DNA of 34,560 nucleotides from a virus. Shown in pieces: positions 1-34,560 of this stretch. The DNA is taken from positions 1 to 34,560 of the IMG/VR virus record IMGVR_UViG_3300017698_000040. One strand, 5' to 3'. The notes under the pieces are model-generated. The model saw only the letters and a list, made by a program, of their open reading frames with translations, searched no databases and was not told the origin of the DNA. The translations under genes were made by a program, and so were the position numbers. Every line of letters starts with the position of its first letter. Positions within the stretch are counted from its first letter, which is position 1.

Positions 1-99
1 AACGAGTACATCGTCAGCTTTGTCAGCGTTTCGGATCGTCTCTTGTGTTTCGTGATGAGACTTCTGTTCGTCCTCAAGGTCAAGCTTAGTCATTTCACG
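1..99. repeat. Terminal direct repeat, copy 1 (identical to 34462..34560); circular-closure overlap
   Basis: Bases 1..99 (aacgagtacatcgtcagc...catttcacg) match 34462..34560 base for base. The repeat lies inside the holin reading frame. Confidence 0.95.
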
Positions 100-342
100 G
101 ATGTGAGCACGAATGTTATCTTCGTCTTGAAGTGCAAGCTCTTTAAGCTTTATAACTGTTGTAGGGTCTGACTGTAGAGTTGCCATAACTTCAGCGGGGT
201 CAGATGAACCCGTTGCGCTTGACACCAGGGCAACCCCAGAAGCAACAGCCCCAGGGACGTTACCTGTCAGTAGCGATCCAACCAGTGCCGCACCCGTACC
301 AGCATTATCTTTTAACCAATCACCAACATCAGACCATTTCAT
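1..342 (-). CDS. 3-TM holin, N-terminal part (gene starts at 342, runs off base 1 and continues at 34461..34282; 173 aa in total)
   Basis: Manual translation of 342->94 gives MKWSDVGDWLKDNAGTGAALVGSLLTGNVPGAVASGVALVSSATGSSDPAEVMATLQSDPTTVIKLKELALQDEDNIRAHIRE, in frame with MTKLDLEDEQ... of ORF 34282..34554. The ATG at 340-342 overlaps the upstream stop (TGATG). A Gly-rich N-terminal TM, a charged helix and two C-terminal TMs resemble the 'holin of 3TMs for gene-transfer release' family (PF11351, from memory). Confidence 0.75.
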   Translation of the reverse strand, partial: MKWSDVGDWLKDNAGTGAALVGSLLTGNVPGAVASGVALVSSATGSSDPAEVMATLQSDPTTVIKLKELALQDEDNIRAHIREMTKLDLEDEQKSHHETQETIRNADKADDVLV

Positions 343-632
343 CAGTCCACTCCTAATTTATGAGAGATCCCCGCCCATATTGCGGCCATGATAGCCGTTG
401 ATATTACTGCTGCTGCAACAATAAACCCCTTGTCAAAAGCTTTACGTAGTTGATCTCCAAACCGTAATGATATGCGAAACTGTTCGACCTGTTCAGGTTT
501 GTCAACATCGACGCCAAGAATTGCAAACACCTTTTTAACTGCTTTGTCTGAAGCTACTTCAGCAGCTTTTTCAGCGTGATCACAGTTCTCTCGTCTATCA
601 ACTCCATTCGGTGTTTTTGCGCAGTCAGTCAT
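342..632 (-). CDS. Lysis-cassette protein with a single C-terminal TM anchor (96 aa); function unknown, possible holin partner or antiholin
   Basis: ORF track. There is an AAAGGA SD upstream of the ATG at 632. The N-terminus is charged and soluble, and GFIVAAAVISTAIMAAIWAGI is a C-terminal TM. It sits between the endolysin and the holin. Confidence 0.7.
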   Translation of the reverse strand: MTDCAKTPNGVDRRENCDHAEKAAEVASDKAVKKVFAILGVDVDKPEQVEQFRISLRFGDQLRKAFDKGFIVAAAVISTAIMAAIWAGISHKLGVD

Positions 633-644
633 GGAAGATCCTTT

Positions 645-755
645 TTAGGAAAGAAGAATTGTCATAATGGAGCCGATAAAAAACCAAAAAACGGCATGTA
701 CAGCATAATGTTGTTTTTTAAAACTATCATATCCATTGAAGAAAAAATCTTTCAT
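645..755 (-). CDS. Small membrane peptide (36 aa, MKDFFFNGYDSFKKQHYAVHAVFWFFIGSIMTILLS)
   Basis: Not in the ORF track (below 60 aa). The ATG at 753-755 overlaps the endolysin stop (TAATG). There is one hydrophobic segment, and the ORF fills the 632..755 gap in the lysis cassette. Confidence 0.45.
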   Translation of the reverse strand: MKDFFFNGYDSFKKQHYAVHAVFWFFIGSIMTILLS

Positions 756-1105
756 TATTTGCTCCTATTGTCCCATCGTGCGGGGCCACTGGTTCTTGTG
801 TCAACATGCACAAAAGTATCATAAACACCAAAGCCGTACTTATCCGGATATTGGCGGCATAGATATTGAAATGTTTTCCATGGGTCTGACACTCTTAAAT
901 CTGCTGCACGAGCCTTAGTGTGTTGCGACTCCTCAACGCCACCAACCATATGGTTATGCTTATGGCAACGGCAACCACTTAAAACAATCACTGGAGCGCC
1001 CTCAAATCCTCGGACATCATTGCAGACTCTTAATGTGTCTACATCAGTAGTATCGAACCCGCAACCACATTTACAAGCAAATTCTTTTCGTTTAAAATGG
1101 CCCAT
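755..1105 (-). CDS. Endolysin, zinc peptidase M15A (D-Ala-D-Ala carboxypeptidase / L-Ala-D-Glu peptidase type)
   Basis: Motifs FKRKEFACKCGCG, SGCRCHKHNHMVGGVEESQHTKARAADL and VHVD match the Peptidase_M15_3 pattern (H..D...H zinc ligands). I place the start at ATG 1103-1105, 7 nt after a GAGAGGG SD, rather than at the TTG at 1120. Confidence 0.9.
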   Translation of the reverse strand: MGHFKRKEFACKCGCGFDTTDVDTLRVCNDVRGFEGAPVIVLSGCRCHKHNHMVGGVEESQHTKARAADLRVSDPWKTFQYLCRQYPDKYGFGVYDTFVHVDTRTSGPARWDNRSK

Positions 1106-1116
1106 ATTCAACCCTC

Positions 1117-1215
1117 TCAACTTAGCAGTTCTTCTTTTATTGGTGTGGTAAATAAGACTTCCCTGTCACCATCTAAATACCCTATAGCGTATCCATTTTT
1201 AAATATATAAACCAC
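1117..1215 (-). CDS. Possible mini-ORF (32 aa, VVYIFKNGYAIGYLDGDREVLFTTPIKEELLS)
   Basis: A GTG start at 1213-1215 lies 6 nt after a GGAGG SD, directly downstream of the tail-fibre stop. The ORF ends inside the endolysin SD. It is below the track threshold. Confidence 0.3.
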   Translation of the reverse strand: MVYIFKNGYAIGYLDGDREVLFTTPIKEELLS

Positions 1216-1230
1216 AATATGCCTCCATTA

Positions 1231-3708
1231 TTAACGGAATATAGTCCAGTAAAAACTCATGTTGCCACCCGTTCTGTTTTCTATGTATATCTTTCCGTCA
1301 TTTGCTGCGGAAATGTTTATCCGGTTATCTAACCCTGTTGTCCCACTTAAAACGCCTGTGGTTACATTCATGACCGACCCGACATACCCTGCATCTGTCA
1401 TCCCTGGTGATACAGTGTCATATACAACTTGCGCTATTCTAGCATTTTGCCCTGCGCCGTTCGAGATTATAATAAATCCCTTCGGTGTCGATGGGGTGAA
1501 TGAGTATGCTGTATCATCTGCTAAAGTCCCCGACTGCCCAGATTGGAACTGCGGAGCTTCAAACTCACCTGTGTTCCTCTGCCTAGTTTCAAAGGCCCCA
1601 GCTTGCATCAAGATAGACTCAGATTTTAAAAGTACCGCATCCTCAGTAATTTTAACGCGATTTAATCGTGTCGGCTCATTATTGGAGTTTAGCCCGCCTC
1701 CACTATCCGGCACATCGAGTGTGATATTTCCACTACCAGGAGAAAAGGTATCTACGTCTTGACCAAAATATATTCTTGACCAGCCGGTGTCTGACCCTCC
1801 CACAGGGACATCAAACCTTGTTTGCCCCGTCGTTTGTCGAAAACGGCCACGAGCAGACCCTATGATATTTATCCTATTAACGTTTCCTTGCTCTAACCAC
1901 ACAGCATCTTTTAGTCGTGTCCCGTTGAAGGTAATATTATAACCATTCATTATTGCGGTCTTGTTAATATTACCTCCGTTGAAGAAAAGGTCATTAGTGT
2001 CACCGAGTGAATCAGCGTCAATATACAGATCCCAGTTCTCAGTCCTAAATGTCCCGCTCTCGTCGGAGATATATGCTGTAAGTATCTTTAGCGTAGTACC
2101 AGAAAGCAACGTGTATTGACTTGGGTTGTATGTCCCATTGTAGTTTGTAGTGTCGTCAATCTCGATGTCGACATTCTCGTTTACCAACCGATGTTTTTCG
2201 GAAAACGTGACGAGGGTTGCAGCACCCCCGTCTGTACTGGACAGACTAACTGTTAACGCTCTTTTAGTTCTGTTCTCTCCTAGCGTCAGGCCATCAAAAT
2301 AGTGCTCGACTACGTTAGATGCTGCACTTCCATAGATATACATATTGTAAGAGTCATTAGCCGCATCAGGTGTTGGGTGGTTATACCCACAAGACAACCC
2401 GCGGCAGTTTGTAAATTTTAATTCGCCATCTGCCAATATGTGATAGTTGTTAAACTTGGAGTTATTAAAGTTGCACCCGACAAGAGCACATCCCATAGTC
2501 CCTTCGTTCCAGAATCCGTAATCGTTAGAATCCGCATTAACATTACTGAGTGTATCGAAAAAGCCGTCGTCTTGATACAAGACAGCTTTCTCTCGCCCCC
2601 CAATATACACGTTAGAGACTTTGCGGTAACGATTAACCCCTGAAAACCTCACCCCAAAACCGCCAGCACCACTCAAACTAACATCTGATACTTTTGTTGT
2701 GTTAGCATCCAGCGATACCAGTACTGATGTAAGTTGCGTCGATTGACCATCTCCGAGCAGCTGTTGTCCGATGTTAGACAGGGAAAATGTAACAGGAGAC
2801 GAACTGCAATCATATACCCCACTTGGAAACCGTAAAGGAATCTGATGCGCATCAGGGCTGTCAATCGATCCCCCTGTGATTGTTGAATAATATGTGTCTA
2901 ACGCAGCCATCTCTGGACTTGTGTCAACGCCAGTATTTGCGACACCAAACCATAATGCGTTTAACCCTAATTCTGTTAGATATAAACGAACCCACGCACC
3001 GCTCGCGCCTGTTAAATCAGAATTTGGTGCAACGTAAATGCCTGATTGCGTATCTGCAGTTACTTCTGTTGATAGATTAGACGGATTCCATATAAAATGA
3101 CCTTGTCCACCATCACCAATTGTTGAATAGCCCGCCAGATAATAGACTGCATTCGTTGCTATTTCTTTCGTTCTCAAGTCGGCAATGTTGATTGCAACTT
3201 CACCGGAGAAATCAATCGTTCCGTCAGAGAGTTCGATACCGTCTCCGGTTGAATTAATCTGGAAGTATTTACTTGGCTCAAATCCTGGCATGGTGATCGG
3301 TTTCGGTCCCTGTTCTGACTCTTGAAAAAGAATTGCCCTGTTTGATAAATCTCCGATCTGTTTGACGAGCGAAACCACTCTATCTAGGTCATCGTTAACA
3401 ACATCAGGGATAAAATCACCGTTGTTTTGATAGTCAGTCTTTCTTGAGTCTGGGATAGCTGAGACAATAGTAACAAGATCATTGGCAGAGGTTGGCGTGG
3501 AAAGCGTTATCGCTCCACCATCTTCATCGCCAACACCTGCAACAGTGTACCCCGATACAAGGTCGTTAATATCATCAGCGTTTTGACCAGCTGGAGTCAC
3601 ATAAACATTAAGGTCAGTGGTATCAAAAATCTTAAACGTGTAATTGAATACAGTCTGACCAGCGTTTGCTGTGTATTCGTTTCTTGTTGGTAGTGCTGTA
3701 ATTGTCAT
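1231..3708 (-). CDS. Tail fibre / tailspike with a predicted right-handed beta-helix (pectate-lyase-like) depolymerase body (825 aa)
   Basis: It occupies the T7 gp17 position after the internal core genes. The N-terminus (YTANAGQTVFNYTFKIF..LNVYV) is typical of podovirus fibre adaptor domains. GYSTIGDGGQGHFIWN and Gly/Asn-rich repeats are typical of beta-helix tailspikes. Confidence 0.85.
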   Translation of the reverse strand: MTITALPTRNEYTANAGQTVFNYTFKIFDTTDLNVYVTPAGQNADDINDLVSGYTVAGVGDEDGGAITLSTPTSANDLVTIVSAIPDSRKTDYQNNGDFIPDVVNDDLDRVVSLVKQIGDLSNRAILFQESEQGPKPITMPGFEPSKYFQINSTGDGIELSDGTIDFSGEVAINIADLRTKEIATNAVYYLAGYSTIGDGGQGHFIWNPSNLSTEVTADTQSGIYVAPNSDLTGASGAWVRLYLTELGLNALWFGVANTGVDTSPEMAALDTYYSTITGGSIDSPDAHQIPLRFPSGVYDCSSSPVTFSLSNIGQQLLGDGQSTQLTSVLVSLDANTTKVSDVSLSGAGGFGVRFSGVNRYRKVSNVYIGGREKAVLYQDDGFFDTLSNVNADSNDYGFWNEGTMGCALVGCNFNNSKFNNYHILADGELKFTNCRGLSCGYNHPTPDAANDSYNMYIYGSAASNVVEHYFDGLTLGENRTKRALTVSLSSTDGGAATLVTFSEKHRLVNENVDIEIDDTTNYNGTYNPSQYTLLSGTTLKILTAYISDESGTFRTENWDLYIDADSLGDTNDLFFNGGNINKTAIMNGYNITFNGTRLKDAVWLEQGNVNRINIIGSARGRFRQTTGQTRFDVPVGGSDTGWSRIYFGQDVDTFSPGSGNITLDVPDSGGGLNSNNEPTRLNRVKITEDAVLLKSESILMQAGAFETRQRNTGEFEAPQFQSGQSGTLADDTAYSFTPSTPKGFIIISNGAGQNARIAQVVYDTVSPGMTDAGYVGSVMNVTTGVLSGTTGLDNRINISAANDGKIYIENRTGGNMSFYWTIFR

Positions 3709-6700
3709 TATCTCGCTCCAAGTTTGATAGCTTTTTCACGTTTTAGATTCTGAACGTCAAGAAATAACCTTGTATCTTCTTCAAGTAATACCTGTTTCGC
3801 TGCATTGCGATAGCTCTCAAAGACTGCACGGATCAATGTTGACTTTCCACCCTCTTGACCTTCCGTAGCGCTCTGATAAATTGGCTTCCTGAAAAGTTCT
3901 GTTAATTCACGTTTTAATGGATTTTTAACAAATCGGTTGTTTTCCCCTGCATAGAGCCTAATATATTTATCATATTGATGCGAATTAAGTTCGACACCAT
4001 CAATCACATTTCTAGGCATTCTGAGAAGTGTTTTTTGTGCAACAATCTCATCAGCAACAGGGTCTTTCTTGTTCTCACTGGTGTATATTGGAGACATAAT
4101 ATCTGGACCGAGGCCACCACTCAAAACAATAGGTTCTCCAAAAATATTTCTTCGCGGAGGCAGATCATCTGAAAACCCTGGGATACGAGACTTAATCTTT
4201 TCAAGTATACCCTGAGTTGCCTCAAGTTCTGGTGAGACAACACGCTCCAATCCTGCAACACCTGATGGTACTATAGATCCTGCAAAGCGCTCAACCCAGC
4301 GTCTCGCACGTTTATTGTTGTCTTCTGGGTCTGCACTAACGCTGCTCATCACATCGAAAAATTCGGAAACTCCAGATAGATAAGTCTTTGAAGTAATGTT
4401 CTGCGCAGCCGCGACAACAGATGATGTAGCTAAATCAAGAGCGTCTGCGTCTTCTGTTTGGCCTATTATTTCAGAAATATCAGCCGCAAGACCTATTGTT
4501 GCTCCAACCGGGTCAAGCCTACTGTATGAGAAATATTCATCACCAACTTTAATTGAATACGGTTGCCATCCTGTTTCGCGAAGCCTTGCTTTCATTTGTG
4601 GATTTTTTGGCCCACCGCCAGTAACCTGACCTGACAATGTATAATCAGCAGCAGCAGCCATAATCATTGATCCTGTCGCGATTTTAGCCAAAGCAAGGTC
4701 ACGCCTTGCACCGCCAGCGGCAACCTCCTCCCTGACACGTTTAGACAGTGGAGCAAGTATCGTTCTTTCACGGGCATACTTCATGATGTTTACAGGTGTT
4801 CTAATAAATGGAACGATCAACCTTGCTCCTGGAGTTTTCTGAACAAAGTTTTGCAGTGCCTGTCCACCCTCCTCAAGCGGTTTAGTGAATGTTTGATATC
4901 TACTGGCATCGATAGCCAATAAATCAAGGTTTTCAGGTGGATTTTCAATGATCTCTGTAACCCGTCTTGCAAGATCATCACCCTGCAAACCTTCCCCTGT
5001 TGCCTGTCTGAATGCTTGGGCGTGAAGTTCCATTCTGTAGCCGATTGACTTAAAAAGCTCATCTCCAGCTGTAAGGAATCTGCCTGGAACTCTGACAGCC
5101 TCACCAACAAAATCAGCAAAACGACCGGCAGTTCCAGAAAGATTCAAATTCTCGGCTGTAATTGCTCTATGTCCTTGCGCTTCAACTTTTGTGATAACGT
5201 CTTCTGGTTCACCTGTTTTTAGCGCTTTCCATGCTAAACGCATTCCGTCTTTTGTGCCTTGCACCATTCCGAAAGCTTGAGCAGCTGCTTCACCTTCGGG
5301 GATGTTTTGGAAGTCAAGACCACCGCCGATAACTGAAGCAACTTTTCTCTCAGCAACAGCCCAACCAGCAACAATGGAGTTTGAAAGAACATTGACGGTA
5401 TGCGTTGATGGGTTACTCAGAAGCCCGTTAATCCAAGCCTCATAGATCATTGCTTTTGTTTTTGCTCCAGATGCTTGCTTGACGAAGGTATTAATCTGAT
5501 GGGGACCCTCAAGTTGAGCAAGTTGACCGGCTAGTGTCCTTGAATTCTCAGCGCCACCACCGGCCTCAAGAGCCTCCTTGATCATTCGTTCTTGTTCTTT
5601 TGCGCTTCTGGCAACGATATTAAACGAACCTAGAGCGCGGCCAGCTTCAGCGGTAAGCCCTGAAACCTGCGCTTGAATTGCATGGTGTCGTGACATCGCT
5701 TTTCTGAATTTCAGAACATCAACTTCAGCCCCTGCTTTTGCTTCTTTTGCAAGCTTTATAAGGTTTTCACCTGAAGCAACCAGTATCTTTCTTGCTGCAA
5801 CCGCTTGTTCAGCATTGAACGCTTCCCCCCTACGTCTTTGGAGAAGGCCTTCGACTGACATACCTAGATCATCGGCAAGCTTCTCAGTTTCTTCTCTGGT
5901 GATAATCTCACGCCTTGCCTCGTTGATATCTTTTGAAAACTTATCAGCAACACCATCTATCAACTTCACAACATCTTCCTCAGTGTCGAGTCGATCGGTA
6001 TTGATATTTAATGCTCGCTCTTTTCCTGCTGGCTTTGATCCAACTTTGAAAGCCGGGTCTTCTGTGTCATCGAACTGCTTGAATTCAGGCTCACTCTTTT
6101 CAGTAGGAACTAACCCTCTTTCATCCGCCTCAACATCTGCCAATCGTTCAATCTGAGCCGTTTCTTCTTGCGCCGCTTTCTTTGTTATCTTTGTTCTCCT
6201 GTTTGCCCTGACACCCTTTGCGGCAAAGAAAAACCCCTCAGTCAACGCACCAAGACCAAGCCCTTCAACGGCATTCTTGAAGCGACCTTCTGCCTCTGAG
6301 TCTTCCGGATCTGCTGCAAGGTATTCAGTCACGGGGTTTTGCAATGCTGGGAACTCTTGAACTAGATTAGAAAAACGCTCTTCGTGTGGGTCAAAGACAA
6401 TTACATCAGCCGCAGCCCCAGCGGATGCAGCCTTTGCCGCTTTACCAACGACTGAAGCAGCTTTGACACCTTTGATTGCTCTTGTCGCTGGCAAAAAACC
6501 CGTAAGAAATTGAGCAACGCCGCGAACAAGATTCCCCGTTGTTGATTCTGGATCTTTTACTTCAACGCCAGACAGTGGAGTTTCCCCCCCCCTTGATTCA
6601 AACTCTTCACGCGATACAAGATCAAGATCAAACTCTCCTTTTTTATTCGTCAATTGAAGCACTGATGGGACGCTGATAGCGCTCAGAAGAGAGTCAGACG

Positions 6701-6935
6701 CTTGTGATGCTTCTTTTACTGCATCAAAAACACCACCTGCTATTTGACGTGGTGTTTCAATTATCCCACGCCCGATATCAGCAGCAATCTTGCCAGGTGA
6801 GAAAGAAAAACTCTCCGCGCCAGGGTCAGCTATTGCGGCTTGTGGTGTTTGAGCTGCTCTAAGCCTCTGTGCTGGCGTTAGCTGCGATGTATTACGTCTT
6901 TGCAGGTATTCACCTGTCAAATCATTGGTTGGCAT
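3708..6935 (-). CDS. Internal virion (ejection/core) protein, gp16-like by size and position (1075 aa)
   Basis: This is the largest ORF and is the last of three genes between the nozzle protein and the tail fibre, as in T7-type virion modules. The start has an AAAGGA SD and the stop is TAATG-coupled to the fibre gene. No catalytic motif was recognised. Confidence 0.7.
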   Translation of the reverse strand: MPTNDLTGEYLQRRNTSQLTPAQRLRAAQTPQAAIADPGAESFSFSPGKIAADIGRGIIETPRQIAGGVFDAVKEASQASDSLLSAISVPSVLQLTNKKGEFDLDLVSREEFESRGGETPLSGVEVKDPESTTGNLVRGVAQFLTGFLPATRAIKGVKAASVVGKAAKAASAGAAADVIVFDPHEERFSNLVQEFPALQNPVTEYLAADPEDSEAEGRFKNAVEGLGLGALTEGFFFAAKGVRANRRTKITKKAAQEETAQIERLADVEADERGLVPTEKSEPEFKQFDDTEDPAFKVGSKPAGKERALNINTDRLDTEEDVVKLIDGVADKFSKDINEARREIITREETEKLADDLGMSVEGLLQRRRGEAFNAEQAVAARKILVASGENLIKLAKEAKAGAEVDVLKFRKAMSRHHAIQAQVSGLTAEAGRALGSFNIVARSAKEQERMIKEALEAGGGAENSRTLAGQLAQLEGPHQINTFVKQASGAKTKAMIYEAWINGLLSNPSTHTVNVLSNSIVAGWAVAERKVASVIGGGLDFQNIPEGEAAAQAFGMVQGTKDGMRLAWKALKTGEPEDVITKVEAQGHRAITAENLNLSGTAGRFADFVGEAVRVPGRFLTAGDELFKSIGYRMELHAQAFRQATGEGLQGDDLARRVTEIIENPPENLDLLAIDASRYQTFTKPLEEGGQALQNFVQKTPGARLIVPFIRTPVNIMKYARERTILAPLSKRVREEVAAGGARRDLALAKIATGSMIMAAAADYTLSGQVTGGGPKNPQMKARLRETGWQPYSIKVGDEYFSYSRLDPVGATIGLAADISEIIGQTEDADALDLATSSVVAAAQNITSKTYLSGVSEFFDVMSSVSADPEDNNKRARRWVERFAGSIVPSGVAGLERVVSPELEATQGILEKIKSRIPGFSDDLPPRRNIFGEPIVLSGGLGPDIMSPIYTSENKKDPVADEIVAQKTLLRMPRNVIDGVELNSHQYDKYIRLYAGENNRFVKNPLKRELTELFRKPIYQSATEGQEGGKSTLIRAVFESYRNAAKQVLLEEDTRLFLDVQNLKREKAIKLGAR

Positions 6936-8538
6936 TTACAGCATCCTTTCTGCTTTTGTCGAATGCTTGTATATTATCACGAAGCTGTATCAATCTTTCA
7001 ACCTTTTGAAACTCAAAGTTGTAGGTATCGTCATCAATTTGGTTTGACAAAATTGCAGTGTTCAAAAGTTCAAGCGCCTGATTAAGGTCTTGCTTATTGC
7101 CAAACATCGGGTTTGATGCTCTGTCGAACTCATCTTTCCCCACCAATTCATCAGCAACCGTCCATTCATCTTCACCAGCGAGAACCCTCTCAGAGAACTC
7201 ACGCCTTGAATTTGCAAGCCTCTTCTCTGACTCCTGATCTAAAGCCCCAAATGGTCCGGTAACCTTCATTGATTGAGTGATAAACCCTTCTGCACGTTTA
7301 ACTGAGCTTGTTTTTAAGATTGATTCGTCATCGTCTTCTTTATCGTTTGCAGCAAGAAGGCTTGCAGCTGTTGCTTCGGTTAGATTTGTCCCAGCATTCG
7401 CCATAATATCACCACGCATGTCTTGCCCCCCCCTGATTGAATCCTGAATGCGCGTTACAAGCGACCAATCATCAACACCTTTACCGCGAGTGTTAAGGGT
7501 GTTTGTAAGTTTCGTTGCTTGCTCTTGAGAGATTTGACGGTTGTTAAGTGCTGACATAACGTCTTGGACCGTACTCGTTCCTGAGATTACACCAGAGAAC
7601 AATTCAATTGATTTGGACTTTTGCCCCTGCTTTACAAGCTCTTGCTCTGTGTCTTCAAGTTTATTATGGAGCGAAAGTGATTCATTTATCTCTGAAGTCA
7701 TTGCCGTGATAATTTCGTCATGCTCCTCAATAGTGAACCCCTTCGGAACCTTCTCTCGAAATTTTATTATTGCTTCAACTGCACCGTTATAGTTACCATC
7801 GGTCATCATACTCTTAACACCACCGATAATTGTCTCTCTAGTTGCCTTCAGTTCAGCATCACGCTTTTTAATAGCCATTTCTGGGGCAGTCATGATGCCA
7901 GATTCAACCTGTCCATCGTAAATTGCAAACAAATCCTGTAGGCTCTCAGCAGATCCGAGCATGTCACCACTTCTTGCTGCGGTTAGGGATTTATCTAGTA
8001 ATGACTGAGCAGCAAGTTCAGTTTCTGCTGTTGCAATCTCCCTTTGCTTCTGTATTTCGTTGGTCTGTATTTTAATTCTAGTGTTGCTAATTTTGCTATC
8101 GATATCCTGTTGGACAAGTTGACGAACTGATGGGTCAACGTTTTTAATTATAGCGTTCCGATAACTTGTTATCTGATCATTAAAGTTAATGAGGTTATCA
8201 GGGTTTTCTGCTGCGATCCGACCAATGGCCTCACGGTTATCATTGTCAAGAGATGCAAGATACGCATTTTTTAATGCTTTATTGTGGGCCTGTGTCTCGA
8301 TACTTCCAAAAAAGCCTACACCTTTAAACTCTGGAGCCTGTGTGATATCTCCTTCTTTTGCCAATGTAACTTGCTCTGCTGATCTGATCCCTCTTGCCTG
8401 TGCCAATTCACCCGATTTTTGAATCGCTTGCTGCTTAAAGCCCTCTAATTTATCGGCAAGTGAAAGTAGTCCAGATGCTGCTCCTGAACGTGGGTCAATC
8501 GTCTGAAGTTGAGTTTTCTGGTTGAATCGTTCAGCCAT
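6922..8538 (-). CDS. Internal virion protein, gp15-like by position (538 aa, alpha-helical, charged)
   Basis: ORF track. It is TAATG-coupled to the upstream 145-aa gene and overlaps the downstream gene by 14 nt. Its composition is typical of podovirus core proteins. Confidence 0.65.
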   Translation of the reverse strand: MAERFNQKTQLQTIDPRSGAASGLLSLADKLEGFKQQAIQKSGELAQARGIRSAEQVTLAKEGDITQAPEFKGVGFFGSIETQAHNKALKNAYLASLDNDNREAIGRIAAENPDNLINFNDQITSYRNAIIKNVDPSVRQLVQQDIDSKISNTRIKIQTNEIQKQREIATAETELAAQSLLDKSLTAARSGDMLGSAESLQDLFAIYDGQVESGIMTAPEMAIKKRDAELKATRETIIGGVKSMMTDGNYNGAVEAIIKFREKVPKGFTIEEHDEIITAMTSEINESLSLHNKLEDTEQELVKQGQKSKSIELFSGVISGTSTVQDVMSALNNRQISQEQATKLTNTLNTRGKGVDDWSLVTRIQDSIRGGQDMRGDIMANAGTNLTEATAASLLAANDKEDDDESILKTSSVKRAEGFITQSMKVTGPFGALDQESEKRLANSRREFSERVLAGEDEWTVADELVGKDEFDRASNPMFGNKQDLNQALELLNTAILSNQIDDDTYNFEFQKVERLIQLRDNIQAFDKSRKDAVNANQ

Positions 8539-8975
8539 TATTTACCCCCGCCACTGAAGGAGGGTGAGGAAGCTGCTATTTTGCTAAAATCACTAATCAA
8601 TCCAATTGCTGCCCCAGATTCTGCGGCCTTTTTAGCAATCGTTCCCCTTGTTCTTGTTGTCAGTGTTGACAGCTGGGACATGAAGAGATCGCGCTGTGTT
8701 GCTTCTTCTTCCCTTGAAATGTCTTCCTGAAGAATAGCAAGAGGTGATCCTTCAAACGCTGCTATTCCACGCGAACCTGATGTTGCTGTCTGGCTTGCTA
8801 AGGCTCTCGCTAGGGATTCCTTCCGGTCTGATTCACGTTGGATAGTTGCAAGTTCTTCCTGCTTTGCAGCCGTTTCTGATTCTATCTGCTGAATCTTACC
8901 GGCGGTTCTCTGCTGGGAGGCTTGCATTAAGCTTGTTCCAGCTGAAATTATTAATGGTATTGCGGCTACACCCAT
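8538..8975 (-). CDS. Internal virion protein A, gp14-like (145 aa)
   Basis: A hydrophobic N-terminus (GVAAIPLIISAGTSL) is followed by Q/A/S-rich helices, as in small internal virion proteins of T7/phiKMV-type phages. It lies directly after the nozzle gene. Confidence 0.6.
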   Translation of the reverse strand: MGVAAIPLIISAGTSLMQASQQRTAGKIQQIESETAAKQEELATIQRESDRKESLARALASQTATSGSRGIAAFEGSPLAILQEDISREEEATQRDLFMSQLSTLTTRTRGTIAKKAAESGAAIGLISDFSKIAASSPSFSGGGK

Positions 8976-8982
8976 ATCAACC

Positions 8983-11004
8983 TCACGTCTTCACTTCGAG
9001 GCCGATGTTTAATAAATTAAACGGCATCGGCGTGTCTTGCGTTATTGTTACTTGAGCTTCAAGGCTCCAACCTAAAAGGTGAATCCTTTTTATTCCCGTT
9101 TGCGGGATAGGTGCGTCAAACTGATCTTGTCCAATTGTCCTATCTGCAAGCCTTTGGTTATTGATAATAACACCATTAGACTCAAATAGTTGAACAGAAA
9201 CACGAGCAATCTTTTTCTTACTGGATGCGTTTGGGCCGTTCTGCAGATTAATGTTTAATGGCAACGTCTTAACTGTTGGGAGAAATTCAAGTCCGGCTTC
9301 AATCGTGTCAGCCGTTCTTCCTATCGTTATTGCCCCAGAAGAAACAACCGCATCGGATTGAACAGCACCATCAGCCTTTACTTTTACTGTCTCACCTTCG
9401 AGATGATCAAGCCCCGTTAAGGTGTCAGATGCAAGCCCTGTTTTCCTGACCGCTGAATCAGTGTTAAGAAGGTTGTTTTCTTTCTCGATATAATAAACTG
9501 TGCTGCCGTTTATTGTTCTCTCAACCAGAATATTCAGCTCATTATCGACAACAGCAACGGACTTAATCAGCCCATCAGTTTCAACCCTTGTAAACCCTGC
9601 AACGTCTTCAGATGACAACGTGTTGAATACTGTCAGTTCGCCGTTTGCATTGAGGATATAAACATAGTTTGCGTCTGTTGATTCCGTTCCCCTACTAACA
9701 CTCATTTTAATAGGGTCATTAATCAAATGTGGAGATAGAAATGAAATGCTTCTTGATTGATTTGCCTGAAACTCGTTGATGAATACAAATTGGACAACTG
9801 CCTTTCCTGTTCTCTGGACAAAAAGACTTACACCTTCAAGAGTTACAGGTCTGACACGCTTTGTTCCTAAGTTGCTTTGAGGTGACACAGCTACGTTTTC
9901 TGGAGTTATCGGGGATTCAGGGATGAAGAATTCACCGCCAGAAGTAAATATCTGTAGTGTCCTATTTGAAAACACCGCCTCAATTGCGTTTACCTGATCA
10001 GTGTCAAGGGTTGCCTCTATCGACTCATCAGCAAAAGCTTTTCTATTTTTGAAGTTGAAGAAATCACCGGCCCTTGATCCCCATATTGTGGCAGGTCTTG
10101 TTTTAGAGCCGCCAAACCACAAGCGGCCCTCATGGAAAGTGCATGATACCGGCCACCCGCGTGTAGCAGACCATGTATCTTCATCTTTTCCAGTTCCAGC
10201 TTGCGTCTTTAACGTTGTCGCTTTAAAAGAAACGCTAGATGTTATGATAGGTGTGACACTAAGATCGTCCCAATCGTTGGCAGAATCACCACTGAATGTC
10301 ACAGTAATAACTCCTGCCGCCCTTACTGAAGATATACCTGTTGTGCCAGTGTTGATAAGGTCTTGGAGTGCTGCTGAAATGTCGCTTGCAACATCATTGC
10401 CCCAGACAACTTCTTCAGTGAGAAGCCCCTCAAGGGAAAGCTTAAACCTATCACCGTCTTGAAAATTTGTGAAAGTGAGTTGCTGGATCTCATCCGTTGG
10501 AACAGGACTAGAACCATCGTCAAAATTAAACTGGGGGATATTCGTTAACCCTAAAACATTAATCGACCAGTCGGTGTCGCTTGTTCTTGTTATCCTTTGT
10601 GGTTCAACATCTGGGTGCGTAATAATGACAGTATCAGCAGACTGAATATAATCAAAATCAGCAATCTGTGACAGTGTGTATGGTGTCACAAGATAATCGT
10701 TTCCAGACCCGTTTATATTTGTCTGGAGGATTCCCTCTTTGTAAATCTGCATTCTCAGCGGGGTGAACACAACGAGATAGTTTTGTTCAACGTTAAACGA
10801 AAAGTTCTCCAGCCTTCCGGTGTCAAGCGCTTCTCCCAGAAACTCAAAACCAGGCCTCTTCTTCACTCCACCTTGCGGGATTGAAAGAACGTTTGTAGCC
10901 TCTGCTAGTCCACTGTAATATGCTTGAAGATCGATCCTGCCAACAAGTAGCGGGTCAAGCTCTCCCCTGTTCATACTGCTCTGGAATGTCCAAAGATCGG
11001 CCAT
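8983..11004 (-). CDS. Tail tubular protein B / nozzle (T7 gp12-like, 673 aa)
   Basis: The N-terminus MADLWTFQSSMNRGELDPLLVGRIDLQAYYSGL..GGVKKRPGFEF follows the conserved gp12-family opening. It is TAATG-coupled to the gp11-like gene. Confidence 0.8.
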   Translation of the reverse strand: MADLWTFQSSMNRGELDPLLVGRIDLQAYYSGLAEATNVLSIPQGGVKKRPGFEFLGEALDTGRLENFSFNVEQNYLVVFTPLRMQIYKEGILQTNINGSGNDYLVTPYTLSQIADFDYIQSADTVIITHPDVEPQRITRTSDTDWSINVLGLTNIPQFNFDDGSSPVPTDEIQQLTFTNFQDGDRFKLSLEGLLTEEVVWGNDVASDISAALQDLINTGTTGISSVRAAGVITVTFSGDSANDWDDLSVTPIITSSVSFKATTLKTQAGTGKDEDTWSATRGWPVSCTFHEGRLWFGGSKTRPATIWGSRAGDFFNFKNRKAFADESIEATLDTDQVNAIEAVFSNRTLQIFTSGGEFFIPESPITPENVAVSPQSNLGTKRVRPVTLEGVSLFVQRTGKAVVQFVFINEFQANQSRSISFLSPHLINDPIKMSVSRGTESTDANYVYILNANGELTVFNTLSSEDVAGFTRVETDGLIKSVAVVDNELNILVERTINGSTVYYIEKENNLLNTDSAVRKTGLASDTLTGLDHLEGETVKVKADGAVQSDAVVSSGAITIGRTADTIEAGLEFLPTVKTLPLNINLQNGPNASSKKKIARVSVQLFESNGVIINNQRLADRTIGQDQFDAPIPQTGIKRIHLLGWSLEAQVTITQDTPMPFNLLNIGLEVKT

Positions 11005-11582
11005 TAGTCAATAAACCCTCTCCCCGACAAACGGACATCTATGAACGGGCTGTCAACCATTGGCTGTTGCGGTCTACCTTGGGAATCAATAGCTTTTGCC
11101 CTCTGAAGCATATCCCTGTACTTTTCTTCGTAGAAAGTTGCCTTTGTCTGGCTCTCCGTAACCAGCATTGCAAAATCAGAAGCGAGACGGTATTCAATCG
11201 TCTTTGTTACGTGTGGTGGTAGGCTTGTTTCATCGACTTGATAAACATATCGAGCAAGCAGTTCATTTTGATTTGAATAGAGAAGGTCACCAACAATAAT
11301 ATAGTTAGAATGCGGCATGATAGCCCATAGTCTAATAAGATCTGGCGGGACTTGAAACGCATATTTGAAATTTGTTAAATCTGCTGGTTGCTGTGAAAGC
11401 CTGCTCAACATTTGTTCTTTGAATGCAAAGCTCCAAGGGTGCTCACTCATCACTTGACGATAGGTTTCAGGGTATAGGTTTGCTGCTGCCTGTGCCCCTG
11501 CTCCTGGATCTGAAAATGACGAGATAGGATCATCACCAATCAGGATTAATGCGTTGCTTGCAATGTCTATTGATGTTGGCAT
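11004..11582 (-). CDS. Tail tubular protein A / adaptor (T7 gp11-like, 192 aa)
   Basis: IASNALILIGDDPISSFSD....AANLYPETYRQVMSEHPWSFA parallels T7 gp11 (VNDILASIGEPPVSTLEGD...RQIQSRGWTFN). Size and position also match. Confidence 0.8.
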   Translation of the reverse strand: MPTSIDIASNALILIGDDPISSFSDPGAGAQAAANLYPETYRQVMSEHPWSFAFKEQMLSRLSQQPADLTNFKYAFQVPPDLIRLWAIMPHSNYIIVGDLLYSNQNELLARYVYQVDETSLPPHVTKTIEYRLASDFAMLVTESQTKATFYEEKYRDMLQRAKAIDSQGRPQQPMVDSPFIDVRLSGRGFID

Positions 11583-11591
11583 AACTTCCCC

Positions 11592-12368
11592 CTACTCAAA
11601 TACTATGTGACCTTCCACGACCACCCCAAGGTGTATCAACCCTGTCAAATTGTCCTGGACTAACATTTCTAAGTTCTCATTCGGTGCGATTCGTAAAGCA
11701 ACGCCGATCTTATTTTGTCCGGCAAACGTTAATCTCGCATGAAATCCATCAACGGCTTGTGCTGGGTTGCTAGCCACTGTCGGGTCGTAGTCATAGCATA
11801 TCCCTTTTATTTCTCCGTTAGTTTTCACATTAAAAATATTGTTTATTGTACCGTCCGTACGCCTAAATGCTAAGCCCCTTGTTAATGCTGGGAGATTGCC
11901 AAACTTATTTAAATCAACCGCGCTATTAGTCTCACAGTTGAATATTATTCGAGTTATATCGACGGTCAAATTCAGAGCAGGGTCATCTATCCTGAGTTGA
12001 TAAATAGCCGGTGTTCCACTACCGTCAACGTTCATATTGTCATTCCCTACACTGACCTGAACCCCAGCTGGAAATGAAAAATCAAGCTGAGAGTCAAGCG
12101 TTATAGTGTTGACTGCGATGGCCAACACCTTGCCAGAATAGAACCTATTATTTATTGAGTCTAAAATTCTAAGGTACTGACCGACAACAAAACCAGCGGA
12201 AGACACAACATTAATAGTATATGTCTCTGCTGTTGCTGGAATACTCAATGTTGTTGACGCAACCTTTAGAACGAGTGGGATAATAATAACAGGGGTTGTC
12301 TGATCCTGAATATTTACAGGAACACCACCGTTTGACTCTATTATCGCTCCCCTCTGGTTCCTTATCAC
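11592..12368 (-). CDS. Virion-module protein of unknown role (258 aa, beta-rich)
   Basis: ORF track. A GTG start overlaps the upstream stop (GTGA), and an AGAGG SD lies 7 nt upstream. It sits between the capsid and adaptor genes. Confidence 0.7.
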   Translation of the reverse strand: MIRNQRGAIIESNGGVPVNIQDQTTPVIIIPLVLKVASTTLSIPATAETYTINVVSSAGFVVGQYLRILDSINNRFYSGKVLAIAVNTITLDSQLDFSFPAGVQVSVGNDNMNVDGSGTPAIYQLRIDDPALNLTVDITRIIFNCETNSAVDLNKFGNLPALTRGLAFRRTDGTINNIFNVKTNGEIKGICYDYDPTVASNPAQAVDGFHARLTFAGQNKIGVALRIAPNENLEMLVQDNLTGLIHLGVVVEGHIVFE

Positions 12369-12667
12369 TGATTAACCTCTGTTTCCCATATGTTGACGCT
12401 AACTGGTGAGACGGTTGAACTCTTCAGGCACCTGAACTTACCAGGGCCAACGATAGTTATAAAAGAATGTTTGTTTGTTATTTCCTGCAAGACGCCGTTA
12501 AGATATAGCGACTGCCATTCTGTGCCGTCATGAGTGTATTGAATCTGGACACCCTCGTCATCTTCGAGAGCACCAGCAGTTATGGTGACAGTTCCAACGG
12601 GTTGAAATGGAAGACTAAAAGCAAGTAGGGTTGTTGCTGCAATGATTTCTACATTTTTAGTGCTCAT
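12365..12667 (-). CDS. Virion-module protein of unknown role (100 aa)
   Basis: ORF track. I prefer the ATG at 12665-12667, 6 nt after an AAGGTGG SD. It is the first gene after the post-capsid terminator. Confidence 0.65.
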   Translation of the reverse strand: MSTKNVEIIAATTLLAFSLPFQPVGTVTITAGALEDDEGVQIQYTHDGTEWQSLYLNGVLQEITNKHSFITIVGPGKFRCLKSSTVSPVSVNIWETEVNQ

Positions 12668-12688
12668 CAACAGCCACCTTTAAGGAAA

Positions 12689-12712
12689 GGGGCAACCCGT
12701 TAAGGTTGCCCC
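12689..12712 (-). terminator. Rho-independent terminator/attenuator after the capsid plus 89-aa genes
   Basis: GGGGCAACC / GGTTGCCCC forms a 9-bp GC-rich stem with a 6-nt loop. On the minus strand it is followed by TTTCCTT. The placement is analogous to the terminator after T7 gene 10. Confidence 0.75.
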
Positions 12713-12718
12713 AATTAA

Positions 12719-12988
12719 TCAAGCAAGTACGAGTGAAGATGAAAGAGTTGTCACAACACCGGCTGCGCTGATGGCATCAACGAAAACAACAAAGAAAACT
12801 TCTGTCCCACCTGTCACGCCAACAACCCAAATCAGATCGCCAACATTGAGTTGGTTTGCTTGGCTGTTGAAGTAACCAGATGCGACAACCGTTGCCTTTG
12901 TATCTGCTGTTTTATAGGTATAATGACGTGGCGCGTCACTATTAGCCATGGACGAATTCGGTAAAAAATTTGCTGCTGCAAAAGCCAT
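12719..12988 (-). CDS. Small capsid-adjacent protein (89 aa), possible decoration/cement protein
   Basis: A strong AAGGAGG SD is present. The gene lies immediately after the major capsid gene and before the terminator. The GYF...L.VGDLIWV pattern recurs in small proteins next to capsid genes (from memory only). Confidence 0.7.
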   Translation of the reverse strand: MAFAAANFLPNSSMANSDAPRHYTYKTADTKATVVASGYFNSQANQLNVGDLIWVVGVTGGTEVFFVVFVDAISAAGVVTTLSSSLVLA

Positions 12989-13014
12989 AATTGAACCTCC
13001 TTAAGTTCGTTTGA

Positions 13015-13878
13015 TTAAGCGGTTTCGTCGTACTGGAGCTTGACGATTCCCTGTGGTTCACGAGCAACAGCGCCAGCTTTGAACATGCCATTGGCAAGCC
13101 ATGAAGTTTTCTGAGCAACCCAATCAATAGTTGTCTTCATGTCGATACCGATAGCAAGTCCGATTGCTGGCTTGTGCCATGCAAAAGCGATCTCATCAGT
13201 TGTTACGCCAGGGAGACCACCCTCCGCACGAGTTCCGATAACATGAAATTTGAAACCCATGTAGGAATCAAGATCGCCACTAACCAATGCCTTAACAGTG
13301 TTATAGTCAGTACTGGTAACAGTAGTGTCCTCAAGCAGCTTTTGCAGCGCCTGAGACTTCAGGGCGATGTGCTGCTCGTTAGGGTCGGCCTCAATATCCT
13401 GAAAGTGTTCACGTGCAGAACGGAGAAGGGAAAGGCCAAAGTTGGCAGTTGCGGAAACGTCAAATACGCGGCCAGTATCTGGATTCTGGTCATTGGTTGC
13501 GGCAAATGTAACCGCTGCCATTGCGTCAATGATCAACTGATCTTCGCGGCGTTGCAGTGCCTCGGCAATGGTCTTCGCTAGCTCCTGCTTTTCGTCAAAG
13601 TTGACTTCGGCCTGATCAAAGATATCAGTGTATTCAGGCGCGTTCCAGTTCTCAAGGGTCGCGGTTTGACGTGCGTGGCTGATATCCATAGGGGTCACAT
13701 CGGCCTGTGTTGCTTTCTGGTTAGCAAGACCCTTGCCCATGCGAGTAAATTTGTAGGCTTCTCCGACTACACTATTACGGACTGTAACGGTATTGCGAAG
13801 TTTGCCCATACCTTGATACTGATGCTTGACTTCATTATCAAACTCAGTGACTGCGGCTGCGGTTAGAAACTTAGACAT
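13015..13878 (-). CDS. Major capsid protein (HK97-fold type, 287 aa)
   Basis: It follows the scaffold gene, has an AAGGAGG SD and precedes a terminator. The N-terminal pattern F.NEVKHQYQ..GKLRNTV.VRN..G..YKF...G is typical of podovirus capsid proteins. Confidence 0.85.
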   Translation of the reverse strand: MSKFLTAAAVTEFDNEVKHQYQGMGKLRNTVTVRNSVVGEAYKFTRMGKGLANQKATQADVTPMDISHARQTATLENWNAPEYTDIFDQAEVNFDEKQELAKTIAEALQRREDQLIIDAMAAVTFAATNDQNPDTGRVFDVSATANFGLSLLRSAREHFQDIEADPNEQHIALKSQALQKLLEDTTVTSTDYNTVKALVSGDLDSYMGFKFHVIGTRAEGGLPGVTTDEIAFAWHKPAIGLAIGIDMKTTIDWVAQKTSWLANGMFKAGAVAREPQGIVKLQYDETA

Positions 13879-13884
13879 GAAATG

Positions 13885-14004
13885 CCTCCTTCTTGTGGTT
13901 TACGATCAATTTCTTTTTCGTAACGTGATCGAGTGACCTGGAATCAGGGGCGATCTTGTTACATCTCAGTAACAACCCATAATTCAGGCCTCACAAGAAG
14001 GAGG
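13885..14004 (-). promoter_or_regulatory. Structured capsid-gene leader: a 13-bp perfect inverted repeat pairs the SD with an upstream anti-SD
   Basis: cctccttcttgtg (13885..13897) is the exact reverse complement of cacaagaaggagg (13992..14004), with 94 nt between the arms. The arm nearest the gene contains the capsid-gene SD AAGGAGG. An inner hairpin TTGTTAC/GTAACAA lies at 13956..13975. Confidence 0.6.
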
Positions 14005-14050
14005 GTATCTGAAAGGTGTTATTTAACTTTAATTCAATTGTCCAATAATG

Positions 14051-14863
14051 TCAATTACCGATGATATTACGATACTCTTCTGAACCCCATACCTGCTCTT
14101 TCAGCTTATTGAACTTTGCTCTGAAAGCTGGATCTGTCTGGAGCCTACGATTTCCATATTCATCTTTTTCAAATTGCATCTTTTGCACTTCTTCAGCGGT
14201 AATGCCAGATTGAGCCTTGACCGATTCCGGAGATATCGGAGCATTGCGGCTCATTGAAATAAGTTTCTCCATAGCCCTGACCGCATTCGCTGATGTTGCC
14301 ATTTCCTGAAAACCATCGAACAGATCAGCAGGAAGATTCGCTTTCCCCCAATTAGTCAGGTTGTCAATCCTCGCCTGTGCATTATCACCAAGAGATGCAA
14401 TCTCCGCCTGCTTATGCAGTTCTAGTGCTTCCCCTTCAGCAACCTTTGATGTTGCATAGAGATTCATCATCTTATCAAATCCCTCTTGACTCATGTTTGA
14501 ATCTTTGGCAAAGCTAAGCGCTTCTTCGTAAAGAGGGTCATCAGTTCCGATCTCGATACCTCTTTCTGTCAACTCTTCAGACAGATTTACTGCGTATTCT
14601 TCTGGCGAACCAGTGAATGAGCCAAATCTACTTTCAAGCTCCTTGTATGCCTTGGCTTGATCTACAACGGTTCCATACTTGTCACCCTTAAACCATTCTG
14701 GTGTTTCACCTTCGCCGTTGACGCCTTCTGCAAGCATCCAGCCTTGATTTTCTTCTCCACCTTGCCCACCGCCTTCAGTCAGGGCAGCTGCAACGGCTGC
14801 CGCGTCATCTGAATTTTCTGCACCTGTTTGGGTAGCCCCTTGGCTAGTATCCACTTCAGACAT
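14051..14863 (-). CDS. Scaffolding (capsid assembly) protein (270 aa)
   Basis: An acidic, helical protein located between the portal and capsid genes. It is TAATG-coupled to the upstream gene. Confidence 0.75.
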   Translation of the reverse strand: MSEVDTSQGATQTGAENSDDAAAVAAALTEGGGQGGEENQGWMLAEGVNGEGETPEWFKGDKYGTVVDQAKAYKELESRFGSFTGSPEEYAVNLSEELTERGIEIGTDDPLYEEALSFAKDSNMSQEGFDKMMNLYATSKVAEGEALELHKQAEIASLGDNAQARIDNLTNWGKANLPADLFDGFQEMATSANAVRAMEKLISMSRNAPISPESVKAQSGITAEEVQKMQFEKDEYGNRRLQTDPAFRAKFNKLKEQVWGSEEYRNIIGN

Positions 14864-15156
14864 TATTCACTCTCCACTCTCTTAATTGTGAGGATAATTC
14901 CTCTGATAAAACGTTTCATTCCTTCGTTGATCCCAATCGTAACCAAGTCAGCGCCTTCATCCGCAGTTGATGACATAATTAAGGACTCTTTCCATATTTC
15001 AAGAAGCTCACGCCCTGATTCAGTTTGTGCAAAGGCCTTATGGATAAGATAGTCAATCTTTTGTCCTTTTGCCTCTGCGTCTTTCTGGAATTTTACAGCT
15101 TCATCCATGCTGATTGGGTTGAGGTCGTCATAAAAGTTGCGGTCATCATTCCTCAA
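14863..15156 (-). CDS. Hypothetical protein between portal and scaffold (~97 aa)
   Basis: ORF track (14863..15162). The GTG at 15162 abuts the AAGGAGG SD, whereas the TTG at 15154-15156 is 5 nt downstream of it. The start is therefore uncertain. Confidence 0.6.
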   Translation of the reverse strand: MRNDDRNFYDDLNPISMDEAVKFQKDAEAKGQKIDYLIHKAFAQTESGRELLEIWKESLIMSSTADEGADLVTIGINEGMKRFIRGIILTIKRVESE

Positions 15157-16687
15157 GTCCACCTCCTTGTTCTAATTGTTGTTGAGCTGCTGCTTGGACT
15201 TGGTCTGCTAGCATCTTTCTTTCTTCATCAGTCCTGACGAGATCAGCAGGGACACCAAGTTTTTGTTGCCAGAAGCGAGGTAAGTCTTCAATTTTAACAG
15301 AACCTGCAACGACCTCCTCTGGTAATTGTGTGATATTGCTAAACCATAACTGGCTATTCTGGAAATCCTCAAGGTCTTCAGCTTTCGCCAATGGGGAGGT
15401 TTGTTTTATTGTTACTTCTTTTCCATCAACCTTAATCTGTGGAATCTTCCCAAGGCTTTGAAGGATGTCAACCACGGCAGCAACTAAAGGCTCAACCAGC
15501 TCAGTTTTTAAGCGGCCAATCGATGCACCGGCATTTTTCAACATCTCCTGTTGCCTGATCATGACCTCTGTTGCGCTTCTTACCGGGTCTGTTACCTCTC
15601 CAAGTGGATCGACAAATAAAGCCTTTCGTATTCCTGCTTGCAGATCTTCAAGAACAAAGTTGCCAAGACCCAAATCACCAGATCGATTAAGTGGTGAAAG
15701 TGTTGGATTTTGGTTGTTGTTGCTCTTGACTGGAATAATAGAGCCTGGAGCAATTCTAACCGTATGGGGATTGAATACGCCATCATCAACACCGGTATAG
15801 ACGCCAGCCATTTGTAGGGCTGCATTCTCAAGAATGAATTGCTTGACCTTGTTGACAGTACGGATATCGGGTAGCATCTGGATAATTGGCCCACGTCCGA
15901 ACACCTCGCCCGATACAACATGCCAACGGAATACAATCAGACGCTTTGAATTAAACGACTGCTCAAAGATTGAAGATTTTGACGGTTCATGAATAACAAC
16001 TTGCCAGTACTTACCGTCTTCAGGGTTAAACAGCATCCCATTCAGGATGTCAACTTTTCTATTCGGCTGTTTCTCAACCATGTTCTGAAGCTGTTGCGGT
16101 AGTTTTGCCCCTGGCCAAACCCTAGTCAAGTGCCGTGCTGCTACCTCCTGCTTTCTCCATGTTGATTCAATGGCCCCGCCAGGCGGGAGTTCAGGATAAA
16201 GTTCGGCAAGTGGAACGTTGGAGAAGTTAAGAACCTCACCTTTGTTGAACTCACCTTCTTCAATCTGGATCGCCCCAGTACCAACTCCAAGATCAGAAAA
16301 TGCCGGGGATATTTCTGTTGAAAAATTTGAGTGGTTGAGATGTGAAAAAAAGGTGTCAGTTGTTTCCTCCAACAGCTCATCAGACCTGTCCTTATCTTCA
16401 TCAGGAACTTCATCGCCAGCCTTTAGATTCATCCACTGTTGCCAGCTTGGGACAATTGACCCCTGAATCCTAGATGCGAATTGTTCAAGCCCAAGGATTG
16501 CCGTTGAATCGAAGACATGTCGATTCTTTCTCTGCCCCGGTGAACGCAATCTGAAAGTTTCGCGTTGTGGGTTTGAGAAGTCAAACGCTTCCTGATGTAA
16601 AGATCTGAACAGCTCCCACCGGTCACGCGCTTCTGAGAATCGCTTGATCAAGTCAGAGACTGATCCTAGCCCTTTTGGGATTGCCAT
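15146..16687 (-). CDS. Portal (head-tail connector) protein, podovirus T7 gp8-like (513 aa)
   Basis: Size, position upstream of scaffold and capsid, and the N-terminal pattern RF.EARDRW..FRSLHQEAFDFSNPQRE are typical of the Head-tail_con family. Confidence 0.85.
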   Translation of the reverse strand: MAIPKGLGSVSDLIKRFSEARDRWELFRSLHQEAFDFSNPQRETFRLRSPGQRKNRHVFDSTAILGLEQFASRIQGSIVPSWQQWMNLKAGDEVPDEDKDRSDELLEETTDTFFSHLNHSNFSTEISPAFSDLGVGTGAIQIEEGEFNKGEVLNFSNVPLAELYPELPPGGAIESTWRKQEVAARHLTRVWPGAKLPQQLQNMVEKQPNRKVDILNGMLFNPEDGKYWQVVIHEPSKSSIFEQSFNSKRLIVFRWHVVSGEVFGRGPIIQMLPDIRTVNKVKQFILENAALQMAGVYTGVDDGVFNPHTVRIAPGSIIPVKSNNNQNPTLSPLNRSGDLGLGNFVLEDLQAGIRKALFVDPLGEVTDPVRSATEVMIRQQEMLKNAGASIGRLKTELVEPLVAAVVDILQSLGKIPQIKVDGKEVTIKQTSPLAKAEDLEDFQNSQLWFSNITQLPEEVVAGSVKIEDLPRFWQQKLGVPADLVRTDEERKMLADQVQAAAQQQLEQGGGLEE

Positions 16688-16688
16688 T

Positions 16689-16904
16689 TTAACCCCCTAG
16701 AGTCTTGGATAAATCTTGTTTAGTCGCCACAAGGAGTGAGCGCCCACCGCGACCGGCAGTTGTTGCCGCTTTCCGCCTTTCAATGTCACCCTCTTCCTCT
16801 GCAAGTTTCTGCTGCTCTAACTGCTTCTGTCTGGCAATCTGTGTGCGCTGATCTCTTGCTGTCTTTTTTGCTTCATCTGCACCGGGACTAAGTAGAGTAC
16901 CCAT
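16689..16904 (-). CDS. Small charged protein (72 aa), paralogue of the 114-aa gene
   Basis: I place the start at ATG 16902-16904, 5 nt after an AAAGGAG SD and 1 nt from the upstream TAA. It shares QKQ.E..KLAE....I.RR.A.....G..GRSLL.A with ORF 16906..17250. Confidence 0.7.
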   Translation of the reverse strand: MGTLLSPGADEAKKTARDQRTQIARQKQLEQQKLAEEEGDIERRKAATTAGRGGRSLLVATKQDLSKTLGG

Positions 16905-16905
16905 A

Positions 16906-17250
16906 TTAACTCCTTTTTGCAGTAAGCAAAGAGCGTCCAAGAAGTCCGCGACTTGACACCGCTTGTCTCCTTGCTATCTCGTCTTTTGCCTCTGCAAGCT
17001 TTTTATCTTCACTCTGTTTTTGCAGTGCGATTAAGTCTTCTTGCTCTTTTGCCAACAACTTCTGCTGCTTTATCAACACGGCAGGATCTTCAGGAATTAT
17101 CTTACCTGGGTCTGCTATTTTCCTCCCGATGTCGCTACCTGTTGTCTTCTCGATGATCTTCCCCCCAGGGTCAATCATTCCGCCGATGTCCTTTCCTCTA
17201 TCACTAGGATCAAGAACGGTCTTAAATCCAGACTTTAATTTATCTCCCAT
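16906..17250 (-). CDS. Small charged protein (114 aa), paralogue of the 72-aa gene
   Basis: ORF track, with an AAAGGGG SD. The C-terminus is QKQSEDKKLAEAKDEIARRQAVSSRGLLGRSLLTA. Confidence 0.7.
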   Translation of the reverse strand: MGDKLKSGFKTVLDPSDRGKDIGGMIDPGGKIIEKTTGSDIGRKIADPGKIIPEDPAVLIKQQKLLAKEQEDLIALQKQSEDKKLAEAKDEIARRQAVSSRGLLGRSLLTAKRS

Positions 17251-17251
17251 A

Positions 17252-17641
17252 TCAAACCCCTTTCAGCTTTTTAAATAACTGGTATGGCGTCCACGTCCAA
17301 AAACTTCTAATGCCAAGTAACGATTTTACCACCTCAACACAATTAAATACACAAAATGTCCACCTCTGTTTGTTTGTGTCTATAGTAACTTTCACCGGGA
17401 CTATAACAGCATCATCACAAGTGTATGAACGGGGGTGAGGGTAATCATCAACCAATACTGTCTCTATGCGAGTGTGGCTAAATAGCGGATTAATAATTGT
17501 CCAAAACTGACCACCTTCACTTTTTCGCATCACATAAACATGCTGAATTTCAGAGTCAAGAAACTTAAACAACCAATGTTTTGATTTTGACTTAGTAAAA
17601 ACAATAAAACACTTCACTTCCTCCTTATATCCACAATCCAT
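17252..17641 (-). CDS. LRAT / H-rev107-like (H-box/NC motif) permuted NlpC/P60 papain-fold protein (~129 aa)
   Basis: KHWLFKFLDSEIQHVYV places two His residues 12 apart, as in H-rev107 (RHWAIYVGDGYVVHL). FNCVEVVKSLLG parallels NCEHFVNELRYG about 67 residues later. There is no signal peptide. The start is either ATG 17639-17641 or TTG 17647. Confidence 0.45.
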   Translation of the reverse strand: MDCGYKEEVKCFIVFTKSKSKHWLFKFLDSEIQHVYVMRKSEGGQFWTIINPLFSHTRIETVLVDDYPHPRSYTCDDAVIVPVKVTIDTNKQRWTFCVFNCVEVVKSLLGIRSFWTWTPYQLFKKLKGV

Positions 17642-17643
17642 CT

Positions 17644-19365
17644 TCAATTAAACCTGATCTGACTTGCGCCGGTTCCAAGGTTGTTAAGTTGTGAATTACC
17701 GTTGAGTCTTGACCCACCGCCTCCAGATGGTGGTGGGTTGTAACCTGCTGTGAAGTCAAACGCCTCAATCTCTGCATTTGTGTTGCCGATTTCGTTTCCG
17801 AGATATTCCCAGATGTACTCGGTTAACGGGTAGTCTGTATGATCGTAGGCTGTGTCTGTGAACCCTCGTGTTGTGTCGTTTGTTGCCGGGTACGCCCCGC
17901 TAGGCATAGTGTACGACGCGGCAAAGAGATCACGTATTTCGTTGTCGTAAGCCCACGGCCATAAATCGGTTGCTGTTTTAGAGTCCCATCCGGTGTCACC
18001 GTGCCAAGTACCTTCAACGCCAATACGCTTGAGTATGTGGGCCCCGACCATGCCGCTTGACGTTCCTCCGTCGTAGCGATTAGATGTCGTCTCAACTCGT
18101 GGGAGATATAAAAAGTCTGAAGCAAAAGCAACTTGGTTGCTTCCTCTTGCGGTAGCGCCACTAAATGAATTATTTGAGTCAACAGAAAAGCTACCTGTAT
18201 ACGACCCCGCCGTAAGATCTTTAAACAAGCTATTTGTCACACTGTCTGTTAACGACGCCCCGTCATAGGCGAAAGCTAAACGTTGATCTCCGAAAGTATT
18301 TTGATCAAAAATGTCCGTACCTCCTGAATCGGTTGACCCTTTCATTTTCAACGGAACGCTCTCGGTGGGGGTCGTCATCGTTGATTTGTTGCCCCAAAAA
18401 AGAGAGTTGCGTATTTTTAGATTCTGTCCAACAGACCCTTCTAGGTTTATTTGCATAAACCAGTCAATTTCATTGGCGAGGGTAATACATCCGTCAATAC
18501 TGATGTTGTGATTCGACTTAAAAATATACCAAGGATTGTGCTTATCAGTGTTCGACGCCCCAGAAGACGAATTGCTATCGATCAGGATACCGTTCTGGTA
18601 GGCGACGTGATGTGAGCCCTCAAGACCAGTATTGTTATTCCCATAAACTCCGACTAAACTGAACGGATCGCCTGATACCGTATAGTCTCCACGGCCAACA
18701 AAACGGCGGAAAATTATATGGTGAGATTGATCCGCCGTCCCACCAACTCTGAAAGCGTATCTATAGCCACCCGTAAAGGCTATGTCCTCAAATGTAATGT
18801 ACGAGCTATTCCCCCAGGCGGCAAAGCCTGAAGCACTACCGGTGCTACTCTCGACTCGCAAGAATAGTCGCTTAAAAAGTACATGGTCGGCGCCGTCGGC
18901 GACAACGTTTGATGCGTCTGAGTCATCACGATTAATAAGAATAAAACCGTCAACTTTTATATAGCTTCCGGTAACACTTACAAATCGGGCGTTCGAGTCC
19001 CAATTACTATCGGTGTTTGCTCCTGAATCTATCGTGACCGCAAACGGATTCCTTGCCCTGATAGCAGTTAAGCTCCCCGCGGCCCCATCTGGGATTGTCA
19101 AGAGCCCGAGAAGCCCGTCTTGTCTCCCGATAGCATTTACTAGTCCTGAATATACCCCATCGTCAACTATGACCTCATCACCGCCAGACATCTCAGCAAT
19201 TGCAGCGCCTATCGTTCCGTAGCTGTTAGCGTCTGTCCAATCATCAGCGATAGATGCGCCGATAGTCTTTGTCCCTGTTGTCTTAACGTGGAACACTGCT
19301 GCATTGACGTTACATGTAATTGATAGAAAAACAACGACGGATAGAAGTATTTTATATCTTAACAT
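17644..19365 (-). CDS. Secreted right-handed beta-helix protein (573 aa), putative polysaccharide lyase/hydrolase
   Basis: The signal peptide is MLRYKILLSVVVFLSITCNVNA|AV. The opening FHVKTTG...GTIGAAIAEMSGGDEVIVDDGVYSG is typical of beta-helix enzymes, and N/G/S/D-rich repeats follow. A GAGAGG SD is present. Confidence 0.75.
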   Translation of the reverse strand: MLRYKILLSVVVFLSITCNVNAAVFHVKTTGTKTIGASIADDWTDANSYGTIGAAIAEMSGGDEVIVDDGVYSGLVNAIGRQDGLLGLLTIPDGAAGSLTAIRARNPFAVTIDSGANTDSNWDSNARFVSVTGSYIKVDGFILINRDDSDASNVVADGADHVLFKRLFLRVESSTGSASGFAAWGNSSYITFEDIAFTGGYRYAFRVGGTADQSHHIIFRRFVGRGDYTVSGDPFSLVGVYGNNNTGLEGSHHVAYQNGILIDSNSSSGASNTDKHNPWYIFKSNHNISIDGCITLANEIDWFMQINLEGSVGQNLKIRNSLFWGNKSTMTTPTESVPLKMKGSTDSGGTDIFDQNTFGDQRLAFAYDGASLTDSVTNSLFKDLTAGSYTGSFSVDSNNSFSGATARGSNQVAFASDFLYLPRVETTSNRYDGGTSSGMVGAHILKRIGVEGTWHGDTGWDSKTATDLWPWAYDNEIRDLFAASYTMPSGAYPATNDTTRGFTDTAYDHTDYPLTEYIWEYLGNEIGNTNAEIEAFDFTAGYNPPPSGGGGSRLNGNSQLNNLGTGASQIRFN

Positions 19366-19374
19366 CTCGCCTCT

Positions 19375-19911
19375 CTAATGGGCTGCGTAATTAGCCACAG
19401 TCATTGTAGCTTCGCGCGTTGAACTACTTGTATACAGAGTTCCACAAGTTTCTGCACCGAATGCATGACCTGATCCAGCATCATAGAAGTAAGACATAGC
19501 CGCTGTGTTATGATACTGGATATAATACGTTCCGGCATCCAAGAAAATAGGCGTTGACCACGTAATCTCCCACCATGCAGCAATATTATTCATAACTGCG
19601 GATGAGTTGCTACAAGAACCGACCTGCGTCCCGTTGGTCTCATATATCGCCATTGAGAACGTAGCATTATTAGCCGACTTACTGTAAACATATCCATGCG
19701 AAATAGTTAGCCCGCCCGCTGGGACTGTTATCGTAATACGACGTCCTGAGGTGCTTCCGCCAACCTCAGTGCTTCCGATAGTGGTGTATCCCAACTCCGT
19801 ATCTGGATCACCGCCACCACCACTTTGATAGACCATGGGTATAGGGTACGTCCCTTGACCAGCAAAGCACAGTGATGGTATCAGTAAGGCTAGTATTAAA
19901 AATAATCTCAT
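19375..19911 (-). CDS. Secreted jelly-roll (DUF4082/LamG-like) protein (178 aa)
   Basis: The signal peptide is [17 protein letters not shown]|GQ. It is ATGA-coupled to the upstream gene. The pattern ELGYT..G......ITV.AGGLTIS....Y........F.MAIY..NG........[16 protein letters not shown] resembles glycan-binding jelly-roll domains. Confidence 0.65.
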
Positions 19912-20927
19912 CTCAACACACTCCAGTTTAATGTTATGGCTCCTGGAGTAACAGCAGACCCAGATTTATTACAAACCTTAAAATTTACATTGTCTGCTGA
20001 TGGATACGCCACGATATAAACCAGATCACCTACCGGGCTATATCCTGTCACACCAGTTGGATCGCTATTAAAGCCCCAGTTAATTGTGTCTGTTGTAAGC
20101 GTACCTGTTGCCGTTGATGTAACCACCGTTGCGCAAGCACCATCAGAAATTGATACTGTCCCTAGAGCTGATGTCCCACTGGCTATTGATGATGCATATA
20201 ACGTTGCATTGGTAGCGTCATTGCTATATGTATCAACACCGACACCATCGAAAACTCTTAAAGAGTCGTCAGTAGCATTGTATGTGATGTGTCCTGATGC
20301 AACACTTGGGGCTTCATCGGCCAGGATGAAATCAAGGTTAAGAGTGTCAGTCCACTTACTACCAGTAGGTTCGGCTGAATCAGCTACCCTGATAGTCCCA
20401 TCTGAGCCTATAGGTAGTCTGGCATCAGTTGTACTATAAGTATATGTATCGCCTTTCGTTGTTAACGGGCTTGCCCCTCCTCCAGCCGGTGTTGCCCAAT
20501 TTCCATCACCGCGCCAGAATGTTGACGCGCTTGCACCGATTCCACCATTAAGACTAGTTACAGGTAGATTGCCTGTGATATCTGATGCCAGATCTACAAA
20601 TCCCAATGTCAACACTTGGCCTAATATCGTGATGTAGTCTCTTCCCGCAGCGATTGTAACATCAGTTGAATTATCAGTCCCGGCAGGATCAACACCTAAA
20701 TTAGTTCTGGCTGTCGTGTCGTTTGTCAAATCAGACAAGTTATTTGTTGACAACATATCGCCGCCGCCCGGTATTGATTGCCAGGACGCAGTAGAACCAT
20801 CAGTATTAAGGAAATTACCAGCCTGGCCTGATTGACTTGGAAGTGATCCCCCACCTATTGGATAACCCTGATCTGAACCAGCGAAAGCCATCGAACACAA
20901 AAAAAGGAGAATGATAATTGCTCTCAT
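19908..20927 (-). CDS. Tail-fibre-like protein carrying an N-terminal signal peptide (339 aa)
   Basis: The signal peptide is [16 protein letters not shown]|GS. The motifs [28 protein letters not shown] and [37 protein letters not shown] are motifs I associate with phage tail-fibre proteins. An AAGGGGGAA SD is present. Confidence 0.7.
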
Positions 20928-20928
20928 A

Positions 20929-21321
20929 TCAGTTCCCCCTTATTGATACAGTGAAGCCGCTTGTTGTCCCTGCTTCCGTTTTTGTAATAATTATCTTTGC
21001 CCTTGGTGCCATGATCCTACTATATAGCGTTCTATCTGTCCCACCACCGTCTGCAATGGTCGTTGCAACCGGAGCCTCGCCTAGATAAGTATCATCAGTA
21101 GATGACAGCACTGGAACAATCTGCACAGTTGCGCCCTTGTCTATCACAGTATCTACAAATACGTCGACAATATTTCTTGTGTCCACGAATTCTGTGTACG
21201 TTGGGGCAGCGTCTGTCAGCTCTGTGGTGTTTACCCCAACTAGCAACCACGATTTAGAGTCTGCAAACCCTTGATCTGCAAACAAAAGGACAATACCAAT
21301 AACCAATAATACTTTTTTCAT
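20929..21321 (-). CDS. Small secreted beta-rich protein (130 aa precursor)
   Basis: I place the start at ATG 21319-21321, after a GGAGGAG SD, rather than at 21402. The signal peptide is [20 protein letters not shown]|DS. Confidence 0.7.
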
Positions 21322-21352
21322 TATGCTCCTCCATTTGTAAAACTTATCACCA

Positions 21353-22831
21353 TTATTCGAACACGTCAAAGCCGACCTGCGCTTGCACAGGCTTAGCTCC
21401 AAATCGACTATCTTTTATTCTTACCGCGTTTAACCCCTCTCCCTCTCCGTAAAGGGCATATTCGAGAGCTTCGACTGGGTGTGAGTACTCATTCTTGTCT
21501 GGTTCGTCTGTGTATTTTTCACCTGTTACCATAATGCGACGATAACAGAAACCACCTTGCAGACCCTTCCTAATCATCTTAGCTTTCGGGAGTAGGATAA
21601 ATCTAGGTTTTCCGTCCATGCAAAGTTCTTTGATTGGCTCCTCAAGAGATGCACGTCTAAGCATTGGATTGTTGTCTGCTGTTGGATAACAGGTTATTCC
21701 AGCCCCCTGCAGGATTTGGAATGGGGTGTCATCTGTTCCCTGCCCCCTGTTGTTGCCGGAAGGATCACCCCAGCCACGGAAGGTATAGCCTTTATAATTC
21801 TCCTCGATGTATTTCTTTACAGCAGGAGCGAATGAGGCTGCTGATACGTTCTCACTTGTGAATTCGTCAAATACAACCCACCGATTATAAATTGATTGCT
21901 TCTGAGTAAAGGCACAAGCAGGGGTGCGGCCGAAGTCAAAGCCAAGGATAATTGGATCTGTTTTGTTTGGCTCGAAATCCATATCCAGACAGTGGACTGA
22001 ATCAACATAATACGGATGAACCGGCTTACCTTCCGAAACAAATCCATACTCGTTAGCAAGGTTTACCTTTATCCAGTCATCTGTCTTACCGGACATGCCA
22101 CGCTTATAATAATCAGGTGGTAGGTTGTGAATGTTCTCGGCGTTTGGATTTACCTTCCACGCCCCAGCTCTGCCGGTCACTCCCCCTGGCTGTTTGTGGA
22201 ACTTCCAGCCCTCCGGCTTTATTTCTTCAGCATGCTTGTAATACCAGTGGTCTTCATCTGGTGCGTTTGTGTCTCCAAGCATTCCGTGTTGAGTGCAGAC
22301 AACGCCTTCTTTTCTCGATGGATACCGGCCATGTCGAAGATCAAGCATATCTATAACTGACTTCGATAGCTCCTTAACCTCGTTCAACCATATCCATGTT
22401 GCTTGATGCCCCCTGGCCTTCTTTACATGATCAGGACGGTCAAACGCGATGAAGATCACTTCTGACTCAACAATGGTTCCATCTTCAAGCTCGAACAATG
22501 GTCTGTGGGTTGGTGGCTCCTTACTGCCCTGTTTAAACTCTCCTAGTTCACCATGGATTTCAAGGTAGTCTTTGATTGTGGTTGAAAACAGCTCTGAATA
22601 GGTGTTACGGACTGCGATAAATCTGGTTAGGCGCTTGTTGAAGTGTTTATGACCGACAACTTTTACAGGCTCTTGTTCACACATTAAATCAAACATTTTT
22701 AGAATGGTTTGAACTGTCTTACCAGAGCCGAGAGGCCCCATAATAAAAGAAACAGGAGCGCGGCAATCTGCGTACTCCTGCAATACCTTCCCTTGTGGCT
22801 TTAAAACATATTCAATCGTTTTCGCCATCAA
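21353..22831 (-). CDS. terL: Terminase large subunit (492 aa)
   Basis: Walker A is GPLGSGKT and Walker B-like is WIWLNE. A GDTN coupling motif and a C-terminal nuclease-type ILGFDFG are present. The gene overlaps the TerS 3' end. Confidence 0.9.
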   Translation of the reverse strand: MMAKTIEYVLKPQGKVLQEYADCRAPVSFIMGPLGSGKTVQTILKMFDLMCEQEPVKVVGHKHFNKRLTRFIAVRNTYSELFSTTIKDYLEIHGELGEFKQGSKEPPTHRPLFELEDGTIVESEVIFIAFDRPDHVKKARGHQATWIWLNEVKELSKSVIDMLDLRHGRYPSRKEGVVCTQHGMLGDTNAPDEDHWYYKHAEEIKPEGWKFHKQPGGVTGRAGAWKVNPNAENIHNLPPDYYKRGMSGKTDDWIKVNLANEYGFVSEGKPVHPYYVDSVHCLDMDFEPNKTDPIILGFDFGRTPACAFTQKQSIYNRWVVFDEFTSENVSAASFAPAVKKYIEENYKGYTFRGWGDPSGNNRGQGTDDTPFQILQGAGITCYPTADNNPMLRRASLEEPIKELCMDGKPRFILLPKAKMIRKGLQGGFCYRRIMVTGEKYTDEPDKNEYSHPVEALEYALYGEGEGLNAVRIKDSRFGAKPVQAQVGFDVFE

Positions 22832-23186
22832 ATCTCTTCCTCGTGGTGGTTACCTTTAAAGTACCACCAAGATCAACCTTCTCAGTAAAATCAGCTTCCG
22901 ACTTCCCTAGTAGCTCTGAAGCTTTCAACCTGTCACGCATTGACTCTTCATCACTCTTCATGGTTTCCGTCCAAAACCTTTGTCTATCCTGCCTTGTTGC
23001 TATCAGTGGTGCGTTTTCTTCGTCCTGTCTCGCCCTAATATGTGCCATGATGTTAGGGTTTGTTACCATTAACCTTCTTGCATAAGACCTGTTTAAGCCA
23101 GCAGAATCAGCGGCCTTACCAATATCACCATCATATGCAGCTACAAAAAGCTCCCACTTTCTTGTTAGTTTTCTCAACGCTACCAC
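22812..23186 (-). CDS. terS: Terminase small subunit (124 aa, Terminase_2-like)
   Basis: LTRKWELFVAAYDGDIGKAADSAGLNRSYARRLM.NPNI..I matches the HTH opening of the small-terminase family. It lies directly upstream of TerL. The GTG start at 23186 is uncertain. Confidence 0.8.
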   Translation of the reverse strand: MVALRKLTRKWELFVAAYDGDIGKAADSAGLNRSYARRLMVTNPNIMAHIRARQDEENAPLIATRQDRQRFWTETMKSDEESMRDRLKASELLGKSEADFTEKVDLGGTLKVTTTRKRFDGEND

Positions 23187-23187
23187 T

Positions 23188-23262
23188 TTATGAACTCGCT
23201 ATTAACAGAATAAGGATAGAAACGAACAAAACTGATACGTCTACTGTACATATTTCATTCAT
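23188..23262 (-). CDS. Possible hydrophobic mini-peptide (24 aa, MNEICTVDVSVLFVSILILLIASS)
   Basis: An AGGAG SD lies 6 nt before the ATG at 23260-23262. The TAA stop is 1 nt before the TerS GTG. It is below the track threshold. Confidence 0.3.
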   Translation of the reverse strand: MNEICTVDVSVLFVSILILLIASS

Positions 23263-23271
23263 TTTTTACTC

Positions 23272-23481
23272 CTAATCTTTGAATTTACCGAAATCTCTCT
23301 TTGATGGTTCCCAACGTGGAATCTTAAATTCATCTAGGATTCTCTGAGATCCTGAATAGTGAGCGATTTTAGCAAGACAGCGTTCCAGCGTCTCAATGCG
23401 ATGCTCCATATCTTTGATTTGGCTGCTTCCCGCTGTTCTTCGTCCAGGCTTTTCCTTTGTCTGTTCTGTTTCGCTGTTCAT
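23272..23481 (-). CDS. Hypothetical protein (69 aa)
   Basis: ORF track. A strong AAAGGAAG SD precedes the ATG at 23481, and the frame is closed by a TAA 15 nt upstream. Confidence 0.7.
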   Translation of the reverse strand: MNSETEQTKEKPGRRTAGSSQIKDMEHRIETLERCLAKIAHYSGSQRILDEFKIPRWEPSKRDFGKFKD

Positions 23482-23707
23482 ACATCTTCCTTTCGATTAT
23501 TTTTAATTTACAGGAAATGAATATTGCGCTTGTCTTTGCTGTAGCTTCATCGATGATGTACTTCCTAATGTCATTAAATGACTGTTGAGTCATCCCAGCC
23601 TTAGACCAGCAATGAGCTAATTCAACCAGAGCCTCCCCGCCCTTACTTATGTCATCATCACAAAGATATTCAATCGCCTCATCTATTATTTCATTTATAT
23701 CTCTCAT
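23393..23707 (-). CDS. Hypothetical protein (104 aa); its 3' end overlaps the next gene by 89 nt
   Basis: ORF track. It is the first gene after a near-consensus promoter. No SD is present, so the mRNA may be leaderless. Confidence 0.55.
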   Translation of the reverse strand: MRDINEIIDEAIEYLCDDDISKGGEALVELAHCWSKAGMTQQSFNDIRKYIIDEATAKTSAIFISCKLKIIERKMYEQRNRTDKGKAWTKNSGKQPNQRYGASH

Positions 23708-23716
23708 AGTTTAAAT

Positions 23717-23745
23717 ACTATACCAATATTACCATTATTTATCAA
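23717..23745 (-). promoter_or_regulatory. Sigma70-like promoter (TTGATA-N17-TATAGT) heading the terminase/late block
   Basis: On the minus strand the -35 TTGATA is at 23745..23740 and the -10 TATAGT is at 23722..23717, in an AT-rich gap. The expected TSS is about 2-4 nt before the ATG at 23707. Confidence 0.55.
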
Positions 23746-23756
23746 TTTATTACTCG

Positions 23757-23960
23757 TCATGACTGCTCCGAGTCTCTGTCATCAAATGTATTTGCCATAT
23801 CTATGAGACAATACTTGCAAACATCTGAGTTCTTCATGCCTCCTGATATAAAGAAATCAACACTCTTCTTTTTGAATTTAAGTCCCTTATACGTCAACTG
23901 GGAACTTGATTCTTCCATATCACCGCCGCAGACATCACAGTAGTATTTTTCTACCTTCAT
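23757..23960 (-). CDS. Zinc-ribbon protein (67 aa)
   Basis: It has CDVCGG ... CKYC pairs, and a GGGGGAG SD lies upstream of the ATG at 23960. Confidence 0.7.
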   Translation of the reverse strand: MKVEKYYCDVCGGDMEESSSQLTYKGLKFKKKSVDFFISGGMKNSDVCKYCLIDMANTFDDRDSEQS

Positions 23961-23974
23961 TATTCTCCCCCTTC

Positions 23975-24088
23975 CTACATATCGCGGACAGCCTCGATAA
24001 GCTTACATGTCGGACAGTGCTCATCGTAGCAGTCTGAATGTTCAAACTTGCATTTGACTAAATCAGCAGCGGCTATTACCTTCTGCAC
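23975..24088 (-). CDS. Possible Cys/His-rich mini-ORF (37 aa, ..KCKFEHSDCYDEHCPTCK..)
   Basis: There are four Cys and two His within 16 residues. Only a GTG start with poor SD spacing is available, and the ORF overlaps the upstream gene by 26 nt. Confidence 0.25.
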   Translation of the reverse strand: MQKVIAAADLVKCKFEHSDCYDEHCPTCKLIEAVRDM

Positions 24089-24419
24089 CTTTGCTGTGTT
24101 GGGGTGTGGCGTTGAGGGCTTTCTCTGCCATTGATCCATCAAGCGAAGCTCCCTGCCTACTTGATATTCCCTCTAAAGCATCCCGCATCACAACGTTCTC
24201 AGCCTTGAGTTTATCAACTTTACTACTAAGCTCAGAAAGCCTAACCGCTGCATTTGCACAAACTAAATCAGCATCTCGGTCAAGCTCTGCTGGAACACGC
24301 ATAGTAATTTCATGACTAACGTTCCCTTTTTTTCTAGCAAAAACGTCTGACAAATATGCTAATCTACTACTAAGAGCCTTCGTAGGCACCTCTGAAAATT
24401 CTTTAAAATCTGTACTCAT
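24063..24419 (-). CDS. Hypothetical coiled-coil protein (118 aa)
   Basis: I place the start at ATG 24417-24419, after a GGAGGAGGTG SD, rather than at 24461. Confidence 0.7.
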   Translation of the reverse strand: MSTDFKEFSEVPTKALSSRLAYLSDVFARKKGNVSHEITMRVPAELDRDADLVCANAAVRLSELSSKVDKLKAENVVMRDALEGISSRQGASLDGSMAEKALNATPQHSKGAEGNSRC

Positions 24420-24432
24420 CTTTTCACCTCCT

Positions 24433-24487
24433 CCCCTCCCCACCAACATCAACAAATTCACTACAAAATATTGTGGTGGCGGGAGGG
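24433..24487 (-). promoter_or_regulatory. Imperfect GC-rich hairpin immediately 5' of the SD of the 118-aa gene
   Basis: cccctccccacca (24433..24445) pairs with tggtggcgggaggg (24474..24487) in about 12 pairs, with one bulge and one mismatch, around a 28-nt loop. The distal arm overlaps a GGGCGTTAG motif copy. Confidence 0.45.
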
Positions 24488-24495
24488 CGTTAGAG
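24485..24495 (-). repeat. Motif B copy (plus strand GGGCGTTAGAG; minus strand CTCTAACGCCC)
   Basis: One of three exact GGGCGTTAG copies on the same strand within 1.3 kb. This copy is not attached to a stop codon. Confidence 0.6.
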
Positions 24496-24524
24496 TTAAT
24501 TTATTTTAGCTATCGTGTAACTTG

Positions 24525-24582
24525 CTGATATTGTGTTGTGGTTTTCTGTCTAGCACCATATTGGCTCACAATATTCTGTCTA
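24525..24582 (-). promoter_or_regulatory. Two tandem promoter-like elements (TAGACA-N16-TATGGT and TAGACA-N16-TATCAG) with ATATTGTG/CACAATAT repeats
   Basis: The direct repeat ttctgtcta occurs at 24544..24552 and 24574..24582. atattgtg occurs at 24468..24475 and 24528..24535, and its inverse cacaatat at 24567..24574. Confidence 0.4.
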
Positions 24583-24625
24583 TCTCACTGTTGTATTGCT
24601 TAAAAAGTTTAGCCCTGCCCCACGC

Positions 24626-24877
24626 TCAAATATCTTTAAGGTGCTCGCCAAGAAACGCTATAATTTCTTCAGCCTTTTCCTTATCAATATCAATGCTCGT
24701 TTCGCTGTCGCTGTATCCGTGAGCAGGTGAATGTTCCACGTAATCAAGGGTCAAACTGCTACCGAACCCGGTATATTTCGTTAATTCGAAACGGCAGGTT
24801 TTACTAATTTCCAATATTTTTTCTTCCACGCTCAATCCTTTCTGCAATACAACAAGCCGCCCAACTCGACGAAACAT
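24626..24877 (-). CDS. Hypothetical protein (83 aa; start uncertain)
   Basis: ORF track. The ATG at 24877 lacks an SD, whereas an internal GVG-frame GTG (V17) has an AAAGGA SD. Confidence 0.55.
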   Translation of the reverse strand: MFRRVGRLVVLQKGLSVEEKILEISKTCRFELTKYTGFGSSLTLDYVEHSPAHGYSDSETSIDIDKEKAEEIIAFLGEHLKDI

Positions 24878-24922
24878 GTCTCTGTTTTATTATTTATCCG
24901 GCCTACCGCCGCAAGTTAGCTA

Positions 24923-24934
24923 GGGCGTTAGGCA
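24923..24934 (-). repeat. Motif B copy spanning the stop codon of the 105-aa gene (GGGCGTTAGGCA)
   Basis: GTTAGGC (24927..24933) is complementary to GCCTAAC (25260..25266) in the 5' leader of the same gene. Confidence 0.6.
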
Positions 24935-25233
24935 GCAAAACAAACGTCAACGAACAGCCCTGACTCCATCTCAAAATAGACATTACCCTGGAAATCATCA
25001 CCGCAAATCCCGCATGTTTGGTCTACCCATTCGTAATTAAATCCGGGAACGTCTGACTCTTGCTTGTCGCCTTTCGGCTCATCGGTAAAACCAACGATAG
25101 ACACATGTTGGAAATCCCGCCTTAAGGTTTCTAGGACTATTTGCAATCTATCAATCACCCCTACCTTTTTTTTCTGTCGCTGACGGCGCGCCCTGTCTCC
25201 AAAAATGTCTGCACTTGTTAATCCATCACTCAT
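24928..25233 (-). CDS. Hypothetical protein (101 aa)
   Basis: I place the start at ATG 25231-25233, 5 nt after a GGAGGTGG SD, rather than at 25245. Confidence 0.7.
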   Translation of the reverse strand: MSDGLTSADIFGDRARRQRQKKKVGVIDRLQIVLETLRRDFQHVSIVGFTDEPKGDKQESDVPGFNYEWVDQTCGICGDDFQGNVYFEMESGLFVDVCFAA

Positions 25234-25245
25234 ATCCACCTCCAT

Positions 25246-25703
25246 AAATTAGTGGTATCGCCTAACAATTAGATCCACGCGGAAAAACGATACTGCTGTT
25301 TTCCGGTGATCAGGGGCGTTATGTGGCCCCACAGGTGCAACGTTCTACCACTAGCCTAGCCTTATGGTAGTGGTTCGCTGGGCAACATGGGGCGTGGTGC
25401 TTGTTGTCTACCTTCTGCCTGCCCTTTATTCACTTAAGAAGGTGCTTTGTCCCAAACTTTGGCTCAACCCAAAGAAGCCTCATTCTCGTTTCAACTCGTA
25501 TTAACTTCATCCGTTGCAGAAAAATTAATAGCTTTCGTTCGTTCTCTGTAATTATGTTCTTACCTCGCTCGAAATATTTCACATAACAAGCAAATCAAAC
25601 GGATTTGCGGGGCAGCTGCATCTTACTCTATTCTTCCCGTCAAGTTCTTAGCAGCTGGCTCCATGCCTCAACAAGTCAACCCGCAATCCAGTTATTAAGG
25701 GCG
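25246..25703. other. 458-nt gap with no plausible ORF; candidate structured RNA or cis-element region
   Basis: All three minus-strand frames are broken by frequent stops, and the longest ATG ORF is 26 aa. The two plus-strand track ORFs look non-coding. Several local hairpins are present: GGGGC-N8-GCCCC at 25313..25330, CGGAAAA/TTTTTCCG around 25281..25306, and CAGCTGC/GCAGCTG at 25612..25657. Confidence 0.6.
25259..25271 (-). repeat. Motif A copy (plus strand CGCCTAACAATTA; minus strand TAATTGTTAGGCG) in the 5' leader of the 105-aa gene
   Basis: CTAACAAT occurs three times on this strand within 1.1 kb. This copy lies 27 nt upstream of the start codon. Confidence 0.6.
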
Positions 25704-25710
25704 TTAGGTT
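25699..25710 (-). repeat. Motif B copy spanning the Dam stop codon (GGGCGTTAGGTT)
   Basis: GTTAGGTT (25703..25710) is complementary to AACCTAAC (26215..26222) in the Dam leader. It can also pair locally, GGCGTTA (25700..25706) with TAACGCC (25718..25724). Confidence 0.6.
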
Positions 25711-26195
25711 TCAAAAATAACGCCGGGTATCCTCTTGATCGCTTCTACGTTCTCGGCACCAAAGGCAAGCAACATGCTGCCAGTTCCGGCGTTAGAGGAT
25801 TTTGAGCCATCATGTCGAATAAAAGAGAGTCGGCCTTTTATGAAATTAACAGCGTCAGCGTGTTTTATCGCCTCTTGCCCCCATCCTGTTTCTGTTCGGC
25901 CAAAGACAAGCGCTATCCCGTTTCCGTGGGCTTTCAATTTCTGTAACCATTTGCCGATTTCCCGACCATACGGGGGGTTAAGCCATACTCTACCTATCCA
26001 GTCGGTAGCTATCCCGCACCCGCCAACATCCTCGCAAATATGAACCTTCGCAGTATCAAACGGGCGGAAGGTTTGCGTGCATGGATCCATGTCAAACGGG
26101 CCGAGTTTTTCCACAATTTCGGCAGGGGTAAACCAAGTGTTCGTTTGGCCCTCATGCGTTACTGAGTCACAACTAAAAAAGGACTTGTTTTCCAT
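25704..26195 (-). CDS. dam: DNA N6-adenine methyltransferase, phage Dam type (163 aa)
   Basis: The motifs WFTPAEIVEKLGPFDMDPC and VWLNPPYG (catalytic NPPY), followed by FGRTETGW and GRLSFI, match the phage Dam (PF05869) layout. Confidence 0.85.
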   Translation of the reverse strand: MENKSFFSCDSVTHEGQTNTWFTPAEIVEKLGPFDMDPCTQTFRPFDTAKVHICEDVGGCGIATDWIGRVWLNPPYGREIGKWLQKLKAHGNGIALVFGRTETGWGQEAIKHADAVNFIKGRLSFIRHDGSKSSNAGTGSMLLAFGAENVEAIKRIPGVIFET

Positions 26196-26214
26196 AGTTA
26201 CCTCGCTGGCAAGA

Positions 26215-26227
26215 AACCTAACAATTT
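26215..26227 (-). repeat. Motif A copy (plus strand AACCTAACAATTT) in the Dam 5' leader
   Basis: It lies 20 nt upstream of the Dam ATG and has 8-bp complementarity to the motif B copy at the Dam stop codon. Confidence 0.6.
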
Positions 26228-26307
26228 AATCAACCGGACTGAAATTACTTCTGTTTTTCTCAAATACGCGCTACTAAGCCAGCCGGCATTCCGCAGCCGG
26301 TTATCAT

Positions 26308-26337
26308 GGTCGTTAGCCAGACTTCGGCTAACAATCC
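26308..26337 (-). repeat. 'Empty' motif B + motif A unit forming a 7-bp hairpin (GGTCGTTAGCC agacttc GGCTAACAATCC)
   Basis: GTTAGCC (26312..26318) pairs with GGCTAAC (26326..26332) around a 7-nt loop. The flanks match the B (GGNCGTTAG) and A (CTAACAAT) consensus. Confidence 0.6.
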
Positions 26338-26387
26338 TCTGCAAACGGATATAATCTTTGGGCCTGAGTTAACGCCGTATATTTCAA

Positions 26388-26885
26388 TCATGCTGCGTCC
26401 TCCTCTTTCTGTTTCTTTTGCACCCTTTTTCTCTGGTCATAACTGCTATAGAAAATTTTCAATTTACTAGTTTCCTCTGACCACCCCTTATTTGGAAATA
26501 AGTTTTCCATGTGCATCATCCCATCTATCGTTTTCTCCCTTCCTATGCCCCCCATAATTCCACGGATAAGGAGACATGCTTTTTTTGCATGGTCACTGTT
26601 TTGTTCTTTATCAAAAACGGTTTCTTTATTTTGGTTTTTCTTTCTTTCCTGAATTGCTATTTGCTCTCTTATTTGTGCCGAGTTATCACGAATAATTTTT
26701 ATTAACCCGCTTGGCGTGGGTAAGTATCCATTCGCATTTTCAAGAAATCCGACAACCTTTCCACATACCTCTACAGGTTCCTTTAAAATATCCCTGATTA
26801 TGAAATCGCGGTGTTGGTTCTGGTAGTTCTTGCCATGGAGAAGTTCTATTCTTGAGACTAGAGCGTTTGCCTGTTCTTTTGTCAT
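26388..26885 (-). CDS. Hypothetical protein downstream of the initiator-like gene (165 aa)
   Basis: I place the start at ATG 26883-26885, which is ATGA-coupled to the upstream stop. No motif was recognised. Confidence 0.7.
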   Translation of the reverse strand: MTKEQANALVSRIELLHGKNYQNQHRDFIIRDILKEPVEVCGKVVGFLENANGYLPTPSGLIKIIRDNSAQIREQIAIQERKKNQNKETVFDKEQNSDHAKKACLLIRGIMGGIGREKTIDGMMHMENLFPNKGWSEETSKLKIFYSSYDQRKRVQKKQKEEDAA

Positions 26886-27517
26886 TTTGTGTCCCCTAAA
26901 CAAAGCCGCTCAAAATCATCAACATCACTATTCGTTGCAGGACTGTCTTGAGCGACTTTAATAACGTAATTAATCGACTTTGCACCTGCGTCACTTGCAG
27001 CCTTGAAACCTCTCTCAACGTCAGGCTTGAACACTTGTGTTAATTGCCTAAGACTTTCTGCTCTACCAGCTGTCATGATCGGTTGCCAACCAAGATATTT
27101 AACAGCGAGAGCATTGAGAGATTTCATATCAAAAAATTCAGAATCCTCATCTGGTTGTTCTGTCTCTGTCTCTGTCTCTGTCTCTGTCTCTGGTGCGTCA
27201 CTTTTGTCATTTATGGTTACCATTTGGTTGTCACTTGGTTGACATGCGGTTGCCATGAAGCCTAACTCAATGAATTTATTGATATTTGGCTCTTCATCCA
27301 AAAGACATATTTTCCGAATAACTCGCGGTGATTTGGGAATTAGACCTTGCTTATCAGCGGCAACCAACCAGATTGAAACGAGTTGACCTTTTTCCGCATC
27401 GGTTAATTCTGCCCACTCAGCGTTACTTAAAAGATTACGATAAACCTTAACCCATGGTGGAGTTCCGCGATCTTTACGGTAGGTCTGCCATTTTTCCCAA
27501 CCAGATATTTTAAGCAT
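26882..27517 (-). CDS. Replication initiator / replisome-organiser-like protein (211 aa) with an internal (ET)5 linker
   Basis: The ATG at 27515-27517 lies 6 nt after a GGAG SD. The N-terminus WEKWQTYRKDRGTPPWVKVYRNLLSNAEWAELTDAEKGQLVSIWLVAA fits the pattern seen in phage replication-initiation/winged-helix proteins. The gene contains iteron-like repeats. Confidence 0.6.
   Translation of the reverse strand: MLKISGWEKWQTYRKDRGTPPWVKVYRNLLSNAEWAELTDAEKGQLVSIWLVAADKQGLIPKSPRVIRKICLLDEEPNINKFIELGFMATACQPSDNQMVTINDKSDAPETETETETETEQPDEDSEFFDMKSLNALAVKYLGWQPIMTAGRAESLRQLTQVFKPDVERGFKAASDAGAKSINYVIKVAQDSPATNSDVDDFERLCLGDTK
27161..27190. repeat. Hexanucleotide microsatellite (TGTCTC)x5 encoding (ET)5 on the minus strand
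   Basis: Five perfect tandem copies were read directly from the sequence. They are in frame within the initiator-like gene. Confidence 0.95.
27215..27258. repeat. Four tandem 11-bp iteron-like repeats (GGTTACCATTT GGTTGTCACTT GGTTGACATGC GGTTGCCATGA); candidate ori
   Basis: GGTT starts at 27215, 27226, 27237 and 27248, an exact 11-bp phase. GTCAC/GTCAT half-copies lie at 27197 and 27206, and GGTTGCCAA at 27081. An AT-rich stretch at about 27118..27150 is nearby. Confidence 0.55.
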
Positions 27518-27553
27518 TGGAAACTCCAAAATTTAAAAATCCAATTTGCATGA

Positions 27554-27763
27554 CTATGCAGCCGCACCGAGTCTTTCGGCCATCTTTTGCATCTTCGTTA
27601 GCTTTGAAACGTTCCCAGGGTGCAGCCTTATGTTTTTTTCGCTTTTTTCCCACAGATAAACAGTAGTCTCAGTTATTTCCATCTCCAAGGCAAACTCCCT
27701 GCGAGTCATTTTAAGTTTAGATCTAATCCCTGCGACATCTTTGCTGGTTATTTTATTAGTCAT
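27554..27763 (-). CDS. Cro/CI-type (XRE family) HTH regulator (69 aa)
   Basis: I place the start at ATG 27761-27763, after an AAGGAGG SD. IRSKLKMTRREFALEMEITETTVYLWEK is a classic HTH_3 pattern. It is the first gene of the minus-strand early unit. Confidence 0.85.
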   Translation of the reverse strand: MTNKITSKDVAGIRSKLKMTRREFALEMEITETTVYLWEKSEKNIRLHPGNVSKLTKMQKMAERLGAAA

Positions 27764-27782
27764 GTGTTCCTCCTTGTTAAGA

Positions 27783-27810
27783 ATACTAACATAGTGCCAT
27801 TTAAAGTCAA
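27783..27810 (-). promoter_or_regulatory. Leftward early promoter (TTGACT-N16-TGT-TAGTAT)
   Basis: On the minus strand the -35 is at 27810..27805 and the -10 at 27788..27783, with an extended TG. The TGTTA-N7-TAACA dyad (27776..27792) overlaps the -10 and leader. Confidence 0.65.
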
Positions 27811-27843
27811 TCATAAATTGTATAAATATTTATTTAAAACCTA

Positions 27844-27871
27844 TTGACATAAATCGGCAAGGTGTTATTGT
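27844..27871 (+). promoter_or_regulatory. Rightward early promoter (TTGACA-N16-TGT-TATTGT)
   Basis: The -35 is at 27844..27849 and the -10 at 27866..27871, with an extended TG at 27863-27864. It is followed by an SD and the ATG at 27900. Confidence 0.65.
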
Positions 27872-27899
27872 ATATCTACACCAACAAAACGAAGGTATT

Positions 27900-28064
27900 A
27901 TGGAAAACGATATTGATCGTATCGAAAAAGACATGATGGAAAACGAAGTAGAGCGGATACATAGTGACGCGGCAGGTTTGAAAGATGAAATCTGCGAGCT
28001 CTTTTTTCATGCAAGACAATATCACAGAAAGTATCCGGCATTAGTTCAGCACTTGACCAACTAG
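27900..28064 (+). CDS. Hypothetical first rightward gene (54 aa, MENDIDRIEKDMMENEVERIH...)
   Basis: Not in the track (below 60 aa). It has a GAAGG SD and lies directly downstream of the rightward promoter. I prefer it to the antisense track ORF 27898..28116. Confidence 0.55.
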   Translation: MENDIDRIEKDMMENEVERIHSDAAGLKDEICELFFHARQYHRKYPALVQHLTN

Positions 28065-28109
28065 ATCTGCTAATACAACGATCACTTAACGCATAGAAAG
28101 GGCAGGAGG

Positions 28110-28298
28110 ATGGCATGGACGCACGATCAAAAGAAAGTCGAAAGAGACGAAGCCCCTACATGGGTACTTTGCTTAGAACTTGTTTTGCTTGGTTGCGCCC
28201 TGTGGATGCTCCTGAGCGTAAGCTTGAAGCCCTCTTCCCATGGTGTTGAAGACGGGCAGAAATTTTACCAAACTCAGGTTATGGGATCGGGGGAGTAA
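28110..28298 (+). CDS. Possible small membrane protein (62 aa); frame uncertain
   Basis: The stop is TAATG-coupled to the next gene, and one TM is present (WVLCLELVLLGCALWMLLSV). However, the ATG abuts the AGGAGG SD. An alternative ATG at 28115 in another frame (44 aa) has ideal spacing. Confidence 0.4.
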   Translation: MAWTHDQKKVERDEAPTWVLCLELVLLGCALWMLLSVSLKPSSHGVEDGQKFYQTQVMGSGE

Positions 28299-28504
28299 TG
28301 GAACAGACATTCACCACAAAAATTGACCATATCGAGCTTGAAGTTTTAGCGGAGGTCACTGAGGACGAAGTGGATATTTTAGAAGTCAACACGTCTGATG
28401 ATATCTCTGAACTTATAAGCGACCGGACATACACAATTTTAAGAATTGCGTTACGTGAGCAGTATTCTTCACGAATGCACGAAGCTAAAGAGGTGGCGGC
28501 ATGA
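28298..28504 (+). CDS. Hypothetical acidic protein (68 aa)
   Basis: ORF track, with a GGGGGAG SD. The stop is ATGA-coupled to the next ORF. Confidence 0.65.
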   Translation: MEQTFTTKIDHIELEVLAEVTEDEVDILEVNTSDDISELISDRTYTILRIALREQYSSRMHEAKEVAA

Positions 28505-28659
28505 GCGACCTTGCAAAGCACTACCATGAAAGCAAGCAGATAGAAATGGGGATTAAATATCACGAACAGGCGATATCGAGACTTAAACGCGATCAAGCAT
28601 TATTGGAAGATCTTATTTCACGGCTTGAGGCGCAAGAGTTCAGCGATGATGCCGCATGA
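28501..28659 (+). CDS. Hypothetical protein (52 aa, MSDLAKHYHESKQIEMGIKYHEQAISRLKRDQALLEDLISRLEAQEFSDDAA)
   Basis: Manual translation. It is ATGA-coupled at both ends and is below the track threshold. Confidence 0.5.
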   Translation: MSDLAKHYHESKQIEMGIKYHEQAISRLKRDQALLEDLISRLEAQEFSDDAA

Positions 28660-28772
28660 CCACATACGCCCTGATTGACTTGCTGGAATATTTGGAAATG
28701 TTAGAGCGTGGAATTAACGCTGAATATCAAACATGGATGAACGAACAAATCTACGGGGGAGTAAACCAATGA
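28656..28772 (+). CDS. Hypothetical protein (38 aa, MTTYALIDLLEYLEMLERGINAEYQTWMNEQIYGGVNQ)
   Basis: Manual translation. It is ATGA-coupled at both ends and links the mini-gene chain to the DUF1351 gene. Confidence 0.45.
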   Translation: MTTYALIDLLEYLEMLERGINAEYQTWMNEQIYGGVNQ

Positions 28773-29707
28773 ACAACGAATTAATTGTGATCGAAAAGGT
28801 TAACCCAATCGAAGTTTTTACCGGCAACGGGCTAGACCCATTGTTGGAGCAAATCAAAAGGGAAGTATCTGCTTTTGAGCCTAATCTTGAAACGGTAACT
28901 GGACGTAAAGAAGTTGCTTCAATGGCTCACAAGGTTAGCAAGTCAAAGGTTGTTATTGACAATCTCGGTAAGGACTTGGTCGCGGATTGGAGGCAGAAAT
29001 CAAAACAAGTGGACGCAGCCAGGAAGTCAGCGCGTGATTTTCTCGACAACCTGAAAGAAGAAGTCCGCAAGCCTTTGACAGAGTGGGAGGAGGAAGAAAA
29101 AGCCAGAGTCGAAGCAGAACAACTCAAACAGGAAATTAAACTCGCTCATGAATCTGCTATTGCTGAAAATGATTTATTTGATCGCCAGCGAGACATTGAG
29201 CGTAAAGAGGCTGAACTTGCCAAGCAAGAAGAAGAGCGCAAGGCGAAGGAATTATCCGAACAGCAAGAGCGTGAGCGTGTTGAGCGTGAAGAGCGATTAA
29301 AGAAAGAGGCCGCTGAAAAAGCAAAGCGAGAGGCAGAAGAGAGCGCCAAGCGTGAGCGCGAAGAGTTGCAACGGAAAGAGCGTGAAGCTATCGAGGCAAA
29401 AGAACGCGCAGAGCGTGAAAAGATCGCGGCCGAAGAACGGTCAAAGCTTGAAAAGCAACAGGCGATTGAGAACGAGCAGCGCAAAGCGAAAGAAGAGGCA
29501 GAGCGGGTCGAACGTGAGCGCCTTGAAAAACAGCGCATCGAAAAAGAGGAAGCTGAGCGTAAGGCAGCAAACAAACGCCACCAAGGAAATGTTAATCGTG
29601 AGGCAAAAGAGAGCCTTGTTGCCGCTGGATTCGACAATGGAATGGCTAAGGATATTGTGGTTTTGATCGCTCAAGGAAAAATCAAGAACGTCACAATCAA
29701 TTATTAA
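28769..29707 (+). CDS. DUF1351-family protein with a long E/R/K-rich helical spacer (312 aa)
   Basis: I place the start at ATG 28769 (GGGGGAG SD, ATGA coupling). The N-terminus NNELIVIEKVNPIEVFTGNGLDPLLEQIKREV and the C-terminus ..IAQGKIKNVTINY are typical of DUF1351 proteins found beside Erf/RecT genes. Confidence 0.75.
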   Translation: MNNELIVIEKVNPIEVFTGNGLDPLLEQIKREVSAFEPNLETVTGRKEVASMAHKVSKSKVVIDNLGKDLVADWRQKSKQVDAARKSARDFLDNLKEEVRKPLTEWEEEEKARVEAEQLKQEIKLAHESAIAENDLFDRQRDIERKEAELAKQEEERKAKELSEQQERERVEREERLKKEAAEKAKREAEESAKREREELQRKEREAIEAKERAEREKIAAEERSKLEKQQAIENEQRKAKEEAERVERERLEKQRIEKEEAERKAANKRHQGNVNREAKESLVAAGFDNGMAKDIVVLIAQGKIKNVTINY

Positions 29708-29718
29708 CGGGGGTAATT

Positions 29719-30429
29719 ATGCCAAACAACTTAGCAGTAAAAGAAGAGGCAGCAATGCAGACGGTCACGCCAATGAGTCTTCTGCAAGCCGCCCAACAGA
29801 GCAATGCAAGTGTAGAACAGCTTCAACAACTAATGGAATTACAAATCCGCTGGGAAGAGAACGAAGCCAGAAAAGCATTCAACGATGCAATGGCTAACTT
29901 CCGCGAAGAATGCCCAACGATAGCAAGAACTAGGAAAGGACACAACTCAAACTATGCCGGTCTTGCTGAGACTATCACGCAAATCAAGCCGCTATTAGCC
30001 AAACATGGCTTGTCTCATCGTTGGAGCACTAATCAAATGGAAGGTGGTATTTCAGTTACTTGCACCATTACTCATAGGCTCGGCCATTGCGAGTCAACAG
30101 AGTTGTCAGCAGACGCAGACAAGAGCGGAAATAAAAACGTCATTCAGGCTATCGGCTCAACGGTCGCATATCTTGAAAGATACACCTTATTTGCAATTCT
30201 TGGACTTGCTTCTGCCGACCAAGATAATGACGGTTGCGATTTTGGCCGTGATCCATCTCGCTATATCACCGAGAGTCAACTTGCAGATATTGAGGCCTTA
30301 ATTGATGAAGTTAAGGCAGATGAAAATCAATTCTGTAGCTGGATTGGAGCTAAATTTCTAGCAGATATCCCAGCGTCAAGGTTTGATAAAGCGGTTAAAG
30401 CTCTTGAATCAAAGCGGGGGAAATCATGA
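29719..30429 (+). CDS. erf: Erf-family single-strand annealing protein (236 aa)
   Basis: NYAGLAETITQIKPLLAKHGLS...ITHRLGHCE...QAIGSTVAYLERYTLFAILGLASADQDNDG matches the ERF superfamily core. Confidence 0.85.
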   Translation: MPNNLAVKEEAAMQTVTPMSLLQAAQQSNASVEQLQQLMELQIRWEENEARKAFNDAMANFREECPTIARTRKGHNSNYAGLAETITQIKPLLAKHGLSHRWSTNQMEGGISVTCTITHRLGHCESTELSADADKSGNKNVIQAIGSTVAYLERYTLFAILGLASADQDNDGCDFGRDPSRYITESQLADIEALIDEVKADENQFCSWIGAKFLADIPASRFDKAVKALESKRGKS

Positions 30430-31031
30430 TTGAAATTATTAATTGCGAACAGAATAGCCCTGAATGGTTTGCCGCAAGGCTTGGCATCCCAACAGCAAGC
30501 CAGTTTTCAACCGTCATGGCAAAAGGCCAAGGCAAAACACGTAGAACTTACATGCTCAAGCTCTTAGGTGAGCGCCTAACGGGTGAAATGACAGAGGGCT
30601 ATAGCAACGCAGCAATGGAACGAGGTCATGAAATGGAAGCATCAGCCCGCAACGCCTACGCCTTTGAGTCTGGCAATGCTCCTGAACTTGTTGGTTTTGT
30701 TCGTAACGGTGAGCAAGGGGCAAGCCCAGACGCATTAATCATGCTTGATGGAATTCTTGAAATTAAAACCAAGGCTCCCCATTTGCAGCTTGACGTGATT
30801 TTAAAAGGCAAAGTTCCAACGGAGCACAGCGCACAAATCCAAGGTCAATTGTGGGTATCAGAGCGTGAGTGGTGCGACTTCGTTTCTTACTGGCCTGGGC
30901 TACCTCTTTTCGTCAAACGTGTTTACCGCGATGAAGAGAAAATTTCCCAAATCAAAGAAGCCGTTCAACTTTTTAATGAAGAGTTGGCCGAACTTGAAAA
31001 TCAATTCAACGCCATGCAGAACGCAGCATGA
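30426..31031 (+). CDS. YqaJ / lambda-Exo-type recombination exonuclease (201 aa)
   Basis: The motifs NSPEWFAARLGIPTASQFSTVM, GHEMEASARNAY and SPDALI..GILEIKT (PD-(D/E)XK) are present. It is ATGA-coupled to erf. Confidence 0.85.
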   Translation: MIEIINCEQNSPEWFAARLGIPTASQFSTVMAKGQGKTRRTYMLKLLGERLTGEMTEGYSNAAMERGHEMEASARNAYAFESGNAPELVGFVRNGEQGASPDALIMLDGILEIKTKAPHLQLDVILKGKVPTEHSAQIQGQLWVSEREWCDFVSYWPGLPLFVKRVYRDEEKISQIKEAVQLFNEELAELENQFNAMQNAA

Positions 31032-31195
31032 TAAAGGGAATAACCCGCGAATGGGTGGAGGAGGTTGAAACCCTTCTCTACCTGATTGGCAAGGTTAACG
31101 CAGCAGATAGCCCAGAGGAGGCCGCACAGCATCTTAACATGGTGATGACATGCGGTAATGACATTAACAGCAAGCATGAAGGGATAAGACAGTGA
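31028..31195 (+). CDS. Hypothetical protein (55 aa, MIKGITREWVEEVETLLYLIGKVNAADSPEEAAQHL...)
   Basis: Manual translation. It is ATGA-coupled upstream and GTGA-coupled downstream. Confidence 0.5.
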   Translation: MIKGITREWVEEVETLLYLIGKVNAADSPEEAAQHLNMVMTCGNDINSKHEGIRQ

Positions 31196-31434
31196 AATAC
31201 AGCTTTTATTGCAAGCATTGTGGCTACACCAAAACATCAGACAATAAGCAAAAGGTTCAAGCTATCAAAAAGCTCCACAAGACTAGAGCCCCTTTTTCTA
31301 GTGCGTGCACTTTTGCAGGCACCGGACGCGGAACAATTGCCCGACCTTCACTCGCTGAGGTTATTAGGAATGAAAATCGCCGCAGTCGTGAAGCAATAAA
31401 GATTGGTAATGGGAAAAGTCGGAGGGCTGCATAG
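31192..31434 (+). CDS. Hypothetical basic protein (80 aa)
   Basis: ORF track. It has a GTG start coupled to the previous stop and contains CKHCG. Confidence 0.55.
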
Positions 31435-31886
31435 TGAGTGTAAATAAAGTAATTCTTGTAGGTAACCTCGGCAAAGACCCTGAGCTTAAATACACACCAT
31501 CAGGCGCGGCAGTGGCTAACTTTTCAATCGCAACAACTGAGCGTTACAAAGACCGTGACGGTGACAAGCAAGAGAAAACAGAATGGCACAATATTGTGGT
31601 TTGGCGGCAACTGGCTGAAATCTGCGGCAAGTACTTACACAAGGGCAAGCAGGTTTATGTCGAGGGCAAACTCCAAACTCGCAGCTATGACGATAGAGAC
31701 GGAAACAAAAAGTATATCACTGAAATTGTAGCCGATCAGATGCAGATGTTAGGCGGCGGTGACGGTCAACAATCCCAAAACGGGAACAATAGCGGGTATC
31801 AAGGCCAGCAACAGAGCAGTCAGTGGCAGCAGGGCGGCGGGACTCAAGAGCCTGTGTTTAATCCAGACTCAGATATTCCTTTTTAA
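31434..31886 (+). CDS. ssb: Single-stranded DNA-binding protein (150 aa)
   Basis: The OB-fold core is [33 protein letters not shown]...[15 protein letters not shown] Gly/Gln-rich tail ends in the acidic tip DSDIPF. Confidence 0.95.
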
Positions 31887-31898
31887 TCATTCCCAAAG

Positions 31899-31920
31899 CC
31901 GATTCTCCGGAGTCGGTTTT
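31899..31920 (+). terminator. Rho-independent terminator/attenuator after ssb
   Basis: CCGATTC-tccg-GAGTCGG forms a 7-bp stem (one G-U pair) with a tetraloop and is followed by TTTT. Confidence 0.65.
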
Positions 31921-31948
31921 GATGAGCGATTAACCAGAGGAGGTAACC

Positions 31949-32164
31949 ATGGGACAGAGAAAAGTTGTTATTTACAAGTGGCAGAGAGTTAAAGGTCAAC
32001 CCTATTGCGAAAAAATCTGTGTCGGTCACGGGATATTTCACCAGTTCGGTGTCGATTATGAAGACTCCGAAACAGGGCCAGGTAATTACTCGACAGCAAT
32101 CGTTGAGATGCCTGATGGATCTGTCAAGAACGTACATGTTGAACTGATCACTTTCAGTAACTGA
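31949..32164 (+). CDS. Hypothetical protein (71 aa)
   Basis: ORF track, with a GAGGAGG SD. The pattern G.FHQFG.......YSTAIVEMPDGSV recurs in small phage proteins (from memory). Confidence 0.7.
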   Translation: MGQRKVVIYKWQRVKGQPYCEKICVGHGIFHQFGVDYEDSETGPGNYSTAIVEMPDGSVKNVHVELITFSN

Positions 32165-32171
32165 GGAAATT

Positions 32172-32492
32172 ATGAAAGAGCCAGAACAGCGTACAACACT
32201 ACAAAACGCAAGTTTACACGTCTACGCCAAGCTACTGGCTGAAAAGCTGGCAGAGGCGGGGCTAGACATGCGGAAGGTGATTAAAGTTGATATCACTCCG
32301 ACACCTGAGAATGTCAAGGAGACGATGATTAAACCGGTCATGACCTCGTTATTTCCAGATAAGAAATCTACGCGGGAGCTTTCAACGAAGGAAATTCAGC
32401 AGGTGTATGAAGTGATGAATCGTGCGACTGCTGAGAGGTTGGGGATTAGTATCGAATGGCCATCAATTGAGAATAGAGGGAGGGTAGCATGA
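32172..32492 (+). CDS. ninB: NinB/Orf-like recombination mediator (106 aa)
   Basis: RTTLQNASLHVYAKLLAEKL parallels lambda NinB RSLDQNRKLWACLGDV. STRELSTKEIQQVYEVMNRATAERLGISIEW parallels STSRMRVGEFAELLELIQAFGTERGVKW. NinG lies nearby. Confidence 0.55.
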   Translation: MKEPEQRTTLQNASLHVYAKLLAEKLAEAGLDMRKVIKVDITPTPENVKETMIKPVMTSLFPDKKSTRELSTKEIQQVYEVMNRATAERLGISIEWPSIENRGRVA

Positions 32493-32641
32493 AAAAAAAA
32501 CAAATCGAGTATGGCGTTATTTATATCGTAGACGGAACGGAATATGGGCCGTTTAAAAAGAGCCAAACAACTAAAAAAGAGTGTCGGAGGCTTGGACGAT
32601 TGAAGGGTGTGAAAATAAAGGTGGTTGAACTTGCAGTCTAA
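32489..32641 (+). CDS. Hypothetical basic protein (50 aa, MKKKQIEYGVIYIVDGTEYGPFKKSQTTKKECRRLGRLKGVKIKVVELAV)
   Basis: Manual translation. It is ATGA-coupled to the previous gene. Confidence 0.5.
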   Translation: MKKKQIEYGVIYIVDGTEYGPFKKSQTTKKECRRLGRLKGVKIKVVELAV

Positions 32642-32801
32642 GCGCCCACATCCTGATTGGTGCTGGGATCATTGCAACGCAGCAAAGTTCAGCCGCAACG
32701 CAAAGTATAAACCAATTCGCTGCATGTGTGGTGATGAGTGTAAATACAGAGTAGCGATAGAAAGGTTTGGATTAGATGAAAAGCATACAGATAAAAAATG
32801 A
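32631..32801 (+). CDS. Possible Cys-rich mini-protein (56 aa, ..HPDWCWDHCNAAKF...RCMCGDECKY..)
   Basis: A TTG start lies 6 nt after AAGGTGG. The frame is open with six Cys, and it overlaps the next ORF by 26 nt. Confidence 0.3.
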   Translation: MQSKRPHPDWCWDHCNAAKFSRNAKYKPIRCMCGDECKYRVAIERFGLDEKHTDKK

Positions 32802-32997
32802 AATCGAGCACGACTACACAGATGAGGTTGTCTGCCCGTGGTGTGGGTATGAGCATGCTGATTCGTGGGAAAGGAACATGAATAACGGATCAGAGAGTAT
32901 GGACTGGTGCGAAGAATGCGGGGGACAAATGTCGATAACCTGTCATATAGATGTTTCGTATACAACCGGCAAGTGGGATCGTGGAGTTATTGGATGA
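32776..32997 (+). CDS. Zinc-ribbon protein (73 aa)
   Basis: It has CPWCGYEH ... CEECGG pairs. ORF track. Confidence 0.6.
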   Translation: MKSIQIKNEIEHDYTDEVVCPWCGYEHADSWERNMNNGSESMDWCEECGGQMSITCHIDVSYTTGKWDRGVIG

Positions 32998-33542
32998 AGA
33001 AGCCACGAAAGAAGAAGTGTAGAGCCTGTGGAGAAGTGTTCCAGCCAGAACGACCCATTCAGCCTTGCTGCTCTCCTTCGTGCGCTATAGAGCTTGTCAG
33101 GCTGCAGAAAGAGCAAAAACGGAAAGACGATAGGAAAGAATTTAAACGAAAGGTAAAGTTGAATGATAGATCTTACCAAACGAAACTTGCTCAATATTAT
33201 TTCAACCGTTTTATACGATTTCGCGACAGCGGTTTGCCTTGTATCTCTTGCGGTAAATATCACTCAGGACAAATCCATGCTGGTCATTATCGGTCTGTTG
33301 GCGCTGTAGGGGCTTTGCGTTTTCACGAGGCGAACTGTCACGCGCAATGCTCCGTTTGTAATAATCATCGGAGCGGGAACATCGTTGAATACAGAATCAA
33401 CCTCATCAAAAAAATAGGGCTTGAACGTGTCGAGTGGTTAGAAAAAGACCACCCACCCGTTAAGCGCACGATAGAAGAAATTATCGAGATAAAGAAGCAC
33501 TACCAGAAACTTTGTAACGAGCTAGAAAGGGAGGCAGCATGA
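32994..33542 (+). CDS. ninG: NinG/Rap-family protein (182 aa)
   Basis: I place the start at ATG 32994, which is ATGA-coupled. KKPRKKKCRACGEVFQPERPIQPCCSPSC, LPCISCGKYHSGQIHAGHYRSVGA..LRFHE.N.HAQCSVCNNHRSGN and VEYR parallel lambda NinG closely. Confidence 0.9.
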   Translation: MKKPRKKKCRACGEVFQPERPIQPCCSPSCAIELVRLQKEQKRKDDRKEFKRKVKLNDRSYQTKLAQYYFNRFIRFRDSGLPCISCGKYHSGQIHAGHYRSVGAVGALRFHEANCHAQCSVCNNHRSGNIVEYRINLIKKIGLERVEWLEKDHPPVKRTIEEIIEIKKHYQKLCNELEREAA

Positions 33543-33748
33543 AAGATATGAACGGTAGAGAAATACATGCTGGTGACATCATTAGACACGGATACGGCAT
33601 ACCGCCAACAACGGTTGATCTGTTTGTTTTCGAAGACAACAATCCTGATTATTTTCTTGTTGTGGATAAGAATGGGCGGATGACTGAGTTATTCGATGGA
33701 ATAGCTTCAAGCTCTAGACTCATGAAAATAATGGAGGGCGAATCATGA
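33539..33748 (+). CDS. Hypothetical protein (69 aa)
   Basis: ORF track. It is ATGA-coupled at both ends. Confidence 0.65.
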   Translation: MKDMNGREIHAGDIIRHGYGIPPTTVDLFVFEDNNPDYFLVVDKNGRMTELFDGIASSSRLMKIMEGES

Positions 33749-33966
33749 CACAAAACGAATACATTAAACAATGCCTGGAAAACGGTGAAAAGATCAACCG
33801 CCGTACCGCATCAGCAGCAGGGATAGAACGCCTCGCCTCACGGATTGAAGAGCTGCGCAGAAAACACGGGATGAATATCGAATCACACCGGAAGAAAGTC
33901 CCTACACGGTGGAGTGATACGGGAACGTATGTGACTGAATATTCATTGGTGGAGGTGGCGGCGTGA
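33745..33966 (+). CDS. Small helix-turn-helix protein (73 aa, HTH_39-like)
   Basis: GIERLASRIEELRRKHGMNIES......G.YVTEYSL matches the (R)L.ARI.ELR..G..I pattern of small phage winged-helix regulators. Confidence 0.6.
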   Translation: MTQNEYIKQCLENGEKINRRTASAAGIERLASRIEELRRKHGMNIESHRKKVPTRWSDTGTYVTEYSLVEVAA

Positions 33967-34205
33967 ACTCTAAAGACAGATTTCTGTTAGATAGATGTAG
34001 GGCAATCATTAAGTCGTGTACAACATCAGATCAACTCGATTGCGCTAGTAAATTTAGTTATCTGGCAGCAAAAAAAATAACAAGAAACTGTATGCTTCCA
34101 CACCATGAAGCACTCATATTAATAAAGAGGCGGATACAGCCGTTTATTGACATTAAAAAGGTCGAAGTGGCAGCACTACCACAACATATAGACAGCCAGC
34201 CGTAA
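33963..34205 (+). CDS. Hypothetical protein (80 aa), last rightward gene
   Basis: ORF track. It has a GTG start coupled to the previous stop (GTGA). Confidence 0.6.
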   Translation: MNSKDRFLLDRCRAIIKSCTTSDQLDCASKFSYLAAKKITRNCMLPHHEALILIKRRIQPFIDIKKVEVAALPQHIDSQP

Positions 34206-34231
34206 AATTTTAGCAGACTAGTGTTGTCCGC

Positions 34232-34277
34232 ATAGACGTACTGTCAGTTTGTCTAGGTATAATGACAGTACGTCTAT
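34232..34277. terminator. Bidirectional hairpin between the convergent rightward and late (holin) units
   Basis: The perfect 15-bp inverted repeat atagacgtactgtca (34232..34246) / tgacagtacgtctat (34263..34277) has a 16-nt loop. It lies between stop codons at 34205 and 34282. Confidence 0.7.
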
Positions 34278-34281
34278 CAAT

Positions 34282-34560
34282 CTATTTGCTTTTTCTATTT
34301 GCGATTGATTCGATACCTTTTCCAACTTGCCTTAACCCTGCATATGACCAAGGTAGCGCCATTAAAACAAGCATAACCTCCATACTTGGTATGTCTTTGA
34401 ATCCTACATATACAATGGCAGCAATAAGGCTCAGCCAACTCTGAAGCGGCCTTGTCCACCTAACGAGTACATCGTCAGCTTTGTCAGCGTTTCGGATCGT
34501 CTCTTGTGTTTCGTGATGAGACTTCTGTTCGTCCTCAAGGTCAAGCTTAGTCATTTCACG
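34282..34560 (-). CDS. 3-TM holin, C-terminal part (same gene as 1..342; the last 99 nt of the window duplicate 1..99)
   Basis: The track ORF MTKLDLEDEQ...RWTRPLQSWLSLIAAIVYVGF...MLVLMALPWSYAGL has no stop upstream in frame before the window end. The frame is continuous with 342..1. Confidence 0.75.
   Translation of the reverse strand, partial: REMTKLDLEDEQKSHHETQETIRNADKADDVLVRWTRPLQSWLSLIAAIVYVGFKDIPSMEVMLVLMALPWSYAGLRQVGKGIESIANRKSK
34462..34560. repeat. Terminal direct repeat, copy 2 (identical to 1..99)
   Basis: Direct comparison of the two window ends. Confidence 0.95.

Follow-up and report, generated by a model that had tools for sequence, protein, structure and literature searches.

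Four consecutive signal-peptide genes between the terminase and portal genes of a phage: a possible exported glycan-targeting cassette

We observed that the genes for the large terminase subunit (TerL) and the portal lie far apart in the phage genome IMGVR_UViG_3300017698_000040, and we asked which genes separate them and what these genes might do. The window, that is the whole stretch of DNA analysed (positions 1-34,560), is a circular and complete 34.5-kb genome with a lambdoid-like early region (ERF, YqaJ, NinG), and no integrase was found in it. TerL ends at 21353 and the portal starts at 16687, which leaves a gap of 4.67 kb, compared to ~0.6-1.0 kb in ~70 of the 80 IMG/VR relatives, whose TerL is roughly 70% identical (identity to the TerL of Burkholderia phages BcepC6B and KL4 is 50%). 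This bears out the 4-kb separation pointed out in the initial annotation. Gene order in ~70 of the 80 relatives is TerL, gene E, portal, with E directly after TerL, and none of the 80 carries genes A, B, C and D at this site. A-D are thus a 3.7-kb insertion that spans 17644-21321 only and lies exactly between TerL and E (Table 1). E is a core gene outside the island, and the previous assignment of this gene, listed there as LRAT-like, to the island does not hold. Homologues of G, next to the portal, are present in the closest relatives, and an F homologue in one case.

Table 1 Features of the TerL-to-portal region, with positions in the window.
Feature	Position	Strand	Basis
TerL, large terminase subunit; upstream boundary of the insertion	21353..22831	-	phrog_2 5.4e-15
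Spacer, 31 nt, GGAGG 7 nt ahead of A's ATG	21322..21352	-	direct sequence reading
Gene A, 130 aa; roughly 110-aa mature domain, no cysteine	20929..21321	-	homologue search
A signal peptide (predicted), aa 1-20, cleavage before DS	21262..21321	-	
Gene B, 339 aa, tail-fibre-derived exported protein (predicted)	19908..20927	-	homologues, phrog_32934, BFVD Foldseek
B signal peptide (predicted), aa 1-16, cleavage before GS	20880..20927	-	
B central region, aa 105-205, tail-fibre-type motifs incl. PLTTKGD.YTYS..RLP.G..G	20313..20615	-	
B C-terminal domain, aa 248-339, beta-sandwich, cysteines C265 and C319 conserved	19911..20186	-	
Gene C, 178 aa, cysteines C100 and C156 conserved; partner-type gene +1	19375..19911	-	
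C signal peptide (predicted), aa 1-17, cleavage before GQ	19861..19911	-	
C mature N-terminus, degenerate form of the +1-gene motif (G)QG(G)M-GPGPG	19807..19860	-	
Gene D, 573 aa, right-handed beta-helix, polysaccharide-lyase-like	17644..19365	-	AF2 model, Foldseek
D signal peptide (predicted), aa 1-22, MLRYKILLSVVVFLSITCNVNA, cleavage before AV	19300..19365	-	
D C-terminal conserved module, aa 418-524, ..RVE..SNRY.GG..VGAHI..G..G..G..GW....LWPW.YE..I....RGF...LT.YIWEYLG	17794..18114	-	invariant columns in A1
Gene E, 129 aa from ATG 17641; core gene, downstream boundary of the insertion	17252..17641	-	relatives' gene order
F and G, two small K/Q/E-rich genes before the portal; core region	16689..17250 (F 16906-17250; G 16689-16904)	-	
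Portal, T7-type head-to-tail connector	15146..16687	-	PF12236 5e-87

The four inserted genes are tightly packed. The stop of A is separated by 1 nt from the ATG of B, B and C overlap in an ATGA, and 9 nt and 2 nt separate C from D and D from E, respectively. A-D are apparently translationally coupled. SD sites are present within this packing and A itself has a strong SD. No promoter-like or terminator-like sites were found at the island borders or internally, and the GC, GC3 and codon usage of A-D resemble those of core genes. Their placement in the late operon, between TerL and portal, stands as first described. For E, ATG 17641 is the more likely start. Nine diverse homologues share an invariant His34, Cys101 and TP.QL, and FNC(V/E) is common. 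The papain fold of LRAT or NlpC-P60 type proposed earlier comes down to this conserved His and Cys: E has no family match in Pfam or NCBIfam and none at E<=10 in a PDB profile search, and hhalign against a human PLA2G16 sequence, a weak test, gave a probability of 0.15%.

Direct reading of the four proteins found the features of a Sec type-I signal peptide in each, namely a positive n-region, a hydrophobic h-region of 7-15 residues and small residues at -3 and -1. In a crude scan for hydrophobicity, charge and small residues at -3/-1, B, C and D reached h=2.97-3.13, and A, read by eye from the ATG at 21321, conforms as well. Only A-D were flagged (h ~3.0) among the roughly 45-50 ORFs of the genome, with ORF 12365-12670 borderline at h=2.34. 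Seven of 938 ORFs (0.75%) from 80 related phage loci passed, never two of them consecutive, and a run of four thus far exceeds what chance would give. The initial annotation had claimed both the run of four Sec-signal genes and its improbability by chance, and these data uphold the two claims. Homologues keep the signal peptide: it is present in P0002-P0010 (for D), in the homologue of C, in the full-length B homologues that were read and in those closest to A, so the worry that close relatives might carry these genes without hydrophobic N-termini is not borne out. The hydrophobic segment is conserved across homologues that are 40-50% identical. Relatives without a signal peptide do exist, comprising about half of the A family and one remote D-like protein, whose start coincides with the predicted mature N-terminus of D. 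Two loci (L111, L189) carry a twin-arginine (Tat) signal ahead of the GPGPG motif described below, and B and C each contain a conserved cysteine pair. Export of A-D is well supported by these sequence features: with a predicted cleavable type-I signal peptide on all four, the proteins would leave the cytoplasm through Sec late in infection and fold beyond it.

Gene B has 1387 homologues, and the contexts examined are mostly phage or prophage modules. Residues 142-200 match phrog_32934 (1.8e-12), the BFVD Foldseek matches are tail-fibre-like phage proteins annotated as tail fibre, tail repeat or collagen-like, and the motifs of the central region are common to fibre proteins without a signal peptide (P0013, P0014, P0020), all of which agrees with the earlier description of B as tail-fibre-like. 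No virion-attachment N-domain is recognisable in B, where fibre-type repeats start directly after the signal peptide, whereas the phage's own regular tail fibre (1231-3708) has a T7-type N-domain and no signal peptide. The C-terminal beta-sandwich of B, always found at the extreme C-terminus, has a mean column identity of 81% over 12 homologues and a pLDDT of about 88; it is probably disulfide-bonded, and has no match in Pfam, NCBIfam or PDB. A signal peptide is present in 71 of 91 carriers of this domain, compared to 4 of 29 non-carriers.

Judged by its sequence, C is a degenerate member of a class of partner genes at position +1, downstream of B-family genes. Across its N-terminal 78 aa, C is 41% identical to the +1 gene in L090, the most closely related B cassette. 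A homologue with 51% identity, P0132, has a signal peptide too and lies ahead of a gene for a signal-peptide beta-helix protein. Of 63 unique +1 proteins, 25 have the GPGPG motif, directly after the cleavage site, and none of 152 proteins at +2, +3 and -1 has it. While this N-terminal motif is conserved among +1 genes, their C-termini are variable. The co-occurrence suggests that the GQGMGPGPG motif docks onto the B C-terminal domain. A is a putative small beta-rich module. An exhaustive search for it returned 45 representatives, and the A contexts examined were viral contigs in all cases. The closest homologues (64%, 46% and 45% identity) have signal peptides. A-domains without a signal peptide are located after head genes, and one family member is fused to a structural-module protein, a homologue of ORF 11592-12368.

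The AF2 model of D has a pLDDT of 65 overall and above 85 in the N-terminal half, and together with Foldseek it identifies a parallel beta-helix. The top matches are Pel9A (1ru4; E=2.8e-6, TM 0.42/0.59), rhamnogalacturonan (RG) lyase, PL6 alginate lyases, AlgE epimerases and RbmB, and most of the 41 PDB matches at E<=1e-3 are PL6, PL9, AlgE or GH87 proteins. In sequence searches D has no significant match to a curated family, with none in Pfam or NCBIfam, and a PDB profile search reached no better than E=0.014, on the N-cap; homologues of D match PF13229 (Beta_helix) and PF22842 (Pel9A-like) weakly. Residues R220, R221, R225, D227, Q257 and N258 are invariant and K275 is near-invariant. Among the matches listed, 9 of 9 homologues (P0002-P0010) have a hydrophobic signal-type N-terminus. 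The listed homologues are located in other phages or in bacterial exopolysaccharide (EPS) loci, adjoining genes for glycosyltransferase, Wzy and deacetylase. The conserved C-terminal module also occurs in the third gene of another cassette (L094). The model and its lyase and epimerase matches argue for a predicted beta-helix enzyme of polysaccharide-lyase or epimerase type, in line with the enzyme-like beta-helix first suggested.

To place the cassette among other phages, we used 76 viral contigs with the B C-terminal domain. Signal peptides are found in 63%, 52% and 27% of the genes at +1, +2 and +3 downstream of the B-family gene, compared to a background of 5%. Phages of P22-like, HK97-like, Mu-like, siphovirus and BPP-1-like background carry such cassettes at differing late-operon sites, often in the interval from head to tail genes, a place where one would look for structural genes. 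PKD, TIG, TSP3 and MopE Cys-rich modules occur in neighbours within the cassettes. At the corresponding position of the L126 cassette, the N-terminus of a protein was read by eye, without tool support, as PL1 pectate-lyase-like. The L127 cassette lies between an endolysin that is 75% identical to the endolysin of this phage and a 177-aa protein that is holin-like by sequence reading and has no family match. In L087, a SU10_adaptor-domain protein has a signal-peptide-like N-terminus. Comparable, uncharacterised runs of signal-peptide genes are thus present in many unrelated phages, and in the contexts examined this type of cassette recurs in phages rather than in host loci. The initial annotation had also raised a captured host surface-glycan locus. 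This could apply at most to D, since bacterial EPS loci too contain members of its family, and not to A or B, given their viral and mostly phage or prophage contexts. The literature yielded no published description of such a cassette, in line with the initial annotation, whose author knew of no such system.

With moderate confidence, we favour a mobile accessory cassette whose exported proteins would bind and degrade glycans, being made late and acting on the host envelope polysaccharide. An exported glycan-targeting set, one of the original suggestions, is the best reading given the lyase-like fold of D and its homologues in EPS loci, from which we infer the biological role and substrate. A-D would most likely be read within the TerL-to-portal late polycistron, without a promoter or terminator of their own, and their products exported through Sec late in infection, to fold outside the cytoplasm. 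In this set, B is a fibre-type derivative of phage tail fibres that lacks the virion-attachment domain; C would dock onto its C-terminal domain via the mature N-terminal motif, and D would supply the predicted glycan-degrading activity. A-D most likely work free of the virion, as a set that would mature in the periplasm and bind and degrade glycans. The target would be a glycan of the host's own envelope, such as capsule or exopolysaccharide, attacked from within or upon release at lysis. If true, progeny would not be trapped on debris or matrix, and neighbouring cells would be stripped. The lack of an integrase in the complete genome fits a lytic-cycle role, and the position of the L127 cassette inside the lysis region is a link to release. 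However, proteins that are soluble in the periplasm would get to a capsule only upon lysis or through an additional secretion step. A-, B- and D-type modules also occur without signal peptides, probably as virion parts, which leaves room for a virion-related role.

We therefore weighed this glycan-directed cassette against other explanations. It is extremely improbable that the hydrophobic N-termini are chance segments, products of mis-called starts or membrane anchors, with the proteins remaining cytoplasmic. Such a reading could draw on the crude predictor behind the signal calls and on the relatives of A and D that lack the segment, but it is contradicted by the four consecutive signals against a 0.75% background, the strong SD ahead of A's ATG, conservation of the segment among the 40-50% identical homologues, the Tat signal at the equivalent position in L111, and the conserved cysteine pairs and extracellular-type domains of cassette members. 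If exported, the proteins might instead serve the infected cell. Auxiliary metabolic genes, whose products would degrade environmental polysaccharide and feed that cell, are highly unlikely: phage and prophage CAZymes are widely reported, with signal peptides on 5% of prophage CAZymes (PMC13507307), and D resembles alginate, pectate and fucoidan lyases. Yet genes expressed late, together with the packaging genes, would have little time to pay off nutritionally, the closest D relatives lie in EPS biosynthesis loci and phage structural modules and not in polysaccharide-utilisation loci, and a tail-fibre-like B with its partner C is ill-suited to a catabolic role.

We also consider it unlikely that A-D are a moron for superinfection exclusion or surface conversion, in which the exported fibre-like protein and enzyme would keep further phages from adsorbing by masking, trimming or modifying the glycan that this phage itself uses as receptor on the infected (or lysogenic) cell. 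Receptor-binding-type modules among the exported products, the EPS-locus affiliation of D-type enzymes and the lambdoid-like early region are consistent with a moron, and morons, for example lambda lom and bor, typically are accessory insertions in a late operon. The missing promoter, terminator and integrase are not, PADLOC returned no match, and expression with the packaging genes would come too late to protect most of the infection cycle. Quite unlikely, too, are periplasm-matured accessory virion parts that fold and oxidise outside the cytoplasm and, during lysis or afterwards, attach to the released particles as additional fibres or depolymerases. The fibre ancestry of B, the resemblance of +1 genes to modular receptor-binding proteins in their conserved N-terminal motif and variable C-termini, the A-domains after head genes (one of them fused to a structural-module homologue), the signal-peptide-like N-terminus in L087 and the frequent location between head and tail genes all point this way. 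However, B has no recognisable virion-attachment domain, a normal tail fibre without a signal peptide is already present, and the 80 relatives build virions without A-D. We know of no precedent for tailed-phage virion proteins assembled after Sec export.

Several known systems resemble the cassette as proposed. Free, non-virion phage depolymerases are released at lysis, as in halo-forming soluble depolymerases and PghP of Bacillus phage PhiNIT1. They share with the proposed cassette the late, phage-encoded degradation of an envelope polymer outside the particle, helping progeny through capsule or matrix, but they are single genes without a signal peptide that spill out at lysis, whereas the cassette encodes four proteins with export signals, including a tail-fibre-like protein and a conserved partner. 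Periplasmic or secreted lyases and epimerases of EPS operons (AlgL and AlgG of alginate, RbmB of Vibrio VPS, PL6, PL9) are signal-peptide beta-helix proteins that act on the cell's own polysaccharide, and D matches their fold; it differs in being phage-borne and in having no significant sequence match to a curated family. The lambda genes lom and bor are morons that encode exported proteins inside late operons. Like A-D, morons are accessory envelope-protein genes placed between essential late genes and missing from close relatives (0 of 80 for A-D). A classical moron comes with a promoter and a terminator, is active in the lysogen, and its product is an outer-membrane protein or a lipoprotein; A-D have neither promoter nor terminator, the genome has no integrase, and their products are predicted to be glycan-directed. 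Sec-exported lysis proteins (signal-peptide and SAR endolysins, spanins, T4 RI) are also made late and use the host Sec to enter the periplasm before lysis, but they target peptidoglycan or the outer membrane, or regulate holins, and none resembles A-D. Finally, prophage- and virus-encoded CAZyme auxiliary genes are carbohydrate-active genes on phage genomes, a minority of them with signal peptides, that are described singly as metabolic helpers (PMC13507307), whereas the cassette is a conserved multi-gene set with export signals and fibre-like components.

We observed that genes A to D, which lie between the terminase large subunit (TerL) and portal genes, are the only genes of the window genome flagged by a crude scan for signal peptides (hydrophobicity, charge and the residues at -3/-1). 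In each N-terminus a K/R n-region leads into a strongly hydrophobic core, after which comes an AXA-type site. Applied to the 938 ORFs of 80 related phage loci, the same scan picked out just 7 (0.75%), no two of them adjacent; the run of four consecutive signal-peptide genes described in the initial annotation is therefore confirmed and goes far beyond chance. A lipoprotein signal was rejected by inspection, as the cysteines in these signal peptides are not in a lipobox (-3 L/V/I, -1 G/A/S). A GGAGG stands 7 nt ahead of the ATG of A, and the junctions A/B, B/C, C/D and D/E measure +1, -4, +9 and +2 nt. The borders of the island showed no promoter-like or terminator-like sites, and its GC, GC3 and codon usage agree with those of core genes.

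The window is a complete phage genome in a circular assembly, its ends (1-99 and 34462-34560) being identical over 99 bp, with ~34,461 unique bases and no integrase found. Its structural module is of the BPP-1 / T7-like podovirus type and its early region is lambdoid-like (ERF, YqaJ, SSB, NinG, Dam). The closest cultured relatives are the Burkholderia phages BcepC6B and KL4 (TerL 50% identical), and a megablast search of 15000-23200 against 50,697 phage records retrieved no near-identical phage DNA. Just upstream of the portal gene, the K/Q/E-rich neighbours F and G look like tandem paralogues, both with a ...RR.A....GR.SLL motif near the C-terminus. For the 101-aa ORF between the capsid genes and ORF 11592-12368, hydrophobicity at the N-terminus is borderline (h=2.34) and unlikely to reflect a signal peptide; the ORF also has a weak DUF4183 match.

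Island genes and structural module of the window genome
Feature	Position	Strand	Remark
TerS	22812-23186	-	
TerL	21353-22831	-	
Gene A	20929-21321	-	ORF between TerL and portal
Gene B	19908-20927	-	ORF between TerL and portal
Gene C	19375-19911	-	ORF between TerL and portal
Gene D	17644-19365	-	ORF between TerL and portal
Gene E	17252-17641	-	after D; followed by two small genes, then portal
Genes F and G	16689-17250	-	
Portal, T7-type	15146-16687	-	PF12236, 5e-87
Scaffold and major capsid protein	structural module	-	capsid by PF19821
ORF of 101 aa	12365-12670	-	between capsid genes and ORF 11592-12368
ORF of 258 aa	11592-12368	-	structural module, between head genes and tail tube A
Tail tubular proteins A and B; internal virion proteins	structural module	-	
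Tail fibre with T7-type N-domain	1231-3708	-	
M15 endolysin	755-1120 (-)		

To place the island, we examined the best 80 (~70% identity) of 436 TerL relatives in IMG/VR. Nearly all have TerL, an E homologue within 0-40 nt, 300-900 nt of small genes and then the portal gene, and A, B, C and D are absent from all of these best 80. Because the relatives have this TerL-E-portal order without A-D, the 3.7 kb from 17644 to 21321 represent an insertion between TerL and E. E had been counted as a member of the island; it is instead a small core gene found directly after TerL in about 70 of the 80 related phages, in which one His and one Cys (FNC motif) are invariant and TP.QL is present. Its proposed likeness to LRAT gained no support from Pfam, NCBIfam, a PDB profile search or hhalign against an LRAT-family sequence, the last a weak test. 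None of A-E has a significant Pfam, NCBIfam or PADLOC match, and the sole PHROGs match, on B, is to a family of unknown function. The four genes A-D were seen as a unit nowhere else, and a metagenome scan with D gave distant matches only.

The AF2 model of D is a right-handed beta-helix (pLDDT 65, N-terminal half >85), in keeping with its first description as beta-helix enzyme-like. Its best PDB structure matches are Pel9A, rhamnogalacturonan lyase, PL6 alginate and chondroitin lyases, AlgE epimerases, fucoidan lyase, GH87 and RbmB; a sequence-profile search of the PDB returned an N-cap match alone (E=0.014). Since the fold is closest to such enzymes, D is predicted to act like a secreted polysaccharide lyase or epimerase, its membership of a curated family not being established. 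In a search of 5.8 billion proteins only nine relatives were detectable; identity is about 40-44% for eight of them and 29% for the ninth. Each of the nine listed homologues starts with a hydrophobic segment of signal type. Some belong to bacterial exopolysaccharide (EPS) loci, alongside genes for GT4 glycosyltransferases, Wzy, polysaccharide deacetylases and ATP-grasp proteins, and one such locus holds three paralogues. Others belong to the structural modules of a P22-like phage, flanked by the coat gene and a Phage_stabilise (PF11134) gene, and of an SU10-adaptor phage, within a run of five to six signal-peptide proteins. A remote D-like protein of 575 aa lies between the putative TerL and portal genes of an SU10-MCP-like phage (L081:4697-6424, IMGVR_UViG_3300049802_000013). 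It lacks a signal peptide and starts M-ALVHVTPTGTRASGASTADDWTDAN, that is, at the predicted mature N-terminus of D (57% identity over 46 aa), which supports the cleavage-site call and shows the signal to be a modular add-on.

Two further observations concern the D-bearing loci. The bacterial EPS locus L082 (ena ERZ25039461 contig_92980, 4466-11617) has two full D paralogues and a more distant Pel9A-like beta-helix gene, and Peptidase_C39_2 genes together with a cluster of GT4, Wzy, deacetylase and ATP-grasp genes lie alongside. The protein at L087:3001-3681 (logan SRR12447093_44734) has a clear SU10_adaptor domain (aa 28-217, 2e-19) and an N-terminus that looks like a textbook signal peptide. 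It is the first of five to six consecutive signal-peptide proteins, after which comes a Wzy_C-like membrane protein. Such an apparent export signal on a canonical virion-type domain is odd.

For A, an exhaustive search yielded a family of 45 representatives. The closest homologues (64%, 46% and 45% identity) carry signal peptides, and two of these three head similar runs. At locus L126, an A homologue is followed by a protein with a B-like N-terminus and then by a signal-peptide protein whose own N-terminus, on our reading of the sequence, looks like PL1 pectate lyase. The P22-like locus L127:7179-10774 (IMGVR_UViG_3300038682_000061) encodes an M15 endolysin 75% identical to that of the window, an A homologue, two further proteins with signal peptides and a protein of 177 aa, holin-like on our reading; flanked by the endolysin and this putative holin, the cassette there sits inside the lysis region. 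About half of the A family has no signal peptide and is encoded just after head genes. P0170 of another phage, a homologue of this kind, fuses a signal-less A-domain to a 48%-identical homologue of ORF 11592-12368 and is a Rosetta-stone-type link of A to a structural-module protein. No relation was found between A and ORF 12365-12670, which occupies the position of the A-domain in the fusion.

B has more than 1,300 relatives, and its centre shares classic tail-fibre motifs with ordinary fibres that have no signal peptide, which upholds its earlier description as tail-fibre-like. Its C-terminal ~92 residues form a beta-sandwich with two invariant cysteines, always at the extreme C-terminus, and homologues of this domain show 81% mean column identity. 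Among the top 120 of the >1,300 matches, a signal peptide is present in 71/91 carriers of the domain versus 4/29 non-carriers, and the exceptions are mostly truncated or borderline. Three full-length relatives whose contigs were looked up are all in phage structural modules. Copies of the domain are present in MAGs as well, chiefly from Acidobacteriota, with Azospirillum, Gemmatimonas and others also represented; one Azospirillum case adjoins prophage genes, and some very large secreted proteins terminate in a copy. The domain matched nothing in Pfam, NCBIfam or the PDB, and PDB sequence-profile searches with B and E returned nothing. Foldseek comparison of the B model with the PDB gave nothing significant, the C-terminal sandwich being weakly like the lectin-like C-termini of tailspikes. 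A T9SS-type sorting domain was considered since the domain is always terminal, and is not supported by the taxa (mostly Acidobacteriota and Proteobacteria) or by any family match.

The initial annotation had also raised the possibility of a captured host surface-glycan locus. As the A and B families are phage-associated, we reject this origin for the entire island; for D it stands as a possibility.

We surveyed the neighbours of B-family genes on 76 IMG/VR contigs with the B C-terminal domain. Signal peptides, called by the crude scan with ORF starts set mechanically so that percentages are approximate, were present in 56/76 carriers (74%), in 43/68 genes at +1 (63%), 29/56 at +2 (52%), 13/48 at +3 (27%) and 14/62 at -1 (23%), and in 34/658 genes (5%) more than three positions away. 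The usual order is the B-family gene, a ~245-aa protein and a ~500-1,000-aa protein. These neighbours are mostly unrelated in sequence, so what is conserved is position, size, the signal peptide and a short motif. This motif, (G)QG(G)M-GPGPG or P[FW]PGPG with a glycine-rich stretch behind it, starts exactly after the cleavage site of +1 proteins (e.g. L182:8264-8998, L171:8282-9019), and was present in 25/63 unique +1 proteins versus 0/152 at +2, +3 and -1 (loci L136-L215). On a 57,861-bp Azospirillum prophage contig present in both GTDB and IMG/VR (L111:7270-8091 / L189), a twin-arginine signal (MDRRRFLK; MDRRRFLKTAAGL...ARA, then QGGMGPGPG after the cleavage site) replaces the Sec signal before the same motif.

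With its mature N-terminus, C of the window is a degenerate member of this +1 class. Over the first 78 residues it shares 41% identity with the +1 gene in the nearest B cassette, and its single real homologue (51% identity) has a signal peptide and is again followed by a signal-peptide beta-helix protein. The third cassette gene often carries D-type elements (as at locus L094) or encodes another beta-helix or lyase-like protein, and some third genes have PKD, TIG, TSP3 or MopE Cys-rich modules. Cassettes occur at differing late-operon sites in P22-like, HK97-like, Mu-portal, siphovirus and BPP-1-like phages. BLAST found no homology between A and the small signal-peptide protein upstream of B at the L092 cassette, or between C and the +1 genes there.

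Judged from their sequences, A-D are very probably exported. Strong support comes from the pattern of signal peptides, which is conserved, from the Tat equivalent, from pairs of conserved cysteines, from domains of extracellular type in cassette members and from the signal-less relative that starts at the predicted mature end of D; set against these, it is hardly conceivable that there is no export whatever. The fold of D, its relatives in EPS loci and the fibre / lectin-like character of B support a glycan target, and a role in the lytic cycle is favoured by late co-expression with packaging genes, the absence of an integrase and the position of the L127 cassette in the lysis region. Together these lines favour a free, glycan-directed set, a reading to which we give about an even chance. 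A-D would mature in the periplasm, outside the particle, and would bind and degrade host capsule or EPS, with progeny release and spread, or receptor destruction, as the outcome.

Masking or conversion of receptors by the exported proteins seems unlikely. That A-D are accessory virion parts, attached after lysis, is slightly less probable still, and metabolic helper genes make an improbable explanation. Relatives with and without signal peptides show that A-, B- and D-type modules occur both as cytoplasmic, probably virion, proteins and as exported versions.

Alongside the free glycan-directed set we offer a broader and speculative proposal, with a real though clearly less than even chance of being right: the B-family protein, its +1 partner and the large +2 protein may form an extracytoplasmic complex of fibre and enzyme that is widespread among tailed phages and so far undescribed. 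We infer an interaction between the conserved C-terminal domain of B and the conserved N-terminal end of +1 proteins; the domain would serve as a docking platform for the (G)QG(G)M-GPGPG end that signal-peptide cleavage would expose. This would be a second phage assembly line outside the cytoplasm, using modules borrowed from virion fibres and tailspikes. The complex might coat or strip the host surface, or particles might pick it up at lysis.

Our literature search retrieved no description of a multi-gene exported cassette built around a tail-fibre-derived protein, nor of the B C-terminal domain or the post-cleavage GPGPG motif. The conserved domain and the motif in the next gene, being tightly paired, provide a concrete, testable protein-protein hypothesis. 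Should A-D indeed target host capsule or EPS, whether from within the periplasm or once released, they would reveal a neglected layer of phage-host surface warfare, with possible roles in progeny escape, receptor destruction and matrix clearing, and stable, disulfide-bonded proteins that bind or cut glycans could be drawn from cassettes of this type. Among phages, individual CAZymes with signal peptides, soluble depolymerases, exported morons and Sec-dependent lysis proteins are already known. Depolymerases and receptor-binding proteins of phages are usually seen as virion parts, made and assembled in the cytoplasm, whereas in this genome modules of those kinds (tail-fibre repeats, a beta-helix enzyme, a small beta domain) carry export signals in a mobile cassette. 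Soil, freshwater and marine metagenomes contain many unrelated phages with a cassette of this type in their late operons.

Follow-up and report, generated by a model that had tools for sequence, protein, structure and literature searches.

A tail-fibre-like protein with a predicted export signal, encoded in a cassette of signal-peptide proteins within the late operon of a podovirus

The 339-aa ORF analysed here (the target) is a real gene whose product is tail-fibre-like and carries an export signal. Its neighbours in an operon of virion genes include other putatively exported proteins, therefore its probable site of action is the host cell surface rather than the virus particle. We give an even chance to the following explanation: a Sec-exported, disulfide-stabilised fibre that remains outside the virion and acts, together with exported partners, on envelope polysaccharide. 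The window, meaning the whole stretch of 34,560 nucleotides that was analysed, is a complete 34.5-kb MEP301-like podovirus, and the cassette containing the target occupies its variable slot between the terminase large subunit (TerL) and portal genes. The features are listed below by position.

1231..3708, minus strand: virion fibre or spike of 825 aa with a T7-type N-terminal adaptor
15146..16687, minus strand: T7-type portal (PF12236, E 5e-87), downstream boundary of the slot
17644..19365, minus strand: +2 partner, 573-aa signal-peptide protein, predicted right-handed beta-helix polysaccharide lyase/hydrolase
19375..19911, minus strand: +1 partner, 178-aa signal-peptide protein, predicted cleavage followed by GQGTYPIP; its start overlaps the target stop
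19908..20927, minus strand: target ORF, 339 aa, ATG start, with Sec signal, fibre shaft modules and C-terminal domain (CTD)
19911..20189, minus strand: CTD, aa 247-339 (93 aa), predicted beta-sandwich with invariant C265 and C319 (alignments A3, A4 and A5)
20328..20465, minus strand: central module, aa 155-200, TTKGD..Y.Y...ARLPIG.DG.I.VADS....G.KW, matching PHROG 32934 and conserved in close homologues
20478..20759, minus strand: fibre shaft module, aa 57-150, similar to P0035 and with a repeat match to PDB 9zd7
20880..20927, minus strand: signal peptide, aa 1-16, predicted cleavage before G17 (from reading the sequence and a heuristic)
20929..21321, minus strand: -1 gene, 130-aa signal-peptide protein, predicted cleavage before DSK
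21353..22831, minus strand: terminase large subunit (PHROG 2, E 5e-15), upstream boundary of the accessory slot

The target ATG is preceded, at a distance of 7 nt, by the Shine-Dalgarno-like sequence AAGGGGGA, which is a strong RBS. This ATG is 1 nt past the stop of the upstream gene, and the target stop shares ATGA with the start of the +1 gene. At the N-terminus there is a tripartite Sec pattern, with the n-region MR, an uncharged hydrophobic core of 11 residues and A-F-A before the G at which cleavage is predicted. The first-pass annotation had read a Sec signal ending in AFA before GS at this place, and this was borne out, with approximately 90% of the homologues also being signal-peptide positive. 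A search for the motif [LVI][ASTVI][GAS]C found no lipobox at the target N-terminus and, together with the predicted cleavage between AFA and G, this ruled out a lipoprotein. Signal peptides were called by a home-made heuristic, which was also positive for 17% of the remaining ORFs in the fetched loci, taken as its background. In the window, 5 of 51 ORFs passed, and four signal-peptide ORFs are consecutive (20929..21321, 19908..20927, 19375..19911 and 17644..19365). This clustering, taken with the conservation in homologues, points to more than chance.

Tail-fibre motifs had also been noticed in the 339-aa ORF, and the repeats proved to be real: aa 39-49 and aa 137-147 are two copies of one fibre-type repeat. 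The shaft (residues 57-150) is 58% identical (E 1e-42) to P0035, a T7-type virion fibre bearing a Phage_T7_tail N-terminal adaptor. A segment of the target weakly matches the repeats of the short tail fibre gp92 (PDB 9zd7, whole-sequence E 0.003), and the PDB sequence search with the target returned nothing beyond the short ARTNLG repeat of a short tail fibre. The sole PHROG match of the target was that of the central module to PHROG 32934, a family of unknown function (E 1.8e-12 over aa 142-200). A Pfam scan of the target gave no match, including none to PF03906 or another virion-attachment adaptor. The predicted export signal stands where a virion-attachment domain would be, on genuine tail-fibre shaft modules.

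The virion fibre itself was correctly placed in another gene (1231..3708) by the first-pass annotation; aa 1-125 of the 825-aa protein were matched by PHROG tail and tail-fibre families, giving it a T7-type tail-fibre N-terminus. The target lies between TerL and portal, whereas a gp17-type fibre gene would close the tail module, following the internal-core genes. Aligning the target with the 825-aa fibre, as had been suggested, found no similarity (best E 0.36), and the candidate explanation of the target as a copy of the phage's own fibre was rejected on this basis.

In the AF2 model of the target the mean pLDDT was 72, with the CTD confidently modelled as a beta-sandwich at above 90. C265 and C319 were invariant across 77 aligned sequences, and they are exactly the two Cys of the mature protein. 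Conservation in this alignment was confined to the C-terminus, there being no conserved N-terminal domain, and the CTD was located at the extreme C-terminus in 195 of 195 proteins. Homologues of the target numbered 1387, and phmmer with the query CTD detected at least 3000 representatives at E<=1e-3 and 2148 at E<=1e-10; the family comprises at least 3000 clusters at 50% identity. The length of the CTD proteins ranged from 135 to 1513 aa in the database and reached 2516 aa in the fetched loci. Among related loci, which were collected with the alignment restricted to the CTD, CTD identity was 60-79% across loci assigned to several host phyla, and the window protein was 61-78% identical to other CTDs. 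Such strong conservation across host phyla would fit a role in assembly or docking better than the binding of variable host glycans.

A signal peptide was detected in 176 of 195 CTD proteins, in 77 of the 87 from fetched loci and in 101 of 112 independent representatives of 50% clusters. One seeming exception, P0056, gained a signal peptide once the longer ORF was read. A few CTD proteins carried a lipobox instead (for example, P0053 and P0170), and some subfamilies had conserved N-terminal motifs right after the signal peptide. As approximately 10% of CTD proteins had no detectable signal peptide, the CTD may also be used on fibres assembled in the cytoplasm. The family is mostly phage-carried, its genes being mostly on phage or viral contigs. 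Chromosomal CTD genes were found in Acidobacteria MAGs, away from obvious phage genes, and the binned relatives included Acidobacteriota, Gemmatimonas, Azospirillum and others.

The CTD family had no match in Pfam or NCBIfam, and literature searches found no description of it. With tblastn, the CTD consensus gave nothing at E<=0.1 against 50,697 deposited phage genomes, nor did megablast with 10 kb of the window against deposited phages. The structural comparison with Foldseek, which the first-pass annotation had suggested, came out divided. The top lists were enriched in tailspike or pyocin-fibre tip domains and H-type lectins, but neither the whole model nor the CTD-only model had a PDB hit below E 0.1 (best 0.1-0.2). 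Matches to caudoviral fibre-like proteins in BFVD reached E 2e-5. Since the Foldseek hits of the CTD were all non-significant (E>=0.1), carbohydrate binding by this domain is a guess. A sorting domain of the T9SS or autotransporter type was also considered and ruled out by the short strands, the conserved Cys pair and the lack of a model match, with no NCBIfam or Pfam match to TIGR04183, TIGR04131 or the YadA anchor in the CTD proteins.

Signal peptides at the CTD loci were concentrated in the genes following the CTD gene, being present in 74% of +1 genes and 61% of +2 genes, compared to 4-26% at other positions. A PGPG motif just past the cleavage site was found in 39 of 70 +1 genes and in 0-1 at other positions. 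When short ORFs were counted, PGPG neighbours were present at 41 of 86 loci, or about half of the CTD genes, and the PGPG gene at +1 usually had a 4-nt overlap or no gap with the CTD gene. The +1 protein of the window has the same type of signal peptide and GQG, but with TYPIP in place of MGPGPG, and it matched the +1 proteins of four other loci (L001, L044, L025 and L062) in phmmer at E 4e-6 to 6e-4. It can be read as a degenerate member of this class of signal-peptide proteins with PGPG. As only a single close homologue of the 178-aa protein was found, we regard it as hypervariable.

The +2 genes of CTD loci often gave Beta_helix hits. The window 573-aa protein itself had no Pfam hit; its homologues were 40-44% identical, all with a signal peptide, and some of them had Beta_helix hits and weak Chondroitinase_B matches. 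The closest homologue, P0124, was assigned PF22842 (Pel9A-like_beta_helix) in a precomputed context table and is located in a bacterial EPS-biosynthesis locus with GT4, deacetylase and Wzy. Based on these homologues, the 573-aa protein is predicted to be a Pel9A/chondroitinase-B-like beta-helix enzyme. The four signal-peptide proteins had no match in Pfam, NCBIfam or PADLOC, and in PHROGs only the unknown-function match to the central module of the target was found; the 130-aa protein had no family match in any of these four collections. The membership of the target in a conserved multi-gene exported cassette and in a huge family had been missed by the first-pass annotation.

The window portal is 34% identical to that of Methylophilales phage MEP301, in which the TerL-portal slot holds unrelated small genes. 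The genes of the TerL-portal stretch overlap or abut, and neither a promoter nor a terminator was found on the minus strand from 16.5 to 23.5 kb, leaving an independent moron with its own promoter unsupported. Judging by gene order alone, the cassette would be expressed late. The GC content of the cassette was indistinguishable from the rest of the genome. The window also carries a lambdoid recombination module (ERF, YqaJ, SSB and NinG) and divergent transcription near 28.6 kb, and no integrase was found among its larger ORFs scanned against Pfam or PHROGs. Elsewhere, cassettes were present at varying positions in T7-like, Mu/HK97-like and SU10-like phages: adjoining TerL in a Mu-portal/HK97 phage, between capsid and adaptor in an SU10-like phage, and after the lysis genes in L003. 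In another locus, L098, five large signal-peptide proteins are in a row where tail genes are expected.

In the explanation we prefer, the signal peptide would take the unfolded chain across the inner membrane and be cut after AFA. The CTD beta-sandwich, emerging last, would fold in the oxidising periplasm with a C265-C319 disulfide, and could nucleate or cap a trimeric fibre of shaft modules borrowed from true virion fibres. The target would come first in a cassette of exported proteins that are co-translated and expressed late, and it would form a physical complex with the +1 and +2 proteins. The hypervariable +1 protein probably docks on the fibre through its conserved N-terminal peptide by the cleavage site (the PGPG class), while the +2 protein would be a beta-helix enzyme, either a polysaccharide lyase or a hydrolase, with its ancestry in a bacterial EPS locus. 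Together, the three proteins could bind and remodel or degrade host EPS, capsule or O-antigen, from the periplasmic or the outer side, late in infection. The phage may benefit from this by the freeing of its progeny and by the prevention of unproductive re-adsorption or superinfection.

The first-pass annotation had suggested a receptor mask or decoy, conceptually like T5 Llp. In such a case, the exported fibre would occupy the receptor used by the phage itself, whether on the infected cell or on debris, and prevent further adsorption, in the way that T5 Llp acts on FhuA. The export signal and the fibre shaft modules of that proposal stood; the lectin-like or tip-like structural neighbours would agree with it, a hypervariable +1 protein would be expected when tracking a receptor, and its function overlaps with that of the polysaccharide-directed fibre we prefer. 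However, the target bears no similarity to the phage's own receptor-binding fibre, has no lipobox and no PADLOC hit, and belongs to a late operon without having its own promoter. The CTD tip is also conserved while the remainder is variable, the opposite of a tip tracking a receptor, and a mask alone would need no enzyme partner, making this reading an unlikely one. The fallback of that annotation, a secreted adhesin, is closer to the reading favoured by the evidence. An adhesin and polysaccharide enzyme could instead be exported to alter the biofilm or surface of a lysogen, independently of the lytic cycle, which we consider to be improbable. The mobility and variable positions of the cassette, the lambdoid recombination module with the divergent transcription, and the chromosomal copies in bacteria speak for such a moron, with precedents in the Bdellovibrio MAT fibres as cell-surface adhesins (PMC10769870) and in the signal-peptide proteins of Porphyromonas gingivalis phages proposed to modify the outer membrane (PMC10367356). 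Against it are the translational coupling within the TerL-portal stretch with no promoter or terminator of its own, the lack of an integrase among the larger ORFs scanned, and the uniform GC content.

Another, very unlikely possibility is that the target is a virion component matured outside the cytoplasm, which is exported, acquires periplasmic disulfides and joins particles at lysis, or which keeps its N-terminus as an uncleaved assembly anchor. The three cassette proteins do resemble the components of classical host recognition, namely a fibre, a tip or adhesin, and a beta-helix spike, the cassette lies inside structural operons, and the L098 run of large signal-peptide proteins is at the expected place of tail genes; the motifs directly after the signal peptide in some subfamilies are conserved, and the CTD could be a docking domain. 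Such maturation, however, has no known precedent among tailed phages. The genes for a complete T7-like virion, an adaptor-bearing fibre included, are already present in the window phage, and the morphotypes in which the cassette is found are unrelated and have no docking site in common. The chromosomal CTD genes away from obvious phage genes and the lipoprotein members of the family also argue against it. Finally, the target could be an ordinary cytoplasmic fibre gene with a wrongly called start or an N-terminus that is hydrophobic by chance, an artefact that the home-made signal-peptide rule, with its background, could produce. This is extremely improbable: the ATG has a strong RBS and no alternative start upstream, the feature is common to approximately 90% of hundreds of independent homologues, and the enrichment in neighbours is position-specific.

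Several known systems share parts of this arrangement. In T2/S16 (gp37-gp38), lambda (Stf-Tfa) and Mu (S-U), the gene directly downstream of the fibre gene is small and highly variable, and its product binds the C-terminal end of the fibre; the proteins of these pairs are cytoplasmic and end on, or act on, the virion. The window has the same layout of fibre and variable neighbour, but with signal peptides on both partners, and the window proteins showed no similarity to Tfa or gp38 families in Pfam or PHROGs. T5 Llp and Cor of phi80/N15 are small exported superinfection-exclusion lipoproteins that block adsorption to the infected cell or debris. Llp is expressed early, and both are expressed early or from a prophage and have no fibre homology, whereas the target is a fibre-built protein of 339 aa that is not lipidated, belongs to a late operon and has an enzyme partner. 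Free phage depolymerases and soil-virus glycoside hydrolases are also comparable; the known soluble depolymerases are released at lysis and have no signal peptides. The +2 protein would be like them in being a phage-encoded beta-helix enzyme that degrades polysaccharide off the virion, as predicted here, but it has retained a signal peptide of bacterial type and is associated with an exported fibre. T9SS cargo and trimeric autotransporter adhesins have a Sec signal, a variable and often fibrous passenger and a conserved C-terminal domain, a grammar matched by the CTD family with its N-terminal Sec signal, passenger of variable length and C-terminal domain of approximately 90 aa. In contrast to T9SS and YadA domains, the CTD has short strands and two conserved Cys, its model is that of a soluble sandwich, and it occurs in MAGs from many phyla that have no T9SS.

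A similar build is seen in the MAT fibres of Bdellovibrio bacteriovorus, exported cell-surface adhesins in which the trimeric shaft is a mosaic resembling phage tail fibres (Caulton et al. 2024, PMC10769870). A signal peptide, a phage-fibre-like shaft and a beta-sandwich tip are common to MAT fibres and the target, for which the trimer is predicted by us. In the crystal of Bd2133, a short peptide is bound at the tip sandwich (PMC10769870), resembling the docking proposed here for the N-terminal peptide of the +1 protein. The MAT genes are chromosomal in the predator, whereas CTD genes are found mostly on contigs of phages or viruses and belong to a cassette that encodes two further exported proteins. 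As described, MAT fibres have a conserved beta-rich N-terminal anchoring domain of about 130 aa and variable C-terminal tips, which is reversed in the CTD family. Many MATs carry an S74 chaperone, and no S74 domain was hit by Pfam in the target or in the 77 CTD members. Phages of Porphyromonas gingivalis encode proteins of unknown function with SPase I signals, for which a role in modifying the outer membrane of the host was proposed (Matrishin et al. 2023, PMC10367356). These belong to different families, with no fibre homology or CTD described.

A bolder extension would be a self-contained, Sec-exported apparatus for host recognition off the virion in tailed phages of uncultivated bacteria, assembled in the envelope from a disulfide-bonded fibre, a peptide-docked variable tip and a beta-helix enzyme. 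We rate this as quite unlikely; in its radical version, the receptor-binding proteins of the virion would mature in the periplasm and be joined to the particles only at lysis.

The annotation of viral metagenomes routinely treats tail-fibre-like genes as encoding receptor-binding proteins of the virion, and host range is inferred from them. Thousands of clusters of fibre-module proteins have export signals and exported partners, therefore part of the phage fibre repertoire probably works on the envelope of the infected cell and not on the particle. The cassette could point to an unstudied step of late infection, in which surface polysaccharide is remodelled from within by phages of uncultivated bacteria in several phyla. 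The CTD is defined here as a new conserved domain, along with a short docking-type motif (PGPG after the signal peptide), and both can be searched for and modelled. The three genes of the 34.5-kb podovirus offer a simple system in which these predictions can be tested. In other phages, Wzy_C or an O-acyltransferase was also present near the cassettes.

On the sequence evidence, the 339-aa protein can be placed in a real, large and unannotated family of putatively exported fibres, which carry a conserved C-terminal domain with a predicted disulfide (CTD; aa 247-339) and to which two further, apparently exported proteins are linked, a more general phenomenon than the first-pass annotation had supposed. 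We consider export and membership of the CTD family to be very probable. Exported fibre adhesins and phage-encoded envelope-acting proteins are already known kinds, of which this family would be a variant. An exact direct repeat of 99 bp is present at the two ends of the window (1..99 and 34462..34560), which was therefore taken as a complete 34,461-bp genome, with the following features.

Minus strand, gene order: TerS, TerL, four genes with signal peptides (SP; 130, 339, 178 and 573 aa), small ORFs, portal, major capsid protein
Minus strand, after the major capsid protein: tail tubular proteins A and B, internal virion proteins, 825-aa fibre/spike with a T7-type N-terminus
Minus strand: T7-type portal (PF12236, E 5e-87)
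19908..20927, minus strand: target ORF, 339 aa, ATG start
25704..26195, minus strand: Dam methylase
28279..34000 region, plus strand: ERF, YqaJ exonuclease, SSB and NinG, a lambdoid recombination/replication set

Transcription is divergent near 28.6 kb; there was no integrase among the window ORFs scanned and no tRNA in the window.

The first-pass annotation had described a tail-fibre-like protein with a cleavable signal peptide at 19908..20927, and the sequence bears out both parts of this description. The ATG, preceded by AAGGGGGA, lies 1 nt past the stop of the upstream gene, and the N-terminus is tripartite: the basic n-region is followed by a hydrophobic core of 11 uncharged residues, positions -3/-1 are small, and the predicted cut is before GSD; no lipobox was found in it. 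The cited fibre motifs are present, two of them being copies of one repeat. A 17-residue unit has a weak match in the tandem repeats of gp92, a short tail fibre of known structure (PDB 9zd7), and aa 57-150 are 58% identical (E 1e-42) to the homologue P0035, which we regard as a genuine virion fibre because it carries a Phage_T7_tail N-terminal adaptor. Modules of other relatives are shared with PHROG tail-fibre and virion-structural families. Signal peptides were scored by our own heuristic rule (background of 17% in other ORFs of the fetched loci), and 5 of 51 window ORFs were positive, four of which are consecutive genes that include the target.

The protein search with the target returned 1387 matches, most of them to the central shaft; the highly conserved CTD of about 93 aa was also present in 77 of the 120 best homologues. 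When 1.84 billion 50%-cluster representatives were searched exhaustively by phmmer with the CTD alone, at least 3000 proteins were found at E<=1e-3 and 2148 at <=1e-10. The domain was at the extreme C-terminus in all 195 full-length proteins (135-1513 aa, with up to 2516 aa in fetched loci), and 176 of these (90%) had a signal-peptide-like N-terminus by our rule, a few CTD proteins having a lipobox instead. One apparent exception, P0056, gains a signal peptide with a longer ORF reading. In P0131, an SP-less representative of 355 aa, the CTD is matched in three stretches, which shows that tandem repeats of the domain can occur. The CTD has two invariant cysteines, and the mature window protein has no others.

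The domain is unannotated, with no Pfam match for the target or under the CTD of the 77 members, no NCBIfam match, and no description of the family found by full-text searches of the literature. The family is mostly on phage or viral contigs: a CTD pattern scan found 74 IMG/VR loci, and 15 loci in metagenome-assembled genomes (MAGs) of Acidobacteriota, Bryobacteraceae, Gemmatimonas, Azospirillum, Oryzomonas, Iamiaceae, Eisenbacteria and Pirellulales. A tblastn search of 50,697 deposited phage genomes with the CTD consensus gave nothing at E<=0.1. Among the MAG loci, CTD proteins were seen on Acidobacteria contigs of 340-614 kb, with full cassettes in L014 and L015 and a 2484-aa CTD gene among housekeeping-looking genes in L008; the family is therefore shared by phages and bacterial chromosomes and not exclusive to free phage genomes.

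L008, 834-8288: Acidobacteria MAG CTD locus
L014, 4356-10419: Acidobacteria MAG CTD locus
L015, 6477-13060: Acidobacteria MAG CTD locus

In AlphaFold2 models, both full-length and CTD-only, the CTD was a six-stranded beta-sandwich with pLDDT >90; the shaft was modelled poorly, as is expected when a trimeric fibre is folded as a monomer. Foldseek gave no significant match among solved structures in the PDB (best E 0.14 for the whole model and 0.11 for the CTD). Both lists were headed by C-terminal domains of phage tailspikes or depolymerases (phi297 gp61, probability 0.93; KP32gp38, 0.96; LKA1, Sf6 and K64-1), R-type pyocin fibre tips, H-type lectins and CBM3 modules. Nine predicted viral structures matched below E 1e-3, most of them uncharacterised caudoviral proteins and the named ones including an Mtd-N-domain and a K1-lyase-C-domain protein, followed by annotated tail fibres at E 2e-3 to 1e-2. 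These matches are compatible with, and not proof of, a fibre-tip or lectin-like sandwich.

The position of the cassette varies among phages, indicating mobility. It lies between TerL and the portal in the window, and directly upstream of TerL in L001 (a phage whose portal is Mu-type and whose capsid is HK97-type, with an S49 protease). It follows the endolysin region in the high-GC contig L003, and in L093 it comes behind an SLT protein and a protein of 1533 aa; in the SU10-like L095, an SP-bearing shaft relative is between the capsid and adaptor genes. The window portal is nearest to that of Methylophilales phage MEP301 (34% identity), with pelagiphage portals next. MEP301 shares the gene order of the window, yet between its TerL and portal are an acetyltransferase and small genes that are unrelated, which makes this interval a variable accessory slot. 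Judging from gene order, the cassette is placed for expression together with the late structural genes, since the minus strand from 16.5 to 23.5 kb has no terminator and just two promoter-like matches, both at the minimum score (9/12; fewer sites than in shuffled sequence), all four SP genes have an SD-like sequence and either adjoin or overlap the neighbouring gene (the target stop and the next start share ATGA), and the GC content is not different from that of the rest of the genome.

Same-strand neighbours of the CTD gene were compared in non-redundant loci with greedy longest-ORF gene calling. Signal peptides were found in 52 of 70 genes at the first downstream position (+1; 74%) and in 37 of 61 at the second (+2; 61%), against 4% to 26% elsewhere. 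A PGPG motif within a few residues of the predicted cleavage site (CFA|GQGMGPGPG, A|QVGMPWPGPG, A|QISGPMFPGPG) occurred in 39 of the 70 +1 genes, against one or none at every other position. When short ORFs were counted as well, a neighbour of this kind was present for 41 of 86 CTD genes (the pattern gave 42, one of which was spurious), and in nearly every case the two genes abut or share 4 nt. Beyond the motif there is a Gly-rich linker, then a variable and unrelated body. The window +1 protein (178 aa) has the same signal peptide and GQG, with TYPIP where others have MGPGPG; it matches the +1 proteins of L001, L044, L025 and L062 only weakly and, having a single close relative among 5.8 billion proteins, appears hypervariable. 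One partner, in L003 (10996-11169), is just 57 aa, in which the signal peptide precedes LMFPGPG, a Gly linker and a Cys-x9-Cys loop, and this small size suggests that the functional core of the class is its conserved N-terminal peptide.

The +2 genes are large and SP-bearing, with a Pfam Beta_helix match in 3 of 10 tested. The 573-aa window protein has nine relatives, eight at 40-44% identity over 86-92% of its length and one at 29%; all seven retrieved have a signal peptide, some match Beta_helix and two weakly match Chondroitinase_B. Among the closest, P0124 (context-table label PF22842, Pel9A-like_beta_helix) is on a bacterial contig beside GT4 glycosyltransferases, polysaccharide deacetylases, an acetyltransferase and a Wzy_C polymerase, by its gene content an exopolysaccharide locus. 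Another relative, P0123, is in an SU10-like phage, within a run of five SP proteins that adjoins a Wzy_C gene. Many +2 SP proteins end in a short Gly-rich stretch and an alternating hydrophobic strand (...GGGGSRLNGNSQLNNLGTGASQIRFN, ...GGGSTINIR, ...GNVVVH, ...GGGGSRGIIGG), which might be a second docking or strand-complementation motif. Close to the CTD gene there is a Wzy_C-like polymerase/ligase gene in L094 and an Acyl_transf_3 O-acyltransferase gene in L003; in L098 a Wzy_C-like gene is close to a +2-type beta-helix gene. The arrangement resembles seroconversion modules.

Window, 17644..17730: +2 C-terminus
L001, 6248-7630: +2 C-terminus
L003, 12417-13346: +2 C-terminus
L094, 8450-9529: surface-polysaccharide gene
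L098, 14187-15164: surface-polysaccharide gene
L003, 4730-5857: surface-polysaccharide gene

The export signal in about 90% of the family, the few lipoprotein variants, the conserved cysteine pair, the lack of a virion-attachment domain, the accessory-slot location and the exported neighbours indicate a protein that is exported from the cytoplasm rather than being mounted on the virion in that compartment. The alternative that such proteins are virion receptor-binding proteins, maturing in the periplasm and acquired by particles at lysis, draws on L098, where SP proteins occupy the tail-gene region, and we consider it improbable. In this SU10-like contig, five consecutive large SP-like proteins (226, 1327, 778, 529 and 664 aa; 3001-13592) are found where tail genes are expected, the 226-aa protein having a precomputed SU10_adaptor label and a Wzy_C gene following the run. 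The first-pass annotation had proposed an Llp-like receptor decoy built from a fibre. Its fibre-like and exported parts stand, but the decoy itself is only partly supported: sequence comparison found no similarity to the phage's own 825-aa fibre, and the absence of a lipid anchor and of any match in the PADLOC defence library, the late operon and conservation of the wrong end also count against it. Its other suggestion, a secreted adhesin, is nearer to the evidence.

Virion fibres have a conserved N-terminus for attachment and a variable tip. In the CTD family the tip domain keeps 60-79% identity among loci that were binned to several host phyla, and everything else varies, a pattern that would fit an assembly role better than recognition of variable host glycans. 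The closest described analogue is the Bdellovibrio MAT superfamily, cell-surface proteins with a signal peptide, a conserved N-terminal domain and a trimeric phage-like fibre with variable tips (PMC10769870); the family described here differs in its opposite polarity of conservation, the lack of S74 domains, its location mostly on phage or viral contigs and its occurrence in a cassette.

We give an even chance to a composite explanation, an exported fibre and its partners acting late on envelope polysaccharide, of which we infer the cleavage, disulfide, trimer, complex, enzyme activity, timing and phenotype. The CTD could nucleate the trimer after N-to-C translocation or serve as a docking platform. 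Its ligand could be the +1 peptide beside the cleavage site, on a flexible Gly-rich tether, the obvious candidate because its gene is strictly adjacent to the CTD gene and translationally coupled with it; the two would resemble the fibre/tip-adhesin pairs gp37-gp38 and Stf-Tfa, but in the envelope. The exopolysaccharide-locus ancestry of the predicted +2 enzyme points to envelope polysaccharide as the substrate, with which the Wzy_C and O-acyltransferase genes agree. As co-expression is probably late, the benefit would come at exit, when polysaccharide could be stripped or masked so that progeny are neither trapped nor wasted on debris; superinfection exclusion is perhaps a further benefit.

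Two further pairs of minus-strand ORFs were observed in the window. Between the major capsid protein and tail tubular protein A, 11592..12368 (258 aa) is similar to a 563-aa protein directly upstream of the CTD gene in L001 (phmmer 4e-14), which has weak discoidin/DUF6385 matches, and 12365..12670 (101 aa) to a 146-aa protein of the same, unrelated phage (5e-4); they may be accessory or decoration proteins travelling with the cassette. Just upstream of the portal, the adjacent, partly overlapping small ORFs 16689..16940 and 16906..17250, neither of them assigned to a family, share a 47-aa segment at 49% identity (E 6e-9).

Follow-up and report, generated by a model that had tools for sequence, protein, structure and literature searches.

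Introduction

The attC sites of integrons are recombined by the integron integrase as a folded single strand, the bottom strand being preferred, and crossover at G|TT leaves the R-box halves of one cassette flanking its gene. PeSL elements of T4-type phages are direct repeats of an early sigma-70-type promoter and a stem-loop that recombine by homology.

Phage cassette arrays of the CALIN type, clusters of attC sites lacking an integron integrase, were first reported in 2023 (Qi et al., Front Microbiol, PMC9892861). The examples include MW202573, Pseudoalteromonas phage H101/PH101, Polaribacter phage P12002L and Tetrasphaera phage TJE1, and the phage-borne cassettes include five methyltransferases (PMC9892861). 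The same study describes boundary hairpins of inverted boxes at the edges of other phage CALINs and reports a test of six attC sites from integrase-free phages, five of which IntI1 recombined. The polarity of the phage arrays relative to their genes is not discussed there.

Here we analyse a window of 34,560 nt (IMG/VR record IMGVR_UViG_3300017698_000040) from an uncultured marine phage, in which positions 26337 to 24590 of the minus strand very probably represent an integron-type cassette array in a complete, integrase-free genome, i.e. a CALIN. Like the phage CALINs described so far, the window has no integrase and groups several attC sites of one orientation within a few kb; its cassettes hold single small genes, one of them for a DNA methyltransferase, inverted GTTRRRY boxes form a hairpin at the array boundary, and the box sequences are nearly identical to theirs (CTAACG..., ...TTGTTAG). 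The layout of MW202573 is especially alike (GTTAGAC..gene..GTCTAAC, GTTAGGTTT..methylase..AAACCTAAC, GTTAGGC..gene..GCCTAAC), its R boxes co-varying across genes. The cargo of the window differs, comprising a Dam-family gene (PF05869), an ORFan and a member of a small phage protein family. Bacterial integrons (class 1 mobile; Vibrio and Shewanella chromosomal) resemble the window in their R''/R' boxes RYYYAAC / GTTRRRY, the extrahelical L-box base, the unpaired spacer, the variable terminal loop and promoterless cassettes with the R-box halves of one cassette flanking its gene. In contrast to them the window has no intI, attI or Pc promoter, its genes move with the upstream attC, and they would lie antisense to Pc if inserted at attI. 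The window would add a clean complete-genome case to the ~20 phages known to carry attC sites.

Methods

An array was classified as a CALIN if at least two attC sites lay within ~4 kb and intI was not nearby. Two covariance models were built here, standing in for the published IntegronFinder and HattCI models. Model R1 comprised six attC bottom strands, namely five from Table S3 of PMC9892861 and the class-1-like attC of IMG/VR contig L173; two P12002L sites were excluded from it (misaligned in a first MAFFT alignment of eight attC sites). Model R2 comprised 18 attC sites from other records, the window being left out of training. The E-values of both models are rough because of the few training sequences and the short calibration. 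Negative controls were 757 kb of terminase relatives, 917 kb of unrelated viral contigs, each picked for carrying both end motifs correctly spaced, and a further 110 kb. Motif anatomy, attC-model matches with their controls, co-variation and integrase absence are reported as observations.

Results and Discussion

As a sequence-only reading of this DNA had claimed, the motif GGGCGTTAG occurs in exact copies at 24485, 24923 and 25699. It is absent elsewhere in the window. With one mismatch allowed we found 10 matches against 3.76 expected from shuffles, and one-mismatch copies at 25314, 25787 and 26308 lie within the array region; the near copy previously placed at 25313 is thus present, but it starts at 25314. 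The second motif, CTAACAAT, does occur exactly three times (25262, 26218, 26328), a count that by itself is not significant and is reached in 13 of 100 shuffles. Read on the minus strand, nnCTAACGCCC (motif B) represents the R' box and 5' arm of an integron attC, and ATTGTTAGnn (motif A) its 3' arm and R'' box. A scan of IMG/VR for TAACGCCC-N30-60-ATTGTTAG returned at least 120 matches, mostly chance, as expected with 16 specified bases. One of them, in contig L173, is a textbook attC; this class-1-like site has CTAACAATT and GGGCGTTAG in common with the window. The extended 5'-arm pattern TAACGMCCMTGATMACCGG was found twice in IMG/VR, which is chance level, and the exact motifs were not enriched in 80 terminase relatives (~70% amino-acid identity), with never more than one copy per locus.

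The attC models single out the same intervals. The best four R2 matches in the window (36.3, 35.0, 29.7 and 21.9 bits; next best 10.4) coincide exactly with the four minus-strand intervals that start at motif B and end at motif A. The stricter model R1 found only one of them, site c, as its top match (25325-25259, minus strand, 25.5 bits; next 11.9). Throughout the control phage DNA (~1.7-1.9 Mb), scores of at least 20 bits were confined to the relative L002 and to experimentally validated phage attC sites. The terminase relatives gave a single match (24.6 bits in L002, itself cassette-like), the unrelated viral contigs reached at best 17.5 bits, and the further 110 kb gave no match. Positive controls outside the training set scored 42.4 (PH101_attC1), 28.9 (TJE1_attC1) and 36.3 bits (TJE1_attC2), further PH101 and TJE1 array sites 28-46 bits, and the sites of the window score within the range of the positive-control attC sites.

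The anatomy of the four sites also follows that of attC. They are imperfect palindromes of 65-131 nt, within the ~57-141 nt expected of attC (21.9-36.3 bits with R2), and the boxes GCCTAAC / GTTAGGC and ACCTAAC / GTTAGGT fit RYYYAAC / GTTRRRY exactly, while GGCTAAC, CACATAAC and ATACAAC are one base off the consensus and retain AAC / GTT. In the 3' arms the TTGA-N5-TTGTTAG spacing is canonical, and an extrahelical G is kept as in attC aadA7. Folded as single-stranded DNA, the continuous sites are hardly better than shuffled sequence (z +0.2 to -1.9), a measure that is not decisive alone; some validated phage attC sites likewise fold no better.

Read along the minus strand, the array begins with a boundary hairpin (26306..26337, ATTGTTAGCC-gaagtct-GGCTAACGACC), and the structure GTTAGCC-N7-GGCTAAC proposed earlier is confirmed at 26306-26337. 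Seven nucleotides separate a lone R''-type box, GTTAGCC (26332-26326), from the R' box GGCTAAC (26318-26312), which opens the first complete attC (site a), and crossover is predicted between 26313 and 26312. The hairpin folds as single-stranded DNA at -7.0 kcal/mol (z = -2.8). It had been taken for an "empty unit", an unoccupied full site. A complete attC was not detected there or upstream of it (best 0.3 bits), and the structure is not a full site: two inverted GTTRRRY-type boxes form a hairpin at the boundary.

Site a (26215..26319, minus strand, 105 nt) matches R2 on the minus strand only, at 35.0 bits (rough E ~2e-6). Its L-box, ATAACCGG / CCGGTT[G]AT, carries an extrahelical G on the 3' arm, and CCGGTT[G]AT resembles CGGCTT[G]AA of attC aadA7. 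The 3' box of site a, GTTAGGTTTC (26222-26213), belongs with the first cassette, whose gene (25704..26195, minus strand) encodes a Dam-family N6-adenine DNA methyltransferase of 163 aa as judged by Pfam and PHROG; its R' box GAAACCTAAC (25712-25703) contains the TAA stop. Site b (25580..25710, minus strand, 131 nt; R2 21.9 bits, rough E ~0.003) is the weakest of the four and has a long stem, GGATTGCGGG / CCCCGCAAATCC, ending in the R'' box GTTATGTG (25587-25580). This box and CACATAAC (25325-25318) bracket the second cassette, for which the ORF list gives a 50-aa GTG ORF (25430..25582, minus strand) that may be non-coding.

Site c (25259..25325, minus strand, 67 nt; R1 25.5 bits, rough E ~7e-5; R2 36.3 bits) has an unpaired spacer between its R box and a 13-bp stem; the stem closes a 12-nt loop and bears two bulged bases in its 3' arm. 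Cassette gene 3, a 105-aa ORF (24928..25245, minus strand) taken from the ORF list, is enclosed by a 7-bp complement of the R'' box GTTAGGC (25266-25260) and the R' box GCCTAAC (24933-24927), with the TAA stop inside the latter. Site d (24846..24934, minus strand, 89 nt; R2 29.7 bits, rough E ~4e-5) ends in the R'' box GTTGTATTGC (24853-24844). The gene of the fourth cassette, assigned to a small phage protein family by its homologues, is listed as an ORF of 83 aa (24626..24877, minus strand), and its unit ends at the R' box GCAATACAAC (24599-24590). Because the sequence to the right of the 24590 crossover (CAGTGAG...) is not attC-like, the GCAATACAAC crossover is likely the downstream end of the array. 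Further along, one exact motif copy forms a lone R'-type arm without a partner box (CTCTAACGCCC, 24485..24495, minus strand), joined to a GC-rich hairpin (~24484-24425) that immediately precedes the next gene's ribosome-binding site. No complete attC was detected at this arm (best 0.6 bits), which is a remnant or half-site.

That complements co-vary so as to enclose single genes had been noticed before, and the pattern proved stronger than claimed: five units, not three, carry inverted boxes matching across the enclosed gene. The complement spanning the gene measures, in order, 7, 10, 8, 7 and 10 bp, compared with only 5, 4, 4 and 3 bp between the neighbouring boxes inside one continuous attC, and the actual pairing of boxes is the unique best among 120 possible pairings. 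The Dam pair GTTAGGTTTC / GAAACCTAAC comprises 10 bp. Two further pairs were found. One, GTTATGTG (25587-25580) with CACATAAC (25325-25318), spans 8 bp and contains a compensating change within the "conserved" core (GTTAT / ATAAC); the other, GTTGTATTGC (24853-24844) with GCAATACAAC (24599-24590), spans 10 bp plus 1, longer than any other inverted repeat of the region. R-box halves thus match better across the gene than within a continuous attC, which is the footprint of an integron crossover at G|TT.

The proposed mechanism would run as follows. A host-supplied integron integrase would fold one attC strand into a hairpin and cut it at ..AA|C, which reads G|TT on the opposite strand, and an excised unit would therefore bear one R-box stem half at either end. 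Once such units are strung together, both halves of a unit's stem would flank its gene, which is the co-variation that we observe. The array would probably have grown by insertion at the small hairpin GTTAGCC-N7-GGCTAA|C, and between the four complete attC sites would lie single promoterless genes, read as part of the phage early operon. The earlier suggestion of attC-like sites and mobile cassettes is backed by the covariance-model matches, by the co-variation across genes and by the published phage examples of like layout.

It had also been suggested that the boxes act as RNA, the 5' and 3' boxes pairing in the mRNA as processing or stabilising stems. Complementary boxes do bracket every coding region on the transcribed strand, but stems of 7-10 bp closing loops of 260-520 nt are thermodynamically weak, and the attC-like interior, the extrahelical bases and the model matches between the motifs are left unexplained. 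A search of the region against Rfam gave no family at the gathering threshold and noise only at an E-value threshold. We consider this reading extremely improbable; it is unneeded and explains less.

The PeSL-like reading, more broadly one of integron-unrelated phage regulatory cassettes (PeSL-like, or terminator or operator hairpins) shuffled by homologous recombination, has several features to its credit: the units flank single early genes, motif A stands at a fixed distance upstream of start codons, and the conserved 8-9-mers are possible short homology patches. PeSL and the elements of the window are both repeated and intergenic, flank single early genes in a hypervariable region and have been proposed as gene shufflers. 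They part ways in structure, the window showing attC-type imperfect palindromes, boxes pairing across genes and no detected promoter component. There are 10 promoter-like sites against 10.1 expected, none at unit borders on the coding strand, and 7 terminator-like sites against 4.3 expected; neither class is enriched or consistently positioned at the borders, and direct repeats carrying a promoter, typical of PeSL, are not seen. Homologous exchange would not yield complementary gene-proximal boxes, and attC-model matches of 22-36 bits on one strand only, with nearly none in control phage DNA, speak for attC. A regulatory origin is therefore very unlikely.

The window represents a complete circular genome of 34,461 bp (99-bp terminal overlap); when 40 of its ORFs, all long ones among them, were scanned with Pfam, neither an integrase nor any tyrosine recombinase appeared. 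Four attC-like sites lie within 1.5 kb, and a 7-bp hairpin instead of an attI bounds the array upstream. Since the genome is complete and without integrase, the array would be a CALIN rather than part of a complete integron. Megablast of the region against GenBank phages gave zero matches, and the carrier phage appears to be new and unrelated to the known phage CALIN carriers. Its terminase relatives are uncultured marine podovirus-like contigs. In tblastn searches of the early ORFs against them only orf104, orf69 and the terminase subunits were common to both, and the stretch from 27529 to 23757 was without any homology. For the flanking genes (a 215-aa replication-like protein and a 171-aa ORF) no relatives were found in IMG/VR or JGI metagenome contigs, nor was any close relative phage found that shows cassette presence/absence at the matching junction.

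We infer that the array was built by an integron integrase and that it may still be mobile. The alternative of an attC-derived but inert fossil array, in which the hairpins now serve only as intergenic spacers or RNA/DNA hairpins, appears unlikely. It would accommodate the missing integrase, the weak site b, the degenerate half-sites at both ends, the modest folding of the continuous sites and the fact that a variant array was found in no relative. However, no mismatch interrupts the 7-10 bp of the across-gene stems and one core change is compensated, which points to recent mobilisation or to selection; three of the sites score as high as attC sites that recombine; and the phage attC sites recombined by IntI1 (5/6) all came from integrase-free phages (PMC9892861). 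If the integron reading holds, the mosaic accessory gene region of an uncultured marine phage would have been built at least partly by integron-type site-specific recombination and not only by illegitimate or homologous exchange, and an anti-restriction-type methylase would be among the cassette cargo.

The polarity of the cassettes departs from the bacterial norm. All four sites match bottom-strand models on the coding (minus) strand, so the strand carrying the cassette genes is also the one with the attC bottom-strand sequence, opposite to the true integrons L206 and L207, where model matches are antisense to the cassette genes. This leaves attC and CALIN membership unaffected and marks the cassettes as inverted. 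With the bottom strand as the coding strand, each gene therefore travels with its upstream attC. Two stop codons are TAA at the crossover point; as noticed earlier, the stops of the Dam gene and of the 105-aa ORF both lie inside motif B, within CTAAC. The same bottom-strand-coding polarity is seen in MW202573, PH101 (bottom strand assayed), P12002L, L173 and L002, and the canonical polarity in TJE1 and in two arrays captured from host integrons. This mirror polarity, consistent in several independent phage arrays, is a concrete and testable pattern that might account for the use of host integrases by phages whose cassettes stay apart from the bacterial pool, and it could aid the annotation of cassette borders in viral metagenomes. 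It is conceivable, although we hold it only tentatively, that phages keep their own mirror-polarity attC pool and that host integrases drive phage-to-phage gene exchange. If so, a cassette of this pool would move with its attC upstream of the gene and its stop codon at the crossover. Such cassettes would be read correctly in phage operons and antisense to Pc in a bacterial integron, and a phage exchange network of methylases and small early genes would at the level of expression be largely distinct from the pool of bacterial cassettes.

Among the cargo genes, the Dam-family protein (Pfam PF05869, E = 2.2e-12; PHROG 111, E = 6.6e-30) fits the methyltransferase cargo of the phage-borne cassettes in PMC9892861. 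No Dam homologue (up to 78% identity) or orf83 homologue examined in other contigs is flanked by attC. Transfer of the window's own cassettes was not seen; Dam and the orf83 family occur in other phages without attC. The 105-aa ORF has no homologues, its sole database match being the phage itself, and it likely starts at the second ATG (25233, after GGAGGTG), giving 101 aa. Motif A had been placed 20-27 nt upstream of start codons, and this spacing needs a small correction for the 105-aa ORF, whose likely ATG sits 28 nt away. For orf83 the true start probably lies beyond the R'' box in the downstream direction, at TTG 24847 or GTG 24828; the orf83 homologues are 70-81 aa long and span only 72-81% of the query.

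Results and Discussion

The motif pair is a real finding, and its best explanation is that a complete phage genome carries an array of integron-type cassettes, a CALIN (cluster of attC sites lacking an integron integrase). Elements of this kind were already described in 2023 by Qi et al. (PMC9892861), and the window adds another example. That study reported 17 CALINs in phage genomes, found that IntI1 recombined five of the six phage attC sites assayed, counted five methyltransferases among phage-borne cassettes and provides bottom-strand attC sequences in its Table S3.

Window bases 1-99 are identical to bases 34462-34560, and this 99-bp direct overlap of the ends shows that the window is no fragment but a complete circular assembly, 34,461 bp long. 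The phage is podovirus-like (T7-type capsid, scaffold and portal; terminase, ERF, YqaJ exonuclease, SSB, NinG and M15 peptidase), and Pfam scans of 40 ORFs, all long ones included, detected no tyrosine recombinase. The same phage is found in two Logan contigs at 99.9% identity. Terminase relatives occur at ~70% identity in many aquatic IMG/VR contigs and at 55-69% in metagenome-assembled genomes of marine Gammaproteobacteria. Within the early operon, the motif region is flanked by replication-type genes on one side and the small terminase subunit on the other; no homologue of any gene from 27529 to 23757 was found among 80 terminase relatives. A 215-aa replication-like protein nearby has only a weak PHROG match (DnaD-like helicase loader) and carries a TETETETE stretch encoded by a short TCTGTC/TCTCTG repeat (27155-27186).

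All elements listed in the sequence-only reading are present when 24300-26500 is read on the minus strand. The plus-strand sequence GGGCGTTAG (minus strand, CTAACGCCC) has exact copies at 24485, 24923 and 25699 and no others in 34.5 kb, and three one-mismatch copies (25314, 25787, 26308) are grouped within the same 1.9 kb; CTAACAAT is found three times (25262, 26218, 26328). Both the Dam-family gene (25704-26195, minus) and the 105-aa ORF (24928-25245, minus) indeed stop with a TAA within CTAAC. Motif B, the motif at these stops, is longer than first described (CTAACGCCC-tgATaACCGG, family D1 of a repeat search). In integron attC sites, GTTAGGC is the consensus core (GTTRRRY) and GCCTAAC the inverse core (RYYYAAC). 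In a pattern scan of IMG/VR most matches were chance ones; one contig (L173, 5,678 nt) held a textbook class-1-like attC, GCCAGCTAACAATTCATTCAAGCCGAC...GGCTTAATTCGGGCGTTAGCC, with both motifs inside. L173 is phage-like (C5-methylase, HNH and nin-type genes) and has several class-1-like attC at its end (reverse-complement, ~4760-5450). The small gene adjoining the attC is on its bottom-strand side, enclosed by an 11-bp box pair, GTTAGCTGGCA and TGCCAGCTAAC. This array is either phage DNA or neighbouring host integron DNA.

A covariance model of attC (R1) was built from six bottom strands (aadA7, two of TJE1, two of PH101 and L173) with R-box and L-box pairs imposed. With filters off its top match in the window was 25325-25259 (minus, 25.5 bits; runner-up 11.9 bits), and it also recovered the arrays of Vibrio phage MK672802, Shewanella phage MZ568829 and MW202573. 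A second model (R2), built from 18 such matches, none of them from the window, found four minus-strand sites: a (26319-26215, 35.0 bits), b (25710-25580, 21.9 bits), c (25325-25259, 36.3 bits) and d (24934-24846, 29.7 bits). These coincide exactly with the stretches that run from a motif B to the motif A after it (the motif upstream of the starts); the fifth-best match reached 10.4 bits only. R2 gave a single match in 757 kb of terminase relatives, namely 24.6 bits in contig L002, within the corresponding early region. Among unrelated viral contigs that all have TAACGCCC-N30-60-ATTGTTAG (917 kb), the best score was only 17.5 bits, and 110 kb of other loci gave no match. Sites outside the training set scored 39-46 bits in the PH101 array and 28-36 bits in that of TJE1. 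Judged by these controls, the four sites look like working attC sites, as far as small and roughly calibrated models can indicate.

The claim that variable bases co-vary across genes holds for five units, two more than first seen. Model alignments added GTTATGTG (25587-25580) pairing with CACATAAC (25325-25318) around a 50-aa ORF, and, enclosing the orf83 gene, GTTGTATTGC (24853-24844) with GCAATACAAC (24599-24590), the latter pair being the region's longest inverted repeat (I1, repeat search). The supposed near copy of motif B does exist (25314); it is, however, a compensated variant, since the A in ATAAC answers the T in GTTAT. Anchored at GTT and AAC, complementarity across genes extends over 7, 10, 8, 7 and 10 bp; the two end boxes of one continuous attC match over just 5, 4, 4 and 3 bp. 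Of all 120 ways to pair the boxes, the observed one alone gives the maximum. Integron recombination takes place at G|TT, and an integrated attC ends in bases that come from the neighbouring cassette; a cassette's own R-box halves therefore flank its gene. Such cross-gene co-variation is a known consequence of this mechanism. Long-range RNA pairing of the boxes would also join the two ends of each gene, but is a weak alternative, as pairing over such a range would be weak and leaves the attC-like interiors unexplained. The most serious alternative is a fossil array that has lost its mobility, although the perfect 7-10-bp stems speak against great age. The published phage CALIN of MW202573 shows the same cross-gene pairing in four consecutive units. 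L002 (IMGVR_UViG_3300038825_001249, 121-1117; terminase 73% identical) carries its attC-like site on the coding strand, with GTTAGCAG / CTGCTAAC enclosing a 74-aa ORF and GTTATGCGGA / TCCGCATAAC enclosing three small ORFs.

Bottom-strand models match antisense to the cassette genes in L206 and L207, which are true integrons, and likewise in TJE1. In the window the matches fall on the coding strand, as they do in MW202573 (2060-3740), PH101/H101 (489-2559), both P12002L sites (~29175-30059), L173 and L002. The published CALINs of MW202573, PH101 and P12002L thus have a polarity reverse to that of bacterial integrons and of TJE1, a feature not remarked on by Qi et al. (PMC9892861). The structure of site a agrees with this polarity: its minus-strand 3' arm has, like that of aadA7, an extrahelical G (here CCGGTT[G]AT) and TTGA-N5-TTGTTAG spacing. 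With the bottom strand coding, crossover in these phage arrays would occur directly behind the stop codon of the gene upstream, and the attC in front of a gene would move with it. This mirror polarity, which the window has in common with several other phage arrays, is noteworthy, and we regard it as a real difference.

The cassettes hold ordinary phage accessory genes, given that homologues of the Dam-family methylase and of orf83 occur in other phages with no attC beside them. The methylase (PF05869) has many homologues in other phage contigs, at up to 78% identity. One, in a high-GC phage with unrelated gene order (L203, IMGVR_UViG_3300020044_006239, 243-722), is 72% identical in amino acids; at the DNA level identity is only ~65% over 300 nt, suggesting wide spread of the family among phages. 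The orf83 homologues lack the first ~15 residues, so translation probably begins downstream of the R'' (terminal inverted) box. No homologues of the 105-aa ORF were found.

The hairpin at 26337-26306, first seen as an empty unit, is present, but no complete attC lies upstream of it and it is the border hairpin of the array. Comparable hairpins of inverted GTTRRRY boxes border the TJE1 and M16-3 arrays (PMC9892861). Nor is there a complete attC around the lone CTCTAACGCCC at 24495-24485, and the sequence right of the last crossover (24590) is not attC-like. In the simplest reconstruction, four cassettes totalling 1,722 bp would have been inserted at AA|C of the small hairpin GTTAGCC-N7-GGCTAAC, and we infer that the border hairpin was the primordial insertion site. 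A PeSL-type element, the mobile stem-loop cassette also considered in the sequence-only reading, is argued against by promoter-like and terminator-like sites being neither enriched nor set at the borders.

Some minor features were seen at the array ends. Gene calls for the Logan contig include a 43-aa ORF (26260-26391, minus), which has an ATGA overlap with the 171-aa gene's stop and runs through the border hairpin into site a; it may be spurious, or a read-through like some ORFs of MW202573. Immediately after the lone CTCTAACGCCC, and immediately before the GGAGG ribosome-binding site of a 132-aa ORF, lies a GC-rich hairpin, CCCTCCCGCCACCA ... TGGTGGGGAGGGG (24425-24484, minus); a classic terminator is ruled out as no T-run follows. 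The 103 nt from the last cassette crossover to the lone R' arm (24488-24590, minus) are ORF-free, contain two 20-nt direct repeats (plus strand, 24544 and 24574) and may be a decayed cassette or original phage flank.
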